Notes: generated by a model from the letters alone, not told the origin. A stretch of 64,000 bases of DNA from Candidatus Oxydemutatoraceae bacterium (GCA_965218975.1 OZ244717.1:960001-1024000); one strand, 5' to 3'. Shown: positions 1 to 64,000, counted from the stretch's first letter. Program-made: numbers and translations.

Positions 1-3000
1 TGAGGTGCGGGTGGTTGACGTCAACGTGGCGCCGGTATTCAGCAGTATGCCAAGTTTTGAGGTCAACGAAGGGGAGACGGTAGTCGGCACGGTGACGGCT
101 GAGGATGCGAACCCGCAAGACGAGGCAATGTATTCGATTACCGGTGGGGCGGATGAGACCTTGTTCACCATTGACGACCCGTCTTCGGGTGAATTGAGTT
201 TCGTCACCGCGCCGGACTATGAGAATCCGGCGGATGCGGATACGGATAACGTTTATATGCTCATCGTGACGGCGGCCGGCGGCACGGACGCTCGAGCGTT
301 GACGACGACACAAGGGATTACGGTGACGGTGCTTGATGTGCCGACGACGGTCACGATTACGGTGGCAGAGCCGATGGTAACGGAAGGCGAGCCGGCGGTG
401 TTTACATTCAGTCGGACCGACGCGACAGATGCGCCGGCATTGACAGTGAACATTACGATAGATGCGACCGACGAAGTGCTTGCGGATGCGGCGCCTGGTA
501 TGGTGACTTTTGACGCCGGTTCTGCGAGAACGGTGCTTAGCCTTGCCACCGTTATTGATGAGGCGTTTGGCGTCAGGACGGTGATGGTTACCGTGAACGA
601 CGGTATGGGTTATGAGGTCGGTATTGAGAATAGCGCCGAGGTACGGGTGATTGACGTCAACGTGGCACCGGTATTCAGCAGTGCGGAAAGTTTTGAGGTC
701 AACGAAGGGGAGACGGTAGTCGGCACGGTGACGGCTGCGGATGCGAACATAGAAGACGAGGTGATGTATTCGGTTACCAACGGCGCGGATCAAGATCAGT
801 TTACTATTGACCCGTCTTCGGGCGAATTGAGTTTCGCCACCGCACCGGACTTTGAGAATCCGGCGGATGCGGATACGGATAACGTTTATATGCTCATCGT
901 GACGGCAGCCGGCGGCACGGACGCTCGGGCGTTGACGACGACGCAAGCGATTATGGTGACGGTGCTTGATGTGGCTACGACGATTACGATTACGGCAGAA
1001 GACCCGACGGTCACGGAAGGCGAGCCGGCGGTGTTCACGTTCACCCGGACCGACGCGACGGATGCGCTGGCATTGACGGTGAACATTACGGTAGACGATT
1101 CCGGCGGAGTGCTTGCGGATGCGGCGCCTGATACGATTACTTTTGCTGCCGATTCTGCGACAACGGCGCTCAACCTTGCCACCATTGATGATACGCTTGA
1201 AGAAGACGACAGCACGGTGACGGTTACCGTGAACGACGGTGTGGATTATGCGGTCGGTATTGAGAATAGTGCCGAGGTGCGGGTGAACGACAACGACGGG
1301 CCGTTCACGATCTCGTTCGACCCGACCGAGTATACGGTCAATGAAGGCCGCACGGCAGTTGTCATGATCAGACTGAGCGGCGAAAGACCGCGGCGCGGCA
1401 ATATAAACGTTGACGTAACGGCAAGCGACGGCAGCGCGGTTTTTATTGAGGATTATGGGTTGCGTAGTAGCGGTCTTATCTTTTTTCCTACCGTAATGCT
1501 GAGATCTGAGAGGTTTACTACTATTGATAACGCGGTTGTCGAGACCGAAGAAATCTTTTCGGTGAGACTTAGGGATGTAATGGCATCGGATCCCGCCGAT
1601 GAGGTGGTGATCGGTCAGGGCGAAGCGACGGTTACCATCATTGATGACGATTTGCCTCCTATCTGGAGTTTGGACATGTTGCCGAGTAGTGTCAGTGAAA
1701 GTAGGGACACCGCGGTGCCGATTGTGATGAGGCGGATGCGTGATTTACTTGACAGAGGATATCCGCTGACGCTTGAGTTGGGGGGGACGGCGACGTTCGG
1801 CGAAGACTACGTTATCACGGATATGGATGACAATCCGTTCGCGTTACCGCTTACATTCCCTGCGCCGTATATTGCCGATGATGTGTTTGATCTTCGGACA
1901 GATAAAACAGTCGAATTCGGCTTAGTGATAACAGACGACGCGGTGTTTGAGGGAGCCGAGACGATTGAGCTGCGATTAACTACGACGGACCCTGACGTTA
2001 CGATAGGCAGCGATACGACTCAGACGATTACGATCATCGACAACGATGCGGTGCCGGTGTTGTCTCTGACGGTCGGTGCAACCGCAATCAATGAAGGCGC
2101 ATTGACCGATATCGAAGTGGGAATCACGAACGAGTCGGTATATGCCGAAGATCAAACGATCACGTTAGAGTTTGCCGGCGATGCGATGCCTGAGGACGAC
2201 TATACGGTAATGGTCGGAGATTCGCCGTTGTCGTCGCCGTATGAGTTGACTTTGCCGGCGGGGTTGTCTTCGGTAACCGCAACGATCATGGCGACAGACG
2301 ACATGACGGCTGAGGGGAATGAGACGATCACACTAACCGCCCGGCATGAAGGCGACACAATCGGCGAGGAAACGATTACGATCATTGACGATGATGCGGC
2401 GCCGGAGTTGGATTTGTCGGTGAGCGAGACCACCATTGACGAAGGCGCATTGACCGATATTGAAGTGGGAATCACGAACGAGTCGGTATATGCCGAAGAT
2501 CAAACGATCACATTAGAGTTTGCCGGTGAGGCGACGCCTGAGGACGACTATACAGTAATGGTCGGAGGTTCGTTGCTGTCGTCGCCGTATCAAGTGATTT
2601 TACCGGCGGGGTCGTCTTCGGTAAGCGCAATGATCATGGCGCTAATAGACGACATGACGGCTGAGGGGAATGAGACGATTATGATTACCGCCCGGCATGA
2701 AGGCGAAATGATCGGCGAGGTAACGATCACGATCATTGATAACACGGCGCCGGTCTTCAGCGATGCGGTAAGTTTTGCGGTCGACGAAGGACAGACGACG
2801 GTCGGCGTTGTGACGGCTGAGGATGCGAACCCGCAAGACGAGGCAATGTATTTGATTACCGGTGGGGCGGATGAGGCCTTGTTCACCATTGACGACCCGT
2901 CTTCGGGTGAATTGAGTTTCGTCACCGCGCCGGACTTTGAGAATGCGGCGGATGCGGATACGGATAACGTTTATATGCTCATCGTGACGGCAATCGGCGG

Positions 3001-6000
3001 CACGGACGCTCGAGCGTTGACGACGACGCAAGAGATTACGGTAACGGTGCTTGATGTGCCTACGACGGTCACGATTACGGCGGCGGAGCCGACGGTAACG
3101 GAAGGTGAGCCGGTAATGTTCACGTTTGAGCGGACCGACGCGACGGATGCGCCGGCATTGACGGTGAACATTACGATAGATGCGACCGACGAAGTGCTTG
3201 CGGATGTGGCGCCTGGTATGGTGACTTTCGACGCCGGTTCTGCGAGAACGGTGCTTAGCCTTGCCACCGTCATTGATGAGGCGTTTGGTGTCAGAACGGT
3301 GATGGTTACCGTGAACGACGGTGTGGGTTATGAGGTCGGTATTGAGAATAGCGCCGAGGTGCGGGTGATTGACGTCAACGTGGCACCGGTATTCAGCAGT
3401 GCGGAAAGTTTTGAGGTCAACGAAGGACAGACGGCAATCGGCACGGTGACGGCTGCGGATGCGAACATAGAAGACGAAGTGACGTATTCGGTTACCGGCG
3501 GGGCGGATGATGCTCTGTTTGCAATTGACTCGTCTTCGGGCGAATTGAGTTTCGTCACCGCACCGGACTATGAGAATCCGGCGGATGCGGATGAAGACAA
3601 TAACTACATGCTCATCGTGACGGCGGCTGGCGGCACGGACGCTCGGGCGTTGACGACGACGCAAGCGATTACGGTGACGGTGCTTGATGTGCCGACGACG
3701 ATCACGATTACGGCAGAAGACCCGACGGTCACGGAAGGCGAGCCGGCGGTGTTCACGTTCAGCCGGACCGACGCGACGGATGCGCTTGCATTGACGGTGA
3801 ACATTACGGTAGACGATTCCGGCGGAGTGCTTGCGGATGCGGCGCCTGATACGATTACTTTTGCTGCCGATTCTGCGACAACGGCGCTCAGTCTTGCCAC
3901 CGACGACGATACGCTTGAAGAAGACGACAGCACGGTGACGGTTACCGTCATAGGCGGTATGGATTATGCGGTCGGTATTGAGAATAGTGCCGAGGTGCGG
4001 GTGAACGACAACGACGTTAACGTGGCGCCGGCATTCATCAGTGCAGCAAGTTTTGAGGTCAACGAAGGGGAGACGGTAGTCGGCACGGTGACGGCTGAGG
4101 ATGCGAACCGGCAAGACGAGGTAACGTATTCGGTTACCGGCGGTGCGGATGATGCCTTGTTTGATATCGACTCGTCTTCGGGCGAACTGATCTTCACAAC
4201 TGCACCGGACTATGAGAATCCGGCAGATGTGGATACGGATAACGTTTATATGCTCATCGTGACGGCGGCCGGCGGCACAGACGCTCGGGCATTGACGACG
4301 ACGCAAGCGATTACGGTGGCGGTGCTTGATGTGCCTACGACGATTACGATTACGGCGGCAGAGCCGATGGTCACGGAAGGCGAGCCGGCGGTGTTCGTGT
4401 TTGAGCGGACCGACGCGACGGATGTGCCAAATTTGTTTGTGAACATTACGGTAGTTGCAACCGACGAAGTGCTTGCGGATGCGGCGCCTGGTATGGTGAC
4501 TTTTGACGCCGGTTCTACGACAACGGTACTTAGCCTTGCCACTGTCATTGATGAAATGATTGGCGACAGAACGGTGACGGTTACCGTGAACGACGGTGTG
4601 GATTATGCGGTCGGTATTGAGAATAGTGCTGAGGTGCGGGTGGTTGACGTCAACGTGGCGCCGGTATTCAGCAGTATGCCAAGTTTTGAGGTCAACGAAG
4701 GGGAGACGGTAGTCGGCACGGTGACGGCTGAGGATGCGAACCCGCAAGACGAGGCAATGTATTCGATTACCGGTGGGGCGGATGAGACCTTGTTCACCAT
4801 TGACGACCCGTCTTCGGGTGAATTGAGTTTCGTCACCGCGCCGGACTTTGAGAATGCGGCGGATGCGGATGCGGATAACGTTTATATGCTCATCGTGACG
4901 GCAATCGGCGGCACGGACGCTCGAGCGTTGACGACGACGCAAGAGATTACGGTGACGGTGCTTGATGTGGCTACGACGATCACGATTACGGCGGACAAAG
5001 CAGAGGTTACGGAAGGCGAGCTGGCGGTGTTTACATTCAGTCGGACCGACGCGACGGATGCGCTGGCATTGACGGTGAACATTACGGTAGATGATCCTGC
5101 CGGAGCGCTTGCGACTGCGCTGCCTGGTATGGTGACTTTTGACGCCGGTTCTGCGCGAACGGTGCTTAGCCTTGCCACCGTCATTGATGAGGCGTTTGGC
5201 GTCAGGACGGTGATGGTTACCGTGAACGACGGTATGGGTTATGAGGTCGGTATTGAGAATAGCGCCGAGGTGCGGGTGATTGACGTCAACGTGGCACCGG
5301 TATTCAGCAGTGCGGAAAGTTTTGAGGTCGACGAAGGGGAGACGGTAGTCGGCACGGTGACGGCTGCGGATGCGAACATAGAAGACGAGGTGATGTATTC
5401 GGTTACCAACGGCGCGGATCAAGATCAGTTTACTATTGACCCGTCTTCGGGCGAATTGAGTTTCGCCACCGCACCGGACTTTGAGAATGCGGCGGATGCA
5501 GATACGGATAACGTTTATATGCTCATCGTGACGGCGGCCGGCGGCACGGACGCTCGGGCGTTGACGACGACGCAAGAGATTGCGGTGACGGTGCTTGATG
5601 TGGCTACGACGATTACGATTACGGCAGAAGACCCGACGGTCACGGAAGGCGAGCCGGCGGTGTTCACGTTCACCCGGACCGACGCGACGGATGCGCTGGC
5701 ATTGACGGTGAACATTACGGTAGACGATTCCGGCGGAGTGCTTGCGGATGCGGCGCCTGATACGATTACTTTTGACGCCGATTCTGCGACAACGGTGCTC
5801 AACCTTGCCACCATTGATGATACGCTTGAAGAAGACGACAGCACGGTGACGGTTACCGTGAACGACGGTGTGGATTATGCGGTCGGTATTGAGAATAGTG
5901 CCGAGGTGCGGGTGAACGACAACGACGGGCCGTTAACGATCTCGTTCGTCACGACCGAGTATATGGTCAATGAAAGCGATAGAGAGGTAAGGTTCGAACT

Positions 6001-9000
6001 CAGACTGAGCGACGAAAGACCGCTGCGCGGCAATATAAACGTTGGCTTAACGGCACGCGACGGCAGCGCGGTCCTTACTGAGGATTATTCCCCGAGAGGT
6101 AGTATTACTATCTATACTCCTGGATCAGTTCTGCTGAGATCTGCGCAGTATTTCATTATCGATGACGATGTCTTCGAAACCGAAGAATTCTTTTCGTTGA
6201 GGATTTCCGGTGTAACGACGTTTCATAGCGACGATGAGGTGGTGATCGGTCAGGGGCGCGTAGCGACGGTTACCATCATTGATGACGATTTGCCTCCTAT
6301 CTGGAGTTTGGACATGTTGCCGAGTAGTGTCAGTGAAAGTAGGGACACCGCGGTGCCGATTGTGATGAGGCGGATGCGTGATTTACTTGACAGAGGATAT
6401 CCGCTGACGCTTGAGTTGGGGGGGACGGCGACGTTCGGCGAAGACTACGTTATCACGGATATGGATGACAATTCGTTCGCGTTACCGCTTACATTCCCTG
6501 CGCCGTATATTGCCGATGATGTGTTTGATCTTCGGACAGATAAAACAGTCGAATTCCGCTTAGTGATAACAGACGACGCGGTGTTTGAGGGAGCCGAGAC
6601 GATTGAGCTGCGATTAACTACGACGGACCCTGACGTTACGATAGGCAGCGATACGACTCAGACGATTACGATCATCGACAACGATGCGGTGCCGGTGTTG
6701 TCTCTGACGGTCGGTGCAACCGCAATCAATGAAGGCGCATTGACCGATATCGAAGTGGGAATCACGAACGAGTCGGTATATGCCGAAGATCAAACGATCA
6801 CGTTAGAGTTTGCCGGCGATGCGATGCCTGAGGACGACTATACGGTAATGGTCGGAGATTCGCCGTTGTCATCGCCGTATGTGTTGACTTTGCCGGCGGG
6901 GTTGTCTTCGGTAACCGCAACGATCATGGCGACAGACGACATGACGGCTGAGGGGAATGAGACGATCACACTAACCGCCCGGCATGAAGGCGACACAATC
7001 GGCGAGGAAACGATTACGATCATTGACGATGATGCGGCGCCGGAGTTGGATTTGTCGGTGAGCGAGACCACCATTGACGAAGGCGCATTGACCGATATTG
7101 AAGTGGGAATCACGAACGAGTCGGTATATGCCGAAGATCAAACGATCACATTAGAGTTTGCCGGTGAGGCGACGCCTGAGGACGACTATACAGTAATGGT
7201 CGGAGGTTCGTTGCTGTCGTCGCCGTATCAAGTGATTTTACCGGCGGGGTCGTCTTCGGTAAGCGCAATGATCATGGCGCTAATAGACGACATGATGGCT
7301 GAGGGGAATGAGACGATTATGATTACCGCCCGGCATGAAGGCGAAATGATCGGCGAGGTAACGATCACGATCATTGATAACACGGCGCCGGTCTTCAGCG
7401 ATGCGGTAAGTTTTGAGGTCGACGAAGGACAGACGACGGTCGGCGTTGTGACGGCTGAGGATGCGAACCCGCAAGACGAGGCAATGTATTTGATTACCGG
7501 TGGGGCGGATGAGGCCTTGTTCACCATTGACGACCCGTCTTCGGGTGAATTGAGTTTCGTCACCGCGCCGGACTTTGAGAATGCGGCGGATGCGGATACG
7601 GATAACGTTTATATGCTCATCGTGACGGCAATCGGCGGCACGGACGCTCGAGCGTTGACGACGACGCAAGAGATTACGGTGACGGTGCTTGATGTGCCTA
7701 CGACGGTCACGATTACGGCGGCGGAGCCGACGGTAACGGAAGGTGAGCCGGTAATGTTCACGTTTGAGCGGACCGACGCGACGGATGCGCCGGCATTGAC
7801 GGTGAACATTACGATAGATGCGACCGACGAAGTGCTTGCGGATGTGGCGCCTGGTATGGTGACTTTCGACGCCGGTTCTGCGAGAACGGTGCTTAGCCTT
7901 GCCACCGTCATTGATGAGGCGTTTGGCGTCAGAACGGTGATGGTTACCGTGAACGACGGTGTGGGTTATGAGGTCGGTATTGAGAATAGCGCCGAGGTGC
8001 GGGTGATTGACGTCAACGTGGCACCGGTATTCAGCGATGCGGAAAGTTTTGAGGTCAACGAAGGGCAGACGGCAATCGGCACGGTGACGGCTGCGGATGC
8101 GAACATAGAAGACGAGGTGATGTATTCGGTTACCGGCGGGGCGGATGATGCTCTGTTTGCAATTGACTCGTCTTCGGGCGAATTGAGTTTCGCCACCGCA
8201 CCGGACTATGAGAATCCGGCGGATGCGGATGAAGACAATAACTACATGCTCATCGTGACGGCGGCCGGCGGCACGGACGCTCGGGCGTTGACGACGACGC
8301 AAGCGATTACGGTGACGGTGCTTGATGTGCCGACGACGATCACGATTACGGCAGAAGACCCGACGGTCACGGAAGGCGAGCCAGCGGTGTTCACGTTCAG
8401 CCGGACCGACGCGACGGATGCGCTTGCATTGACGGTGAACATTACGGTAGACGATTCCGGCGGAGTGCTTGCGGATGCGGCGCCTGATACGATTACTTTT
8501 GCTGCCGATTCTGCGACAACGGCGCTCAGTCTTGCCACCGACGACGATACGCTTGAAGAAGACGACAGCACGGTGACGGTTACCGTCATAGGCGGTATGG
8601 ATTATGCGGTCGGTATTGAGAATAGTGCCGAGGTGCGGGTGAACGACAACGACGTTAACGTGGCGCCGGCATTCATCAGTGCAGCAAGTTTTGAGGTCAA
8701 CGAAGGGGAGACGGTAGTCGGCACGGTGACGGCTGAGGATGCGAACCGGCAAGACGAGGTAACGTATTCGGTTACCGGCGGTGCGGATGATGCCTTGTTT
8801 GATATCGACTCGTCTTCGGGCGAACTGATCTTCACAACTGCACCGGACTATGAGAATCCGGCAGATGTGGATACGGATAACGTTTATATGCTCATCGTGA
8901 CGGCGGCCGGCGGCACAGACGCTCGGGCATTGACGACGACGCAAGCGATTACGGTGACGGTGCTTGATGTGGCTACGACGATCACGATTACGGCAGACGA

Positions 9001-12000
9001 GCCGATGGTAACGGAAGGCGAGCTGGCAGTGTTTACATTCAGTCGGACCGACGCGACGGATGCGCCGGTATTGGCGGTGAACATTACGGTAGATGATCCC
9101 GACGGGGTGCTTGCGGCAGCGGCACCTGAAATGGTGACTTTTGCTGCCGGTTCTGCGACAGCGGAGCTCAGTCTTGCCACCGACGACGATATGCTTGAAG
9201 AAGACGACAGCGTAGTGACGGTTACCATCATAGACGGTGCGGACTATAGGATCGGTATTGGGAACAGTGCTTCGGTGCGTGTTGTCGACGACGACGTCAA
9301 CGTGGCGCCGGTATTCAGCAGTATGCCAAGTTTTGAGGTCAACGAAGGGGAGACGGTAGTCGGCACGGTGACGGCTGCGGATGCGAACCCGCAAGACGAG
9401 GTAACGTATTCGGTTACCGGCGGTGCGGATGATGCCCTGTTTGATATCGACTCGTCTTCGGGCGAACTGAGTTTCGTCACCGCGCCGGACTTTGAGAATG
9501 CGGCGGATGCGGATACGGATAACGTTTATATGCTCATCGTGACGGCAATCGGCGGCACGGACGCTCGAGCGTTGACGACGACGCAAGAGATTACGGTAAC
9601 GGTGCTTGATGTGCCTACGACGATCACGATTACGGCGGCAGAGCCGATGGTCACGGAAGGCGAGTCGGCGGTGTTTACATTCAGTCGGACCGACGCGACG
9701 GATGCGTCGGATTTGTTTGTGTTCTTTACGGTAGTTGAGTCCGGCGAGGTGCTTGCGGCTCCAACGCCTCCTGCTCTTTCTTTTGGAGCTGCTTCCGAGA
9801 CAGTGATGCTCAGCGTTGCCACCATTGATGATGCGCTTGAAGAAGACGACAGCACGGTGACGGTTACCGTTGGTGTCGACGATACGGGTTTTTATGAAGT
9901 CGGTATTGAGAACAGTGCTTCGGTGCGGGTTGTCGACAACGATGACGTACCCGGGGTGCCGATGAACTTGACGGCTGGGGCAGGCAATACTCAGGTGGCG
10001 CTAAGTTGGGAAGCGCCTGCGGATTCCGGCACTTCGCCGATTGAGCGTTACGAATATCGCGCGAGCAGTGACGCCGGAACGATTGGGGATCAGGAATGGA
10101 ATGCCGCCGGCGATGCGACGGGCGAAGTCAGAACTCAAATCGTATCGAGCTTAAGCAACGACACGGAATACACATTTGAAGTACGCGCGGTCAGCGCGGC
10201 GGGCAACGGTGCAGCCGCGCAAATCATGGCGACACCGAGTTCCGAGACGGCGGTATTCACTCTGACGTTTGACCCGAGCGAATATACGCTCACTGAAAGT
10301 GACCAGAGGGTAACTCTCACGCTCAGACTGATCGGCGAAGAGCGTGCGCTGCAAGATGATGTAACCGTTACTGTCTCGACACGCGACGGCAGCGCGGTCA
10401 CTCCTCAGGATTATGTGGCTATTGAGAATGCGACGGTTGTCTTTGAACGCGAAGAGGGCGTGACCGAGTTAACGCAAACGGTGACGGTTCAGATTGTCAA
10501 TGACATCGTTTTTGAGTTAGATGACGAGATCTTTTCGGTGGTTATTAACGATGTAACGGCGGCGGCTTCCAGCGACACGGTCGTGATTGATCAAGGCGAA
10601 GCGACGGTTACCATCGTCGATGACGGCGACACACCGATTTGGGTATTGGACCGGTTGCCGAGTTCTGTCGGTGAAAGCACGGGCACCGTGTCGATTGAGA
10701 TGGAGAACATGAATGTTCATCCTGTTAGTCGCGGGTATTCGCTGACGCTTGAGCTGGGAGGGACGGCGACGTTCGGCGACGACTACGTCATCACGGATAT
10801 AGACGGCAATCCGTTGGCGTCGCCGCCTACATTTGATGTAGCGCAAGATCAAACAATGCTTGAAGCCCGCCTGATAATAACGGACGATCGGGTGTTTGAG
10901 GGTGAGGAGACGATTGAGATACGCTTGAGCACGACCGAGCCGAAGGTCGGAATAGGCGACGCTACGACGCAGACGATCATACTCATCGACAACGATGCGG
11001 TGCCGGAGTTAGATTTGTCGGTGAGCGCGGTAACGATTGACGAAGGCGAATCAATTGATATTACGCTAGAGATCACGAACGAATCGGTATTTGCTGAGGA
11101 TCAAACGATCACGTTGGAATTTTTCGGCACGGCAACGCCTGGAGACGACTATACGGTGTCAGTCGCCGGCGCACCACTGTCGTCGCCGTACGAGTTGACT
11201 TTAACGGCGGGAGAATCTGCGCTAAACGCAACGATCATGGCGCTAATAGACGACATGACGGCTGAGGGAGATGAGACGATTACACTAACCGCGCGGCATG
11301 ATGACGACACAATCGGCGCGGAAACGATCACAATCATTGATAACGAGGCGCCGGTATTCATCAGTGCAGCAAGTTTTGAGGTTGAAGAGGGCCTGATAGT
11401 AGTCGGCATGGTGACGGCTGTGGATGCGAACCCGCAAGACGAGGTGATGTATTCGATTACCGGCAGCGCGGATGATACCCTGTTTGACATTGAGCCGTCT
11501 TCGGGCGAACTGAGCTTCACAACCGCACCGGACTTTGAGAATGCAGCGGATGCGGACGGAGACAATGCATACATGCTCACGGTGGCGGCAATCGGCGGCA
11601 CGGGTGATCGGGCATTGACGACGATGCAAGTGATTACCGTCGAAGTACTTGATGCGGATGACAGTTTGCCGGTAATAACGATTGCGGCAGTCGAGCCGAT
11701 GGTAACGGAAGGCGAGGTTGCGGTGTTCGTGTTGAATCGGACAACGCCGACGGATGCGGAATTAGTGGACGTTAGGGTTATGATAACGGACGATGCTGAC
11801 GGATCGAGTATGGTGACTTTTAATGCCGGTTCTACGACAGCGGTGTTTAGTCTTTCCACCGATGACGATTTGCTTGATGAAGCCGACGGCGTAGTGACGG
11901 TTACCATCATAGACGGTGTGGGCTATAGGATCGGTATTGAGAACAGTGCTTCGGTGCGTGTTGTCGACAACGATGCCGTACCCGGTGCGCCGGCGGAGTT

Positions 12001-15000
12001 AGCAGCCGCGGCGGGCGACACGCACGCGGTCCTAAGTTGGGATGCGCCTGCCGACCCCGGTACTGCGCCGATCAACCATTACGAATATCGCGCGAGCAGC
12101 GACGTCGGAACGATTGAGGCTCAGGAATGGAATGTCGCCGGCGATGCGACGAGTGAGGTCAGGACTCAAATCGTAACCGATTTGACCAACGACACGGAAT
12201 ACACATTTGAAGTGCGTACGGTCAGTGCAGCGGGCAACGGCGCAGCCGCACAAGTCACGGCGACACCGAGCTCCGCGACGGCGGTATTCATTCTGACGTT
12301 TGACTCGAGTGAATATACGGTCAATGAAAGCGACCGGGAAGTCACTCTCACGCTCAAACTGAGCAGCGCCGGGCGTGCGCCACAGGATAAAGTGACCGTT
12401 TTTGTTTCGACACGCGACGGCAGCGCGATCGCATCCGCTAGTGAGGATTATGTAGCCCTTAACAATGAGGAAGTCGTCTTTTCATCCGAAGCAGGCGTGA
12501 CCGAGTTGTTGCAAACGGTGACGATTCGGATTGTCGATGACATCATTTTTGAACCCGATGACGAGGTCTTTTCGGTGGTTATTTCCGATGATGTAACGGC
12601 GGCGCATTCCGGCGATACGGTGGTGATTGATCGGAGTCGCAGCGAAACGACGGTGACTATTGTCGATGACGGTGTAGGTCCTAGGTGGGATTATTTGCAG
12701 GAATTGCCTAGTACCGTTAATGAAAGCACGGCCATGAATACGGTTTCAATCCGGTTGGGTCAGAGAGAAGGGCTTTTCGATGGGATTTATACAATTATGC
12801 TTGAGGTGGGGGGAACGGCGACGTTCGGGGAGGATTATATAATAGAGTTTGTCAGCGGGACGAATATAGGATCGAGAACGCTGCCGTTCACGGAAGGCGA
12901 TCGTTTGATGCGACCGATTGAGTTCATGGATGGGCGTGATGATGAGGGTAGTATACATATACGAGAGTTAATGTTGCGCTTAGTGGTGACGGATGACACG
13001 GTGTATGAAGCGGATGAGACGATTGAGTTACGTCTCAGCGTGACGGGCCACCCGGCCGCTACGGTAAGCGACGATACGACGCAGACAATCACGCTCATCG
13101 ATAACGATGCCGTGCCCGGTGCGCCGGCGGAGTTAGCAGCCGCGGCGGGCGATACGCACGCGGTCCTAAGTTGGAATGCGCCTGCCGACCCCGGCACTTC
13201 GCCGATTGACCATTACGAATATCGCACGAGTAGCGACGCCGGAACGATTGAGGCTCAGGAATGGAATGCCGCCGGCGATGCGACGAGTGAGGTCAGGACT
13301 CAAATCGTAACCGATTTGACCAACGACACGGAATACACATTTGAAGTGCGTGCAGTCAGTGCAGCGGGCAACGGCGCAGCCGCACAAGTCACGGCGACAC
13401 CGAGCTCCGCGACGGCGGTATTCATTCTGACGTTTGACCCGACCGAATATCCGGTCAAGGAAAGCGACCGGGAAGTCACTCTCACGCTCAGACTGAGCAG
13501 CGTCGGGCGTGCGCCGCAGGACGCTGTGACCATGACTTTCTCGGTACATGACGGCAGCGCAGTCACTCCTGAGGATTACACCTCCGCCCTTGACAATATG
13601 GAAGTCGTCTTTTCACCCGAAGCAGGCGTGACCGAGTTGTTGCAAACGGTGACGATTCGGATTGTCAATGACATCTTTTTTGAACCCGATGACGAGGTCT
13701 TTTCGGTGGTTATTGACGATGTAACGGCGGCGCATTCCGACGATACGGTGGTGATTGATCGGGGTCGCAGCGAAGCGACGGTGACCATTCTTGATGACGG
13801 TTTAGCCCCTATTTGGAATTTGCAAGAATTGCCGAGCATTGTTAATGAAAGTACGGCCATGGATACGGTTTCAATCGTGTTGGAAAACGAAGGAAGGGGT
13901 CTCGTAGAGTTTTATACGATTATGCTTGAGGTGGGGGGAACGGCGACGTTCGGGGAGGATTATATAATAGAGTTTGTTAATGCGTTCATACTAACGGGAA
14001 GTGCAGCAATGCCGTTCACGGAAGGCGAACTTTTGATGCGACCGATTGAGATTCGAGATGGGCCTGCTATAAATCTAAGGGCTTTAAGTTTCCGCTTAGT
14101 GGTAACGGATGACACGGTGTATGAAGCGGATGAGACGATTGAGTTACGTCTCAGCGTGACGGGCCACCCGGCCGCTACGGTAAGCGACGATACGACGCAG
14201 ACAATCACGCTCATCGATAACGATACGACGCCGGTATTGTCTCTGTCGGTGAGCGCGACTGTTATCGACGAAGGCGAATCGGTCGATATTACAGTGATGA
14301 CGACCGCGACCGGGTCGGTATATGCCGAAGATCAAACGATTGCGTTAGAGTTTACCGGCGATGCGATGCCTGAAGACGACTATACGGTATCAGTTGACGG
14401 TTCGTCGTTGTCGTCGCCGTATGAGTTGACTTTGCCGGCGGGGGCCTCTTCAGTAACCGCGACGATAACGGTAACAGACGACACGGAAATTGAGGCGGAT
14501 GAAACGATTATACTAACCGCGCGGCATGAAGGCGACACAATCGGCGAAGAAACAATTATGATCACCGACAATGATGCCGACGTGGTGACGTTCACGGCCT
14601 CGTTCGATCCGACCGAGTATACGGTCAATGAAAGTGACGGGCAGGTTGAACTCACATTCACACTGATCGGCGAAGGGCGCGGTCCGCGCGGCAATGTTGA
14701 CGTGACTGTCGTGACAAGCGACGACAGCGCAGTTGCCTCTGAGGATTATATCCGTCGTAGTTTTACGATTACCTTTGGGACTGGTGGCTCATCCCAGGTA
14801 GCTAATACGATGATTCGGATTGTCGATGACATGGCTGTCGAAACCGAAGAAAGCTTTTCGGTGATTATTATCGGTGTAACCGCGATACATGAAGACGATA
14901 TGGCGATGATCGGTCAGGGCGAAGCGACGGTGACCATCGTTGACAACGATGATGCGCCGGAGTTAGTTTTGTCGGTGAGTACGACTACCATTGACGAAGG

Positions 15001-18000
15001 GGCATCGGTTGATATTACGATAGAGATCACGAGCGAAGAGCTCACGACCGAATCGGTATTTGCTGAGGATCAAACGATTACGTTAGAGTTTACCGGCGAT
15101 GCGATGCCTGAGGACGACTATACGGTATCGGTCGACGGTTCGCCGCTGTTACCGCCGTATGAGTTGACTTTGGCGGCAGGAGAATTTGCGGTAAGTGCAA
15201 CGATCATGGCGCTAATAGACGACATGACGGCTGAGGGGGATGAGACAATTATGATTACCGCGCGGCATGGTGACGACACAATCGGCGAGGAAACGATCAC
15301 GATCATTGATAACGTGGCGCCGGTATTCACCAGTTTGGAAAGTTTTGAGGTCAACGAAGGGCAGACAGCAGTGGGCACGATGACGGCTGAGGATGCGAAC
15401 CCGCAAGACGAGGTGAGGTATTCGGTTACCGGCAGCGCGGATGATGCCCTGTTCACCATAGATTCGTCTTCGGGCGAGTTGAGCTTCACAACCGCACCGG
15501 ACTTTGAGAATCCGGTAGATACGGATAACGTTTACATGCTTACGGTGACGGCAATCGGCGGCACGGACGCTCGAGCGTTGACGACGACGCAAGCGATTAC
15601 GGTGACGGTGCTTGATGTGGTGACTACGATCACGATTACGGCAGACGAGGCAGAGGTCACGGAAGGCGAGTCGGCGGTATTTGTATTTGAGCGGACCGAC
15701 GCGACGGATGCGCCGGTATTGGCGGTGAACATTACGGTAGATGATCCCGACGGGGTGCTTGCGGCAGCGGCACCTGAAATGGTGACTTTTGACGCCGGTT
15801 CTGCGACAGCGGAGCTCAGTCTTGCCACCGACGACGATACGCTTGAAGAAGACGACGGCGTAGTGACGGTTACCATCATAGACGGTGCGGATTATAGGAT
15901 CGGTATTGAGAACAGTGCTTCGGTGCGTGTTGTCGACGACGACGTCAACATGGCACCGGTATTCAGCAGTTCGGAAAATTTTGAGGTCAACGAAGGGCAG
16001 ACAGTAGTCGGCACAGTGACGGCTGAGGATGCGAACATAGAGGACGAAGTGACGTATTCGATTACCGGCGACGGTGCGGATGATGCCTTGTTTGATATCG
16101 ACTCGTCTTCGGGCGAACTGATCTTCACAACCGCACCGGACTATGAGAATCCGGTGGATGCGGATGAAGACAATAACTACATGCTCACGGTGACGGCGAG
16201 CGGCGGCACGGACGCTCGGGCGTTGACGACGACGCAAGCGATTACGGTGACGGTGCTTGATGTGGCTACGACGATTACGATTACGGCGGCAGAGCCGACG
16301 GTCACGGAAGGCGAGCCGGCAGTGTTCACGTTCAGTCGGACCGACGCGACGGATGCGCCGACATTGACAGTGAACATTACGATAGATGCGACCGACGAAG
16401 TGCTTGCGGATGTGGCGCCTGGCATGGTGACTTTTGACGCCGGTTCTACGACAACGGTACTTAGCCTTGCCACCGTCATTGATGAGGCGTTTGGTGTCAG
16501 AACGGTGACGGTTACCGTGAACGACGGTGTGGATTATGAGGTCGGTATTGAGAATAGCGCCGAGGTGCGGGTGATTGACGTCAACGTGGCGCCGGTATTC
16601 AGTGAGCCGGTGAGTTTTGACATTGATGAGAGTCTGACAGTAGTCGGCACGGTGACGGCTGAGGATGCGAACATAGAGGACGAGGTGATGTATTCGGTTA
16701 CCGGCGGTGCGGATGATGCCCTGTTTGATGTCGACTCGTCTTCGGGCGAACTGAGCTTCACAACTGCACCGGACTATGAGAATCCGGCGGATGCGGATAC
16801 GGATAACGTTTATATGCTCATCGTGACGGCGGCCGGCGGCACGGACGCTCGAGCGTTGACGACGACACAAGGGATTACGGTGACGGTGCTTGATGTGCCG
16901 ACGACGGTCACGATTACGGCAGACAAGGCAGAGGTCACGGAAGGCGAGCCGGCGGTGTTTACATTCAGTCGGACCGACGCGACAGATGCGCCGGCATTGA
17001 CAGTGAACATTACGATAGATGCGACCGACGAAGTGCTTGCGGATGCGGCGCCTGGTATGGTGACTTTTGACGCCGGTTCTGCGAGAACGGTGCTTAGCCT
17101 TGCCACCGTCATTGATGAGGCGTTTGGCGTCAGGACGGTGATGGTTACCGTGAACGACGGTATGGGTTATGAGGTCGGTATTGAGAATAGCGCCGAGGTG
17201 CGGGTGATTGACGTCAACGTGGCACCGGTATTCAGCAGTGCGGAAAGTTTTGCGGTCAACGAAGGGGAGACGGTAGTCGGCACGGTGACGGCTGCGGATG
17301 CGAACATAGAAGACGAGGTGACGTATTCGGTTACCAACGGCGCGGATCAAGATCAGTTTACTATTGACCCGTCTTCGGGCGAATTGAGTTTCACCACCGC
17401 ACCGGACTTTGAGAATGCGGCGGATGCAGATACGGATAACGTTTATATGCTCATCGTGACGGCGGCCGGCGGCACGGACGCTCGGGCGTTGACGACGACG
17501 CAAGAGATTGCGGTGACGGTGCTTGATGTGGCTACGACGATTACGATTACGGCAGAAGACCCGACGGTCACGGAAGGCGAGCCGGCGGTGTTCACGTTTA
17601 GCCGGACCGACGCGACGGATGCGCTGGCATTGACGGTGAACATTACGGTAGACGATTCCGGCGGAGTGCTTGCGGATGCGGCGCCTGATACGATTACTTT
17701 TGACGCCGATTCTGCGACAACGGTGCTCAACCTTGCCACCATTGATGATACGCTTGAAGAAGACGACAGCACGGTGACGGTTACCGTGAACGACGGTGTG
17801 GGTTATATAGGCGGTATGGATGCGGTCGGTATTGAGAATAGTGCCGAGGTGCGGGTGAACGACAACGACGGGCCGTTAACGATCTCGTTCGTCACGACCG
17901 AGTATATGGTCAATGAAAGCGATAGAGAGGTAAGGTTCGAACTCAGACTGAGCGACGAAAGACCGCTGCGCGGCAATATAAACGTTGGCTTAACGGCACG

Positions 18001-21000
18001 CGACGGCAGCGCGGTCCTTACTGAGGATTATTCCCCGAGAGGTAGTATTACTATCTATACTCCTGGATCAGTTCTGCTGAGATCTGCGCAGTATTTCATT
18101 ATCGATGACGATGTCTTCGAAACCGAAGAATTCTTTTCGTTGAGGATTTCCGGTGTAACGACGTTTCATAGCGACGATGAGGTGGTGATCGGTCAGGGGC
18201 GCGTAGCGACGGTTACCATCATTGATGACGATTTGCCTCCTATCTGGAGTTTGGACATGTTGCCGAGTAGTGTCAGTGAAAGTAGGGACACCGCGGTGCC
18301 GATTGTGATGAGGCGGATGCGTGATTTACTTGACAGAGGATATCCGCTGACGCTTGAGTTGGGGGGGACGGCGACGTTCGGCGAAGACTACGTTATCACG
18401 GATATGGATGACAATTCGTTCGCGTTACCGCTTACATTCCCTGCGCCGTATATTGCCGATGATGTGTTTGATCTTCGGACAGATAAAACAGTCGAATTCC
18501 GCTTAGTGATAACAGACGACGCGGTGTTTGAGGGAGCCGAGACGATTGAGCTGCGATTAACTACGACGGACCCTGACGTTACGATAGGCAGCGATACGAC
18601 TCAGACGATTACGATCATCGACAACGATGCGGTGCCGGTGTTGTCTCTGACGGTCGGTGCAACCGCAATCAATGAAGGCGCATTGACCGATATCGAAGTG
18701 GGAATCACGAACGAGTCGGTATATGCCGAAGATCAAACGATCACGTTAGAGTTTGCCGGCGATGCGATGCCTGAGGACGACTATACGGTAATGGTCGGAG
18801 ATTCGCCGTTGTCGTCGCCGTATGAGTTGACTTTGCCGGCAGGGTTGTCTTCGGTAACCGCAACGATCATGGCGACAGACGACATGACGGCTGAGGGGAA
18901 TGAGACGATCACACTAACCGCGCGGCATGGTGACGATACGATCGGCGAGGAAATGATTACGATCATTGACGATGATGCGGCGCCGGAGTTGGATTTGTCG
19001 GTGAGCGAGACCACCATCGACGAAGGAGCATCGGGCGATATTACGCTAGCAATCACGAACGAATCGGTATTTGCCGAGAATCAAACGATTACGTTAGAGT
19101 TTGACGGCGAGGCGACGCCTGAGGACGACTATACGGTAATGGTCGGAGGTTCGTTGCTGTCGTCGCCGTATCAAGTGATTTTGCCGGCGGGGTCGTCTTC
19201 GGTAAGCGCAATGATCATGGCGCTAATAGACGACATGACGGCTGAGGGGAATGAGACGATTAGGATAACCGCCCGGCATGAAGGCGACACAATCGGCGAG
19301 GAAACGATCACGATCATTGATAACGTAGCGCCGGTATTCAGTGATGCGGTAAGTTTTGAGGTCGACGAAGGACAGACGACGGTCGGCGTTGTGACGGCTG
19401 AGGATGCGAACCCGCAAGACGAGGCAATGTATTCGATTACCGGTGGGGCGGATGATGCCCTGTTTGATATTGACTCGTCTTCGGGTGAGTTGAGTTTCGC
19501 CACCGCACCGGACTTTGAGAATGCGGCGGATGCGGATACGGATAACGTTTATGTGCTCACGGTGACGGCAATCGGCGGCACGGACGCTCGAGCGTTGACG
19601 ACGACGCAAGAGATTACGGTAACGGTGCTTGATGTGCCTACGACGATTACGATTACGGCGGCGGAGCCGACGATAACGGAAGGCGAGTCGGCGGTGTTTA
19701 CATTCAGTCGGACCGACGCGACGGATGCGCCGGCATTGACGGTGAACATTACGATAGATGATCCTGCCGGAGCGCTTGCGACTGCGCTGCCTGGTATGGT
19801 GACTTTTGACGCCGGTTCTGCGCGAACGGTGCTTAGCCTTGCCACCGTCATTGATGAGGCGTTTGGTGTCAGGACGGTGATGGTTACCGTGAACGACGGT
19901 ATGGGTTATGAGGTCGGTATTGAGAATAGCGCCGAGGTGCGGGTGATTGACGTCAACGTGGCACCGGTATTCAGCAGTGCGGAAAGTTTTGAGGTCAACG
20001 AAGGGGAGACGGTAGTCGGCACGGTGACGGCTGAGGATGCGAACATAGAAGACGAAGTGACGTATTCGATTACCAACGGCGCGGATCAAGATCAGTTTAC
20101 TATTGACTCGTCTTCGGGCGAGTTGAGTTTCGCCACCACACCGGACTTTGAGAATCCGGCGGATGCGGACGGAGACAATGCATACATGCTCACGGTGGCG
20201 GCAATCGGCGGCACGGACGCTCGGGCGTTGACGACGACGCAAGCGATTATGGTGACGGTGCTTGATGTGCCGACGACGATTACGATTACGGCAGAAGACC
20301 CGACGGTCACGGAAGGCGAGCCGGCGGTGTTCACATTCAGCCGGACCGAGGCGACGGATGCGCCTGCATTGACGGTGAACATTACGGTAGACGATTCCGG
20401 CGGAGTGCTTGCGGATGCGGCGCCTGATACGATTACTTTTGCTGCCGATTCTGCGACAACGGCGCTCAGTCTTGCCACCGGCGACGATACGCTTGAAGAA
20501 GACGACAGCACGGTGACGGTTACCGTGAACGACGGTGTGGATTATGCGGTCGGTATTGAGAATAGTGCCGAGGTGCGGGTGAACGACAACGACGGGCCGT
20601 TCACGATCTCGTTCGTCCAGAGCGAATATACGTTCAATGAAAGGAACTCGGTAGTTGTCATGATCAGACTGAGCGGCGAAAGACCGCTGCGCGGCGCTGT
20701 AAGCGCTACTATCTCGACAATGGAAGGCAGCGCGCTCCATCCTGAGGATTATACCCTGGTTAATTCTAGGTTTTCATTCGGCCCTAGCGATTCTATCCCT
20801 GCGCTGCGTTCTGAATCTCTTTCTCGTGTCAATGACGCGATTTTCGAGACCGAAGAATTCTTTTCGGTGAGAATTAGATCTGTAATGGCATCGGATCCCG
20901 CCGATGAGGTGGTGATCGGTCAGGGCGAAGCGACGATTACCATCATTGATAACGATTCGCCTCCTATCTGGAGTTTAGACATGTTGCCGAGTAGTGTCAG

Positions 21001-24000
21001 TGAAAGTAGAGACACCGCGGTGCCGATTGTGATGAAGCGGATGCGTGATTTACTTGACAGAGGATATCCGCTGACGCTTGAGTTGGAGGGGACGGCGACG
21101 TTCGGCGAAGACTACGTTATCACGGATATGGATGACAATTCGTTCGCGTTACCGCTTACATTCCCTGCGCCGTATATTGCCGATGATGTGTTTGATCTTC
21201 GGACAGATAAAACAGTCGAATTCCGCTTAGTGATAACAGACGACGCGGTATTTGAGGGAGCCGAGACGATTGAGTTGCGATTAACTACGACGGACCCTGA
21301 CGTTACGATAGGCAGCGATACGACTCAGACGATTACGATCATCGACAACGATGCGGTGCCGGTGTTGGATTTGTCGGTGAGTGCGACCACCATTGAAGAG
21401 GGAGCATCGGTCGATATTACAGTGATGACGAACGAGTCGGTATATGCCGAAGATCAAACGATCACGTTAGAGTTTGCCGGCGATGCGATGCCTGAGGACG
21501 ACTATACGGTAATGGTCGGAGATTCGCCGTTGTCGTCGCCGTATGAGTTGACTTTGCCGGCGGGGTTGTCTTCGGTAACCGCAACGATCATGGCGACAGA
21601 CGACCGAGCGGACGAAGCGAATGAGACGATCACACTAACCGCGCGGCATGAAGGCGACACAATCGGCGAGGAAACGATCACGATCATTGACGATGATGCG
21701 GCGCCGGAGTTGGATTTGTCGGTGAGCGAGACCACCATTGACGAAGGGGCATCGGGCGATATCGAAGTGGGAATCACGAACGAATCGGTATTTGCCGAGA
21801 ATCAAACGATCACATTAGAGTTTGCCGGCGAGGCGACGCCTGAGGACGACTATACGGTAATGGTCGTAGGTTCGTTGCTGTCGTCGCCGTATCAAGTGAT
21901 TTTACCGGCGGGGTCGTCTTCGGTAACCGCGACGATTATGGCGCTAATAGACGACATGACGGCTGAGGGGGATGAGACGATTAGGATAACCGCCCGGCAT
22001 GAAGGCGACACAATCGGCGAGGAAACGATCACGATCATTGATAACGTGGCGCCGGCATTCACCAGTGCAGCAAGTTTTGAGGTCAACGAAGGGCAGACAG
22101 TAGTCGGCACGGTGACGGCTGAGGATGCGAACATAGAGGACGAGGTGACGTATTCGATTACCGGCGACGGTGCGGATGATGCTCTGTTTGTAATTGACTC
22201 GTCTTCGGGTGAATTGAGTTTCGCCACCGCACCGGACTTTGAGAATGCGGCGGATGCGGATACGGATAACGTTTATGTGCTCACGGTGACGGCAATCGGC
22301 GGCACGGACGCTCGAGCGTTGACGATGACGCAAGCGATTACCGTCAGAGTGCTTGATTTGCCGGTAATAACGATTGCGGCAGTCGAGCCGATGGTAACGG
22401 AAGGCGAGCCGGCGGTGTTCGTGTTTGAGGGGACCGACGAGTCGGATTTGTTTGTGTTCTTTACGGTAGTTGAGTCCGGCGAGGTGCTTGCGGCTCCAAC
22501 GCCTTTTGGTATTTCTTTTGGACCTGCTTCCGAGACAGTGATGCTCAGCGTTGCCACCATTGATGATACGCTTGAAGAAGACGACAGCACGGTGACGGTT
22601 ACCATTGGTGTCGACGATATGGGTTTTTATGAAGTCGGTATTGAGAACAGTGCTTCGGTGCGTGTTATCGACAACGACGCCAACGTGGCGCCGGCATTCA
22701 CCAGTGCAGCAAGTTTTGAGGTCAACGAAGGGGAGACGGTAGTCGGCACGGTGACGGCTGCGGATGCGAACATAGAAGACGAAGTGACGTATTCGATTAC
22801 CAACGGTGCGGATGATGCCCTGTTTGACATTAACCCGTCTTCGGGCGAGTTGAGCTTCACAACCGCACCGGACTATGAGAATCCGACGGATGCGGATACG
22901 AATAACGTTTATATGCTCATTGTGACGGCGACCGGCGGCACGGACGCTCGGGCATTGACAACAACGCAAGAGATTGAGGTGACGGTGCTGGATGTGCCGA
23001 CTACAATTACGATTACGGCGGACGAGGCAGAGGTCATAGAAGGCGAACCGGCGATGTTTACACTCAGCCGGACAGACGCGACGGATGCGTCGGCATTGAC
23101 AGTGAACATTACGGTAGATGATCCTGCCGGAGCGCTTGTGGATGCGGCGCCTAGTACAGTGACTTTCGACGCCGGTTCTGCGACAACGATGCTCAGCCTT
23201 GCCACCGTCATTGATGATACGTTCGGTGTCAGGATGGTGACGGTTACCGTTGACGCCGGTGTGGATTATGAAGTCGGTATTGAAAATAGTGCCGAGGTGC
23301 GAGTGGTTGACGTCAACGTGGCGCCGGTATTCAGCAGTTCGGAAAGTTTTGCGGTCAACGAAGGGGAGACGGTAGTCGGCACGGTGACGGCTGCGGATGC
23401 GAACATAGAAGACGAAGTGACGTATTCGATTACCAACGGTGCGGATGATGCCCTGTTTGACATTAACCCGTCTTCGGGCGAGTTGAGCTTCACAACCGCA
23501 CCGGACTATGAGAATCCGACGGATGCGGATACGAATAACGTTTATATGCTCATTGTGACGGCGACCGGCGGCACGGACGCTCGGGCATTGACAACAACGC
23601 AAGAGATTGAGGTGACGGTGCTGGATGTGCCGACTACAATTACGATTACGGCGGACGAGGCAGAGGTCATAGAAGGCGAACCGGCGATGTTTACACTCAG
23701 CCGGACAGACGCGACGGATGCGTCGGCATTGACAGTGAACATTACGGTAGATGATCCTGCCGGAGCGCTTGTGGATGCGGCGCCTAGTACAGTGACTTTC
23801 GACGCCGGTTCTGCGACAACGATGCTCAGCCTTGCCACCGTCATTGATGATACGTTCGGTGTCAGGATGGTGACGGTTACCGTTGACGCCGGTGTGGATT
23901 ATGAAGTCGGTATTGAAAATAGTGCCGAGGTGCGAGTGGTTGACGTCAACGTGGCGCCGGTATTCAGCAGTTCGGAAAGTTTTGCGGTCAACGAAGGACA

Positions 24001-24580
24001 AACAGTAGTCGGCATGGTGACGGCTGAGGATGCGAACATAGAGGACGAAGTGACGTATTCGGTTACCGGCGGTGCGGATGAGACCTTGTTCGCCATTGAC
24101 GACCCGTCTTCGGGCGAGTTGAGATTCACAACCGCACCGAACTATGAGAATCCGACGGATGCGGATACGAATAACGTTTATATGCTCATTGTGACGGCGA
24201 CCGGCGGCACGGACGCTCGGGCATTGACAACAACGCAAGAGATTGAGGTGACGGTGCTGGATGTGCCGACTACAATTACGATTACGGCGGACGAGGCAGA
24301 GGTCACAGAAGGCGAACCGGCGATGTTTACACTCAGCCGGACCGACGCGACGGATGCGCCGACATTGACAGTGAACATTACGGTAGATGCGACCGTCGGA
24401 GTGCTTGCGACTGCGGCGCCTAGTACGGTGACTTTCGACGCCGGTTCTGCGACAGCGGTGCTCAGCCTTGCCACCGTCATTGATGATACGTTCGGTGTCA
24501 GAACGGTGACGGTTACCGTGAACGACGGTGTGGATTATGAGGTCGGTATTGAGAATAGCGCCGAGGTGCGGGTGGTTGAC
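1..24580 (+). repeat. Intragenic hierarchical tandem repeats: ~633-636 bp module, 1134 bp module and ~4.63 kb super-repeat
   Basis: Sequence at base 1 recurs at 4630 (offset 4629; 4638 after the variable domain). Homologous antisense shadow ORFs recur at offsets 633/636 (22909, 23542, 24178), 1134 (12032, 13166) and 16557 (253 vs 16810). Confidence 0.95.
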
Positions 24581-26878
24581 AAGGATGTCGTGCCCGGTGC
24601 GCCGGCGAATTTGGCAGCCGAGGCGGGCGACACACAGGCGGTCCTAAGTTGGGACGTACCTGCCGATTCCGGCACTGCGCCGATCGACCGCTACGAATAT
24701 CGCGTGAGTGCCGACGGCGGGAATATTTGGGATCCGGACTGGACGGCCGCCGGTGATGCGACGAGCGAAGTCGGAACTCAAATCGTATCGAACTTAGTCA
24801 ACGGCACGGAATACACATTTGAAGTGCGTGCGGTCAGTGCGGCGGGCAACAGCGCAGCCGCACGCATCACGGCAACACCGATAGTTGATGATACAGGGGC
24901 TAGCCTAACTTTACGCCGCATAGGCGACAAAAATGGCTATGATTTGATTGCCGATGTGCTCGCAAACGCCGAGGTGTCGGCAGACGGCAGTTTTGAAGTG
25001 GCGGTAGGTTCCGACATCGTATCGTGCACCGGTTGTGATAGCTTGGAAGCGTTTACAGCCTGCGAGGATACAAGCGAATTATGCGAGCTTGACTTCGATG
25101 ATGAAAATCGGCGGCTATTTTTGCAGCAATTGGGCTTTACCGCAGTGATTTGGCGTGCGAAAGATGCAAACGGTAATATTTTCACCGGCGATGCTGAAAT
25201 TACAGATTATGACATTGACGGCAGTTTGGAAGGTGTCGCATTTGCTCAACTATTTTATGTCGCACCGATTGTAGGTCTTGCGAATCGGAGTCAATATATC
25301 CCTCAAGACAGCAGTTCGACGATTACGATTGAGATTGATGTCCGGCCTGCCGAACTCGAACTTGGGCTTAAGGTAAAAGACTTTTCTGTAGAAGGAACAT
25401 TGCCAACATTGCCTCCTTGGACTTTCACTTCTATGCCTCTAGCTGTAATAGCGGATGGCGCTGCGTTAGAAGATGGCAATAGCGCGACAATCAGGCTGCT
25501 TGAGAACGACCTGAGTATGGATAGCGAAATGCCGGGTCTCCCGACGCTGTCTAATCCGGGAAGCGAAACTGATATTATGGTGGTCTATAACGATCCTTCC
25601 ACACGTTTTTATACTGTAACTCGTAGTTCATTTATAGTTCGCGAACTTGACGTGCCGGCTTCATTCGGATTCAGGGTTCCGTTTAGAGTATTGGCTCTGG
25701 TCGATAATGAGGAAAGACGTTATGTGAAAGTGTCGGAGTTGGCTGATCAGGGCTTAACGTTCAAATCAACTCCGGCGGAGACTGGTGTACTCGTACGAGG
25801 CGAGTGGACGGTTAACATCATTGACGACTTGACGAATCCCGAGAGCGAGGCCTTTGAGATTCCGGCCTGTCCGGACGACACCACCGAGTGTTCGGTTATG
25901 GGTAATTTCCCCCCAACAGAAGAAACTCCTCTGGTTATAAGAGGTGTCTTTGCGGGCGCCGGTTTTGATGCGAATAGTAGTGAGAGATTGACGACGACAA
26001 TAACACAAACAATATACGTCAATATCGTTGATGATCAATTATTGCCGGATAGGATAGACGATCTGGACGTTGACGGAGTTCGAGATGTCTATGCGGCTGG
26101 TGATGATAGCGCGATGAGCAATGTGAAGTTTAACAGAGATAATAGAGAGTTTCTTTATGCCGGAGATGAGACGGAGAACGATAGAGGGTTGACTTTAATT
26201 ATTACCACAGGGGACGGTAAAGATGGCGAGGAGGACGGTTCAGCCATTCAAAAACCCGCTGTAGGTCTATTTTCAGTGGTAGTAAGGTCGGTGACGGAAA
26301 ATGCAATGCCTCATTGGTCTGCGTTGATTGCCGAGAGCGAGGAGGATGCCGAAATAATAGGGATTGGCACACCACCGGCCTACGCAGGCAGCGGTATCTA
26401 TGATTTTGAAGTAATTTTTGATGTGGATAACTTTGACTTGCAAGCGCGGGTGGTTATTCCGCAACGTGAACCTATAGCCGAAGGCTCGGTCTATTACGAA
26501 TATATCAATGGCGATTGGTGGGAGATTGATATGTCCGAAGCCGATCGTACCTATTCGGCGCCGAGGACTTCAGACAATCCTTGCCCAAGTCCCGATGCTA
26601 TAGCGTATTGGACGCCGGGTCTCAATGCGGGCCATCGCTGTGTGCTGCTGGAGGTCACAGATGGCGGGTTGAATGATGCCGATAGTGAAGCAAACGGCAT
26701 TGTTGCAAATACGGGTGCGATCGGCGGTAGCAGTGTCGTCGTCGATAGACGGCGTGGTGGCGGCGGCGGTGCGGTCGGCTTATGGTTCATACTGTTAATG
26801 CTTGCATCCGTTGCTGCGAGCCGTCGCGTCTGCTTTCCTCATCGCAGCGGAGCATCAGGGAAAGTTCGCGGTATATAA
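2..26878 (+). CDS. Giant repetitive surface adhesin (cadherin-like + Calx-beta-like + FN3 repeats, C-terminal choice-of-anchor-U-like domain and GlyGly-CTERM); 5' end lies outside the window
   Basis: Frame is open from base 2 (GAG GTG CGG...), so the GTG at 5 is an internal codon of a repeat. Cadherin-like motifs (APVF..FEVNEG, GELSF.TAPDYENPADAD.DNVY); Calx-beta-like motifs (DGSA...EDY, ETEE.FSV, ATVTIIDDD); four FN3-like units (VPGAP..L.A.AG..LSW...YEYR...YTFEVRAVSAAGNG) near 9950, 11980, 13115 and 24590. D/E/T/V/A-rich. Confidence 0.9.
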   Translation, partial: EVRVVDVNVAPVFSSMPSFEVNEGETVVGTVTAEDANPQDEAMYSITGGADETLFTIDDPSSGELSFVTAPDYENPADADTDNVYMLIVTAAGGTDARALTTTQGITVTVLDVPTTVTITVAEPMVTEGEPAVFTFSRTDATDAPALTVNITIDATDEVLADAAPGMVTFDAGSARTVLSLATVIDEAFGVRTVMVTVNDGMGYEVGIENSAEVRVIDVNVAPVFSSAESFEVNEGETVVGTVTAADANIEDEVMYSVTNGADQDQFTIDPSSGELSFATAPDFENPADADTDNVYMLIVTAAGGTDARALTTTQAIMVTVLDVATTITITAEDPTVTEGEPAVFTFTRTDATDALALTVNITVDDSGGVLADAAPDTITFAADSATTALNLATIDDTLEEDDSTVTVTVNDGVDYAVGIENSAEVRVNDNDGPFTISFDPTEYTVNEGRTAVVMIRLSGERPRRGNINVDVTASDGSAVFIEDYGLRSSGLIFFPTVMLRSERFTTIDNAVVETEEIFSVRLRDVMASDPADEVVIGQGEATVTIIDDDLPPIWSLDMLPSSVSESRDTAVPIVMRRMRDLLDRGYPLTLELGGTATFGEDYVITDMDDNPFALPLTFPAPYIADDVFDLRTDKTVEFGLVITDDAVFEGAETIELRLTTTDPDVTIGSDTTQTITIIDNDAVPVLSLTVGATAINEGALTDIEVGITNESVYAEDQTITLEFAGDAMPEDDYTVMVGDSPLSSPYELTLPAGLSSVTATIMATDDMTAEGNETITLTARHEGDTIGEETITIIDDDAAPELDLSVSETTIDEGALTDIEVGITNESVYAEDQTITLEFAGEATPEDDYTVMVGGSLLSSPYQVILPAGSSSVSAMIMALIDDMTAEGNETIMITARHEGEMIGEVTITIIDNTAPVFSDAVSFAVDEGQTTVGVVTAEDANPQDEAMYLITGGADEALFTIDDPSSGELSFVTAPDFENAADADTDNVYMLIVTAIGGTDARALTTTQEITVTVLDVPTTVTITAAEPTVTEGEPVMFTFERTDATDAPALTVNITIDATDEVLADVAPGMVTFDAGSARTVLSLATVIDEAFGVRTVMVTVNDGVGYEVGIENSAEVRVIDVNVAPVFSSAESFEVNEGQTAIGTVTAADANIEDEVTYSVTGGADDALFAIDSSSGELSFVTAPDYENPADADEDNNYMLIVTAAGGTDARALTTTQAITVTVLDVPTTITITAEDPTVTEGEPAVFTFSRTDATDALALTVNITVDDSGGVLADAAPDTITFAADSATTALSLATDDDTLEEDDSTVTVTVIGGMDYAVGIENSAEVRVNDNDVNVAPAFISAASFEVNEGETVVGTVTAEDANRQDEVTYSVTGGADDALFDIDSSSGELIFTTAPDYENPADVDTDNVYMLIVTAAGGTDARALTTTQAITVAVLDVPTTITITAAEPMVTEGEPAVFVFERTDATDVPNLFVNITVVATDEVLADAAPGMVTFDAGSTTTVLSLATVIDEMIGDRTVTVTVNDGVDYAVGIENSAEVRVVDVNVAPVFSSMPSFEVNEGETVVGTVTAEDANPQDEAMYSITGGADETLFTIDDPSSGELSFVTAPDFENAADADADNVYMLIVTAIGGTDARALTTTQEITVTVLDVATTITITADKAEVTEGELAVFTFSRTDATDALALTVNITVDDPAGALATALPGMVTFDAGSARTVLSLATVIDEAFGVRTVMVTVNDGMGYEVGIENSAEVRVIDVNVAPVFSSAESFEVDEGETVVGTVTAADANIEDEVMYSVTNGADQDQFTIDPSSGELSFATAPDFENAADADTDNVYMLIVTAAGGTDARALTTTQEIAVTVLDVATTITITAEDPTVTEGEPAVFTFTRTDATDALALTVNITVDDSGGVLADAAPDTITFDADSATTVLNLATIDDTLEEDDSTVTVTVNDGVDYAVGIENSAEVRVNDNDGPLTISFVTTEYMVNESDREVRFELRLSDERPLRGNINVGLTARDGSAVLTEDYSPRGSITIYTPGSVLLRSAQYFIIDDDVFETEEFFSLRISGVTTFHSDDEVVIGQGRVATVTIIDDDLPPIWSLDMLPSSVSESRDTAVPIVMRRMRDLLDRGYPLTLELGGTATFGEDYVITDMDDNSFALPLTFPAPYIADDVFDLRTDKTVEFRLVITDDAVFEGAETIELRLTTTDPDVTIGSDTTQTITIIDNDAVPVLSLTVGATAINEGALTDIEVGITNESVYAEDQTITLEFAGDAMPEDDYTVMVGDSPLSSPYVLTLPAGLSSVTATIMATDDMTAEGNETITLTARHEGDTIGEETITIIDDDAAPELDLSVSETTIDEGALTDIEVGITNESVYAEDQTITLEFAGEATPEDDYTVMVGGSLLSSPYQVILPAGSSSVSAMIMALIDDMMAEGNETIMITARHEGEMIGEVTITIIDNTAPVFSDAVSFEVDEGQTTVGVVTAEDANPQDEAMYLITGGADEALFTIDDPSSGELSFVTAPDFENAADADTDNVYMLIVTAIGGTDARALTTTQEITVTVLDVPTTVTITAAEPTVTEGEPVMFTFERTDATDAPALTVNITIDATDEVLADVAPGMVTFDAGSARTVLSLATVIDEAFGVRTVMVTVNDGVGYEVGIENSAEVRVIDVNVAPVFSDAESFEVNEGQTAIGTVTAADANIEDEVMYSVTGGADDALFAIDSSSGELSFATAPDYENPADADEDNNYMLIVTAAGGTDARALTTTQAITVTVLDVPTTITITAEDPTVTEGEPAVFTFSRTDATDALALTVNITVDDSGGVLADAAPDTITFAADSATTALSLATDDDTLEEDDSTVTVTVIGGMDYAVGIENSAEVRVNDNDVNVAPAFISAASFEVNEGETVVGTVTAEDANRQDEVTYSVTGGADDALFDIDSSSGELIFTTAPDYENPADVDTDNVYMLIVTAAGGTDARALTTTQAITVTVLDVATTITITADEPMVTEGELAVFTFSRTDATDAPVLAVNITVDDPDGVLAAAAPEMVTFAAGSATAELSLATDDDMLEEDDSVVTVTIIDGADYRIGIGNSASVRVVDDDVNVAPVFSSMPSFEVNEGETVVGTVTAADANPQDEVTYSVTGGADDALFDIDSSSGELSFVTAPDFENAADADTDNVYMLIVTAIGGTDARALTTTQEITVTVLDVPTTITITAAEPMVTEGESAVFTFSRTDATDASDLFVFFTVVESGEVLAAPTPPALSFGAASETVMLSVATIDDALEEDDSTVTVTVGVDDTGFYEVGIENSASVRVVDNDDVPGVPMNLTAGAGNTQVALSWEAPADSGTSPIERYEYRASSDAGTIGDQEWNAAGDATGEVRTQIVSSLSNDTEYTFEVRAVSAAGNGAAAQIMATPSSETAVFTLTFDPSEYTLTESDQRVTLTLRLIGEERALQDDVTVTVSTRDGSAVTPQDYVAIENATVVFEREEGVTELTQTVTVQIVNDIVFELDDEIFSVVINDVTAAASSDTVVIDQGEATVTIVDDGDTPIWVLDRLPSSVGESTGTVSIEMENMNVHPVSRGYSLTLELGGTATFGDDYVITDIDGNPLASPPTFDVAQDQTMLEARLIITDDRVFEGEETIEIRLSTTEPKVGIGDATTQTIILIDNDAVPELDLSVSAVTIDEGESIDITLEITNESVFAEDQTITLEFFGTATPGDDYTVSVAGAPLSSPYELTLTAGESALNATIMALIDDMTAEGDETITLTARHDDDTIGAETITIIDNEAPVFISAASFEVEEGLIVVGMVTAVDANPQDEVMYSITGSADDTLFDIEPSSGELSFTTAPDFENAADADGDNAYMLTVAAIGGTGDRALTTMQVITVEVLDADDSLPVITIAAVEPMVTEGEVAVFVLNRTTPTDAELVDVRVMITDDADGSSMVTFNAGSTTAVFSLSTDDDLLDEADGVVTVTIIDGVGYRIGIENSASVRVVDNDAVPGAPAELAAAAGDTHAVLSWDAPADPGTAPINHYEYRASSDVGTIEAQEWNVAGDATSEVRTQIVTDLTNDTEYTFEVRTVSAAGNGAAAQVTATPSSATAVFILTFDSSEYTVNESDREVTLTLKLSSAGRAPQDKVTVFVSTRDGSAIASASEDYVALNNEEVVFSSEAGVTELLQTVTIRIVDDIIFEPDDEVFSVVISDDVTAAHSGDTVVIDRSRSETTVTIVDDGVGPRWDYLQELPSTVNESTAMNTVSIRLGQREGLFDGIYTIMLEVGGTATFGEDYIIEFVSGTNIGSRTLPFTEGDRLMRPIEFMDGRDDEGSIHIRELMLRLVVTDDTVYEADETIELRLSVTGHPAATVSDDTTQTITLIDNDAVPGAPAELAAAAGDTHAVLSWNAPADPGTSPIDHYEYRTSSDAGTIEAQEWNAAGDATSEVRTQIVTDLTNDTEYTFEVRAVSAAGNGAAAQVTATPSSATAVFILTFDPTEYPVKESDREVTLTLRLSSVGRAPQDAVTMTFSVHDGSAVTPEDYTSALDNMEVVFSPEAGVTELLQTVTIRIVNDIFFEPDDEVFSVVIDDVTAAHSDDTVVIDRGRSEATVTILDDGLAPIWNLQELPSIVNESTAMDTVSIVLENEGRGLVEFYTIMLEVGGTATFGEDYIIEFVNAFILTGSAAMPFTEGELLMRPIEIRDGPAINLRALSFRLVVTDDTVYEADETIELRLSVTGHPAATVSDDTTQTITLIDNDTTPVLSLSVSATVIDEGESVDITVMTTATGSVYAEDQTIALEFTGDAMPEDDYTVSVDGSSLSSPYELTLPAGASSVTATITVTDDTEIEADETIILTARHEGDTIGEETIMITDNDADVVTFTASFDPTEYTVNESDGQVELTFTLIGEGRGPRGNVDVTVVTSDDSAVASEDYIRRSFTITFGTGGSSQVANTMIRIVDDMAVETEESFSVIIIGVTAIHEDDMAMIGQGEATVTIVDNDDAPELVLSVSTTTIDEGASVDITIEITSEELTTESVFAEDQTITLEFTGDAMPEDDYTVSVDGSPLLPPYELTLAAGEFAVSATIMALIDDMTAEGDETIMITARHGDDTIGEETITIIDNVAPVFTSLESFEVNEGQTAVGTMTAEDANPQDEVRYSVTGSADDALFTIDSSSGELSFTTAPDFENPVDTDNVYMLTVTAIGGTDARALTTTQAITVTVLDVVTTITITADEAEVTEGESAVFVFERTDATDAPVLAVNITVDDPDGVLAAAAPEMVTFDAGSATAELSLATDDDTLEEDDGVVTVTIIDGADYRIGIENSASVRVVDDDVNMAPVFSSSENFEVNEGQTVVGTVTAEDANIEDEVTYSITGDGADDALFDIDSSSGELIFTTAPDYENPVDADEDNNYMLTVTASGGTDARALTTTQAITVTVLDVATTITITAAEPTVTEGEPAVFTFSRTDATDAPTLTVNITIDATDEVLADVAPGMVTFDAGSTTTVLSLATVIDEAFGVRTVTVTVNDGVDYEVGIENSAEVRVIDVNVAPVFSEPVSFDIDESLTVVGTVTAEDANIEDEVMYSVTGGADDALFDVDSSSGELSFTTAPDYENPADADTDNVYMLIVTAAGGTDARALTTTQGITVTVLDVPTTVTITADKAEVTEGEPAVFTFSRTDATDAPALTVNITIDATDEVLADAAPGMVTFDAGSARTVLSLATVIDEAFGVRTVMVTVNDGMGYEVGIENSAEVRVIDVNVAPVFSSAESFAVNEGETVVGTVTAADANIEDEVTYSVTNGADQDQFTIDPSSGELSFTTAPDFENAADADTDNVYMLIVTAAGGTDARALTTTQEIAVTVLDVATTITITAEDPTVTEGEPAVFTFSRTDATDALALTVNITVDDSGGVLADAAPDTITFDADSATTVLNLATIDDTLEEDDSTVTVTVNDGVGYIGGMDAVGIENSAEVRVNDNDGPLTISFVTTEYMVNESDREVRFELRLSDERPLRGNINVGLTARDGSAVLTEDYSPRGSITIYTPGSVLLRSAQYFIIDDDVFETEEFFSLRISGVTTFHSDDEVVIGQGRVATVTIIDDDLPPIWSLDMLPSSVSESRDTAVPIVMRRMRDLLDRGYPLTLELGGTATFGEDYVITDMDDNSFALPLTFPAPYIADDVFDLRTDKTVEFRLVITDDAVFEGAETIELRLTTTDPDVTIGSDTTQTITIIDNDAVPVLSLTVGATAINEGALTDIEVGITNESVYAEDQTITLEFAGDAMPEDDYTVMVGDSPLSSPYELTLPAGLSSVTATIMATDDMTAEGNETITLTARHGDDTIGEEMITIIDDDAAPELDLSVSETTIDEGASGDITLAITNESVFAENQTITLEFDGEATPEDDYTVMVGGSLLSSPYQVILPAGSSSVSAMIMALIDDMTAEGNETIRITARHEGDTIGEETITIIDNVAPVFSDAVSFEVDEGQTTVGVVTAEDANPQDEAMYSITGGADDALFDIDSSSGELSFATAPDFENAADADTDNVYVLTVTAIGGTDARALTTTQEITVTVLDVPTTITITAAEPTITEGESAVFTFSRTDATDAPALTVNITIDDPAGALATALPGMVTFDAGSARTVLSLATVIDEAFGVRTVMVTVNDGMGYEVGIENSAEVRVIDVNVAPVFSSAESFEVNEGETVVGTVTAEDANIEDEVTYSITNGADQDQFTIDSSSGELSFATTPDFENPADADGDNAYMLTVAAIGGTDARALTTTQAIMVTVLDVPTTITITAEDPTVTEGEPAVFTFSRTEATDAPALTVNITVDDSGGVLADAAPDTITFAADSATTALSLATGDDTLEEDDSTVTVTVNDGVDYAVGIENSAEVRVNDNDGPFTISFVQSEYTFNERNSVVVMIRLSGERPLRGAVSATISTMEGSALHPEDYTLVNSRFSFGPSDSIPALRSESLSRVNDAIFETEEFFSVRIRSVMASDPADEVVIGQGEATITIIDNDSPPIWSLDMLPSSVSESRDTAVPIVMKRMRDLLDRGYPLTLELEGTATFGEDYVITDMDDNSFALPLTFPAPYIADDVFDLRTDKTVEFRLVITDDAVFEGAETIELRLTTTDPDVTIGSDTTQTITIIDNDAVPVLDLSVSATTIEEGASVDITVMTNESVYAEDQTITLEFAGDAMPEDDYTVMVGDSPLSSPYELTLPAGLSSVTATIMATDDRADEANETITLTARHEGDTIGEETITIIDDDAAPELDLSVSETTIDEGASGDIEVGITNESVFAENQTITLEFAGEATPEDDYTVMVVGSLLSSPYQVILPAGSSSVTATIMALIDDMTAEGDETIRITARHEGDTIGEETITIIDNVAPAFTSAASFEVNEGQTVVGTVTAEDANIEDEVTYSITGDGADDALFVIDSSSGELSFATAPDFENAADADTDNVYVLTVTAIGGTDARALTMTQAITVRVLDLPVITIAAVEPMVTEGEPAVFVFEGTDESDLFVFFTVVESGEVLAAPTPFGISFGPASETVMLSVATIDDTLEEDDSTVTVTIGVDDMGFYEVGIENSASVRVIDNDANVAPAFTSAASFEVNEGETVVGTVTAADANIEDEVTYSITNGADDALFDINPSSGELSFTTAPDYENPTDADTNNVYMLIVTATGGTDARALTTTQEIEVTVLDVPTTITITADEAEVIEGEPAMFTLSRTDATDASALTVNITVDDPAGALVDAAPSTVTFDAGSATTMLSLATVIDDTFGVRMVTVTVDAGVDYEVGIENSAEVRVVDVNVAPVFSSSESFAVNEGETVVGTVTAADANIEDEVTYSITNGADDALFDINPSSGELSFTTAPDYENPTDADTNNVYMLIVTATGGTDARALTTTQEIEVTVLDVPTTITITADEAEVIEGEPAMFTLSRTDATDASALTVNITVDDPAGALVDAAPSTVTFDAGSATTMLSLATVIDDTFGVRMVTVTVDAGVDYEVGIENSAEVRVVDVNVAPVFSSSESFAVNEGQTVVGMVTAEDANIEDEVTYSVTGGADETLFAIDDPSSGELRFTTAPNYENPTDADTNNVYMLIVTATGGTDARALTTTQEIEVTVLDVPTTITITADEAEVTEGEPAMFTLSRTDATDAPTLTVNITVDATVGVLATAAPSTVTFDAGSATAVLSLATVIDDTFGVRTVTVTVNDGVDYEVGIENSAEVRVVDKDVVPGAPANLAAEAGDTQAVLSWDVPADSGTAPIDRYEYRVSADGGNIWDPDWTAAGDATSEVGTQIVSNLVNGTEYTFEVRAVSAAGNSAAARITATPIVDDTGASLTLRRIGDKNGYDLIADVLANAEVSADGSFEVAVGSDIVSCTGCDSLEAFTACEDTSELCELDFDDENRRLFLQQLGFTAVIWRAKDANGNIFTGDAEITDYDIDGSLEGVAFAQLFYVAPIVGLANRSQYIPQDSSSTITIEIDVRPAELELGLKVKDFSVEGTLPTLPPWTFTSMPLAVIADGAALEDGNSATIRLLENDLSMDSEMPGLPTLSNPGSETDIMVVYNDPSTRFYTVTRSSFIVRELDVPASFGFRVPFRVLALVDNEERRYVKVSELADQGLTFKSTPAETGVLVRGEWTVNIIDDLTNPESEAFEIPACPDDTTECSVMGNFPPTEETPLVIRGVFAGAGFDANSSERLTTTITQTIYVNIVDDQLLPDRIDDLDVDGVRDVYAAGDDSAMSNVKFNRDNREFLYAGDETENDRGLTLIITTGDGKDGEEDGSAIQKPAVGLFSVVVRSVTENAMPHWSALIAESEEDAEIIGIGTPPAYAGSGIYDFEVIFDVDNFDLQARVVIPQREPIAEGSVYYEYINGDWWEIDMSEADRTYSAPRTSDNPCPSPDAIAYWTPGLNAGHRCVLLEVTDGGLNDADSEANGIVANTGAIGGSSVVVDRRRGGGGGAVGLWFILLMLASVAASRRVCFPHRSGASGKVRGI
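26390..26827 (+). other. C-terminal choice-of-anchor-U-like domain followed by a GlyGly-CTERM (rhombosortase) sorting signal
   Basis: ...HRCVLLEVTDGGLNDADSEANGIVANTGAIG, then RRRGGGGGAVGLWFILLMLASVAASRR: Gly run, hydrophobic helix, basic residues. Confidence 0.8.
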
Positions 26879-26886
26879 CGAGTTTT

Positions 26887-26919
26887 CTTAGAAAAATATA
26901 AAGCGAGGTTTTTTCTAAG
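26887..26919. terminator. Inverted repeat between the adhesin and kdkA (possible terminator or protein-binding site)
   Basis: CTTAGAAAAA (26887-26896) and TTTTTCTAAG (26910-26919), a perfect 10-bp AT-rich stem with a 13-nt loop. No classic GC stem plus U tract. Confidence 0.3.
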
Positions 26920-26930
26920 CGCTATATACA

Positions 26931-27650
26931 ATGCCCGGCAAGATTATTCGGAAAAACCATACGCATGTTTTATATGCCCCTGATGTTCTTAAACACATTG
27001 ATGTTATAGATTGGTTTGAATCGGCGGCGGCAACCGAAGCTTCTATTGATCTTCCGGATATCGCAAGCGGTCGCGTAGCGGTGCGTTTTTTCCATTTATA
27101 CGGAATAGAGCTTGTGTTAAAACAATATATCCGCGGCGGTTTCATTACACATTTTTCGCATAATCATTACTTATATCTCGGCGAATGGGCGGTACGTTCG
27201 TTTTCGGAATGGTATTTGCTTGATAGTTTATTTCGCCGGAAATTACCGGTACCGCGTCCGGTAGCGGCGCGCTATCGGCGCGAGGGGCGGGTTTACACTG
27301 CGGAACTCATTACCGTCAGTTGTCGTCCCGCAAAGCCTCTTTCTAGATTACTGACTCAACGAAGTTTAGCGGTAGAAGAATGGTTGCTAATCGGTAGCAC
27401 AATTAAGTCTTTCCATCGGGCGGGAGTTTATCACGCCGATTTGAATGCGCATAATATCCTTCTTAATACGAACAAGCAGTGCTTCCTGATTGATTTTGAC
27501 CGTGGCGCTCGACGTAGGATGGCGCATTATTGGCACATCCAAATGTTGAATCGTCTGCATCAGTCTCTACGAAAACTAAACCGGACAGTTAAAGGTTTTC
27601 ACTTCGGCACAAAAGATTGGAAAAACTTAATGCGGGGGTATATCCAATGA
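26931..27650 (+). CDS. kdkA: 3-deoxy-D-manno-octulosonic acid (Kdo) kinase
   Basis: Motifs YIRGG, LPVPRPVAAR, FHRAGVYHADLNAHNILL, LIDFDRG; 239 aa; convergent with waaA. Confidence 0.92.
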   Translation: MPGKIIRKNHTHVLYAPDVLKHIDVIDWFESAAATEASIDLPDIASGRVAVRFFHLYGIELVLKQYIRGGFITHFSHNHYLYLGEWAVRSFSEWYLLDSLFRRKLPVPRPVAARYRREGRVYTAELITVSCRPAKPLSRLLTQRSLAVEEWLLIGSTIKSFHRAGVYHADLNAHNILLNTNKQCFLIDFDRGARRRMAHYWHIQMLNRLHQSLRKLNRTVKGFHFGTKDWKNLMRGYIQ

Positions 27651-27654
27651 AACG

Positions 27655-28899
27655 TTATCGTATACGATCCGAGAGTACGGCAAGGTATCTCTTCAATATA
27701 TCACGGCGCTCCCGCAAATGCCGTATGGCATTGTCTGCCATAGTCCGATAGCGTTGAGGACCTGAGCAATAATTTTTCAGAGCTTGGGTGAGCGCGATTT
27801 GATCGGCAACGATTTCAATGCCGTCGTTTTCTTTGAGTGCCTGAACTTCCGCAGAAAAATTTTGCGTGAACTGTCCGGTGATTTGCGGGACCCCTAAAGT
27901 TGCTGGTTCCAAAACGTTGTGTCCGCCAACTTTAACTAAGGACCCTCCGGTAAAGACGAGTTTTGCGTATGCGATCCATTGCGGTAATTCACCGATAGTA
28001 TTGACGATATAGATTTTAGTATCTTTATGCAGGTTTACCGGTCCGCTGCGCAGCTGTAGTCCGATATGCTTGGCTTTGCGTAATCGGCGCAAAATCATTT
28101 TGCCGCGTTCAGGATGGCGCGGCACGATAACAAGCAGTTGCGGCATACGCGCTTTCCGCCAAGCTTCCGCGATTTGCAGTTCTTCATCTCCGTGGGTTGA
28201 AGCGGCAAGGATATAATCACATGTCAGCAAAGGTTTCTGTCGTTGCGGGTACTTTGCCGCATACTTAAGATTGCCGATGATACTGATTTTCTTCGGATCG
28301 GCGCCTAACGCACGGTAAGCGCCCGCATCGGTCTGCGTGCGAGTATAAATATGTGCAACTCCGGAAAGACTTTTTCGATAATAGCTTGTCAGCCAATGCC
28401 GATGTGTCAGAGTCTTTTCGGAAAGCCGCGCATTCAGTAAAAAAATCGGTATTTCCATCTTTCGGCATTCGTTAAATAAATTAAACCATAGTTCTGTTTC
28501 CATAATTAACGCGCAGCGTGGGCGCAGCGCTGTGAGGAAGCGGCGGCAGCCGCTCGGATAATCAAGCGGCAGATAGCAATGGCGGATATTATCGACCGCT
28601 TGTTTCTTTATCAAGCGGCTCGCAGTCGGTGTGTTGCTGGTAATGATGATAGAGTCGTTCGGATGATGTTCGAGCCACGCGTGAATAAGCGGTAGTGCGG
28701 TATTAGTTTCACCCACCGAGGCGCAATGAAACCATAGCGGGCGGCTTGCGCTCCTTCTTGAGCGATGAAAATAAGCAAAGCGTTGCAGAAAATAACGTAC
28801 GCAACGATAACGCCATGCCACAGTGGCCGTATAGACTGTGATAACCGGAAATATCACCCACAACAATAATCGGTAAGCGCCGATAGAAGGGCGGAACAT
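27655..28899 (-). CDS. waaA: Kdo transferase
   Basis: WFHCASVGE, YLPLD, METELW, NARLS, GNLKY, AASTH, VPRHPER, GGSL...GGHNVLEPA. Confidence 0.95.
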   Translation of the reverse strand: MFRPSIGAYRLLLWVIFPVITVYTATVAWRYRCVRYFLQRFAYFHRSRRSASRPLWFHCASVGETNTALPLIHAWLEHHPNDSIIITSNTPTASRLIKKQAVDNIRHCYLPLDYPSGCRRFLTALRPRCALIMETELWFNLFNECRKMEIPIFLLNARLSEKTLTHRHWLTSYYRKSLSGVAHIYTRTQTDAGAYRALGADPKKISIIGNLKYAAKYPQRQKPLLTCDYILAASTHGDEELQIAEAWRKARMPQLLVIVPRHPERGKMILRRLRKAKHIGLQLRSGPVNLHKDTKIYIVNTIGELPQWIAYAKLVFTGGSLVKVGGHNVLEPATLGVPQITGQFTQNFSAEVQALKENDGIEIVADQIALTQALKNYCSGPQRYRTMADNAIRHLRERRDILKRYLAVLSDRIR

Positions 28900-30314
28900 C
28901 AGGGATTTTTTGTCAGCCAGCTATTGATTCGGTTTACGTCTGCCGCGGCGAGTGCACCGACAATCCTCTTTAAGCGCAGCATATTCAAAATGTAGGTATG
29001 TCTTGATTCGGCGTAGTCATATTCGGCTCTGAACAAGTCACTGAGAGCGAGTAGTACGTCAGTTGAGGTACGCGTACCGACGTCAAATCCGGCTTGGGTA
29101 GCGGCGACGGCGGTTTGGGCGGATCGAATGGCTTGCGCCAGCGCTTGGGTACGATTAATTGCGGTAACTATGTTCAAATAGGCTTCGCGTGCAGAAGTAG
29201 TTATTTCGCGTTTCATTTTTTGCAGTTCATGCACTTCTTGTTGATGCCTTCTTGTCGCTTGTTTAGTCTGGTAGTAGGTTCTTCCGCCGCTAAGCAGAGG
29301 AATACTCAACTCAAACCCGACTTGCTCGTCTTCATAATCGCGTGGTGCCGGTCCGCCCAATGTATCCTCCGTATTATGTGATGCCACCAGATTTACTATC
29401 GGCAGATGTCCCGAACGTTGCCGGCGAATTTCCTGACGTGCGATATTTACGCGGATATTCTTTGCCAGTAAATCAAGGTTTCCCATCAGCGCTTTTTCAA
29501 CCCATTGGTCTATGTCCTCAGGTATCGGAGGATAAATTGTCAGATTGTCGCCAACCTGCATGAGCTTATATACATCGACATTAACGATGGTCGTTATCGC
29601 ATACAGCGCATTGCGTAAATTGTTTACGGCGGCGATTTCGTTAGCAACGGCAATGTCGTAGGCTGCTTGTGTTTCTCTCACATCGGCGATGGGCACTAGC
29701 CCGACATTGAACCGTTCTTTTGATTGTTTGTGTTGACGGGCGTAAGCTTCTTTTTCCGAGCGTGCGAATTTTAGCGAGCTTTCCGATGAAAGCGCCTTGA
29801 AATAGGCTTCGGAAAGCCGCAGAATTAAGCCTTGTTGCGCACTTTGATATTCTAGTTGCGCCGCTTCCGTTTCCGATTCGGATTGTGAAAAAGCAATGAA
29901 CCGATCCATATTGAATAATGTCTGACTTAAATCCAGACGCAAATCGTGAGTGTTATAGTTGTCAAATTTCCCGGAACTATTTTCGTCACTTCTGCCACCG
30001 TTCACGGAAGGCATTCCTTGAAAAAAATCTCCGCGGATTCTTTGCCTGATGATTCGGTTGCGTGAAATTCTTAAGTTGATCTGAGGCAGTAGATCGGAAC
30101 GTGCGACCGAACGTCCGATCCGCACTGCGTTAAATGCTTCCTTTGCGGCTTGTAGTTGTTGATCGCTATCTAGCGCGATGTTATAAAGACTAGATAGATT
30201 ATGTGCCGGTCCGCTTTGGGCCTGCACCGAATGACATAATGCAATGCCAAAGATAAATAATGCGACGGCAAGCCGGTCCTTCACATGGGCGGTTAGACGT
30301 AAGGGGAGATTCAT
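28899..30314 (-). CDS. tolC: TolC family outer membrane channel
   Basis: Signal peptide; ARSDLLPQI, RSGHLP, GFDVGTRT..DVL motifs; conserved tolC-waaA synteny. Confidence 0.92.
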   Translation of the reverse strand: MNLPLRLTAHVKDRLAVALFIFGIALCHSVQAQSGPAHNLSSLYNIALDSDQQLQAAKEAFNAVRIGRSVARSDLLPQINLRISRNRIIRQRIRGDFFQGMPSVNGGRSDENSSGKFDNYNTHDLRLDLSQTLFNMDRFIAFSQSESETEAAQLEYQSAQQGLILRLSEAYFKALSSESSLKFARSEKEAYARQHKQSKERFNVGLVPIADVRETQAAYDIAVANEIAAVNNLRNALYAITTIVNVDVYKLMQVGDNLTIYPPIPEDIDQWVEKALMGNLDLLAKNIRVNIARQEIRRQRSGHLPIVNLVASHNTEDTLGGPAPRDYEDEQVGFELSIPLLSGGRTYYQTKQATRRHQQEVHELQKMKREITTSAREAYLNIVTAINRTQALAQAIRSAQTAVAATQAGFDVGTRTSTDVLLALSDLFRAEYDYAESRHTYILNMLRLKRIVGALAAADVNRINSWLTKNP

Positions 30315-30630
30315 TGCCGAACATTGTAGCGGATTATGTCGAGTATGACACTATACATATACATATACCGTATGGAGCCGGCACATATATACACTTTATG
30401 TCGGCGCAACATATAAGCTATTATCTTACATGGAAGGAAACATTATGACCGCAGCAAACTTTGCCATGAGCCCGGTAATGGTGTAAACGGATCATTTGAA
30501 AATAAGCACTTCGGTAAACCATGCGTTTTGAAGTGCCGGATGAGGAAATCCTCTTTGAAAACGGGAGCGGGAATATGTATTGAGAAGTTGAAATTTATAA
30601 AATCGCACTGAGTCGATTGTTTCTTTAAGT

Positions 30631-30957
30631 TTAGAGTGAAAGCGTTCCTATGGTTTTATTCCATGCATTGATTCCACCGTGCAAGTTGATTACGTTGCCA
30701 AACCCCGCTTGTTCCAGAAATGTGCCGGCGATACGGCTACGTATTCCGTGCAAGCAAATCAACACCGTTGGTCTGCTCGGGTCAAGCTCTTGATAGCGGC
30801 TCGATATTTGCGCAACGGGAATTAACGTTGATCCCGATAAATGCCCGGAATCAAATTCCCATTGCTCCCGAACATCAACTAATTGTGGGTTTTCATCACA
30901 GGTTTCTAGGTAGTGTCTCAATTCGGACGGAGAGAGTTCATTCATGTTTATAAGCAT
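30631..30957 (-). CDS. Rhodanese-like sulfurtransferase
   Basis: LVDVREQWEF, GHL.GS.LIP, active-site ICLHGIRS, NLHGGINAW. Confidence 0.9.
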   Translation of the reverse strand: MLINMNELSPSELRHYLETCDENPQLVDVREQWEFDSGHLSGSTLIPVAQISSRYQELDPSRPTVLICLHGIRSRIAGTFLEQAGFGNVINLHGGINAWNKTIGTLSL

Positions 30958-30966
30958 GTATAATAA

Positions 30967-32829
<1,863 letters not shown>

Positions 32830-33008
32830 TTCTCCTTTTTTTAATAGAGTATGATTCGGGAAAGGGAAAATATGCTGGATGGTATATTTTCTAAAAAAGA
32901 ATTTTTCTACTTTGAAGCCGGCAGATTGAGCGCAGGCATTATCTATCGATTTTTAGACCGATTCAATGTCTTACGGGTAGGAGTATTCATCGGATTTTTT
33001 TTTCCGCG

Positions 33009-34826
33009 ATGATTTTGTCCGGCTTATTTTCGACCACAGTATTTGCCCAAAAAGATGAGAGAGTCGTTGTTACCGCAACCCGCCTCCCGACTATATCCAG
33101 CCGGTTTGCCGGCGCTTGGACACTGGTGACCCGCAAGGAAATTGAGCGTTACCAATACCGCTATCTAAGCGATGCACTATCGAGTGTGCCCGGTCTCTAT
33201 ATTGCTCCTAGCGGCGGTGGCGGTGCGCAGACGTCAGTGTTTGTTCGCGGCGCCGAATCCAATCATGTCACGGTGATAGTTGATGGAGTGGAAGTTACTG
33301 ATCCCGCATTTGGGAACACCGCGTTTTTAGAACGGTTACAGTTGAACGATGTCGAACAGATTGAAATTTTGCGCGGCCCCTATAGCGCTCAGCATGGATC
33401 ATCCGCTATTGGCGGTGTCATTCATATCGTAACCCATCGTGGGCAGGGAGAAGTTGGTGCGCGGGTCAATGTCGAATATGGTTCACTAAACTCCAAGAGA
33501 ATTGTATTTAATACATCGGGAGAAAATGATCGATTTGATTTTTCTTTGGGTGTCGGCTACTTCGACACCGACGGCGAGTCATTTACCCCACGTCGCTTGA
33601 GGAACGGAGTCGGCGAGGATGATGCGTATGAGAATATTGATGTGAAGATGAATTTCGGCGTTCAACTAAACGAATTTCTGCAATTTGATTTGAGGTACGG
33701 ACGAATTGATTCCGAAAACGATTATGACGAGAACTCCACGCCGTTTGAAACGAACGCGTTGGAACAATTTCGCGATGAAGACAGAGTTCAAGCAAAACTA
33801 TCCGCACAAACGTCGCGCTGGAACGGCTATTGGCAGATTTCCCATTATCGTGGTAAGACACGTCAGAGTGACGGCAGTTCATTTTACGGCGAGAGAGAGA
33901 AGTTTGAATGGTATAATCATTTTATGCTGACCGGCGATTGGCGCCTTTCGTTGGGCGCTGAAACGGAACTGGAAAAAATCCATAATTCGGATTCACTCTC
34001 GACAATCAGTGAAACCGATCGCAATCAATCAATTTATGCCGAAACCCGTTGGACTCCGGTCTCCGGGCTATCGATAGCTGCCGGTTTACGTTATGACGAT
34101 CCCAACTATTTCGATAGCGAGAACAGTGCGCAAATCAGTGTCGCATACCAGATTCCCGATACCGGTTTGGCGCTGCGCGCAAACTATGGGACGGCGTTTA
34201 AGGTACCGACTCTGTCGGAACAATTTGGCTTTGGCGGCAATCCGATGTTGGACCCGGAGGAAAGTGATAGCTGGGAAATTGGAGTTCATCTCACAGGTTC
34301 GTCTGTCGGCAAACGTCTAAATAACGTTCGTTGGGGCGCCACCTATTTTGACAATGAAATCAAAGATTTGATTGCATACAATTCTATCGCGCAGCGGTTA
34401 GAAAATATTAATAGCGCCTCAATCGAGGGTTTGGAGTTATCATTTGCAATTGATATCGATACTGCCTCTCATTTAGCAATGGATTATACTTTGACAAGCG
34501 GTAAAGATCAGGATGGCCGACGTCTGCCGCGCCGTCCGCTAAGGCAAATGAATCTCCGTTGGCATTGGCAGCCGATCGCTGAAGTTTCGCTTGCGCTGCG
34601 GGGGCGCTATGTCGGTGAGCGTACGGATGTTCAGCGCGACACATTCGCCCGAGATAATGAAAGCGGTTACGCCGTACTCGATCTGACCGCCGCTTATCAA
34701 TTAAGCGATGATTTGCGCTTGTCCCTGCAAGTGAACAATTTATCGGACAAAGAATATGAGCCGGTAGATGGTTTTCAAGGCACAGGTACGGAAGTTTATA
34801 TTGGTTTACATAGCACGATGCGCTAA
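33009..34826 (+). CDS. TonB-dependent receptor, BtuB-like
   Basis: TonB-box-like ERVVVTATR; plug motifs SVFVRGAESNHV.VIVDGV and IEILRGP.S..GS.AIGGVI; F.G.GNP.L.PE.S and L.RRP barrel motifs; adjacent to a BtuF-like gene. Confidence 0.85.
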   Translation: MILSGLFSTTVFAQKDERVVVTATRLPTISSRFAGAWTLVTRKEIERYQYRYLSDALSSVPGLYIAPSGGGGAQTSVFVRGAESNHVTVIVDGVEVTDPAFGNTAFLERLQLNDVEQIEILRGPYSAQHGSSAIGGVIHIVTHRGQGEVGARVNVEYGSLNSKRIVFNTSGENDRFDFSLGVGYFDTDGESFTPRRLRNGVGEDDAYENIDVKMNFGVQLNEFLQFDLRYGRIDSENDYDENSTPFETNALEQFRDEDRVQAKLSAQTSRWNGYWQISHYRGKTRQSDGSSFYGEREKFEWYNHFMLTGDWRLSLGAETELEKIHNSDSLSTISETDRNQSIYAETRWTPVSGLSIAAGLRYDDPNYFDSENSAQISVAYQIPDTGLALRANYGTAFKVPTLSEQFGFGGNPMLDPEESDSWEIGVHLTGSSVGKRLNNVRWGATYFDNEIKDLIAYNSIAQRLENINSASIEGLELSFAIDIDTASHLAMDYTLTSGKDQDGRRLPRRPLRQMNLRWHWQPIAEVSLALRGRYVGERTDVQRDTFARDNESGYAVLDLTAAYQLSDDLRLSLQVNNLSDKEYEPVDGFQGTGTEVYIGLHSTMR

Positions 34827-34836
34827 ATGCATCGGT

Positions 34837-35661
34837 CTAACGGTTGTCCGCAATAATTTCACACATTTCTTTTGCCGCTTCCGCGATTCGTAGCGAGGGA
34901 CGTTGCATCAATGCGCCGGTAATAAAGACTGACGATTTCGGCAGCCATTCCACGCTCGTATTTGTAATGCTGTGAGTAATTAAAGCGGTTTGATTTAGCA
35001 GCAAAGATTCACGGTTGATTTTAACCACTTCGGCCGGCATGTCCGCATAAACATTCCTCCCGCCGCATAAATTCAGCAGCCGGCCAATCCAGTGGTTTCG
35101 ATTCACTGTCATCAACGGGTTGATCCATAATAAGTAAATCACCGGTAGCCGCCGATTGGTTTGGTATTGATCGCGCAATCGCGTGATATTATCTAGGAAT
35201 ATATCCGCGCGCCGGGCAGCAATTTCGGGGTTGCCGCTTAGACGTCCGATAGTTTTTAGGTTGCGTGCGATATCGGTAAAATTTTCCGGTGCCGAAACAT
35301 AAACCGCTTCGGCTAATGTATTGAGTTTTTTCAACACCGCTGCTTTAAGGCCCGCTTGCCAAACCAATATCACATCGGGTTGTAGTAAAGCAATTTGTTC
35401 GTAGTTAATCGTCTGGTAATCCGAAACCTGTAGTAAGGTTTTTACTCGCGGCGGATAGTCGCAATAGCGTGATACGCCGACTAATTGATCGCCGGCGCCG
35501 GCGGAGAATACTAACTCGGTTAAGTGGGGCGCCAAAGAAATAAGGCGTTGTGCGGGTTGAGTTAAGCGTATGTTTCTTCCGGTATCGTCAGTCGCTTGAA
35601 TGGTTTGCGCTTTGTTATCGCAGACTGTAAGCAATAATAATCCGAGAAAAAATATTCTCAT
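34837..35661 (-). CDS. Periplasmic cobalamin-binding protein, BtuF-like
   Basis: DDTGRNIRL.QPAQRLISLAPHLTELVFSAGAG..LVGVSRYCDYP; CGGRNVYAD; RPSLR. Confidence 0.85.
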   Translation of the reverse strand: MRIFFLGLLLLTVCDNKAQTIQATDDTGRNIRLTQPAQRLISLAPHLTELVFSAGAGDQLVGVSRYCDYPPRVKTLLQVSDYQTINYEQIALLQPDVILVWQAGLKAAVLKKLNTLAEAVYVSAPENFTDIARNLKTIGRLSGNPEIAARRADIFLDNITRLRDQYQTNRRLPVIYLLWINPLMTVNRNHWIGRLLNLCGGRNVYADMPAEVVKINRESLLLNQTALITHSITNTSVEWLPKSSVFITGALMQRPSLRIAEAAKEMCEIIADNR

Positions 35662-35678
35662 CGCAAGCTAATACCGGA

Positions 35679-35927
35679 TCACAGATATTCGCTAAGTGTC
35701 CATGCAAAAATAACCGCACAGATAAGGGTCGCTGATAAATTGATCAAAAGAGGGCTTACGATTTGCCGATAACCGCGTTCACCCGAGGTTATTTTTTGCA
35801 AGTAGAATAGCGTCATATTACCGCAAACGATTGTAGGAATGACTAATATAGCGGAGATAAACAGCAAGCCATGACGATGGATGCCGAGTGATTCAATCGA
35901 GTGGCAAGCGGCATAGACCCAATCCAT
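35679..35927 (-). CDS. Small hypothetical membrane protein (two hydrophobic segments)
   Basis: 82-aa ATG ORF, co-oriented 17 bp upstream of the btuF-like gene; no recognisable family motif. Confidence 0.5.
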   Translation of the reverse strand: MDWVYAACHSIESLGIHRHGLLFISAILVIPTIVCGNMTLFYLQKITSGERGYRQIVSPLLINLSATLICAVIFAWTLSEYL

Positions 35928-36027
35928 TATGGCTTTACGTTATGATTGTATCTGAAATTCACGTTGGTTTTTCACCGCATGTCTATATAAGTATTAATCA
36001 GCTGATTAAAAAGAAAAAGTTATCATA

Positions 36028-37989
36028 ATGGGGCAAGCGGTATTCATTCAATTGTCTAAAGTGCGTTGCTGCATTATTTTAATTTTTTTGTTTGTTTGTC
36101 AAGCGGGGAGCGGTGTATATGCTCAAGGGAATAATATTGCTGTGCAGCGCGGTTTATTTGTTCAAATTGAAAAAACGTTGCAAGCTGGCCAAACTAAGAC
36201 GTTTTCTACGTATGTGTCAAAGCTACGTGATTATCCGCTTTATCCCTATCTGCAATTTCATGAACATAAACTGCGTATTGATCATTTAAGCGAGAGCGAA
36301 GTGATGCGGTTTTTGACGGAGAATCGTAACACACCGGTCGGTGAACGTCTGCGGTATGAGTGGTTATTACGGCTGGCACGGGAAAAACGCTGGAAGTCGT
36401 ATGCTGATTTCTATATAAAACCGCTGATGATTCAGGACAAAACTCTTGCTTGTTATTATGCGACGGCATTAATGCATATCGGCGATACAGTGGCTTTGAA
36501 ACAAGTCATTCCGACTTTATGGTCGGTGAATTTTTCACAACCACCGCAGTGCGATGCAGTGTTTAATTGGGGGTTTTCTAAAATGGTAATCAATGATCAA
36601 CTCATTTGGCGGAGGTTGTTGCTTGTTTGGGGGCGTGATGCCGGTCTTACGCGATATCTCAAAGAGCGATTGAGCCGGAAAAACCGACACTGGTATCACG
36701 CTTTAGTTGAAGCAAAGCGTCACCCGGAAAAGACACTCCGCAAACTGTTAGGGCAATCGTTACAGCCTGACTATGCTTTAGACATTATCGCTTATGTGGT
36801 GAAACGTCTGGCGGCAGACAAAATACAAAACGCGGATCGTTTGTGGGCAGAATTACGCGCACAGTATCAGCGGCAGGACGCTATGTACCAAATGCAACGT
36901 GATTTGGGTGTCATGGCGGCAACTCAGCTTGCCCCCGATATTGCTTTACGTTGGTTGTCCGATATACCCGCCGCTTATCATGATTCGACATCGCGTCATT
37001 GGCAAATACGTTCGGCTTTGCGGAGTTTGGATTGGCGCGCCGTGTCGGAAGGTATCGGTTTGCTGCCTGAAAATGAGCGTGGCGAATCGCGTTGGCAATA
37101 CTGGTATGCACGAAGTTTGGATCGCATGGGTCGGCGCGAGGAGGCATTTGCAATATGGAATACGCTGGCGCAAGAAACTGGGTATTACAATTATTTAGCG
37201 GCGGACCAGCTTGGAGCGTCCTATCGGTTAGAAACTCAAGCGATTCCTTATACGGAGGAAAAATTAAAGGATTTTCTCAATACCCCGGCGGTGTCAAGAA
37301 TGCAGGAGTTGATCGCACTCGGCAGATTTGTCGATGCGCGTCGGGAATTTTTGTTTGCGTTAGAAAATTTCAGCACGAAAGATTTCTCGCGCTTGGCAAT
37401 CTTGGCGGACCGATGGCAATGGAGCGATGGGGCAATTCGCTCCGTTGCTCAAAGTAAGTTCAGAGGGGATACTTTACTGCGTTTTCCGATACCGTACTAT
37501 AAAATTGTGCAACACGAAGCAGACCGACATTCGCAAATATCAATGCCGATAATCTATGGCGTAATGCGTCGCGAGAGTGCGTTTATGGATAAAGCCAAAT
37601 CGCCGGCCGGCGCACTGGGGTTGATGCAGTTGATGCCACACACCGCGCGATTAATGATAAAAGAGCTAAAGCTCAAACGTCCCTCAACTTGGTATATTTT
37701 ACGTCCTGATGTAAATATCCGAATGGGCACCGCTTACCTTGCTAAGATGTATCGTCAACACCGACAGCATCTGCCGTTGGCGCTTGCTTCATACAATGCC
37801 GGAACCACAGCGGTAAGGCGTTGGACCCAACGTGCGCCGATCAGGGACCCGGCTATTTGGATAGAAACAATCCCCTTTAATGAAACACGCCGTTATTTGC
37901 AAGCGGTGTTGTATTACATAGTTATTTATGCCCACCGTCTTGGTAGCGAGAAACCGATTCGTCTTGAGCCTTTAATGACTTTACCTTGA
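36028..37989 (+). CDS. slt: Soluble lytic murein transglycosylase (Slt70-like)
   Basis: L.DYPLYPYL at the N-terminus; catalytic MRRESAF, SPAGALGLMQLMP.TA, ASYNAG, WIETIPFNETRRY. Confidence 0.93.
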   Translation: MGQAVFIQLSKVRCCIILIFLFVCQAGSGVYAQGNNIAVQRGLFVQIEKTLQAGQTKTFSTYVSKLRDYPLYPYLQFHEHKLRIDHLSESEVMRFLTENRNTPVGERLRYEWLLRLAREKRWKSYADFYIKPLMIQDKTLACYYATALMHIGDTVALKQVIPTLWSVNFSQPPQCDAVFNWGFSKMVINDQLIWRRLLLVWGRDAGLTRYLKERLSRKNRHWYHALVEAKRHPEKTLRKLLGQSLQPDYALDIIAYVVKRLAADKIQNADRLWAELRAQYQRQDAMYQMQRDLGVMAATQLAPDIALRWLSDIPAAYHDSTSRHWQIRSALRSLDWRAVSEGIGLLPENERGESRWQYWYARSLDRMGRREEAFAIWNTLAQETGYYNYLAADQLGASYRLETQAIPYTEEKLKDFLNTPAVSRMQELIALGRFVDARREFLFALENFSTKDFSRLAILADRWQWSDGAIRSVAQSKFRGDTLLRFPIPYYKIVQHEADRHSQISMPIIYGVMRRESAFMDKAKSPAGALGLMQLMPHTARLMIKELKLKRPSTWYILRPDVNIRMGTAYLAKMYRQHRQHLPLALASYNAGTTAVRRWTQRAPIRDPAIWIETIPFNETRRYLQAVLYYIVIYAHRLGSEKPIRLEPLMTLP

Positions 37990-37997
37990 CAAAAAAG

Positions 37998-39278
37998 CTA
38001 GCCGTCGCAGGCTTTTGTCAGCGCTTGGTTGATGTCCTCAATGATGTCGTCAATGTGCTCAATACCAACGGATAACCTGACCATGTCGTCGGAGACACCG
38101 GCCGCTTTTAATTCGTCGCTACTGAGTTGACGATGGGTGGTGGTAGCCGGATGACATGCCAACGAACGGGCGTCTCCGATATTTACCAAGCGTAGAATCA
38201 ATTCTAACGCATCGATAAATTTTGCTCCCATCTCACGCCCTCCGGCGATACCAAAACTTAAAATACCTGCTACCATGCCGTCGCGCAGATAATGCTTTGC
38301 TAGCGCGTGGTCGGGGTGGTCGGGTAATCCCGGATAATTTACCCAATTTACTTTCGGGTGCTTGTGTAAGTATTCGGCAACCGCTAATGCATTATGGCTG
38401 TGGCGTTGCATGCGTAACGGCAAAGTTTCCAAGCCTTGCAGTACAAGAAAGCTATTGGTGGGCGAGATGGCTGCGCCCATATTGCGTAATGGCACAAGGC
38501 GTGCGCGCACAATGAAAGCTGCGGCGCCAATATCTTTAGTATAAACAATGTTGCGGTACGACGGATCGGGTTGGGTTAGTGTCGGATAGCGTCCCCTGCT
38601 GTCGGCCCAGGGGAATTTACCCGAATCAACAACGATCCCTCCGATACTGTTGCCGTGTCCGCCGATGTATTTTGTCAGCGAGTGAATGACGATGTCGGCG
38701 CCGAAATCAAACGGACGGCACAGATAAGGGGTCGGCACCGTATTATCGACGATAAAAGCGACATTATGCTGACGGCATACGTCCGCCAATGCACTTAGAT
38801 CGGCTATGTTGCCGGCGGGGTTGCCGATTGATTCGCAAAACACCGCTTTTGTTTTATCGTCAATGTATTTCCCTAGTTCATTTGGGGTTAATCGGCAGAA
38901 TTTCACATTGATACCGAATTTCGGCAAAGTGTGTCCGAACAAGTTATAGGTGCCGCCGTACAATGCCGATGCCGAAATAATATTGTCACCTTGTTCGGCA
39001 ATCGTGAACACTGCATTGGTTATCGCCGCCATGCCCGAAGATAAGGCAAGCGCGCCCACACCGCCTTCGAGCAATGTGATGCGTTCTTCCAAAACCGCGG
39101 TTGTCGGATTCATAATGCGTGTGTAAATATTGCCTTGTTCTTTTAAGTCAAACAGGTCGGCGCCATGTTGACTGTCTCTGAAGGTGTAAGAGGTCGTCTG
39201 ATAGATGGGTGTAACAGCGGCACGGGTTGTCGGTTCGGCTGTATAGCCACCATGTATTGCGATTGTTTCCGGTTGCAT
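37998..39278 (-). CDS. metY: O-acetylhomoserine aminocarboxypropyltransferase (OAH/OAS sulfhydrylase)
   Basis: PIYQTTSY, GNIYTRIMNPT, PLP lysine HSLTKYIGGHG, NIGDARSLACHPATTTHRQL. Likely start ATG 39278; the ORF is open from 39314. Confidence 0.92.
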   Translation of the reverse strand: MQPETIAIHGGYTAEPTTRAAVTPIYQTTSYTFRDSQHGADLFDLKEQGNIYTRIMNPTTAVLEERITLLEGGVGALALSSGMAAITNAVFTIAEQGDNIISASALYGGTYNLFGHTLPKFGINVKFCRLTPNELGKYIDDKTKAVFCESIGNPAGNIADLSALADVCRQHNVAFIVDNTVPTPYLCRPFDFGADIVIHSLTKYIGGHGNSIGGIVVDSGKFPWADSRGRYPTLTQPDPSYRNIVYTKDIGAAAFIVRARLVPLRNMGAAISPTNSFLVLQGLETLPLRMQRHSHNALAVAEYLHKHPKVNWVNYPGLPDHPDHALAKHYLRDGMVAGILSFGIAGGREMGAKFIDALELILRLVNIGDARSLACHPATTTHRQLSSDELKAAGVSDDMVRLSVGIEHIDDIIEDINQALTKACDG

Positions 39279-39367
39279 ATTATTCTCGTCCTGATTCACT
39301 AGGGTAGTTCTCAAAATAAATTAGCTTGTTTCCATAGTACCATAAAGGTGAATGAATTCGTAGGGCT

Positions 39368-40828
39368 TGTACGATGCCACTCTAAATGGGATTTTTGAAG
39401 GGCTTCGGGGGAAGCGTTCGGCAGTAACATTCGGATCGGTGCTTTCTGTCCGTTGCCGGCATGAGGACGGTGCAGGGTGAGACGCGCCCGGAAAACCAAT
39501 TGGTTTTCAGCGGTGAACGACCCGACAAGGACGTCGGGGCTGGGGCTTGTTGACAGAACCCAGTCGCGTCATGGATGACAGGCACCTTGCTGACAATCCG
39601 GCACAATCCGCCGACAACACACTAACAAACATAAAACGGTTTCATAACTGGTCATTGAATGCTTCCGTATCGGCGAATAGCAGGTCTTCTGCATGATTGA
39701 TACAATCTTCTTGGACGGTGCGGTTGAAGCACTTGATGTGCGTGTTTATTTTTGGACACTTGGGATAGGTCAGTCACTGCTCAATCATGGGTGATTCCCG
39801 GATGAGCCGGGCAAACTGTCCTTGAAACTCACTCCCGCCGTCCGTCAGGGTGAGACGCGCCCGGAAAACCGATCGGTTTTCAGCGGCGAACAACCCGACA
39901 AGGATGTCGGGGCTGGGGTTCATTCGCAGAACCAAGTCTCGTCATGGGTGAGACGCGCCCGGAAAACCAATTGGTTTTCATCGGTGAACGACCCGACAAG
40001 GACATCGAGGCTGGAGCTTGTTGACAGAACTCAGTCGCGTCATGGATGACAGGCACTTTACCGACAATCCGGCACAATCCGCCGACAACACGCCAGCAAA
40101 CACAAAATGGTTTCATCAGTTCAAAGACTTTACTGTTGCCGAAATTCTGCTAGGCGCAGGGTGAGACGCGCCCGGAAAACCAATTGGTTTTCAGCGGTGA
40201 ACGACCCGACAAGGACGTCGGGGCTGGAGCTTGTTGACAGAACCCAGTCGCGTTATGGATGACAGGCACCTTGCTGACAATCCGGCACAATCCGCCGACA
40301 ACACACCAACAAACATAAAACGGTTTCATCAGCTCAAAGACTTTACTGCTGCCGAAATTCTGCCAGGCGCAGGGTGAGACGTGCCCGGAAAACCAATTGG
40401 TTTTCAGTGGCGAACGACCCGACAAGGACGTCGAGGCTGGATCTTGTTGACAGAACTCAGTCGCGTCATGGATGACAGGCACTTTGCCGACAATCCGGCA
40501 CAATCCGCCGACAATCTGGCAACAAGCGCAAAACGGTTTCGTGCTGAATCGGTTGCGGTCAGGTCCGCTGGCGCCTCTTACGCGGCGCTTTGCCGCGATC
40601 ATGTAAGGCGCTGAGGCCAGTGCGGCGATAACGCCGCCGCCAGCGGTACAAAGTACTGCGACCGATCTTGAATGCGTTCGGGAGTTACAACCCTCCCAAA
40701 ATGAGGGCATCATATTTCTGTTGAAGATTAGAGCGCTCATGAGCCTCTATTTTTGAAGCAAAATTGGCTCATATAGAAACCTTTGATGCGGTGGCCGATG
40801 TGTTGATATTGCATAGTTGATATTGCAT
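39368..40828 (-). pseudogene. Fragmented IS481-like transposase (HTH + integrase core)
   Basis: Colinear minus-strand fragments: MQYQHIGHRIKGFY; HTH AFKIGRSTLYRWRRRYRRTGLSALHDRGKAPRKRRQRT*; WQNFGSSKVFELMKPF; core LTDGGSEFQGQF...*LTYPKCPKINTHIKCFNRTVQED...LLFADTEAFNDQL; C-terminal LHRPHAGNGQKAP...HLEWHRT. Contains stops, frameshifts and a degraded ERFNRT-type motif. Confidence 0.8.
39473..40542 (+). repeat. Five copies of a ~173-bp structured repeat (39473-39645, 39846-39946 truncated, ~39946-40116, 40157-40329, 40370-40542)
   Basis: Unit starts CAGGGTGAGACGCGCCCGGAAAACC and ends AAA(C/T)GGTTTC(A/G)T. The last copies are spaced 213 bp apart with a duplicated 40-bp linker. Contains palindrome GAAAACCAATTGGTTTTC and hairpins CCCGACAAGGACGTCGGG and GTCATGGATGAC. 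Confidence 0.95.
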
Positions 40829-40829
40829 A
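40802..40829. repeat. Perfect 14-bp tandem duplication at the transposase start codon
   Basis: GTTGATATTGCATA twice (40802-40815, 40816-40829). Confidence 0.9.
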
Positions 40830-41042
40830 TCGGTCACCTTTTTGAGTAAGCCGTGAGTCCCATATGTATCTGGCACTATACATTAAATATCGTTTCAGAC
40901 GGTACGAGTATATTGTTTTCCGTTAATTTTTTTATCCAAAGTAATGCAGGAGATCTCCCCCGCAGGAGAGAACCCTACGGGGTGAATGAAGATGCGGCTG
41001 TCGCCACAATGTGATGGTTTTAGATGACTGCTATAAGCAATC

Positions 41043-41231
41043 TCAGTGCATTGAAAGGATTACGTTGGTGTATAAACCAACCGCCGATATGATCAGCAAG
41101 CTCATGCCGACAAACAGTCCGACAACCCATTTGATGATATCGTTCTTAATTTCAAGAAGCTTTTGATCAAGCCGGTCTTCAATTGAATGGAGTTCTCGTT
41201 GAAGCTCTTCTCTAGTAATTTCTATTGTCGT
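41043..41231 (-). pseudogene. Small coiled-coil + C-terminal TM protein (DUF1640/CCDC90-like) lacking a canonical start codon
   Basis: 62 sense codons, TTIEITREELQRELHSIEDRLDQKLLEIKNDIIKWVVGLFVGMSLLIISAVGLYTNVILSMH*. Preceded by AAGGAG, but the candidate first codons are ACG or ATA, with an in-frame TAA just upstream. Confidence 0.6.
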
Positions 41232-41346
41232 GTTCTCCTTTAGTTACGAGGAGACCTACCACCGGGGTAAGCCCCCTGCGAGTTCAGCATCATGAGACGC
41301 CGACCGTAACCGGTATGAGCATCAGTTGCCTCAAAATATTGAGATA

Positions 41347-41375
41347 AGAATGGCATCGTTAAAGTAACTTGTCAA
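41347..41375 (-). promoter_or_regulatory. Candidate sigma70 promoter facing the small coiled-coil/TM ORF
   Basis: Minus strand TTGACA-17 bp-CATTCT with TG at the extended -10 position. Confidence 0.4.
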
Positions 41376-41632
41376 GCAAAATTATGCTCCCGCGGGAGCA
41401 CCTAAGATATAAGTAATGCAGGGCGTTAAAAATTGCTATTCTCGTCAATGAGAGAATGAACAGAAACCGGTCCGTATGATTTTCGATTTTCATGGAAGCG
41501 GCAGTCGAGGGAATGGGAATAATTCACGCTGGAAAATAAAAATGCCGGTGCGGCATGTGCCCCTTACACTTTTACTTGTAAGTGGATATGATGGTGTTAT
41601 CGGTAAAGCAGCAGCTGATAAAAAAGACACTT

Positions 41633-42301
41633 ATGAGAATTATATTGCTGGGAGCGCCCGGTGTCGGCAAAGGCACGCAGGCTCAATTCATTTCGCAGAC
41701 ATTTCGTATCCCGCAAATTTCCACTGGCGACATGTTGCGCGAAGCTGCGCATGGCACTGACAAGTTGGGTATGCGCGTGCAAAAAATTATGCGCGATGGG
41801 CAGTTGGTTCCCGATAGCATCGTAATTGATTTGGTGGAACAACGCTTGCAGAAGAGCGATTGCAAATCAGGCTTTCTACTTGACGGATTTCCCCGCACCA
41901 TCGCTCAAGCCTATGCACTTGACGAACGCGGTATCGAAGTGGACTATGTGATTGAGATTCGGCTAGCGGATGATGAGATCATACGGCGTTTGAGCGGTAG
42001 AAGATTCCATCCGGCATCCGGCCGCACTTACCACATAGAATTTAATCCGCCGCGTCGCCTCGGAATGGATGATGTGACCGGCGAAGCTCTCGTTCAACGC
42101 GATGATGACCGTGAAGATACTATCAAGCGGCGGTTAGCGGTTTATTATCACGCAACCGCTGAGCTCATCGCTTATTATCGGGAATACTCCAAGCAACATG
42201 GTGCGCGCTACGTTGCGGTTGAGGGCAATCGCGAGATTCAGGTCATACAGGTAGATATTGCGCGGCAGTTGCAAACGAGTGATAGTAATTCGCAGAAATG
42301 A
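41633..42301 (+). CDS. adk: Adenylate kinase
   Basis: [47 protein letters not shown]. Start ATG 41633. Confidence 0.97.
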
Positions 42302-43305
42302 GCTATAAAGTTTATTTTAGACACAGTGACAAAGTCGCGACGGTTGAATCCGGCGAATCTATTTTAGCGGCGTCGATTCGCGCCGGGCTGCATATTAATT
42401 ACGGTTGCAGTAACGGGAATTGCGGTCTGTGCTCGGCGCGTCTGATTGCCGGTGAGATAAGCCGAATTCAGTATCATGACCATCACTTTAGCGCGGCGGA
42501 GAAGATTAAGGATTATTTTTTGATGTGTTCCAATACTGCCGTCAGCGATATCATTATCCACACTGATATCGCCGATACGGCGACACAGTTGGAGGTGCGT
42601 TCTTTCCCTACCAAAGTACGCTCACTCAAGCAATTAAATGACACCGTAAGCTTATTAGTTTTACAATCTCCACGCAGTCAGCGTTTGCGCTTTTTTGCCG
42701 GTCAATACGCACGTTTGCAAGCAGGTGCCGGCGGTGAATTTTCGATTGCCAGCTGTCCCTGCGATGAACGACGTCTGGAATTTCACATTCCGTATCATAA
42801 GCATCCGTTTTGTCAATATATTTTTAACCATTGCGCTATCGGGGAAACTTTGCAAGTTACTGCGCCGTACGGCGAATTCGTTTTCACCGAAGATTTAAAT
42901 CGACCGATTGTTCTGATCGGGTTCGGTGTCGGCTTCGCATCGATTAAGAGTTTGTTTGAACATATCATCGCACAAGAATCCGAAACCCCGTTAAAGCTAT
43001 ATCAAGTGAATACGCCGGGCGGACATTATCTTGCAAATTTATGCCGATCGTGGAACGACAGTTTAGATCAAGTCGAGTATTATCCGATAGATCTTAAGTT
43101 TGACTTCAATGCCGATGACGGACAAGCAGTGGCACAGTGTGTGAATGAGATTGCTTGCGCGCAACTTGATGCATTGCCGGTTGCCGATGTTTACTGTTGC
43201 GCTCCTGCCGCCGCTCATACCGCAATTAAGCGGGTATGGGCAAAGTTTCCGACACCGGAATGGCGATTGCTTTACGAACCGATTCGCGACCGAAGTATGC
43301 CGTGA
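42298..43305 (+). CDS. 2Fe-2S ferredoxin / FAD-NAD(P)H oxidoreductase (CDP-6-deoxy-delta-3,4-glucoseen reductase-like)
   Basis: [11 protein letters not shown]...LMC 2Fe-2S motif; [27 protein letters not shown]. Confidence 0.85.
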
Positions 43306-43382
43306 AACTGTTACAATATATTAACAATGGCTATTTTACTTAAGGAACGGACAATCATTCCAATCGGGGTGATCAATTAGTT

Positions 43383-44597
43383 TTGAATATTTTCCCTACG
43401 CATAATACACGTGTTGTTTCGGGTATGCGTCCCACGGGGGCTTTACATCTCGGGCATTATCACGGCGTGCTAAAAAATTGGTTGAAACTACAAGACTTGC
43501 ATGAATGCTTCTTTTTCGTCGCCGATTTACATGCCATGACCACGCACTACGGCAAAGCTGATCGGTTTGAAGCGAATGTATTTGATATGGTGGTAGATTG
43601 GCTTGCTTGCGGTATCAATCCCGGTGCATCCACTTTGTTTGTTCAATCACGTATCGTCGAACATGTCGAGCTGCATTTATTGTTGTCAATGATTACTCCG
43701 AAAAGTTGGTTAGAGCGTGTGCCAAGCTATAAAGATATGCAGGAAAAGTTGACGGACGATCTGACAACCTATGGCTTTTTAGGTTATCCCTTGCTACAGT
43801 CGGCGGACATTTTAATTTATAAAGCCAGCTTAGTGCCGGTCGGTGAAGATCAAATGTCGCACATTGAGCTAACTCGCGAAGTTGCCAGACGGTTTAATTA
43901 TATTTTTGGGCGCGAAGAAAATTTCCTTGAAAAAATTGAGGTGGCGCTAAACAAAATGGGTAAAAAAAACGCAAAGTTGTATCAAGATCATAGGAAAAAA
44001 TTCCAAGAAAAGGGTGATGTTGAAGCATTTTCAGCCGCATGCGCATTAGTGAATGCCCAGCAAAATACTTCAATCGGCGATGCCGAGCGACTGATCGGCT
44101 ATCTTGATGGTTCCGGCAGAGTCCTTTTGCCGGAACCGCAAGCTTTGTTGACGGATGCGGCAAAAATTCCCGGCACCGATGGTGAGAAAATGTCCAAATC
44201 GTATAATAATACGATCACTTTGCGTGAATCCGATGAATCCATCGAGAAAAAAATTCGCGCGATGGTGACTGATCCGGCAAGAGCGAGGCGTGTTGATCCG
44301 GGCGACCCTGAAAAATGCCCGGTTTGGCAGTTGCATCATATATACTCTAACGATGCGGTAAAAAGCTGGGTTGTAGAAGGATGCAAAAGCGCCGGTATCG
44401 GTTGCGTTGAATGCAAGCAGCCGGTGATTGACTCAATGAAAGCGGAGATCGGGCCGATTCGTCAACAGGCGTTAGAATATGCGCGGGACAAGCAGACCAT
44501 CCACAAAATTATTTTGGAGGGCAATGAGGCAGCGCGCGAAGTCGCAGGTGAGACTTTGACTGAATTGCGCCAAGTAATGGGTTTGTTATACTATTGA
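43383..44597 (+). CDS. trpS: Tryptophan--tRNA ligase
   Basis: SGMRPTGALHLGHY, YPLLQSADIL, VPVGEDQ..H.EL.RE.ARRFN, KMSKS. Confidence 0.96.
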   Translation: MNIFPTHNTRVVSGMRPTGALHLGHYHGVLKNWLKLQDLHECFFFVADLHAMTTHYGKADRFEANVFDMVVDWLACGINPGASTLFVQSRIVEHVELHLLLSMITPKSWLERVPSYKDMQEKLTDDLTTYGFLGYPLLQSADILIYKASLVPVGEDQMSHIELTREVARRFNYIFGREENFLEKIEVALNKMGKKNAKLYQDHRKKFQEKGDVEAFSAACALVNAQQNTSIGDAERLIGYLDGSGRVLLPEPQALLTDAAKIPGTDGEKMSKSYNNTITLRESDESIEKKIRAMVTDPARARRVDPGDPEKCPVWQLHHIYSNDAVKSWVVEGCKSAGIGCVECKQPVIDSMKAEIGPIRQQALEYARDKQTIHKIILEGNEAAREVAGETLTELRQVMGLLYY

Positions 44598-45403
44598 TGG
44601 AACAAGAGCAAGCAACAACGGAACGAGTCGAACGGCAAGCTTTTGCCGTTGTCGAAGGTCGTTTTTTGCACAGCGCTCCTGAGGACTTGTACATTCCCCC
44701 GAACGCATTGTACGTTTTTCTTGAAGCGTTTGAAGGACCGCTCGACTTATTGCTGTATTTAATCAAGAGGCAAAACATTGACATCCTAAAGTTGCCGATC
44801 ACACCCATCACCGAACAATATATTCAATATATTGAAATGATGCGTGAGTTTCACTTGGAGATTGCCGCGGAGTATCTGGCGATGGCGGCGCTACTCGCTG
44901 AAATTAAGTCGCGGATGTTGCTGCCGCAACCGCGGCAAGACGAAGACGAGAAAGATCCGCGTGCCGAGTTGATTCGTCGTCTACTGGAGTATCAGCGATT
45001 CAAGCAAGCGGCCGACTCGATCGGAGTCATGCAGCGTATGGAGAAAGACACGTTTGAGGTTGGCGCCGACACATCCGATTTGCTTGTTGAAAAAGTATAC
45101 CCGGAAGTTAAGTTAGAAACGATCCTGATGGCGTTCCAAGATGCTTTGCGCAAGGCTGATTTATATCGCAGCCATCATATTAAACGTGAGCCATTGTCGA
45201 TACGTGAGCGTATGACAATCATTTTGTCATTGGTTTCCACCACCGAACTGATTCCGTTCAGTCAATGCTTTATGTCTGAAGAAGGGCGTAGCGGTATTGT
45301 CGTCAGTTTGCTTTCTTTACTTGAGATGCTACGTTCCGGTATCATTGAAGTAGTACAAACCGAATCTTACGGGCAGATTTACTTGCGCGCGTCATCGGCA
45401 TAA
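44597..45403 (+). CDS. scpA: Segregation and condensation protein A
   Basis: DLYIPP.AL.VFLEAFEGPLDLLLYLI, AAEYL.MAA.L.EIKSRMLLP, DPRAELIRRL.EY. Confidence 0.95.
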   Translation: MEQEQATTERVERQAFAVVEGRFLHSAPEDLYIPPNALYVFLEAFEGPLDLLLYLIKRQNIDILKLPITPITEQYIQYIEMMREFHLEIAAEYLAMAALLAEIKSRMLLPQPRQDEDEKDPRAELIRRLLEYQRFKQAADSIGVMQRMEKDTFEVGADTSDLLVEKVYPEVKLETILMAFQDALRKADLYRSHHIKREPLSIRERMTIILSLVSTTELIPFSQCFMSEEGRSGIVVSLLSLLEMLRSGIIEVVQTESYGQIYLRASSA

Positions 45404-46087
45404 TTGAATAGTTTAATGATGGATAGCGTAATGATCAGACAAGCGGTTGAAGCACTATTGCTTGCAACCAAATGTCCGCTTGCGGTTCGGGATTTGGCGC
45501 AACTTTTGACGCACAACAATAATCAACCGTCCGTGCGACAAATTGAGTCGGCAATCAAAGAATTGCATGATGAGTGCTCAGATCGCGGCATTGAATTGAC
45601 TGAAGTCGCATCAGGTTATCGCTATCAAACTCGTCCTTCATTTGCGCCATGGGTGGCAAAACTCTGGGAGGAAAGACCGCCACGCTATTCGCGAGCATTA
45701 CTTGAAACATTGGCTCTGATCGCTTATCGTCAACCGATCACTCGCGCCAAAATTGAAGAGGTGCGTGGAGTTGCAGTGAGCAGTAGCATTATTCAATTGT
45801 TGGAGGAGCGCCATTGGGTTAAAACTTTGGGGCGCAAAGAAACTCCCGGCAGACCGCTTCTGTACGGCACGACCAAAGCATTCCTTGATTATTTCAACCT
45901 ACGTTCGCTTGATGAGTTGCCGGCGTTGATGGATTTGGAAAAAGTGGCGCAACTGTATCCCGAGCTGAATGTTTCAGGTTCTAGGCTTACTAAGACTTCA
46001 GACGGCTCTGCGGATGGCATCTCTAAAGAGAGTGATCACGGGGGAGATACGAATGTCGCCGAAGCAACCGATATCGGTGAACATTAA
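45404..46087 (+). CDS. scpB: Segregation and condensation protein B
   Basis: EVASGYR, SRALLETLALIAYRQPITR..IEEVRGV, PGRP.LYGTT..FLDYF. The true start may be a nearby downstream ATG. Confidence 0.95.
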   Translation: MNSLMMDSVMIRQAVEALLLATKCPLAVRDLAQLLTHNNNQPSVRQIESAIKELHDECSDRGIELTEVASGYRYQTRPSFAPWVAKLWEERPPRYSRALLETLALIAYRQPITRAKIEEVRGVAVSSSIIQLLEERHWVKTLGRKETPGRPLLYGTTKAFLDYFNLRSLDELPALMDLEKVAQLYPELNVSGSRLTKTSDGSADGISKESDHGGDTNVAEATDIGEH

Positions 46088-46902
46088 TGTCAAGCGTCAG
46101 TCATAAACATAGATCGGAAGTATTTTTGGAACCGGAGCGCATCCAAAAACTTTTAGCCGGACACGGATTAGGTTCGCGGCGTGAGATTGAGTTATTAATT
46201 GCCGAAGGTCGAGTGCAAGTCAACGGGCATACCGTACGCCTAGGCGATAAAGCAACTTCGGTTGACGAGATATTGATTGATCAAAAAAGAGTGAGTGTTC
46301 GCCGACAGATTATATCTTGCGCACTGCTATATCATAAACCTTGCAGTATGTTGGTTACTCGTAAAGACCCGCGAAAACGCCCGACCGTGTTCTCAATGTT
46401 GCCTAAACCGTTACAAGGCCGGTGGGTCGCAGTCGGACGACTTGACTGTAATACATCCGGGTTACTAATTGTTTGCAATGATGGTGAGTTGGTAGCTAGG
46501 ATGATGCATCCGTCATATCGGCTTGAGCGTGAATATCGCGTACGTGTTTACGGTCACGTGACCAAACGCATTTTGCACAATCTTCGTGAAGGTGTATTGC
46601 TGGGTGGGCGATATGCGAAATTTGACATGGTGGAACCGTGTACCGCGACCGAAGTTCATGGAGTGAACCGTTGGTTTCGGGTCGTACTAAGCGAGGGGAG
46701 AAATCGTGAAGTGCGGCGCTTATGGCAGTCGCAAGGAATGGAAGTGAGTCGTTTGGAACGGACTCGTTTTTGTTTCCTACGGCTAGATACTTCGCTTGGA
46801 ACTTGGCGTTGGTTGACAGCAGACGAATTGACTCGGCTTTACCAACGAGTGAATTTGCCGGCCGCGCATTATTTAACTCGGATTGGAACGCAACGTAAAT
46901 GA
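46087..46902 (+). CDS. rluB: 23S rRNA pseudouridine synthase B
   Basis: S4 domain ERIQKLLA..GLGSRRE; GRWVAVGRLDCNTSGLL; REYRVRV; EGRNREVRRLW; follows scpAB. Confidence 0.9.
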   Translation: MSSVSHKHRSEVFLEPERIQKLLAGHGLGSRREIELLIAEGRVQVNGHTVRLGDKATSVDEILIDQKRVSVRRQIISCALLYHKPCSMLVTRKDPRKRPTVFSMLPKPLQGRWVAVGRLDCNTSGLLIVCNDGELVARMMHPSYRLEREYRVRVYGHVTKRILHNLREGVLLGGRYAKFDMVEPCTATEVHGVNRWFRVVLSEGRNREVRRLWQSQGMEVSRLERTRFCFLRLDTSLGTWRWLTADELTRLYQRVNLPAAHYLTRIGTQRK

Positions 46903-48737
46903 TGGCAGAGATGAAACAATTATCTTCGGCACATGGTGTGCGCATGAGCGGCGCCGATACGATCATACAGGTATTGGCGGATATGAACGTTGATACGATT
47001 TTCGGTTATAGCGGCGGGGCGATTTTACCGACTTATGACGCCATTTTTCGTTTTAATAAAAAACACGGCCGGGATTTAATCAATTTAGTGGTTCCGGCCA
47101 ACGAACAGGGTGCCGGTTTTATGGCGGCAGGTTATGCTCGTGCCAGCGGTCGGCCAGGTGTTGCGATGGTGACTTCAGGGCCGGGTGCTACAAACAGCGT
47201 TACGCCGGTACGTGATTGCATGGCGGACTCAATTCCGATTGTATTGATTTGCGGACAAGTGCCGGTCCATGCAATTGGCACCGACGCTTTTCAAGAAGCC
47301 CCGATTTTTAATATCATGGCGTCATGCGCCAAGCACGTATTTTTAGTGAAGGATCCGACACGGCTTGAAGCAACAGTGCGTAGCGCATTTGCGATTGCTA
47401 CTTCGGGTAGACCGGGGCCGGTTGTTGTGGATATTCCTAAGGATGTGCAAAACTGGGAGGGCGAATATCAAGGTCAGGGGATACTTGAATTGAGTGGATA
47501 TTGGGAGCGTATAAAACAGCGGCGGAATAATGTTCTAACTCCGCAATCGGCCGCTAAATTTTTCAGTTTGTTAAAACGCTCGCAGTATCCGTTGCTGTAT
47601 ATTGGCGGTGGTGCATTACATGCCGATGCGAGTGCTGATTTACGCAAATTTATTGACCGTTATCAAGTGCCGTTTGTAACGACCTTAATGGGAATCGGCG
47701 CGGTTGATACTACGCATCCGTTATGCTTGCATATGCTTGGCATGCACGGCACCGCGTATGCCAATTACGCGGTAGAGGACTGTGATTTGTTAATTGCGTT
47801 AGGCGCCCGATTCGATGATAGAGTTGCCGGGCAACCGCAAACTTTCGCGCCCAATGCAAAATCAATCCTGCATATTGATATTGACAGTGCTGAAATTGGT
47901 AAAGTTAAAGCAGTTCATTGGTCGCATCATGGCGATGCTGCCGAAACTTTGCGCCAACTAATGCGCTATGACGATGGTTTTGCTGCGGACTTTACTCAAT
48001 GGCATCGGCAGATTAAGCGATTAAAGACTAAGTATGCGTTGAATTATGATCGCGACAGCGATTTGGTGCAACCTTACTATGTAATGGAGCAACTCAAGGA
48101 ATTGACGCGCGGGGAAGCGATTATTACCACCGGGGTCGGACAGCATCAAATGTGGGCGGCGCAATACCTAGATTATCGTTCACCGCGCAGCTGGCTGACT
48201 TCAGGTTCGATGGGAACGATGGGGTTTGGCTTGCCGGCAGCAATCGGTGCACAATTTGCCCGGCCCGATAAAAAAGTATTTGATATTGATGGCGATGGTA
48301 GTTTGCGTATGAATTTTGGCGAGCTGGAAACAGTGACTACTTATAAACTGCCCATCAAGATATTATTGCTTAATAACCATGGAGATGGCATGGTGCGCCA
48401 GTGGCAAAAGCTATTTTTCAAACATCGTTTTTCAGGTAGCGATAAATCTCTACATCGCAAGGACTTTATTAAGGCTGCCGAGGCCGATGGGTTTTTATTT
48501 GCTAAACGGATAGAAAAAAAAGCCGATGTGGCGCCGATTCTCAAGGAATTTGTTGCAACCGATCAGCCGGCGTTTCTTGAAGTAATAATTGATAAAGATG
48601 CGGGCGTTTATCCGATGGTAAATCCCGGCACCGGTTACAAACAGATGATCACCGGCGATTATATTCCTAAACGCTCGCAGGATGATGAATTAGATGAGTT
48701 TAGAGAAAATCCGGTAAGTAGCCAGAATATGTTTTAG
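46899..48737 (+). CDS. ilvB: Biosynthetic acetolactate synthase large subunit
   Basis: FGYSGGAILP.YDA, EQGAGFMA.GYAR, TSGPGATN, IGTDAFQE, GVGQHQMWAAQ, GDGS...N, GMVRQWQ. Confidence 0.9.
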   Translation: MMAEMKQLSSAHGVRMSGADTIIQVLADMNVDTIFGYSGGAILPTYDAIFRFNKKHGRDLINLVVPANEQGAGFMAAGYARASGRPGVAMVTSGPGATNSVTPVRDCMADSIPIVLICGQVPVHAIGTDAFQEAPIFNIMASCAKHVFLVKDPTRLEATVRSAFAIATSGRPGPVVVDIPKDVQNWEGEYQGQGILELSGYWERIKQRRNNVLTPQSAAKFFSLLKRSQYPLLYIGGGALHADASADLRKFIDRYQVPFVTTLMGIGAVDTTHPLCLHMLGMHGTAYANYAVEDCDLLIALGARFDDRVAGQPQTFAPNAKSILHIDIDSAEIGKVKAVHWSHHGDAAETLRQLMRYDDGFAADFTQWHRQIKRLKTKYALNYDRDSDLVQPYYVMEQLKELTRGEAIITTGVGQHQMWAAQYLDYRSPRSWLTSGSMGTMGFGLPAAIGAQFARPDKKVFDIDGDGSLRMNFGELETVTTYKLPIKILLLNNHGDGMVRQWQKLFFKHRFSGSDKSLHRKDFIKAAEADGFLFAKRIEKKADVAPILKEFVATDQPAFLEVIIDKDAGVYPMVNPGTGYKQMITGDYIPKRSQDDELDEFRENPVSSQNMF

Positions 48738-48799
48738 CGCAACCACGGGTTCTTTATAATTATTAAAACCCGTTAAGAAAAAGACAGGAGAAATATGCA

Positions 48800-50461
48800 A
48801 TGAAAGCAGCGGAACTGTTTGTCAAATGTTTGGAAAATGAAGGTGTTGAATACATTTTTGGCATTCCCGGCGAAGAAAACATTGATCTGATGGATGCTTT
48901 ACTTGACAGTAATATTCGCTTTATCACAACACGACACGAGCAAGGCGCCGCATTTATGGCGGATGTGTACGGCAGGCTCACTGGTAAACCCGGTGTATGT
49001 CTCAGCACTTTAGGCCCCGGCGCCACGAATCTAATTACCGGCTTCGCCGATGCCAATATGGACAACGCACCGATCGTCGGGATTGCCGGACAGGGCACGA
49101 CAGCCCGAATGCATAAGGAAAGCCATCAGATCCTTGATCTTGTTAACTTGTTTAAGCCAATTTCAAAATACAGTATCGGTTTGCGCACAGCGGAAGTGAT
49201 TCCGGAAGTGGTGCGCAAGGCATTTCGCGATGCAGCCAGCGAAAAACCGGGCGGGAGCTTTATTGATTTGCCGGAAAATATTGCCAAAGCCGAAGTATCT
49301 GACGGTCTGCACCCCTTGCTGATTAGCACTCCCGATATTATGAAAGCGTCGGAAGCGGCAATTGAGCGGGCAGCCGATTTGATTGCACAGGCAAAATTTC
49401 CGGTGGTGTTGGTCGGCAACGGTGTAATTCGTTCCGGCGCTTGCGATGCCTTGCGTATGTTTGCTGAAACATTACAAATACCCGTTGCGAATACATTTAT
49501 GGCAAAAGGCAGCCTGTCTTTTTCACACAAATTGAGTTTGGGAACCATCGGTTTGCAAGCTCAGGATTATGTTACTTGCGGACTTTCGTACGCCGATGTA
49601 ATCATCTGTGCCGGTTATGATATGGTTGAGTATCATCCGAAACTATGGAACCCGGACGCCGATAAAGCTATTATTCATGTTGCCCCGATTGCTGCCGAAA
49701 CCGATGCTTGCTACATTCCAAAATGTCCGGTGATTGGGGATATCGGAACTTCATTACAAAGCATTACGCAGATATGTAATTCAAAACGAGACAAGCAAAC
49801 GTGTCGAGAAAAACCGGAATATGCTAATGCTTTACGCAAGCTTATCGCAGAAGATTTTACGGCGTACGCAAACGACTCAGGTTTCCCGGTCAAACCGCAA
49901 AAAATTGTTTGTGATTTGCATCAGGCGGTAAATTCCCGCGATATTGTCATTAGCGATGTCGGTGCACATAAAATGTGGATGGCACGTATGTATCAGGCCG
50001 AACAACCGAACACTTGTCTGATTTCCAATGGTTTTGCTTCAATGGGAATTGCGGTACCGGGGGCAATTGCCGCTAAATTGGTGCACCCAGACCGGAATAT
50101 AGTGGCTGTTACCGGCGATGCGGGTTTTATGATGAACTCGCAGGAGATGGAAACTGCGCTACGAATCGGCACGCCGATCGTAATTCTAATTTGGAAGGAT
50201 AATGCGTATGGCTTGATTGCTTGGCATCAGTTGAAAGAATTTGGTCGGACAAGTCACATTAACTTTACCAATCCCGACTTTGTAAAATATGCGGAAAGCT
50301 TTGGTGCAAAAGCTTATCGCGTTGAAGCGGCCGCTGATTTGCTGCCGATCATCAAACGTGCGTTAGCCGATGAAACGGTGGTGGTAATTGATTGTCCGGT
50401 TGATTATTCGATGAATATGAAATTTACCGAACAGATGGGTAACTTGGTTTGCCCAATTTGA
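48800..50461 (+). CDS. Acetolactate-synthase-like ThDP-dependent decarboxylase (possible 2-oxoglutarate decarboxylase)
   Basis: CLENEGVEYIFGIPGEEN, TLGPGATN, HKESHQ, DVGAHKMWMAR, GDAGFMMNSQE.ETA, NPDFVKYAESFG. Confidence 0.85.
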   Translation: MKAAELFVKCLENEGVEYIFGIPGEENIDLMDALLDSNIRFITTRHEQGAAFMADVYGRLTGKPGVCLSTLGPGATNLITGFADANMDNAPIVGIAGQGTTARMHKESHQILDLVNLFKPISKYSIGLRTAEVIPEVVRKAFRDAASEKPGGSFIDLPENIAKAEVSDGLHPLLISTPDIMKASEAAIERAADLIAQAKFPVVLVGNGVIRSGACDALRMFAETLQIPVANTFMAKGSLSFSHKLSLGTIGLQAQDYVTCGLSYADVIICAGYDMVEYHPKLWNPDADKAIIHVAPIAAETDACYIPKCPVIGDIGTSLQSITQICNSKRDKQTCREKPEYANALRKLIAEDFTAYANDSGFPVKPQKIVCDLHQAVNSRDIVISDVGAHKMWMARMYQAEQPNTCLISNGFASMGIAVPGAIAAKLVHPDRNIVAVTGDAGFMMNSQEMETALRIGTPIVILIWKDNAYGLIAWHQLKEFGRTSHINFTNPDFVKYAESFGAKAYRVEAAADLLPIIKRALADETVVVIDCPVDYSMNMKFTEQMGNLVCPI

Positions 50462-50508
50462 TAATTAGTCTGATACCGTAATGAATATGGGCAGCCGAGA
50501 GAAAGAAA

Positions 50509-51942
50509 ATGATTAAACATTATTCTGCTAAAGTGTTGAATGGCAGCGTTACAGATAGGCTCGAAGTAACCGCTCCTTGGGACGGCAGTTTGGTTGGTTC
50601 GGTTGATGTGGTAGGAGGCGATGTGATGCAATCAGCGCTACAGTCAGCCTACGCGTTGTATCAAGATCGTAGTCAATGGCTGTCGGCACAACACCGGATA
50701 GAAATTTTGGATAAAGCCAAGCGCATCGTGCTTGATCGTGTCGAAGAGTTGGCGTTGCAAGTATCCAAAGAAAGTGGCAAACCTTTGGTTGATTCGCGTA
50801 TCGAATTGATCCGGGCGGCCGATGGGTTGCAAAGTTGTATTGATTGTATTCGTACACATCATGGCGAAGAAATACCGATGGGTATTAGCGCATCTTCTGT
50901 CAACCGCATTGCATTTACTACCTATGAACCTATTGGGACCGTAATGGCGTATAGCGCGTTTAACCACCCATTTAATTTGATTGTGCATCAAGTTGCGCCG
51001 GCAGTAGCAGCAGGATGCCCGGTAATTGTCAAACCTGCTCATAAGGCACCATTGTCGTGTTTCGCATTTGTTGAGATTCTTTACGAAGCAGGTTTGCCCG
51101 AAGGGTACTGCCGATCACTGGTGGTTGATCTTGATGTGGCGCAACAAACGGTTGCCGATGAGCGGATTGGATTTTTTAGTTTTATAGGAAGCGGTAAGGT
51201 CGGATGGATGCTACGTAGCCGACTTTCGCCGGGGACGCGTTGTGCGCTTGAGCACAGCGGCGTCGCGCCGGTGATTATTGCCGAAGATGCCGACCTTGAC
51301 GGATGTTTGCCTTTAATTGCCCGTGGAGGGTTTTATCACGCCGGACAAGTTTGTGTTTCGGTACAGAGAGTTTTTGCGCACGAATCAATTGTTCGCCAGG
51401 TTGCGGAACGGTTGGCATCACAGGCAGACGCCATGATTATTGGTGACCCGACTTCTGCCGATACGGATGTCGGTCCTTTGATTCGCCACAGTGAAGTTCA
51501 ACGCGTCGGTAATTGGGTTGATGAGGCGGTTGCCAATGGCGCCGAACTGATTTGCGGCGGGAAGGCAATGTCGGACAGTTGCTACCATTGCACTGTGCTG
51601 TTGAATCCTGCCGACGATGCGACAATATCGCGTCATGAAGTGTTCGGTCCGGTTATCTGTGTCTATTCGTATACTGAAATAGATGATGCAATTCGACGTG
51701 CCAATAACGTGCCGTTTTCATTTCAGGCGGCAGTATTATCTCGCAACGTTGATACCGCGATGTATTGCTTCAGACGACTGAACGCGGCGGCGGTTTTTAT
51801 AAACGATCATACCGCATTTCGCGTTGACTGGATGCCATTTGCCGGTCACAAAACTTCCGGTTACGGCACGGGCGGTATCGCTTATACCTATGAAGATATG
51901 CAGGCGAGAAAATTATTTGTTCTGCGGTCGGGAAGTTTGTGA
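50509..51942 (+). CDS. Aldehyde dehydrogenase (RL0313/ALDH21-like; possible succinate-semialdehyde dehydrogenase)
   Basis: AFNHPFNLIVHQVAPA, FIGSGKVGWMLRSRLSPGTRCALEHSG, catalytic GQVCVS, EVFGP, FRVDWMPF.G...SG.G. Confidence 0.88.
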   Translation: MIKHYSAKVLNGSVTDRLEVTAPWDGSLVGSVDVVGGDVMQSALQSAYALYQDRSQWLSAQHRIEILDKAKRIVLDRVEELALQVSKESGKPLVDSRIELIRAADGLQSCIDCIRTHHGEEIPMGISASSVNRIAFTTYEPIGTVMAYSAFNHPFNLIVHQVAPAVAAGCPVIVKPAHKAPLSCFAFVEILYEAGLPEGYCRSLVVDLDVAQQTVADERIGFFSFIGSGKVGWMLRSRLSPGTRCALEHSGVAPVIIAEDADLDGCLPLIARGGFYHAGQVCVSVQRVFAHESIVRQVAERLASQADAMIIGDPTSADTDVGPLIRHSEVQRVGNWVDEAVANGAELICGGKAMSDSCYHCTVLLNPADDATISRHEVFGPVICVYSYTEIDDAIRRANNVPFSFQAAVLSRNVDTAMYCFRRLNAAAVFINDHTAFRVDWMPFAGHKTSGYGTGGIAYTYEDMQARKLFVLRSGSL

Positions 51943-53303
51943 ATGCCGTACGACTGAGCCAGTCTAAAGCTTCGGATCAAACGATCTGTTGTGATGCCGC
52001 AGACTTCGGTTTGTATTCCGAGCTGATTTCTCCGGGCGCATTGAATGTGATCGCGACCTTACAAGCCGCCGGCTATCAGACATATATTGTCGGTGGCAGT
52101 ATCCGTGACATCCTACTTGATAATTCGCCGAAGGATTTTGATGTTGCAACATGTGCAACACCGCATCAGATTGTGCGCAACTTTTCCCGTAGCCGTATTG
52201 TCGGCAAGCGCTTCAAGATTGTGCACGTGCGTTTACAACGAGAATTGATCGAAGTAACAACATTTCGTTCAATGTTACGACCTGATGCGACTAATAATCA
52301 AGTTACCAGAGACGGGATGATCATCGCGGACAATGAATACGGTAATCTTGAAGAGGATATGATGCGCCGCGACTTTACCGTCAACGCAATCTACTATGAT
52401 CCTTTCAACAATCAGTTGATAGCACACGCGGATGCGCTTGCCGATATTAAGCATGGCCGACTTCGGTTTATCGGCGACGCATGGCAACGTTATCGCGAAG
52501 ATCCGGTGCGGATATTACGCGCGATACGCTTGGCTTCAAAAACCGGCTTGAAACTTGATGGCAAGGCAGTTCGAGCTATTGCACCATTATCACCTCTGTT
52601 ACACGAAGTGTCGTCGGCAAGACTATTCGAAGAAGCCATCAAATTGTTTCATTGCGGCGCGGCATTATCAGCGTGCCTTTTATTACAGCGTTACCGATTA
52701 TTTAGTATGTTGTTCCCACTGGCGGCAAAGGCTTTGGAAAATGATACCGGTGGCAAGCAAGCAGCATTGCTAAAAGCCTTATTTGTCAGTACAGATCAGC
52801 GAATTGCCGACGACAAGCCGGTGATTCCTTCTTTTGCAATCGCGATTATTCTTTGGTTGTCGCTGTCATCGCTTGCTCGGAGCCGTAACGTTTCACCGCA
52901 TCGAAAGGCCGATTTATCCCTACTTGAGGAGTGCCGGCCGCCGGATAAAATTCAGACTGGCCCGGAATTAAGATCTGCGCTGTGCCGAATATTGGATTTT
53001 CAAAACAGTTATGTATTTATACCTAGGAGGATTGCCGGAATCAGTCTTGAGATTTGTTTGCTGCAACTACGATTTGAAAACCGCAGAGTTAGAAGCATGC
53101 ATTATTTGTTTGAACATGTACGCTTTCGGGCGGCGTATGATTTTTTTTGTTTGTGTGCCGAAGCAGGCTTAGCAAGCCGCGAATCTGCGCTATGGTGGAC
53201 AAAATTACAGGAGATGGATGAGAAAAGCCGGCAACATGCCATAAAACAACGTGCCGAAAAGAATCTTCGTCCGCATTTTGCAAGAAAACGCAAGGAGCGG
53301 TAA
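51939..53303 (+). CDS. pcnB: Poly(A) polymerase I
   Basis: VGG.IRD.LL...PKDFDVAT, signature IVGKRFKIVHV, EVTTFR, RRDFTVNA, EDPVRILRA, FRAAYDF; upstream of folK. Confidence 0.95.
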   Translation: MNAVRLSQSKASDQTICCDAADFGLYSELISPGALNVIATLQAAGYQTYIVGGSIRDILLDNSPKDFDVATCATPHQIVRNFSRSRIVGKRFKIVHVRLQRELIEVTTFRSMLRPDATNNQVTRDGMIIADNEYGNLEEDMMRRDFTVNAIYYDPFNNQLIAHADALADIKHGRLRFIGDAWQRYREDPVRILRAIRLASKTGLKLDGKAVRAIAPLSPLLHEVSSARLFEEAIKLFHCGAALSACLLLQRYRLFSMLFPLAAKALENDTGGKQAALLKALFVSTDQRIADDKPVIPSFAIAIILWLSLSSLARSRNVSPHRKADLSLLEECRPPDKIQTGPELRSALCRILDFQNSYVFIPRRIAGISLEICLLQLRFENRRVRSMHYLFEHVRFRAAYDFFCLCAEAGLASRESALWWTKLQEMDEKSRQHAIKQRAEKNLRPHFARKRKER

Positions 53304-53806
53304 TGGTGCTCGCCGCAATCGCATTGGGGGCAAATCTGGGTAATCCGTGTGCGGCGATTCAATCTGCCATCAATGCGTTAGGCCGGAAAGATAATATTCA
53401 TTTGTTGGTGCGTTCTAGCTTGTATAGTAGCGCCGCGGTCGGGCCCGCGGGACAACCGGATTATATTAACGCTGCTATTATGGCGGAAGTTAGCTTGTCC
53501 CCCCTATCATTACTCGATTGCCTACAAAAGTTGGAATTGCATTATGGCCGGACGCGCGACGTCAAACATTGGGGGCCGCGCGAATTGGATTTGGATTTGA
53601 TCACTTACGGCGACGAAATTATTCACAATGCCCGATTGGTTGTACCGCACCCGGAAGCATACCATCGTTGCTTTGTGTTAGCGCCGTTAGCGGAGATCGC
53701 TCCGCATTTAGTTTTGCCCGGATGTGGCATGGTGGCGACTTTGCTGGCAAAGTGCGATACCGGCACGGTGCGCAAAGTCAATGCGCGCATACGGGAACAT
53801 GGCTGA
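53303..53806 (+). CDS. folK: 2-amino-4-hydroxy-6-hydroxymethyldihydropteridine diphosphokinase
   Basis: ALGANLG, QPDYINA, WGPRELDLD, VPHP...R.FVL.PL.EI. Confidence 0.95.
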   Translation: MVLAAIALGANLGNPCAAIQSAINALGRKDNIHLLVRSSLYSSAAVGPAGQPDYINAAIMAEVSLSPLSLLDCLQKLELHYGRTRDVKHWGPRELDLDLITYGDEIIHNARLVVPHPEAYHRCFVLAPLAEIAPHLVLPGCGMVATLLAKCDTGTVRKVNARIREHG

Positions 53807-54437
53807 GTTGCCGAAGTATATTGCGGTTGAAGGTCCGATCGGCGTTGGTAAAACGGTTCTTGCCGAGCAAATTGCGGAAACTTTTTCCGCTTGCCTTGCG
53901 CTTGAAGCATTTCGGGAAAATCCATTTCTGGAAAAATTCTATTCTGATCCGGAGCGCTTTGCTTTACCGACACAATTGTTTTTTTTGACTAGTCGAGTGA
54001 AGCAAGTTCAATCATTTATTCAGACGGATCTTTTTCATCCGACACGAGTCACCGATTTTTTGATTGACAAGGATAAGTTATTTGCCGAATTAACATTGGA
54101 GCGTGAGCAGTTTGATTTGTACTGTCAGGTTTATAATACTTTAACCCAAGGTCTGATTCATCCCGACTTGGTAATTTACTTACAAGCGCCGGTTGAAGTG
54201 CTGATGGATCGTATTGCCGAGCGCGGGCGAGGCTTCGAGCGAGGAATTGAAAGCAGTTACTTGGAACGAATCAGTCAAAAGTATTCTGAGTTTTTTTATC
54301 ACTACCATGTCACGCCATTATTAGTTGTGAACGTAGCTGAGGTTGATTTTAGGCGCGGCGGAAGCGATTATCGGCAATTGCTTGAACGCATCAAATCAGT
54401 ACGTCCCGGGAAGTATTATTTCAATCCTTCGTCGTAG
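53799..54437 (+). CDS. Deoxynucleoside kinase
   Basis: YIAVEGPIGVGKT, NPFLEKFY, PDLVIYLQA...L..RI..RGR. Start ATG 53799. Confidence 0.92.
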   Translation: MAELPKYIAVEGPIGVGKTVLAEQIAETFSACLALEAFRENPFLEKFYSDPERFALPTQLFFLTSRVKQVQSFIQTDLFHPTRVTDFLIDKDKLFAELTLEREQFDLYCQVYNTLTQGLIHPDLVIYLQAPVEVLMDRIAERGRGFERGIESSYLERISQKYSEFFYHYHVTPLLVVNVAEVDFRRGGSDYRQLLERIKSVRPGKYYFNPSS

Positions 54438-54831
54438 TATTTTTTTATGAATGTCGAGCACGTCATTCGACAAGTGCCGTCAGTTACAGCCACATCAGCG
54501 AGTGGAGTGTGAAAACCGCAAGCCGCTTATAGAGAACTTGGACAACGCCGGGCCGCGGATTTATGTATATAATCCCTCTAATATAAAAGTTTATTACCGG
54601 TGTTCTTTGCAGGTTTGATGAGGAATAAAGTGTTAAAAAACGTCAATGTCAATAAAAACTTACCTGAAGTGTTCGGTTGGTAAGGAATCCGGCGAATAGC
54701 AGCGGTTTAAGTGATCGGCAATCGGCGTGGTTTGCAGCATACTCGGCTAACCGGTCTTTCCGCTCCGTGATAGTAAAACACCGGATGAGCCGTATAAACT
54801 ATTCCATATAATCCTTTGTTGTGATTAATTG

Positions 54832-55620
54832 ATGAGTAATAGAAGGAAACGTATCACTCTGAGCAGTCTGAAGCAGTATTGCAAGCAGTCCGAGAAAATT
54901 GCTTGCTTGACGGCTTACGATGCGACTTTTGCGAAAATACTTGAAGCGGCGAAAGTTGATGTGATTCTAGTCGGTGATTCTTTGGGGATGATAGTTCAGG
55001 GGCGAGAAACGACATTGGCGGTAACGATTGAGGATATGGTCTACCATTGCGCCTGTGTCAGCCGGGCGGTTTTTCGCCCGATGATTATGGCCGATATGCC
55101 GTTTATGAGTTATACCTCGATTGATCAGGCTTTACACAACGCCGGGCGTCTCGTTAAAGAAGGTGGTGCGCAAATCGTCAAACTTGAATCCGACCGGCGT
55201 CAGATTAATTTGATTCGAGAGTTCAGCGCCTACGGAATCGCATCGTGCGCACATCTGGGGCTCCGCCCGCAATGGATTCATAAATTAGGTGACTATTCAA
55301 TGCAAACAGACAACGCGGCTCAGTTGGAAAGTGATGCGCAAGCATTGATTGAGGCAGGCGCCGATATACTTTTACTTGAGTGTGTACCGCCGCAGCTTGC
55401 AGCTAAGATTACCAAAGATTCCACCATTCCGGTGATAGGGATTGGCGCCGGATCGGTATGTGACGGTCAAATTCTCGTAACACAGGATATACTCGGTATG
55501 ACGGATTTCTCGCCTTGGTTTGCTAAAGATTTTTTATCCGAATCCACTTCAATCGAAGCGGCGATTGCAGCGTATGTTCGTGCCGTGAAAAACCATAGTT
55601 TTCCCGGCACCGGCGCGTGA
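54832..55620 (+). CDS. panB: 3-methyl-2-oxobutanoate hydroxymethyltransferase
   Basis: LTAYDA, ILVGDSLGM, ADMPFMSY, VKLE, HLGLRPQ, IGIGAG..CDGQILV. Confidence 0.96.
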   Translation: MSNRRKRITLSSLKQYCKQSEKIACLTAYDATFAKILEAAKVDVILVGDSLGMIVQGRETTLAVTIEDMVYHCACVSRAVFRPMIMADMPFMSYTSIDQALHNAGRLVKEGGAQIVKLESDRRQINLIREFSAYGIASCAHLGLRPQWIHKLGDYSMQTDNAAQLESDAQALIEAGADILLLECVPPQLAAKITKDSTIPVIGIGAGSVCDGQILVTQDILGMTDFSPWFAKDFLSESTSIEAAIAAYVRAVKNHSFPGTGA

Positions 55621-55633
55621 ATTACGCATAACG

Positions 55634-56506
55634 ATGCAGGTTCTTCGGATTCTCGAAGAAGTTGAGCGCCACGTCGGCACATTGCGCCGTGAGAATCGCT
55701 CTATTGCATTGGTTCCCACAATGGGCGGGTTGCATCCCGGGCATGTCGCTTTGTTACAATCTGCGGCACAGTACGCTGATGTCGTTATCGCAAGCTTATT
55801 TGTCAATCCTTTGCAGTTTGATTGCAAGCAAGATTTTGATTCGTATCAACGTGTTGAGGAGGCGGATTTTAAATGGTTGCGTGAGCATCATGTCGGATAT
55901 GTGTTTGCGCCCGATCATAGTGTGATGATTCCACCCGAAAACGGTGACGGCATTTATGTGACGCCCGGAACACTAGGCCTTGAATTGTGCGGTAGACATC
56001 GGCCGGGACATTTTCAAGGCATGCTGACCATTGTTGCTAAGCTGTTAAACATTTTCTCTCCTGATTTTGCAGTTTTTGGGGAAAAGGATTATCAACAGTT
56101 GCTTTTAGTCCGAAAAATGGTTACGTGGTTAAATTTTACTTGCCGCATTATTGCGGTGCCGACGGTGCGTGAGCGTGACGGTTTAGCGTGCAGTTCCAGA
56201 AACGTTCATTTGGACGGGCCGCAGAGAAAACAAGCGCCATTATTGTATGCCGGCTTATCGCAGCTTGCGGCTGTCATCCGTGATCAAAACCCCGCTATCA
56301 AACAGTATTCCGCATTGGCGAGTAATGCAATTCGCCAATTGAATAAAGCGGATTTTGAGGTTGATTATCTTGAGGTTCGCGATGCGGATACTTTACATCT
56401 AGTGAGTAGGCAATCTAAACGGTTGGTTATTTTAGCCGCCGTTCGACTTGGTCAAACACGGTTGATAGATAACATAACCGTAACCCCCAAGCAGGTGTTA
56501 AAATAA
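55634..56506 (+). CDS. panC: Pantoate--beta-alanine ligase
   Basis: VPTMGGLHPGH, FVNPLQF, RPGHFQG, FGEKDYQQ, RE.DGLA.SSRN, RLIDN. Confidence 0.96.
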   Translation: MQVLRILEEVERHVGTLRRENRSIALVPTMGGLHPGHVALLQSAAQYADVVIASLFVNPLQFDCKQDFDSYQRVEEADFKWLREHHVGYVFAPDHSVMIPPENGDGIYVTPGTLGLELCGRHRPGHFQGMLTIVAKLLNIFSPDFAVFGEKDYQQLLLVRKMVTWLNFTCRIIAVPTVRERDGLACSSRNVHLDGPQRKQAPLLYAGLSQLAAVIRDQNPAIKQYSALASNAIRQLNKADFEVDYLEVRDADTLHLVSRQSKRLVILAAVRLGQTRLIDNITVTPKQVLK

Positions 56507-56510
56507 GGCT

Positions 56511-56891
56511 ATGCAACTAAATTTTCTAAAATCCAAGATACATCGTGCTCGCGTTACTCACGCTGAAGTGGAATACGAAGGTTCGCTTGCGATTGACAGT
56601 GAATTGCTGAATGTTGCCGGTATCGCCGAATACGAGCAGTTGCATGTCTATAACCTTTCTAACGGAGAGCGGTTTATTACGTATGCCATTGCCGCACATA
56701 AAGGCAGCCGCATTATTTCTGCCAATGGCGGCGCCGCATATAAAGCGAACCCGGATGATAGGATTATCATTTGCACTTATTGCCAGATTGACGCGAGTCG
56801 AATCAAACAGCACAAACCAAAATTAGTTTATTTGGATTCCGCCAACCGTATTACGCGTGTCACAAATGAGATTCCCGTGCAAGCGGCATAA
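56511..56891 (+). CDS. panD: Aspartate 1-decarboxylase
   Basis: KSKIHRARVT, YEG|S self-cleavage site, NGERFITY, NGGAA. Confidence 0.96.
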   Translation: MQLNFLKSKIHRARVTHAEVEYEGSLAIDSELLNVAGIAEYEQLHVYNLSNGERFITYAIAAHKGSRIISANGGAAYKANPDDRIIICTYCQIDASRIKQHKPKLVYLDSANRITRVTNEIPVQAA

Positions 56892-56916
56892 TAATCGGTT
56901 TGATTGCAGAGAGGGT

Positions 56917-59733
56917 TTAACCGGTATTCCGCATACCGGCGGCAATTGCGCTAATACTACGGATTAACGGCACATTGGATAATTCATCGCCGTTACTTTT
57001 CTGCGCATTTTCCGATTGATGTTCCGAACGCTTCCGCAGTAGCGCCACTTGAATATAATTTAGCGAGTCCAAATAGGGGTCTCGTCTTTGCATTGATAGC
57101 ATGAGTGCGTTTTGGTTTTCTAACGGGCGGTTGAGTTGGCTGACCATCAGCACATATTTCAGTGTGCGTTGGTACTCGGTGTGAATTTTCTCAAACACAC
57201 GGTCGGCAGTTGCCGTTGATGAACACAATCTTGAATACTCATATGCAATATCCATGTTCGCTTTAAGTAACGCAATTTGTGTGTTGTCAATCATTGTGCC
57301 GAAGAATGACCATTCACGATAAATTTCTTGCATTTCTTGCAACCGGTTTGCGTTTTGGTCGTGGTATTTTTCAAGCGCGTAACCGATACCGTACCATGCG
57401 GGGAATGTATGGCGCGATAATGACCAGCCAAAAACCCACGGGATCGCGCGAATTGAAAACTTGGAACGGTCGGTCATTTTTCGATGTGAAGGACGCGATC
57501 CGATATTCATTTCGGCAATTTTTTTCACTGGGGTCGCCTCATAAAAATAATCAAATAGCCCTTCTGTTCTATCGACGAGATCACGATAAAAATGTTCGCT
57601 AAGTTCAGCACTTTTTCTCGCAAATATTAAGTGTTCTTTTTGTTTATTCGGGTTTGTCGACACCAGATGCTTGCATGCATGCATCAGGCCTGAAACCGCT
57701 AAAGTTAATTCTCTGACGGCAGTTTCATGGTTACTGTACTTAAATGACAGTACTTCACCCTGTTCGGTGATTCTAATCTGTCCGTTCACGGTGCCCGGTG
57801 GTTGGGCAATGATCGTTTTGTGCGTCGGTCCTCCGCCGCGTCCAATCGTACCGCCGCGACCATGGAAAATACGACATGCAACGCCGTATTCCGAGCTGAG
57901 GGATGTGATTTGTTTTTGAGCTTCATATAGGTTCCACGCCGATGCGATGATGCCGCCGTCTTTACACGAGTCGGAGTAACCGAGCATGACTTCCTGTAAA
58001 TTTCCCGAAGCTCGCAGTAGTTGCATATAGACTTTATTTTGGAATAAGTTCTTCAAGGTTTTGCCGATCCGTTCCAAATCCTCGATCGTTTCAAATAACG
58101 GAGTAACCTGCAGATCGCAAAAGATTTTGCCGTCCTTACTTTTTCCGGTTAAGCCGGACAATCTGGCAAGCAGCATGACTTCCAAGATATCGCTGACATT
58201 ATGGGTCATAGAAATCACATAATTACCGATGGATTTTTCGCTAACTTCTTCCTTTGCTTCACGGATGCAACGTATCACATTGACCACTTTTTGAGCATTT
58301 CTGCTCAGCGTTTTAGTATTGAGTTTCGGCAGTATGCTTTGATTAAGGCATTGGGTCAGCGCGAGAGCACGTTTTTCGGGGGGGAGTTCAGAGTAATTTT
58401 CCGCATATCCCCATTGTTTTAATATTTCGTCCACCGGTTTAGTATGTTTGCTTGATTCGTCACGGATATCCAAACGCGCCAATTGAAATCCGAAAGTTTC
58501 GGCGAGACGAATCAAGTCTTTCAATTCACGGTCCGCAATATCCGCATCGCCGTGTTGCCGCAGCGATTTATCAATCAGGTGCAAATCATCTAAAAACTCA
58601 TAATCGGACTCGTACGCAGCGCTTGGCATTGCGGTAGTTTTTCTTTTTAATTGTTTATGCAAGCAATTACACCGACTTTCAATTCTATATTTCATTACGG
58701 TAAGCAAGCGTCTATAGGGTTCTTTAAGGTAAAGACTGCTAAAATCTCCGGCTATCTCGCGCATTAAATTGCGGTGATGTTCGGAAATGATAATTAAATT
58801 TTCAGAGAGCTCAATAAAACTATTCGAATGAGTCAGAATATTAATGAGTTGATCCAGTCGTTTTGCATATTCTTCCAAAATAACGATCGATTGCAATTTA
58901 ACGGTCCGCCGGGTTACTTCCGGAGTGACAAAAGGGTTGCCATCGCGATCGCCTCCGATCCAAGAACCAAATTGAATAAAACTTGGTATCCGAAACGAGT
59001 GGTCGGGGTAACTTTCCTGTAATACTTTCTCTAATGCGGCATACACTGCGGGGACGGCAGTAAATAATGAAGTAGTAAAGTAATAAAGCCCGTTGAGTAC
59101 TTCGGTTTCGACGGTCGGTTTGTTGAGTCGAATCTCATCCGTCTTCCATAAAATACAAATCAGCGTTTTAAGCTTGCGGTGGATTTCATCTTTTTCTATT
59201 CGGTAAGGAGTGTGCTCCAATTCATTTAGAGTTAGGAAAATTTTTCTTGTCAATTGTAATGCAGTGCGACGTTTTGCTTCGGTAGGATGAGCGGTAAATA
59301 CCGGTTCGAATAATAACCGGTCAAGTAATTTTTGCATCGCTTGCGCGTCAACCCCTTCTCTACACAATTGCTTGATTTTCTGCCTAAACGATCCTTCATT
59401 AAGGAGATCTAATCTGCGGTTATATCGCCATGTATAATTGCTGTGCATTTCTTCGGCGATGTTGGCGAGAGTAAAATAAACAGAAAAAGCTCGAATGACG
59501 TTGTCCACTTGTTGAGTATCAAGGTTTGCAATGCGGCGAATGAGTATCCGGCGTCGCCGCCAATTGTCCGATTGTCTTAATTTAATAAAACCTTTGCGCA
59601 GAATTTCTATGGTGTTGAATAATGCCTCTCCATTTTGCTCTTTGATAACTTGCCCTAGTGAATTTCCGAGTAGGCGAACCCGCGAACGCAGCAATTTATC
59701 CCGTCGGTCATTAATTCTCTGATGTTTCAACAA
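56917..59733 (-). CDS. ppc: Phosphoenolpyruvate carboxylase
   Basis: VFTAHPTE, SWIGGDRDGNP, PLFET, VMLGYSDSCKDGG, FHGRGGTIGRGGGP, RAIPWVF, C-terminal MRNTG. Confidence 0.97.
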   Translation of the reverse strand: MLKHQRINDRRDKLLRSRVRLLGNSLGQVIKEQNGEALFNTIEILRKGFIKLRQSDNWRRRRILIRRIANLDTQQVDNVIRAFSVYFTLANIAEEMHSNYTWRYNRRLDLLNEGSFRQKIKQLCREGVDAQAMQKLLDRLLFEPVFTAHPTEAKRRTALQLTRKIFLTLNELEHTPYRIEKDEIHRKLKTLICILWKTDEIRLNKPTVETEVLNGLYYFTTSLFTAVPAVYAALEKVLQESYPDHSFRIPSFIQFGSWIGGDRDGNPFVTPEVTRRTVKLQSIVILEEYAKRLDQLINILTHSNSFIELSENLIIISEHHRNLMREIAGDFSSLYLKEPYRRLLTVMKYRIESRCNCLHKQLKRKTTAMPSAAYESDYEFLDDLHLIDKSLRQHGDADIADRELKDLIRLAETFGFQLARLDIRDESSKHTKPVDEILKQWGYAENYSELPPEKRALALTQCLNQSILPKLNTKTLSRNAQKVVNVIRCIREAKEEVSEKSIGNYVISMTHNVSDILEVMLLARLSGLTGKSKDGKIFCDLQVTPLFETIEDLERIGKTLKNLFQNKVYMQLLRASGNLQEVMLGYSDSCKDGGIIASAWNLYEAQKQITSLSSEYGVACRIFHGRGGTIGRGGGPTHKTIIAQPPGTVNGQIRITEQGEVLSFKYSNHETAVRELTLAVSGLMHACKHLVSTNPNKQKEHLIFARKSAELSEHFYRDLVDRTEGLFDYFYEATPVKKIAEMNIGSRPSHRKMTDRSKFSIRAIPWVFGWSLSRHTFPAWYGIGYALEKYHDQNANRLQEMQEIYREWSFFGTMIDNTQIALLKANMDIAYEYSRLCSSTATADRVFEKIHTEYQRTLKYVLMVSQLNRPLENQNALMLSMQRRDPYLDSLNYIQVALLRKRSEHQSENAQKSNGDELSNVPLIRSISAIAAGMRNTG

Positions 59734-59920
59734 TTTGGTAGTGTCGGATAGTGTGGCAACTTGTTGCAGAGTTATACCGTCTATAGAAAAGTCAATTCTA
59801 TCAAAATCAGGCTTTTATTTTCTGTGCTGCAAGAAGCGTACCATGCTAATGAATTTAAAAAAATCATTATATCACGCTACAATGATGCGTCCCATACGGA
59901 AAATTTGCAGGAATTCGCGA

Positions 59921-61492
59921 ATGTCATGTTCAATTACAAATAGTGCGGCGTGGGTGGCGTTGCGGCAACATCGTATGCAAACTAAGGGGATGCGGATCCG
60001 TGATTTACTGGCTCAAGATACTAATCGGTTCATAGATTTTTCCGCAAAAATTGATCATGTATTTTTTGACTATTCAAAGCATCGGGTTACACGACATACG
60101 TTAGAATTGTTGATGGCTTTGGCGCGCGAAGCGCAGCTTGAACAGTGGCGCGAGCGATTGGCGAATGGCGCAGTAGTCAACCATAGTGAAAAACGCACTG
60201 CTCTACATCCGGTTTTGCGTGGAAGCGGCAATGTTTCGGCTGAGGTTAAACAAACGTCGGATACTTTACAGGAAAAAGCTTTTAACTTTGTCCGACAAGT
60301 GAGGACGGGACAGGCGACGGGTGCAAGTGGTAAATCTTTCTGTCACATTGTCGGCATTGGTATCGGTGGGTCGTATGTCGGCAACAAAATGCTGTGTCGC
60401 GCACTCGCTACTTTTGGCAAAGGGAATCTAACCGTGCATTTTGTGAATGTCGGAGATGCCGACCAAACTCAAACTTTACTTGCTTCTTTACCGACAGAAG
60501 AGACTTTGTTTATTGCGATTTCCAAGAGTTTTACAACAGCAGAGACTCAACTGAGCATTCAACATGTCCGCTCGCGGTTGAACCATTACTATAATGACAA
60601 TACCTCTTGGCAAAAACACTTTGCCGCCGTTTCGACAAATGAGGATGCATTGATTAAATTCGGTATTCCGGCGGAGCGTCGTTTTATCATCGCCGATAGT
60701 ATCGGCGGACGTTATTCCATTTGGTCGGCGGTATCATTGCCGTCGATGATTTTCCTTGGTGATGAGAATTTCAAACAGTTTTTATCCGGCGCCAAGCGAA
60801 TGGACGAACATTTTTTTAAGCGCTCGCTTGCCGACAATGTACCGGTGATATTGGCATTGATTCACTTCTGGTATGTCAATTTTTATCATTCTGCTAACCG
60901 CGCGATAGTGGTTTACGACAATGCGTTGGAATATTTGCCGACTTATTTGCAACAATTGGAAATGGAGAGCAATGGTAAATCCGTCAACCGTGAAGGAATC
61001 AAATGCGATTATCCGACTGCGCCGGTGGTGTGGGGCGGACAGGGTTTGCAAGGGCAACATACTTTCTTCCAGCTTTTGCACCAAAGCAAGCGTTTGATTC
61101 CGACTGATTTTATTATTGCCGCTAATACTTTGTGTCGCGAACCTGGATATGATGACCTGCTCGCAGTTAACTTTTTTGCGCAGATTCACGCATTGATGGC
61201 AGGAGAGCAGGTTGCCGATCCGCAACAGTGTAATTGGGGCAATCAGCCGAGTACCGCTATCTTACTCAAAGAAATATCTCCGGCAACTATCGGCGCGTTG
61301 ATTGCTTTTTATGAGCATCAAGTTTTTGTGCAAGCGATGTTATGGCAGATCAACCCCTTTGACCAATGGGGAGTGGAGTTGGGTAAAAAAGTTTCAGCGC
61401 AGCTCACGGCCGGACTCGAACACCAAAGCGATCCTTTGTTCAATAAAACAACCGGTAAATTAGTGCAAGAGTATTTGCGTTGGAAGCAATGA
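59921..61492 (+). CDS. pgi: Glucose-6-phosphate isomerase
   Basis: DYSKH, IGIGGS, SKSFTT.ET, GGRYSIWSA, QQLEMESNGK, GQH.FFQL.HQ, INPFDQWGVELGK. Likely start ATG 59921 after AGGA; the ORF is open from 59735. Confidence 0.96.
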   Translation: MSCSITNSAAWVALRQHRMQTKGMRIRDLLAQDTNRFIDFSAKIDHVFFDYSKHRVTRHTLELLMALAREAQLEQWRERLANGAVVNHSEKRTALHPVLRGSGNVSAEVKQTSDTLQEKAFNFVRQVRTGQATGASGKSFCHIVGIGIGGSYVGNKMLCRALATFGKGNLTVHFVNVGDADQTQTLLASLPTEETLFIAISKSFTTAETQLSIQHVRSRLNHYYNDNTSWQKHFAAVSTNEDALIKFGIPAERRFIIADSIGGRYSIWSAVSLPSMIFLGDENFKQFLSGAKRMDEHFFKRSLADNVPVILALIHFWYVNFYHSANRAIVVYDNALEYLPTYLQQLEMESNGKSVNREGIKCDYPTAPVVWGGQGLQGQHTFFQLLHQSKRLIPTDFIIAANTLCREPGYDDLLAVNFFAQIHALMAGEQVADPQQCNWGNQPSTAILLKEISPATIGALIAFYEHQVFVQAMLWQINPFDQWGVELGKKVSAQLTAGLEHQSDPLFNKTTGKLVQEYLRWKQ

Positions 61493-61677
61493 ATGATGAT
61501 AGCGGTACATAACGTCAATACATTGTAGGGTTTCGTTTTCTAATGCCTTGTTACCGTTCGTACGGAAATGACAGAGGTTGGGGACGGGTTGTGCAGTTTG
61601 CGTTTTTTACTCGCAATAACCAAATAAGCGAGCGGCGAGGATTCGCTCCTTTCGATAGATTCGGAAATTTCATCCGC

Positions 61678-62769
61678 TTAGATTCGGGGGGTCTCGCTTT
61701 GTTTTGAATGTGCGTTTTCTTGTTGATCAATCGCCCATGTAACATGTTCCTGCACCAGCGCCGACGGATAATCGGAACGCACAATAAGCGCTGTAACAAT
61801 GTCGGCGCTATATGGCGCGTTGCCTAAACCGACAGCGATGTTACGCAGCCATCTTTCATAACCGAGCCGATATAGTACCGTTCCTTGCGTGCGCGCCACA
61901 AATTCTTGTTCGGTCCATTTGAACAGATCAATTAGTTCGCTGGAATCCAGTTTGTTTTTTACTTGAAAAGCGGGGTCGGCGGAAGTTTTGGCAAAACGAT
62001 TCCACGGACACACAAGTTGGCAATCATCGCAACCGAAAATACGGTTGCCGATCAGAGGGCGTAAATCAACCGGGATGGAACCTTTGAGCTCAATTGTGAG
62101 ATAAGCAATACATCGCTTTGCGTCTAAACGATACGGTGCGACAATGGCATGAGTCGGGCAGACGTCAATGCATCGCTTGCAATCACCGCAATGTTTTTGC
62201 GTGGGCTTTGATACCGGTAGCGGCAGATTGGTGTAGAGTTCTCCGAGAAAGTACCACGAACCGGTCTCACGGTTTAAGTTCAATGTGTGCTTGCCGGTCC
62301 ATCCTAATCCCGCTTTTTCGGCGATTGCTTTTTCCATGACCGGTGCGCTGTCGACAAATGCGCGATAACAGAAAGTACCGATGCTTCGTTCGATACGATC
62401 TGCCAATTTTTGCAAACGTTTGCGCATCAGCTTGTGATAATCTCGCCCGAGCGCATAACGGGCAATATATGCGGTGGTCGGTTGACGTAATACTTGTTGA
62501 GGAAGGATAGTCTGTTGCGGAAGGTAATTCATCCGTACCGAGATGATGCTTATGGTGTCAGGTATAAGTTCTGTCGGATGGCAACGTTTGGTGCCATGTC
62601 GGGCCATAAACTCCATATCGCCATGCATTCCTTCGTTTAGCCACTGCATCAAGCGCGCTTCGTGTCCGCTTAAATCGGTGTTAGCAATACCGATTTCGTC
62701 AAACCCCAGCGCTTGTGCCCAACGACGAATGTCGCGCACCAATTTGGCGCCATCCGGTTCGGCTTTCAC
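61678..62769 (-). CDS. queG: Epoxyqueuosine reductase
   Basis: ARYALGRDYH, FVDSAPVMEK, GW.GKH, CGDCKRCIDVCP, FGCDDCQLVCPWN, WLRNIAV.LGN. Confidence 0.96.
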   Translation of the reverse strand: MKAEPDGAKLVRDIRRWAQALGFDEIGIANTDLSGHEARLMQWLNEGMHGDMEFMARHGTKRCHPTELIPDTISIISVRMNYLPQQTILPQQVLRQPTTAYIARYALGRDYHKLMRKRLQKLADRIERSIGTFCYRAFVDSAPVMEKAIAEKAGLGWTGKHTLNLNRETGSWYFLGELYTNLPLPVSKPTQKHCGDCKRCIDVCPTHAIVAPYRLDAKRCIAYLTIELKGSIPVDLRPLIGNRIFGCDDCQLVCPWNRFAKTSADPAFQVKNKLDSSELIDLFKWTEQEFVARTQGTVLYRLGYERWLRNIAVGLGNAPYSADIVTALIVRSDYPSALVQEHVTWAIDQQENAHSKQSETPRI

Positions 62770-62862
62770 GATTGTACTTTTGCGTTACATAGCATATAGT
62801 GAAATCCTTTGAATGTAGCGTATAGTTATTCTATTATAGTTTTGCTCAGGCCATATAGTTAT

Positions 62863-64000
62863 ATGCTTCCATTGTTTACATCACAACAAGCTGCAGACAT
62901 TGATCGTCTGTTTATTGAGCAGGCATCGGTCAATGGGTACGAGTTGATGCGTCGTGCCGCAAAAGCAAGTTTTACTATCATTCGCAATCGTTGGCAGACG
63001 CCATCGACAGTCAGGATATTTGCCGGCAGCGGGAATAATGGCGGCGATGGTTATCAGTTGGGACGGCTTTTGCTTGATGCAGGATACCGTGTCGAGCTGT
63101 TTGCGGTCGGCGGCGCTCCTAAGAAAGATCCGGCAGTAAAAGCATATCAGGCTTATCGTGCGGCGAATGGCTGTGTTATTGATATCGCCGACTTGGGTTC
63201 CGACGATTCGTCACGGTTGATCGTTGATGCGATTTTTGGCAGCGGTTTGAACCGTGAGGTGACGGGTGAAGCGTTAGCGGTGATCCGTCATATCAATCAT
63301 GCGGCGCAGCCGGTGATTGCGTTGGATTTACCGTCGGGACTCAGCGCCGATACCGGAGTTAAATTGCCCGATGCGGTTTGCGCTAAACTGACCGTTACTT
63401 TTATTGTGCGTAAACTCGGTTTGTATACTTGCGATGCGAAAGATTGTTGCGGCGAAGTGATTTACGACGATTTGCAAGTAGATCGGAAATTGATTGCACA
63501 GTTGACACCATTCGCTTGGTTGATGAGCAAAGCGGAGTTTGTTCCTGAAAAAATATTGCGGCAAAATAGTCATAAAGGTCATTACGGACATGTCTTAGTG
63601 GTCGGGGGCGATTATGGAATGTCGGGTGCGGTGCGTCTTGCCGGTGAAGCGGCGATGCGTTGCGGCGCCGGATTGGTTAGCGTTGCGACTCGCACCGAAC
63701 ATGCCGCGACGATTGCTGCCGCTTGTCCGGTTTTGATGGCGTATGGCGTCGCGGATACAAAGAAGTTGAAAGTTCTCGCCGATCGTGCCGATGTAATGGC
63801 GATCGGACCGGGATACGGCAACAGTGCGTGGGGGCAAGCATTGTTTTCTTGTTTAGCTGATACGCCGCAATATAAAGTAATCGATGCCGATGCGCTGAAG
63901 CTACTCGCCGCCGAATCTATGTTTTGCGACCGATGGGTTTTAACGCCGCATCCCGGCGAAGCAGCAAAGTTGTTAAGTACTGACAGTCGCACGGTGCAGA
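62863..64000 (+). CDS. nnr: Bifunctional NAD(P)H-hydrate epimerase/dehydratase (3' end outside the window; absent from the ORF track)
   Basis: Manual translation from ATG 62863: MLPLFTSQQAADIDR...GSGNNGGDGY, IVDAIFGSGL, ALDLPSGL.ADTG, HKGHYGHVLVVGG, GAGLVSV, IDADAL, LTPHPGEA. Divergent from queG, as is common. Confidence 0.93.
   Translation, partial: MLPLFTSQQAADIDRLFIEQASVNGYELMRRAAKASFTIIRNRWQTPSTVRIFAGSGNNGGDGYQLGRLLLDAGYRVELFAVGGAPKKDPAVKAYQAYRAANGCVIDIADLGSDDSSRLIVDAIFGSGLNREVTGEALAVIRHINHAAQPVIALDLPSGLSADTGVKLPDAVCAKLTVTFIVRKLGLYTCDAKDCCGEVIYDDLQVDRKLIAQLTPFAWLMSKAEFVPEKILRQNSHKGHYGHVLVVGGDYGMSGAVRLAGEAAMRCGAGLVSVATRTEHAATIAAACPVLMAYGVADTKKLKVLADRADVMAIGPGYGNSAWGQALFSCLADTPQYKVIDADALKLLAAESMFCDRWVLTPHPGEAAKLLSTDSRTVQ

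Follow-up and report, generated by a model that had tools for sequence, protein, structure and literature searches.

A giant acidic repeat protein

The window analysed here, 64,000 nucleotides from the genome of a Candidatus Oxydemutatoraceae bacterium, opens inside a giant gene. Specifically, an open reading frame on the plus strand (2..26878) forms the 3' 8,958 codons of a larger gene, the 5' part of which lies outside the window. The whole gene (genome 928235-986878) occupies 58.6 kb, 2.8% of the 2.08-Mb genome, and its reading frame, unbroken across this length, encodes 19,548 amino acids. The protein begins with a signal-peptide-like N-terminus and a 568-residue unique head, an N-terminal region in which a Pfam search yields no match at E<=0.01. 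Then come 165 repeat domains, arranged as (cadherin-like A, B)n, C-D-E-E modules, and FN3, and last a 665-residue unique tail. The A domain matches Pfam Cadherin at 34.3 bits (cut-off 28.8), and the FN3 domain scores 41.5 bits. The composition is strongly acidic (D+E 18.5%, net charge -3027), with 2.8% R and 5.8% FYW.

The C-terminal end carries putative anchoring and sorting features (Table 1). The TIGR03501 model scores 14.0 bits on the tail, below its cut-off of 15.5 (E 0.065). The same genome encodes a rhombosortase (TIGR03902, 141.8 bits, cut-off 84; G000:C1:43033-43494), and none of 14 control genomes has a match above that cut-off. We propose that the product is a giant, very acidic surface fibre, probably stiffened by calcium, that would be exported by Sec and processed at the GlyGly-CTERM-like tail.

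Across the whole gene, 113 high-identity diagonal segments are found. Kilobase-long stretches are 97-100% identical in DNA between modules, as in the tandem folded domains of periscope proteins and fibrillar adhesins, and small mosaic patches of 76-84% identity occur elsewhere in the repeats. Reading frames that hold C-like domains total 51,137 amino acids, about 7.4% of the genome, and one of the paralogs contains, at genome 1370593-1370949, a second copy of the delta type listed in Table 1.

Table 1. Domains and signals of the giant gene that lie in the window
Feature	Position	Strand	Remarks
B domain before gamma	974..1294	+	Identity among modules 85-100%; ends in ...VRVNDND, which forms the unvarying 5' border of the island
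C domain, type gamma	1298..1651	+	Calx-beta; divergent island 1304-1597
D domain after gamma	1652..2047	+	Weak Calx-beta, 17.8 bits, under cut-off
C domain, type beta	5927..6289	+	Calx-beta; divergent island 5933-6232
Other D copies	6290-6685, 18233-18628, 20957-21352	+	D 96-100% identical in all 8 modules
More distant C-like Calx-beta, after FN3 domain	10250..10627	+	37-44% identical to alpha and beta
Further distant C-like Calx-beta copies	12281-12673, 13415-13801	+	37-44% identical to alpha and beta
Delta, fourth related C type	14585..14950	+	ERP/ETEE framework, own sequence after EDY; E domain on each side
C domain, type beta	17870..18232	+	DNA identical to copy at 5927
C domain, type alpha	20594..20956	+	Calx-beta; divergent island 20600-20902
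Choice-of-anchor U domain	26621..26725	+	NF041766, 33.6 bits, cut-off 32
GlyGly-CTERM-like sorting signal	26762..26827	+	Gly run, hydrophobic helix and Arg residues visible in sequence

A divergent island in three types

The motif VNDNDGP occurs four times in the window reading frame, each time followed by a C domain. These four domains match Pfam Calx-beta (PF03160) at 54.7, 64.8, 64.6, and 65.2 bits (cut-off 27; E 1e-14 to 7e-18). An initial annotation, made from the sequence alone, had placed a variable domain at 1298, 5927, 17870, and 20594 among near-identical neighbours; motif, Pfam, and DNA alignment confirm both the positions and the neighbours, and the peptides and framework motifs that it quoted are present as written. 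Its count of four holds for the window, and the whole gene carries eight copies. The copies at 5927 and 17870, which had appeared identical, indeed share one DNA sequence (100% identity) across the whole domain and further downstream.

Comparison of the first two copies reveals how sharply the divergence is confined. Over some 0.8 kb immediately upstream and over 3 kb downstream, almost every 60-nt window of their flanks has 97-100% identity; one patch of 82-93% lies farther upstream. Between these flanks, DNA identity falls to 62-88% over roughly 300 nt. (Island borders are taken from direct alignments; an automatic island search missed the beta/gamma pairs.) The same pattern holds in protein: among the eight modules of the gene, C domains of different types share 48-62% of their amino acids, whereas pairwise identity is 87-100% for A, 85-100% for B, 96-100% for D, and 82-100% for E. 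Compensated frameshifts as a source of the peptide differences are ruled out: gaps in the island DNA are multiples of three, and common strings lie in the same frame.

Amino acids vary at 67 of the 102 codon columns of the island, and 30 of the remaining 35 columns keep an identical codon. By codon position, the variable nucleotide columns number 49, 43, and 32 of 98 each, which is not significantly unequal; counts this close to equality are what unconstrained change would give. The most radical differences follow the EDY motif, in the D strand, the D-E loop, and the E strand, which are neutral and rich in arginine and aromatic residues. The enrichment reported earlier for the variable part of an acidic protein is thus borne out: the segment from EDY to ETEE contains 6.9-10.7% R, 9.7-13.8% FYW, and 7-10% D+E, and its net charge is -1 to +1. 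Upstream of the window, a cadherin-like domain holds another island of this kind (omega 1.94), whose flanks differ at 2 of 420 and 3 of 330 nt.

The genome contains ten C copies, eight in the giant gene and two in paralogous giant genes. They sort into three types, alpha (two copies), beta (five), and gamma (three), with some mosaic exchange. Nucleotide identity is 71-76% between types; within types, it is 99.3-100% for alpha, 96.3-100% for beta, and 100, 95.6, and 90.5% for gamma. The description "hypervariable" was therefore an overstatement: there are eight distinct island haplotypes among the ten copies, but these fall into three discrete types only and form no continuum.

The types recur in the two paralogous genes at 96-100% nucleotide identity. 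Specifically, the gamma island of the gene at 1.368 Mb is 95.6% identical, and the beta island of the gene at 1.815 Mb has no differences from copy b2, with a dS of 0.096 in the downstream flank. Within two of the types, islands are more conserved than their surroundings. The alpha islands differ at 2 positions versus 25 and 15 in the flanks, and the beta pair b2/bX at 0 versus 1 and 30; in the gamma type, conservation of the island does not exceed that of its flanks. Searches of 30 relatives, 185k species representatives, protein database candidates of <=2,000 aa, and a 1.84-billion-protein representative set returned no sequence above 43% identity, and the two matches at 43% are as long as paralogs encoded in this same genome. 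In a related genus, a 17,496-aa giant gene has no deep island: identity is 92% or higher in each of the 16 candidates.

Origin of the island

Codon models, in our own implementation with one synonymous rate, indicate an excess of replacement change. Joint maximum likelihood (ML) on one alpha-beta-gamma triplet gives omega 2.15 for the island (likelihood ratio 8.5, p=0.0035 against 1), and in two further triplets omega is 1.65 (p=0.06) and 2.13 (p=0.0045). As there are only three types and an orthologue is absent, these tests have low power and the changes are unpolarised. For the flanks, this method yields 0.52-0.62, so that island omega is three to four times flank omega. Pairwise ML estimates for the island are 1.9, 1.9, and 2.6, two of the three tests having p = 0.06-0.07, and NG86 dN/dS is 1.2-1.6. 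An M1a/M2a contrast (likelihood ratio 32) was discarded; its fitted omega0 was 1, probably through rate heterogeneity. Thus, the comparison of identity and dN/dS along the alignment reveals neither a dN/dS well below 1 nor a divergence equal to that of the flanks.

A sharp-edged island with conserved framework codons recalls, in outline, the variable region of a system of programmed diversification, in which a diversity-generating retroelement (DGR) or pilS/vls-like donor cassettes would still be rewriting the domain. Several results speak against this account. The single-contig genome, 99.4% complete, contains no match to reverse transcriptase (PF00078), a search that was positive in 3 of 14 reference genomes. 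Adenine makes up 22.4% of invariant island columns versus 22.9% in the flanks, variation affects all three codon positions, and in-frame indels are present. By tblastn and blastn, the genome holds no template repeat or donor copy beyond the ten copies themselves, all of which lie in open frames of at least 5,903 aa (5,903, 9,164, or 19,552 aa); no partial donors of the pilE/pilS or vlsE type lie outside these frames. A DGR is rejected for want of reverse transcriptase, adenine bias, and template repeat, and the genome likewise contains none of the silent cassettes or adenine-specific variation for which the initial annotation had proposed to look.

Environmental sequences add to this case. In Logan contigs, which drop rare variants, from four of five runs (all but X3), representing two studies, the islands show 0 differences in 244 positions and 1 in 228 for gamma, 1 in 253 for alpha, and 0 in 309 for beta, the last from the second study. 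(Differences at 6045-6144 in run X1, probably from other beta copies, were left out.) Programmed diversification is in our view largely refuted and retains only a minimal probability. The analogy to antibodies finds no support either, given few types, their recurrence in paralogs, and the lack of a mutator system.

The same contigs bear on whether the types were created by the assembly, through strain variants of one domain misplaced into different repeat copies. The gene is extremely repetitive, and contigs over it are short and ambiguous: in X1, 811 of 1330 fit two places, and several contigs have joints, skipping 2077 or stepping back by 1032 and 1096, that may reflect either variants or cross-mapping from paralogs. 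One joint in run X5, 20928>18205, links equivalent positions of two modules and gives no sign of rearrangement. Against an artefact, the frame is intact over 58.6 kb, and the same types occur in two distant paralogs with different flanks. Moreover, both informative runs contain more than one type (gamma and alpha in X1, beta and part of alpha in X5), and contigs span the island borders (1426-1653, 6262-6686, 17841-18149, and 20747-20928 on into D). We regard misassembly as very improbable.

The locus thus combines an island, discrete types, sharing with paralogs, an excess of replacement over silent change, and no mutator system. The account that we favour, with confidence a little beyond even, is that concerted evolution homogenises the modules and that selection both preserves three variants of a domain resembling NCX1 CBD1 and pushes them apart. 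Homologous recombination and gene conversion would keep the modules near-identical, both within the gene and across the paralogous giant genes. The first domain of each C-D-E-E module is the main exception, its alpha, beta, and gamma forms each being conserved yet differing from one another by about 50%. In this account, conversion events that erase a type would be removed by selection, and amino-acid change between types would be favoured. Types maintained in this way are expected to leave a "peak of divergence" in homogenised DNA, and the locus has the elements of such a peak: flanks that are homogenised, divergence confined to a narrow stretch, and replacement change in excess within that stretch. 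Several observations weigh against this account: the tests have little power, codon-position counts are close to equal, omega is also high in other diverged domain pairs of the gene, variation extends over the whole fold, gamma islands are no better conserved than the DNA around them, and the giant gene of the related genus lacks a deep island.

A neutral history could mimic part of this picture. The notion is that the C types are older lineages or swapped-in diverged copies, kept without selection for diversity or any functional difference, where DNA divergence of about 30% blocks homologous recombination while the flanks stay homogenised. In 31 between-type pairs, 50.8% of island codons and 6.4% of flank codons differ in amino acid, and among amino-acid-identical codons silent differences amount to 15.4% and 3.6%, respectively. 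This roughly fourfold synonymous divergence implies that the island is older than its flanks, as a relic would be. Codon-position counts that are not significantly unequal, variation over the whole fold, the other mosaic patches of the repeats, and a generally high omega in the gene (0.44-1.45 in other diverged domain pairs used as controls) point the same way. However, neutrality with a conserved framework predicts omega below 1, whereas the island exceeds its flanks three- to fourfold and lies above 1 in two triplets (p=0.0035 and 0.0045). The 30 of 35 conserved residues with the same codon run contrary to very old lineages. Finally, islands of one type travel between paralogs together with the adjoining flanks (bX = b2), which means that the island does not in itself resist conversion. 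We judge a neutral relic rather unlikely, yet far more credible than misassembly.

Fold, possible function, and related systems

AF2 models of beta (copy 5927, pLDDT 83) and alpha (pLDDT 86) share one strand layout, a seven-strand beta-sandwich like that of CBD1. Foldseek returns 89 PDB matches at E<=0.001, the best being NCX1 CBD1 (2dpk; TM 0.87, rmsd 2.1 A), and a profile match to the same domain has E 1e-13; the two domains are 28% identical. With ligand roles taken from the NCX1 CBD1 account in PMC3386913, all three types have acidic residues at the positions aligned to E385, D421, E451, E454, and D498-500 (E16, D/E45, E84, E87, and D119-121). Positions 79-81, the counterparts of D446/D447/D448 in the alignment, are DDD in beta, DNA in gamma, and NDA in alpha. 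Mapped onto the secondary-structure elements of the AF2 model, variable columns turn up in all strands and all loops, some of them at positions that look buried. Of the earlier idea of a diversified face on a homogenised stalk, the diversified domain on homogenised repeats stands; the variation covers the whole fold and not one face.

From these sequences we infer that the three types differ in function. One possibility is that the neutral, Arg/aromatic-rich D-E hairpin binds a ligand that differs by type. Another is that the types differ in calcium handling at the C-D junction, as the type-specific residues at 79-81 may suggest. A bolder proposal, which we hold only tentatively, is that the C domain acts as an exchangeable module that sets specificity or tunes calcium handling, present in three functionally distinct versions alongside one another on one fibre and traded between paralogs by gene conversion, with the same logic at work on the upstream cadherin-like domain.

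Several known systems share parts of this arrangement. NCX1 CBD1 (PDB 2dpk, 3us9) belongs to the same Calx-beta family and has acidic ligand positions in common with the C domain. The latter differs in being extracellular, within a 165-domain bacterial fibre, in its type-dependent equivalents of 446-448, and in that its calcium binding is predicted. Periscope proteins and fibrillar adhesins (SasG, Rib, Sgo_0707) also consist of near-identical tandem folded domains in a long cell-surface rod, and the very high DNA identity of their domains is thought to be kept, and their number resized, by intragenic homologous recombination (PMC8201768, PMC9704523). Their stalks, as described there, are uniform and end in a single binding domain; in the present fibre, three versions of a diverged domain recur within the stalk, and the modules are of several kinds (A, B, C, D, E, FN3) and about tenfold longer. 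DGR targets likewise place a variable stretch on a conserved surface-protein scaffold, but the C domain, given the evidence above, is not a member of that class.

The evolutionary signature has parallels among eukaryotes. In the Podospora anserina HNWD/HET WD-repeat genes, concerted evolution within and between paralogs is combined with positive diversifying selection on few positions (PMC2873952). Repeats are homogenised within and between paralogs here too. In the fungal genes, four extremely polymorphic codons per 42-aa repeat vary, and they map to one interaction surface; in this bacterium, a whole 100-codon domain core differs, in three stable classes. Conversion-homogenised flanks around a narrow divergent region are read as marking a target of selection (PMC3924837 section 3.2, reviewing Teshima and Innan 2008), red/green opsin exon 5 being an example. 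The work covered in that section concerns two-copy eukaryotic genes, whereas the present case involves intragenic repeats plus paralogs, a bacterial genome, and three classes.

Giant adhesins made of repeats are commonly viewed as uniform rods with one binding tip. Here, near-identical repeats carry a recurring internal domain in a few sharply different versions, and positive selection has left its statistical signature there. Should these versions differ in their ligands or in how they respond to calcium, the "stalk" would itself be multivalent, and the island pattern would offer an inexpensive guide, from sequence alone, to functional sites in the many giant surface proteins of uncultured bacteria that are still unstudied. 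If the C domain is indeed an exchangeable module, a streamlined 2-Mb bacterium would obtain a combinatorial, multi-ligand surface without a dedicated mutator, a bacterial counterpart of fungal HNWD or plant LRR receptor logic, in which concerted evolution meets positive selection.

By size alone, the gene is notable, as is its paralog family at about 7% of the genome. A comparable investment is made by Apilactobacillus kunkeei, in which several giant surface-protein genes, Giant1-5, take up 6% of a 1.5-Mb genome, versus some 7.4% of 2.08 Mb here, and diversify mainly by short intragenic recombination (PMC12863079). Those proteins differ in having beta-solenoid heads and a Gram-positive host, and the abstract of that report describes no internal domain of discrete types.

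Three C types within homogenised repeats

The four copies of the Calx-beta (C) domain that the initial annotation placed in the window are present, each directly after one of four VNDNDGP motifs. In the DNA alignment, sequence is invariant to ...GGGCCGTT and again from GATGAGGTGGTGATCGGTCAGG, with ~300 nt of strong divergence, the island, in between. Specifically, copies 1 and 2 share 62–88% nucleotide identity within the island, and the near-identical neighbours described by the annotation hold up: identity is 97–100% in nearly all 60-nt windows, across ~0.8 kb directly upstream and >3 kb downstream, with a single 82–93% patch farther upstream. Copies 2 and 3 are identical, as had been proposed, and the annotation was also right about the peptides, the framework motifs, and the enrichment in Arg and aromatic residues. 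The radical difference described past the EDY motif marks the sole stretch in which all three C types, called alpha, beta, and gamma, differ. Across eight modules, pairwise amino acid identity between C types is 48–62%, and that of the neighbouring domains is 87–100% (A), 85–100% (B), 96–100% (D), and 82–100% (E). The C domain has thus diverged much further than the domains around it, yet it exists in few stable forms.

The full gene carries eight C copies and paralogous giant genes carry two more, for a genome total of ten. The term "hypervariable" is too strong: the ten copies form three classes of stable forms, with 71–76% nucleotide identity between classes (blastn) and eight distinct island haplotypes. 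The types are partly mosaic: gamma has its first and last blocks in common with alpha and its middle block in common with beta. The copy at residue 7940 is an alpha/gamma mosaic, and the beta copy b1 is a recombinant of beta copies b3 and b2.

A second island lies in the cadherin-like A domain. Its two types (residues 2431–2510 versus 2768–2845) are 56% identical in amino acids, with omega 1.94 (p = 0.09), and its flanks carry 2 differences in 420 nt and 3 in 330 nt. The deep island pattern is therefore not unique to the C domain within the giant gene, and smaller patches of 76–84% identity are present elsewhere in the repeats. In a related genus, a giant gene of 17,496 aa is also repetitive but shows no deep island, with identity no lower than 92% in any of 16 candidates.

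Coordinates of the giant gene, its C copies, and associated features (window positions unless marked G000:C1, the genome's single contig)
Feature	Position	Strand	Observation
Giant open frame	2–26878	+	Opens the window; 3' 46% of the gene
Full giant gene	G000:C1:928235–986878		19,548 residues (58.6 kb)
Part upstream of window	G000:C1:928235–960000
C copies, full gene	aa 3508, 4415, 7940, 9481, 11027, 12570, 16551, 17459
C copies, paralogous genes	G000:C1, 1.368 Mb and 1.815 Mb
Gamma type	1298 (copy 1)		3 copies in genome, 90.5–100% nt identity (blastn)
Beta type	5927, 17870 (copies 2, 3)		5 copies in genome, 96.3–100% nt identity (blastn)
Alpha type	20594		2 copies in genome, 99.3–100% nt identity (blastn)
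Insertion, copy 3	17804–17819		Unique, in-frame, 15 nt, just upstream of island; ...GVGYIGGMDAVG... replaces ...GVDYAVG...
Patch in first E domain after alpha module	21353–21460		100 nt, 76% identity to other modules (2048–2150, 6686–6790, 18629–18730)
Second island (A domain, two types)	G000:C1, about 935,510–936,760		Upstream of window; within three E-A-B repeats, identical save two patches in the A domain
Rhombosortase gene (L040)	G000:C1:43033–43494	-	TIGR03902, 141.8 bits, cut-off 84
Antisense open frames, 505–977 aa	2642–5575, 7280–9586, 15212–17503, 19223–20740, 21944–24238	-	Within giant gene
Joints in environmental contigs, FN3-C-D region	10512–13788		2077-nt skip (run X4); 1032- and 1096-nt back-steps (runs X1, X2, X4)

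Replacement change and its explanations

At 67 of 102 island codon columns the three types do not all share one amino acid, and 30 of the other 35 columns use an identical codon. NG86 dN/dS is 1.2–1.6 in the island and 0.4–0.9 in flanks or controls. Estimated from three sequences in a mosaic alignment, under models without synonymous-rate variation, pairwise maximum-likelihood omega for the island is 1.91, 1.89, and 2.61 (custom GY94/F3x4 code; p = 0.07, 0.06, and 0.006 versus 1), and the joint estimate on one unrooted three-taxon tree is 2.15 (LRT 8.5, p = 0.0035). Two further triplets gave joint values of 1.65 (p = 0.06) and 2.13 (p = 0.004). The corresponding flank values are 0.52–0.62, and other diverged domain pairs within the gene, taken as controls, span 0.44–1.45. 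Kappa is 1.3–1.7 in the island and 3.4–4.4 in the flanks. An M1a/M2a site contrast (LRT 32) was set aside as evidence, its fitted omega0 being 1.

We lean toward the view that the C types are maintained and driven by selection. The notion is that gene conversion would homogenise the repeats and selection would keep a difference at the C island, giving a narrow peak of divergence. Section 3.2 of PMC3924837, citing Teshima and Innan 2008, sets out this theory for duplicates, with the peak at the selected site; such peaks are a known phenomenon there, and the island pattern matches the prediction. A doubtful, though possible, alternative is that the islands are neutral relics shielded by their own divergence. 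Over 31 between-type pairs, 50.8% of island codons differ in amino acid and 15.4% of amino acid-identical codons differ silently; the flank values are 6.4% and 3.6%. Silent divergence in the island is thus ~4x that of the flanks, which makes the island the older, and its replacement-to-silent ratio is roughly twice theirs. Within types the order can reverse: alpha shows 2 differences in the island versus 25 and 15 in the flanks, and beta (b2 versus bX, the copy in the paralogous gene at 1.815 Mb) shows 0 versus 1 and 30. Gamma shows no such reversal.

Programmed diversification is barely credible, as the signs of it that the initial annotation had named are all absent from the genome. Specifically, a PF00078 search of the single-contig, 99.4%-complete genome found no reverse transcriptase. 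Adenine-specific variation is likewise missing: A makes up 22.4% of invariant island columns versus 22.9% in the flanks, all codon positions vary, and indels are in-frame. Instead of silent donor cassettes outside long open frames, every alpha, beta, and gamma copy lies within an open frame of at least 5,903 aa. Five public runs from two studies contain the locus, and in assembled contigs from four of them the differences number 0/244 and 1/228 (gamma island), 1/253 (alpha), and 0/309 (beta, on a contig from the second study). These contigs exclude gross population hypervariability; because contigs miss rare variants, low-level variation may still occur. Mis-assembly, a separate explanation, we consider very improbable.

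Fold and calcium-ligand positions

AF2 models of the beta and alpha types (pLDDT 83 and 86) have a common strand layout. The beta model superposes on NCX1 CBD1 (2dpk) with TM 0.87 and rmsd 2.1 A, and the family profile matches CBD1 at E 1e-13. Where CBD1 has its calcium ligands E385, D421, E451, E454, and D498–500, the aligned residues are acidic in all types. Positions aligned to D446/D447/D448 read DDD in beta, DNA in gamma, and NDA in alpha; as PMC3386913 states, D446 and D447 coordinate Ca3 and Ca4 in NCX1. Every secondary-structure element contains variable columns, with the radical ones at their highest density in the D strand (3 of 5), along the D-E loop (7 of 8), and in the E strand (5 of 8). 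What sets the types apart in function may be the ligands bound by the neutral, Arg/aromatic D-E hairpin, or else how calcium is tuned at the C-D junction.

The giant protein and its gene

The giant gene makes up 2.8% of the 2.08-Mb genome (one 2.081-Mb contig, 47.7% GC). HMMs, each built from one copy of a repeat, divide its product into a 568-aa unique head, 165 domains, and a 665-aa tail, with domains covering 18,273 of 19,552 positions. Domain A matches Pfam Cadherin (34.3 bits, cut-off 28.8), C matches Calx-beta (55–65 bits), and D matches Calx-beta weakly (17.8 bits, under cut-off); B and E have no Pfam match, and FN3 forms a further class. Runs of (AB)n are broken by C-D-E-E modules. Giant Calx-beta/cadherin adhesins are already known. 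Searches of open-access full text turned up no account of a homogenised bacterial giant adhesin with an internal domain that recurs in discrete types and has omega >1. The homogenised scaffold fits the Periscope/fibrillar adhesin class, as presented in PMC8201768 and PMC9704523. The nearest biological analogue found is the Podospora HNWD family, for which PMC2873952 describes concerted evolution within and between paralogs and positive selection on interaction-surface codons.

By inspection, the N-terminus is signal-peptide-like. In the tail, a choice-of-anchor U domain scores 33.6 bits (cut-off 32) and a GlyGly-CTERM signal stays below threshold, at 14 bits against a cut-off of 15.5; the rhombosortase is likely the processing enzyme of this GlyGly-CTERM-like tail. 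Net charge is -3027, with 18.5% D+E, 2.8% R, and 0.3% K, lysine being all but shunned. The gene's GC is 53–57% versus 46–51% elsewhere in the window, and beside it lie gammaproteobacterial housekeeping genes, including those for Kdo kinase, WaaA, TolC, ThiC, BtuB/BtuF, Slt, and MetY. Open frames with C-like domains measure 19,552, 9,164, 7,845, 5,903, 5,254, 2,547, and 872 aa, in total 51,137 aa or ~7.4% of the genome.

The E-domain patch that follows the alpha module covers the start of that first E domain. It carries a block otherwise characteristic of second E domains, which suggests that E subtypes have exchanged a small block. The joints in environmental contigs may reflect variants in repeat number, or else contigs cross-mapped from the paralog at 847–852 kb. 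Finally, the long antisense frames are probably by-products of the giant gene's skewed, repetitive composition and not genes.
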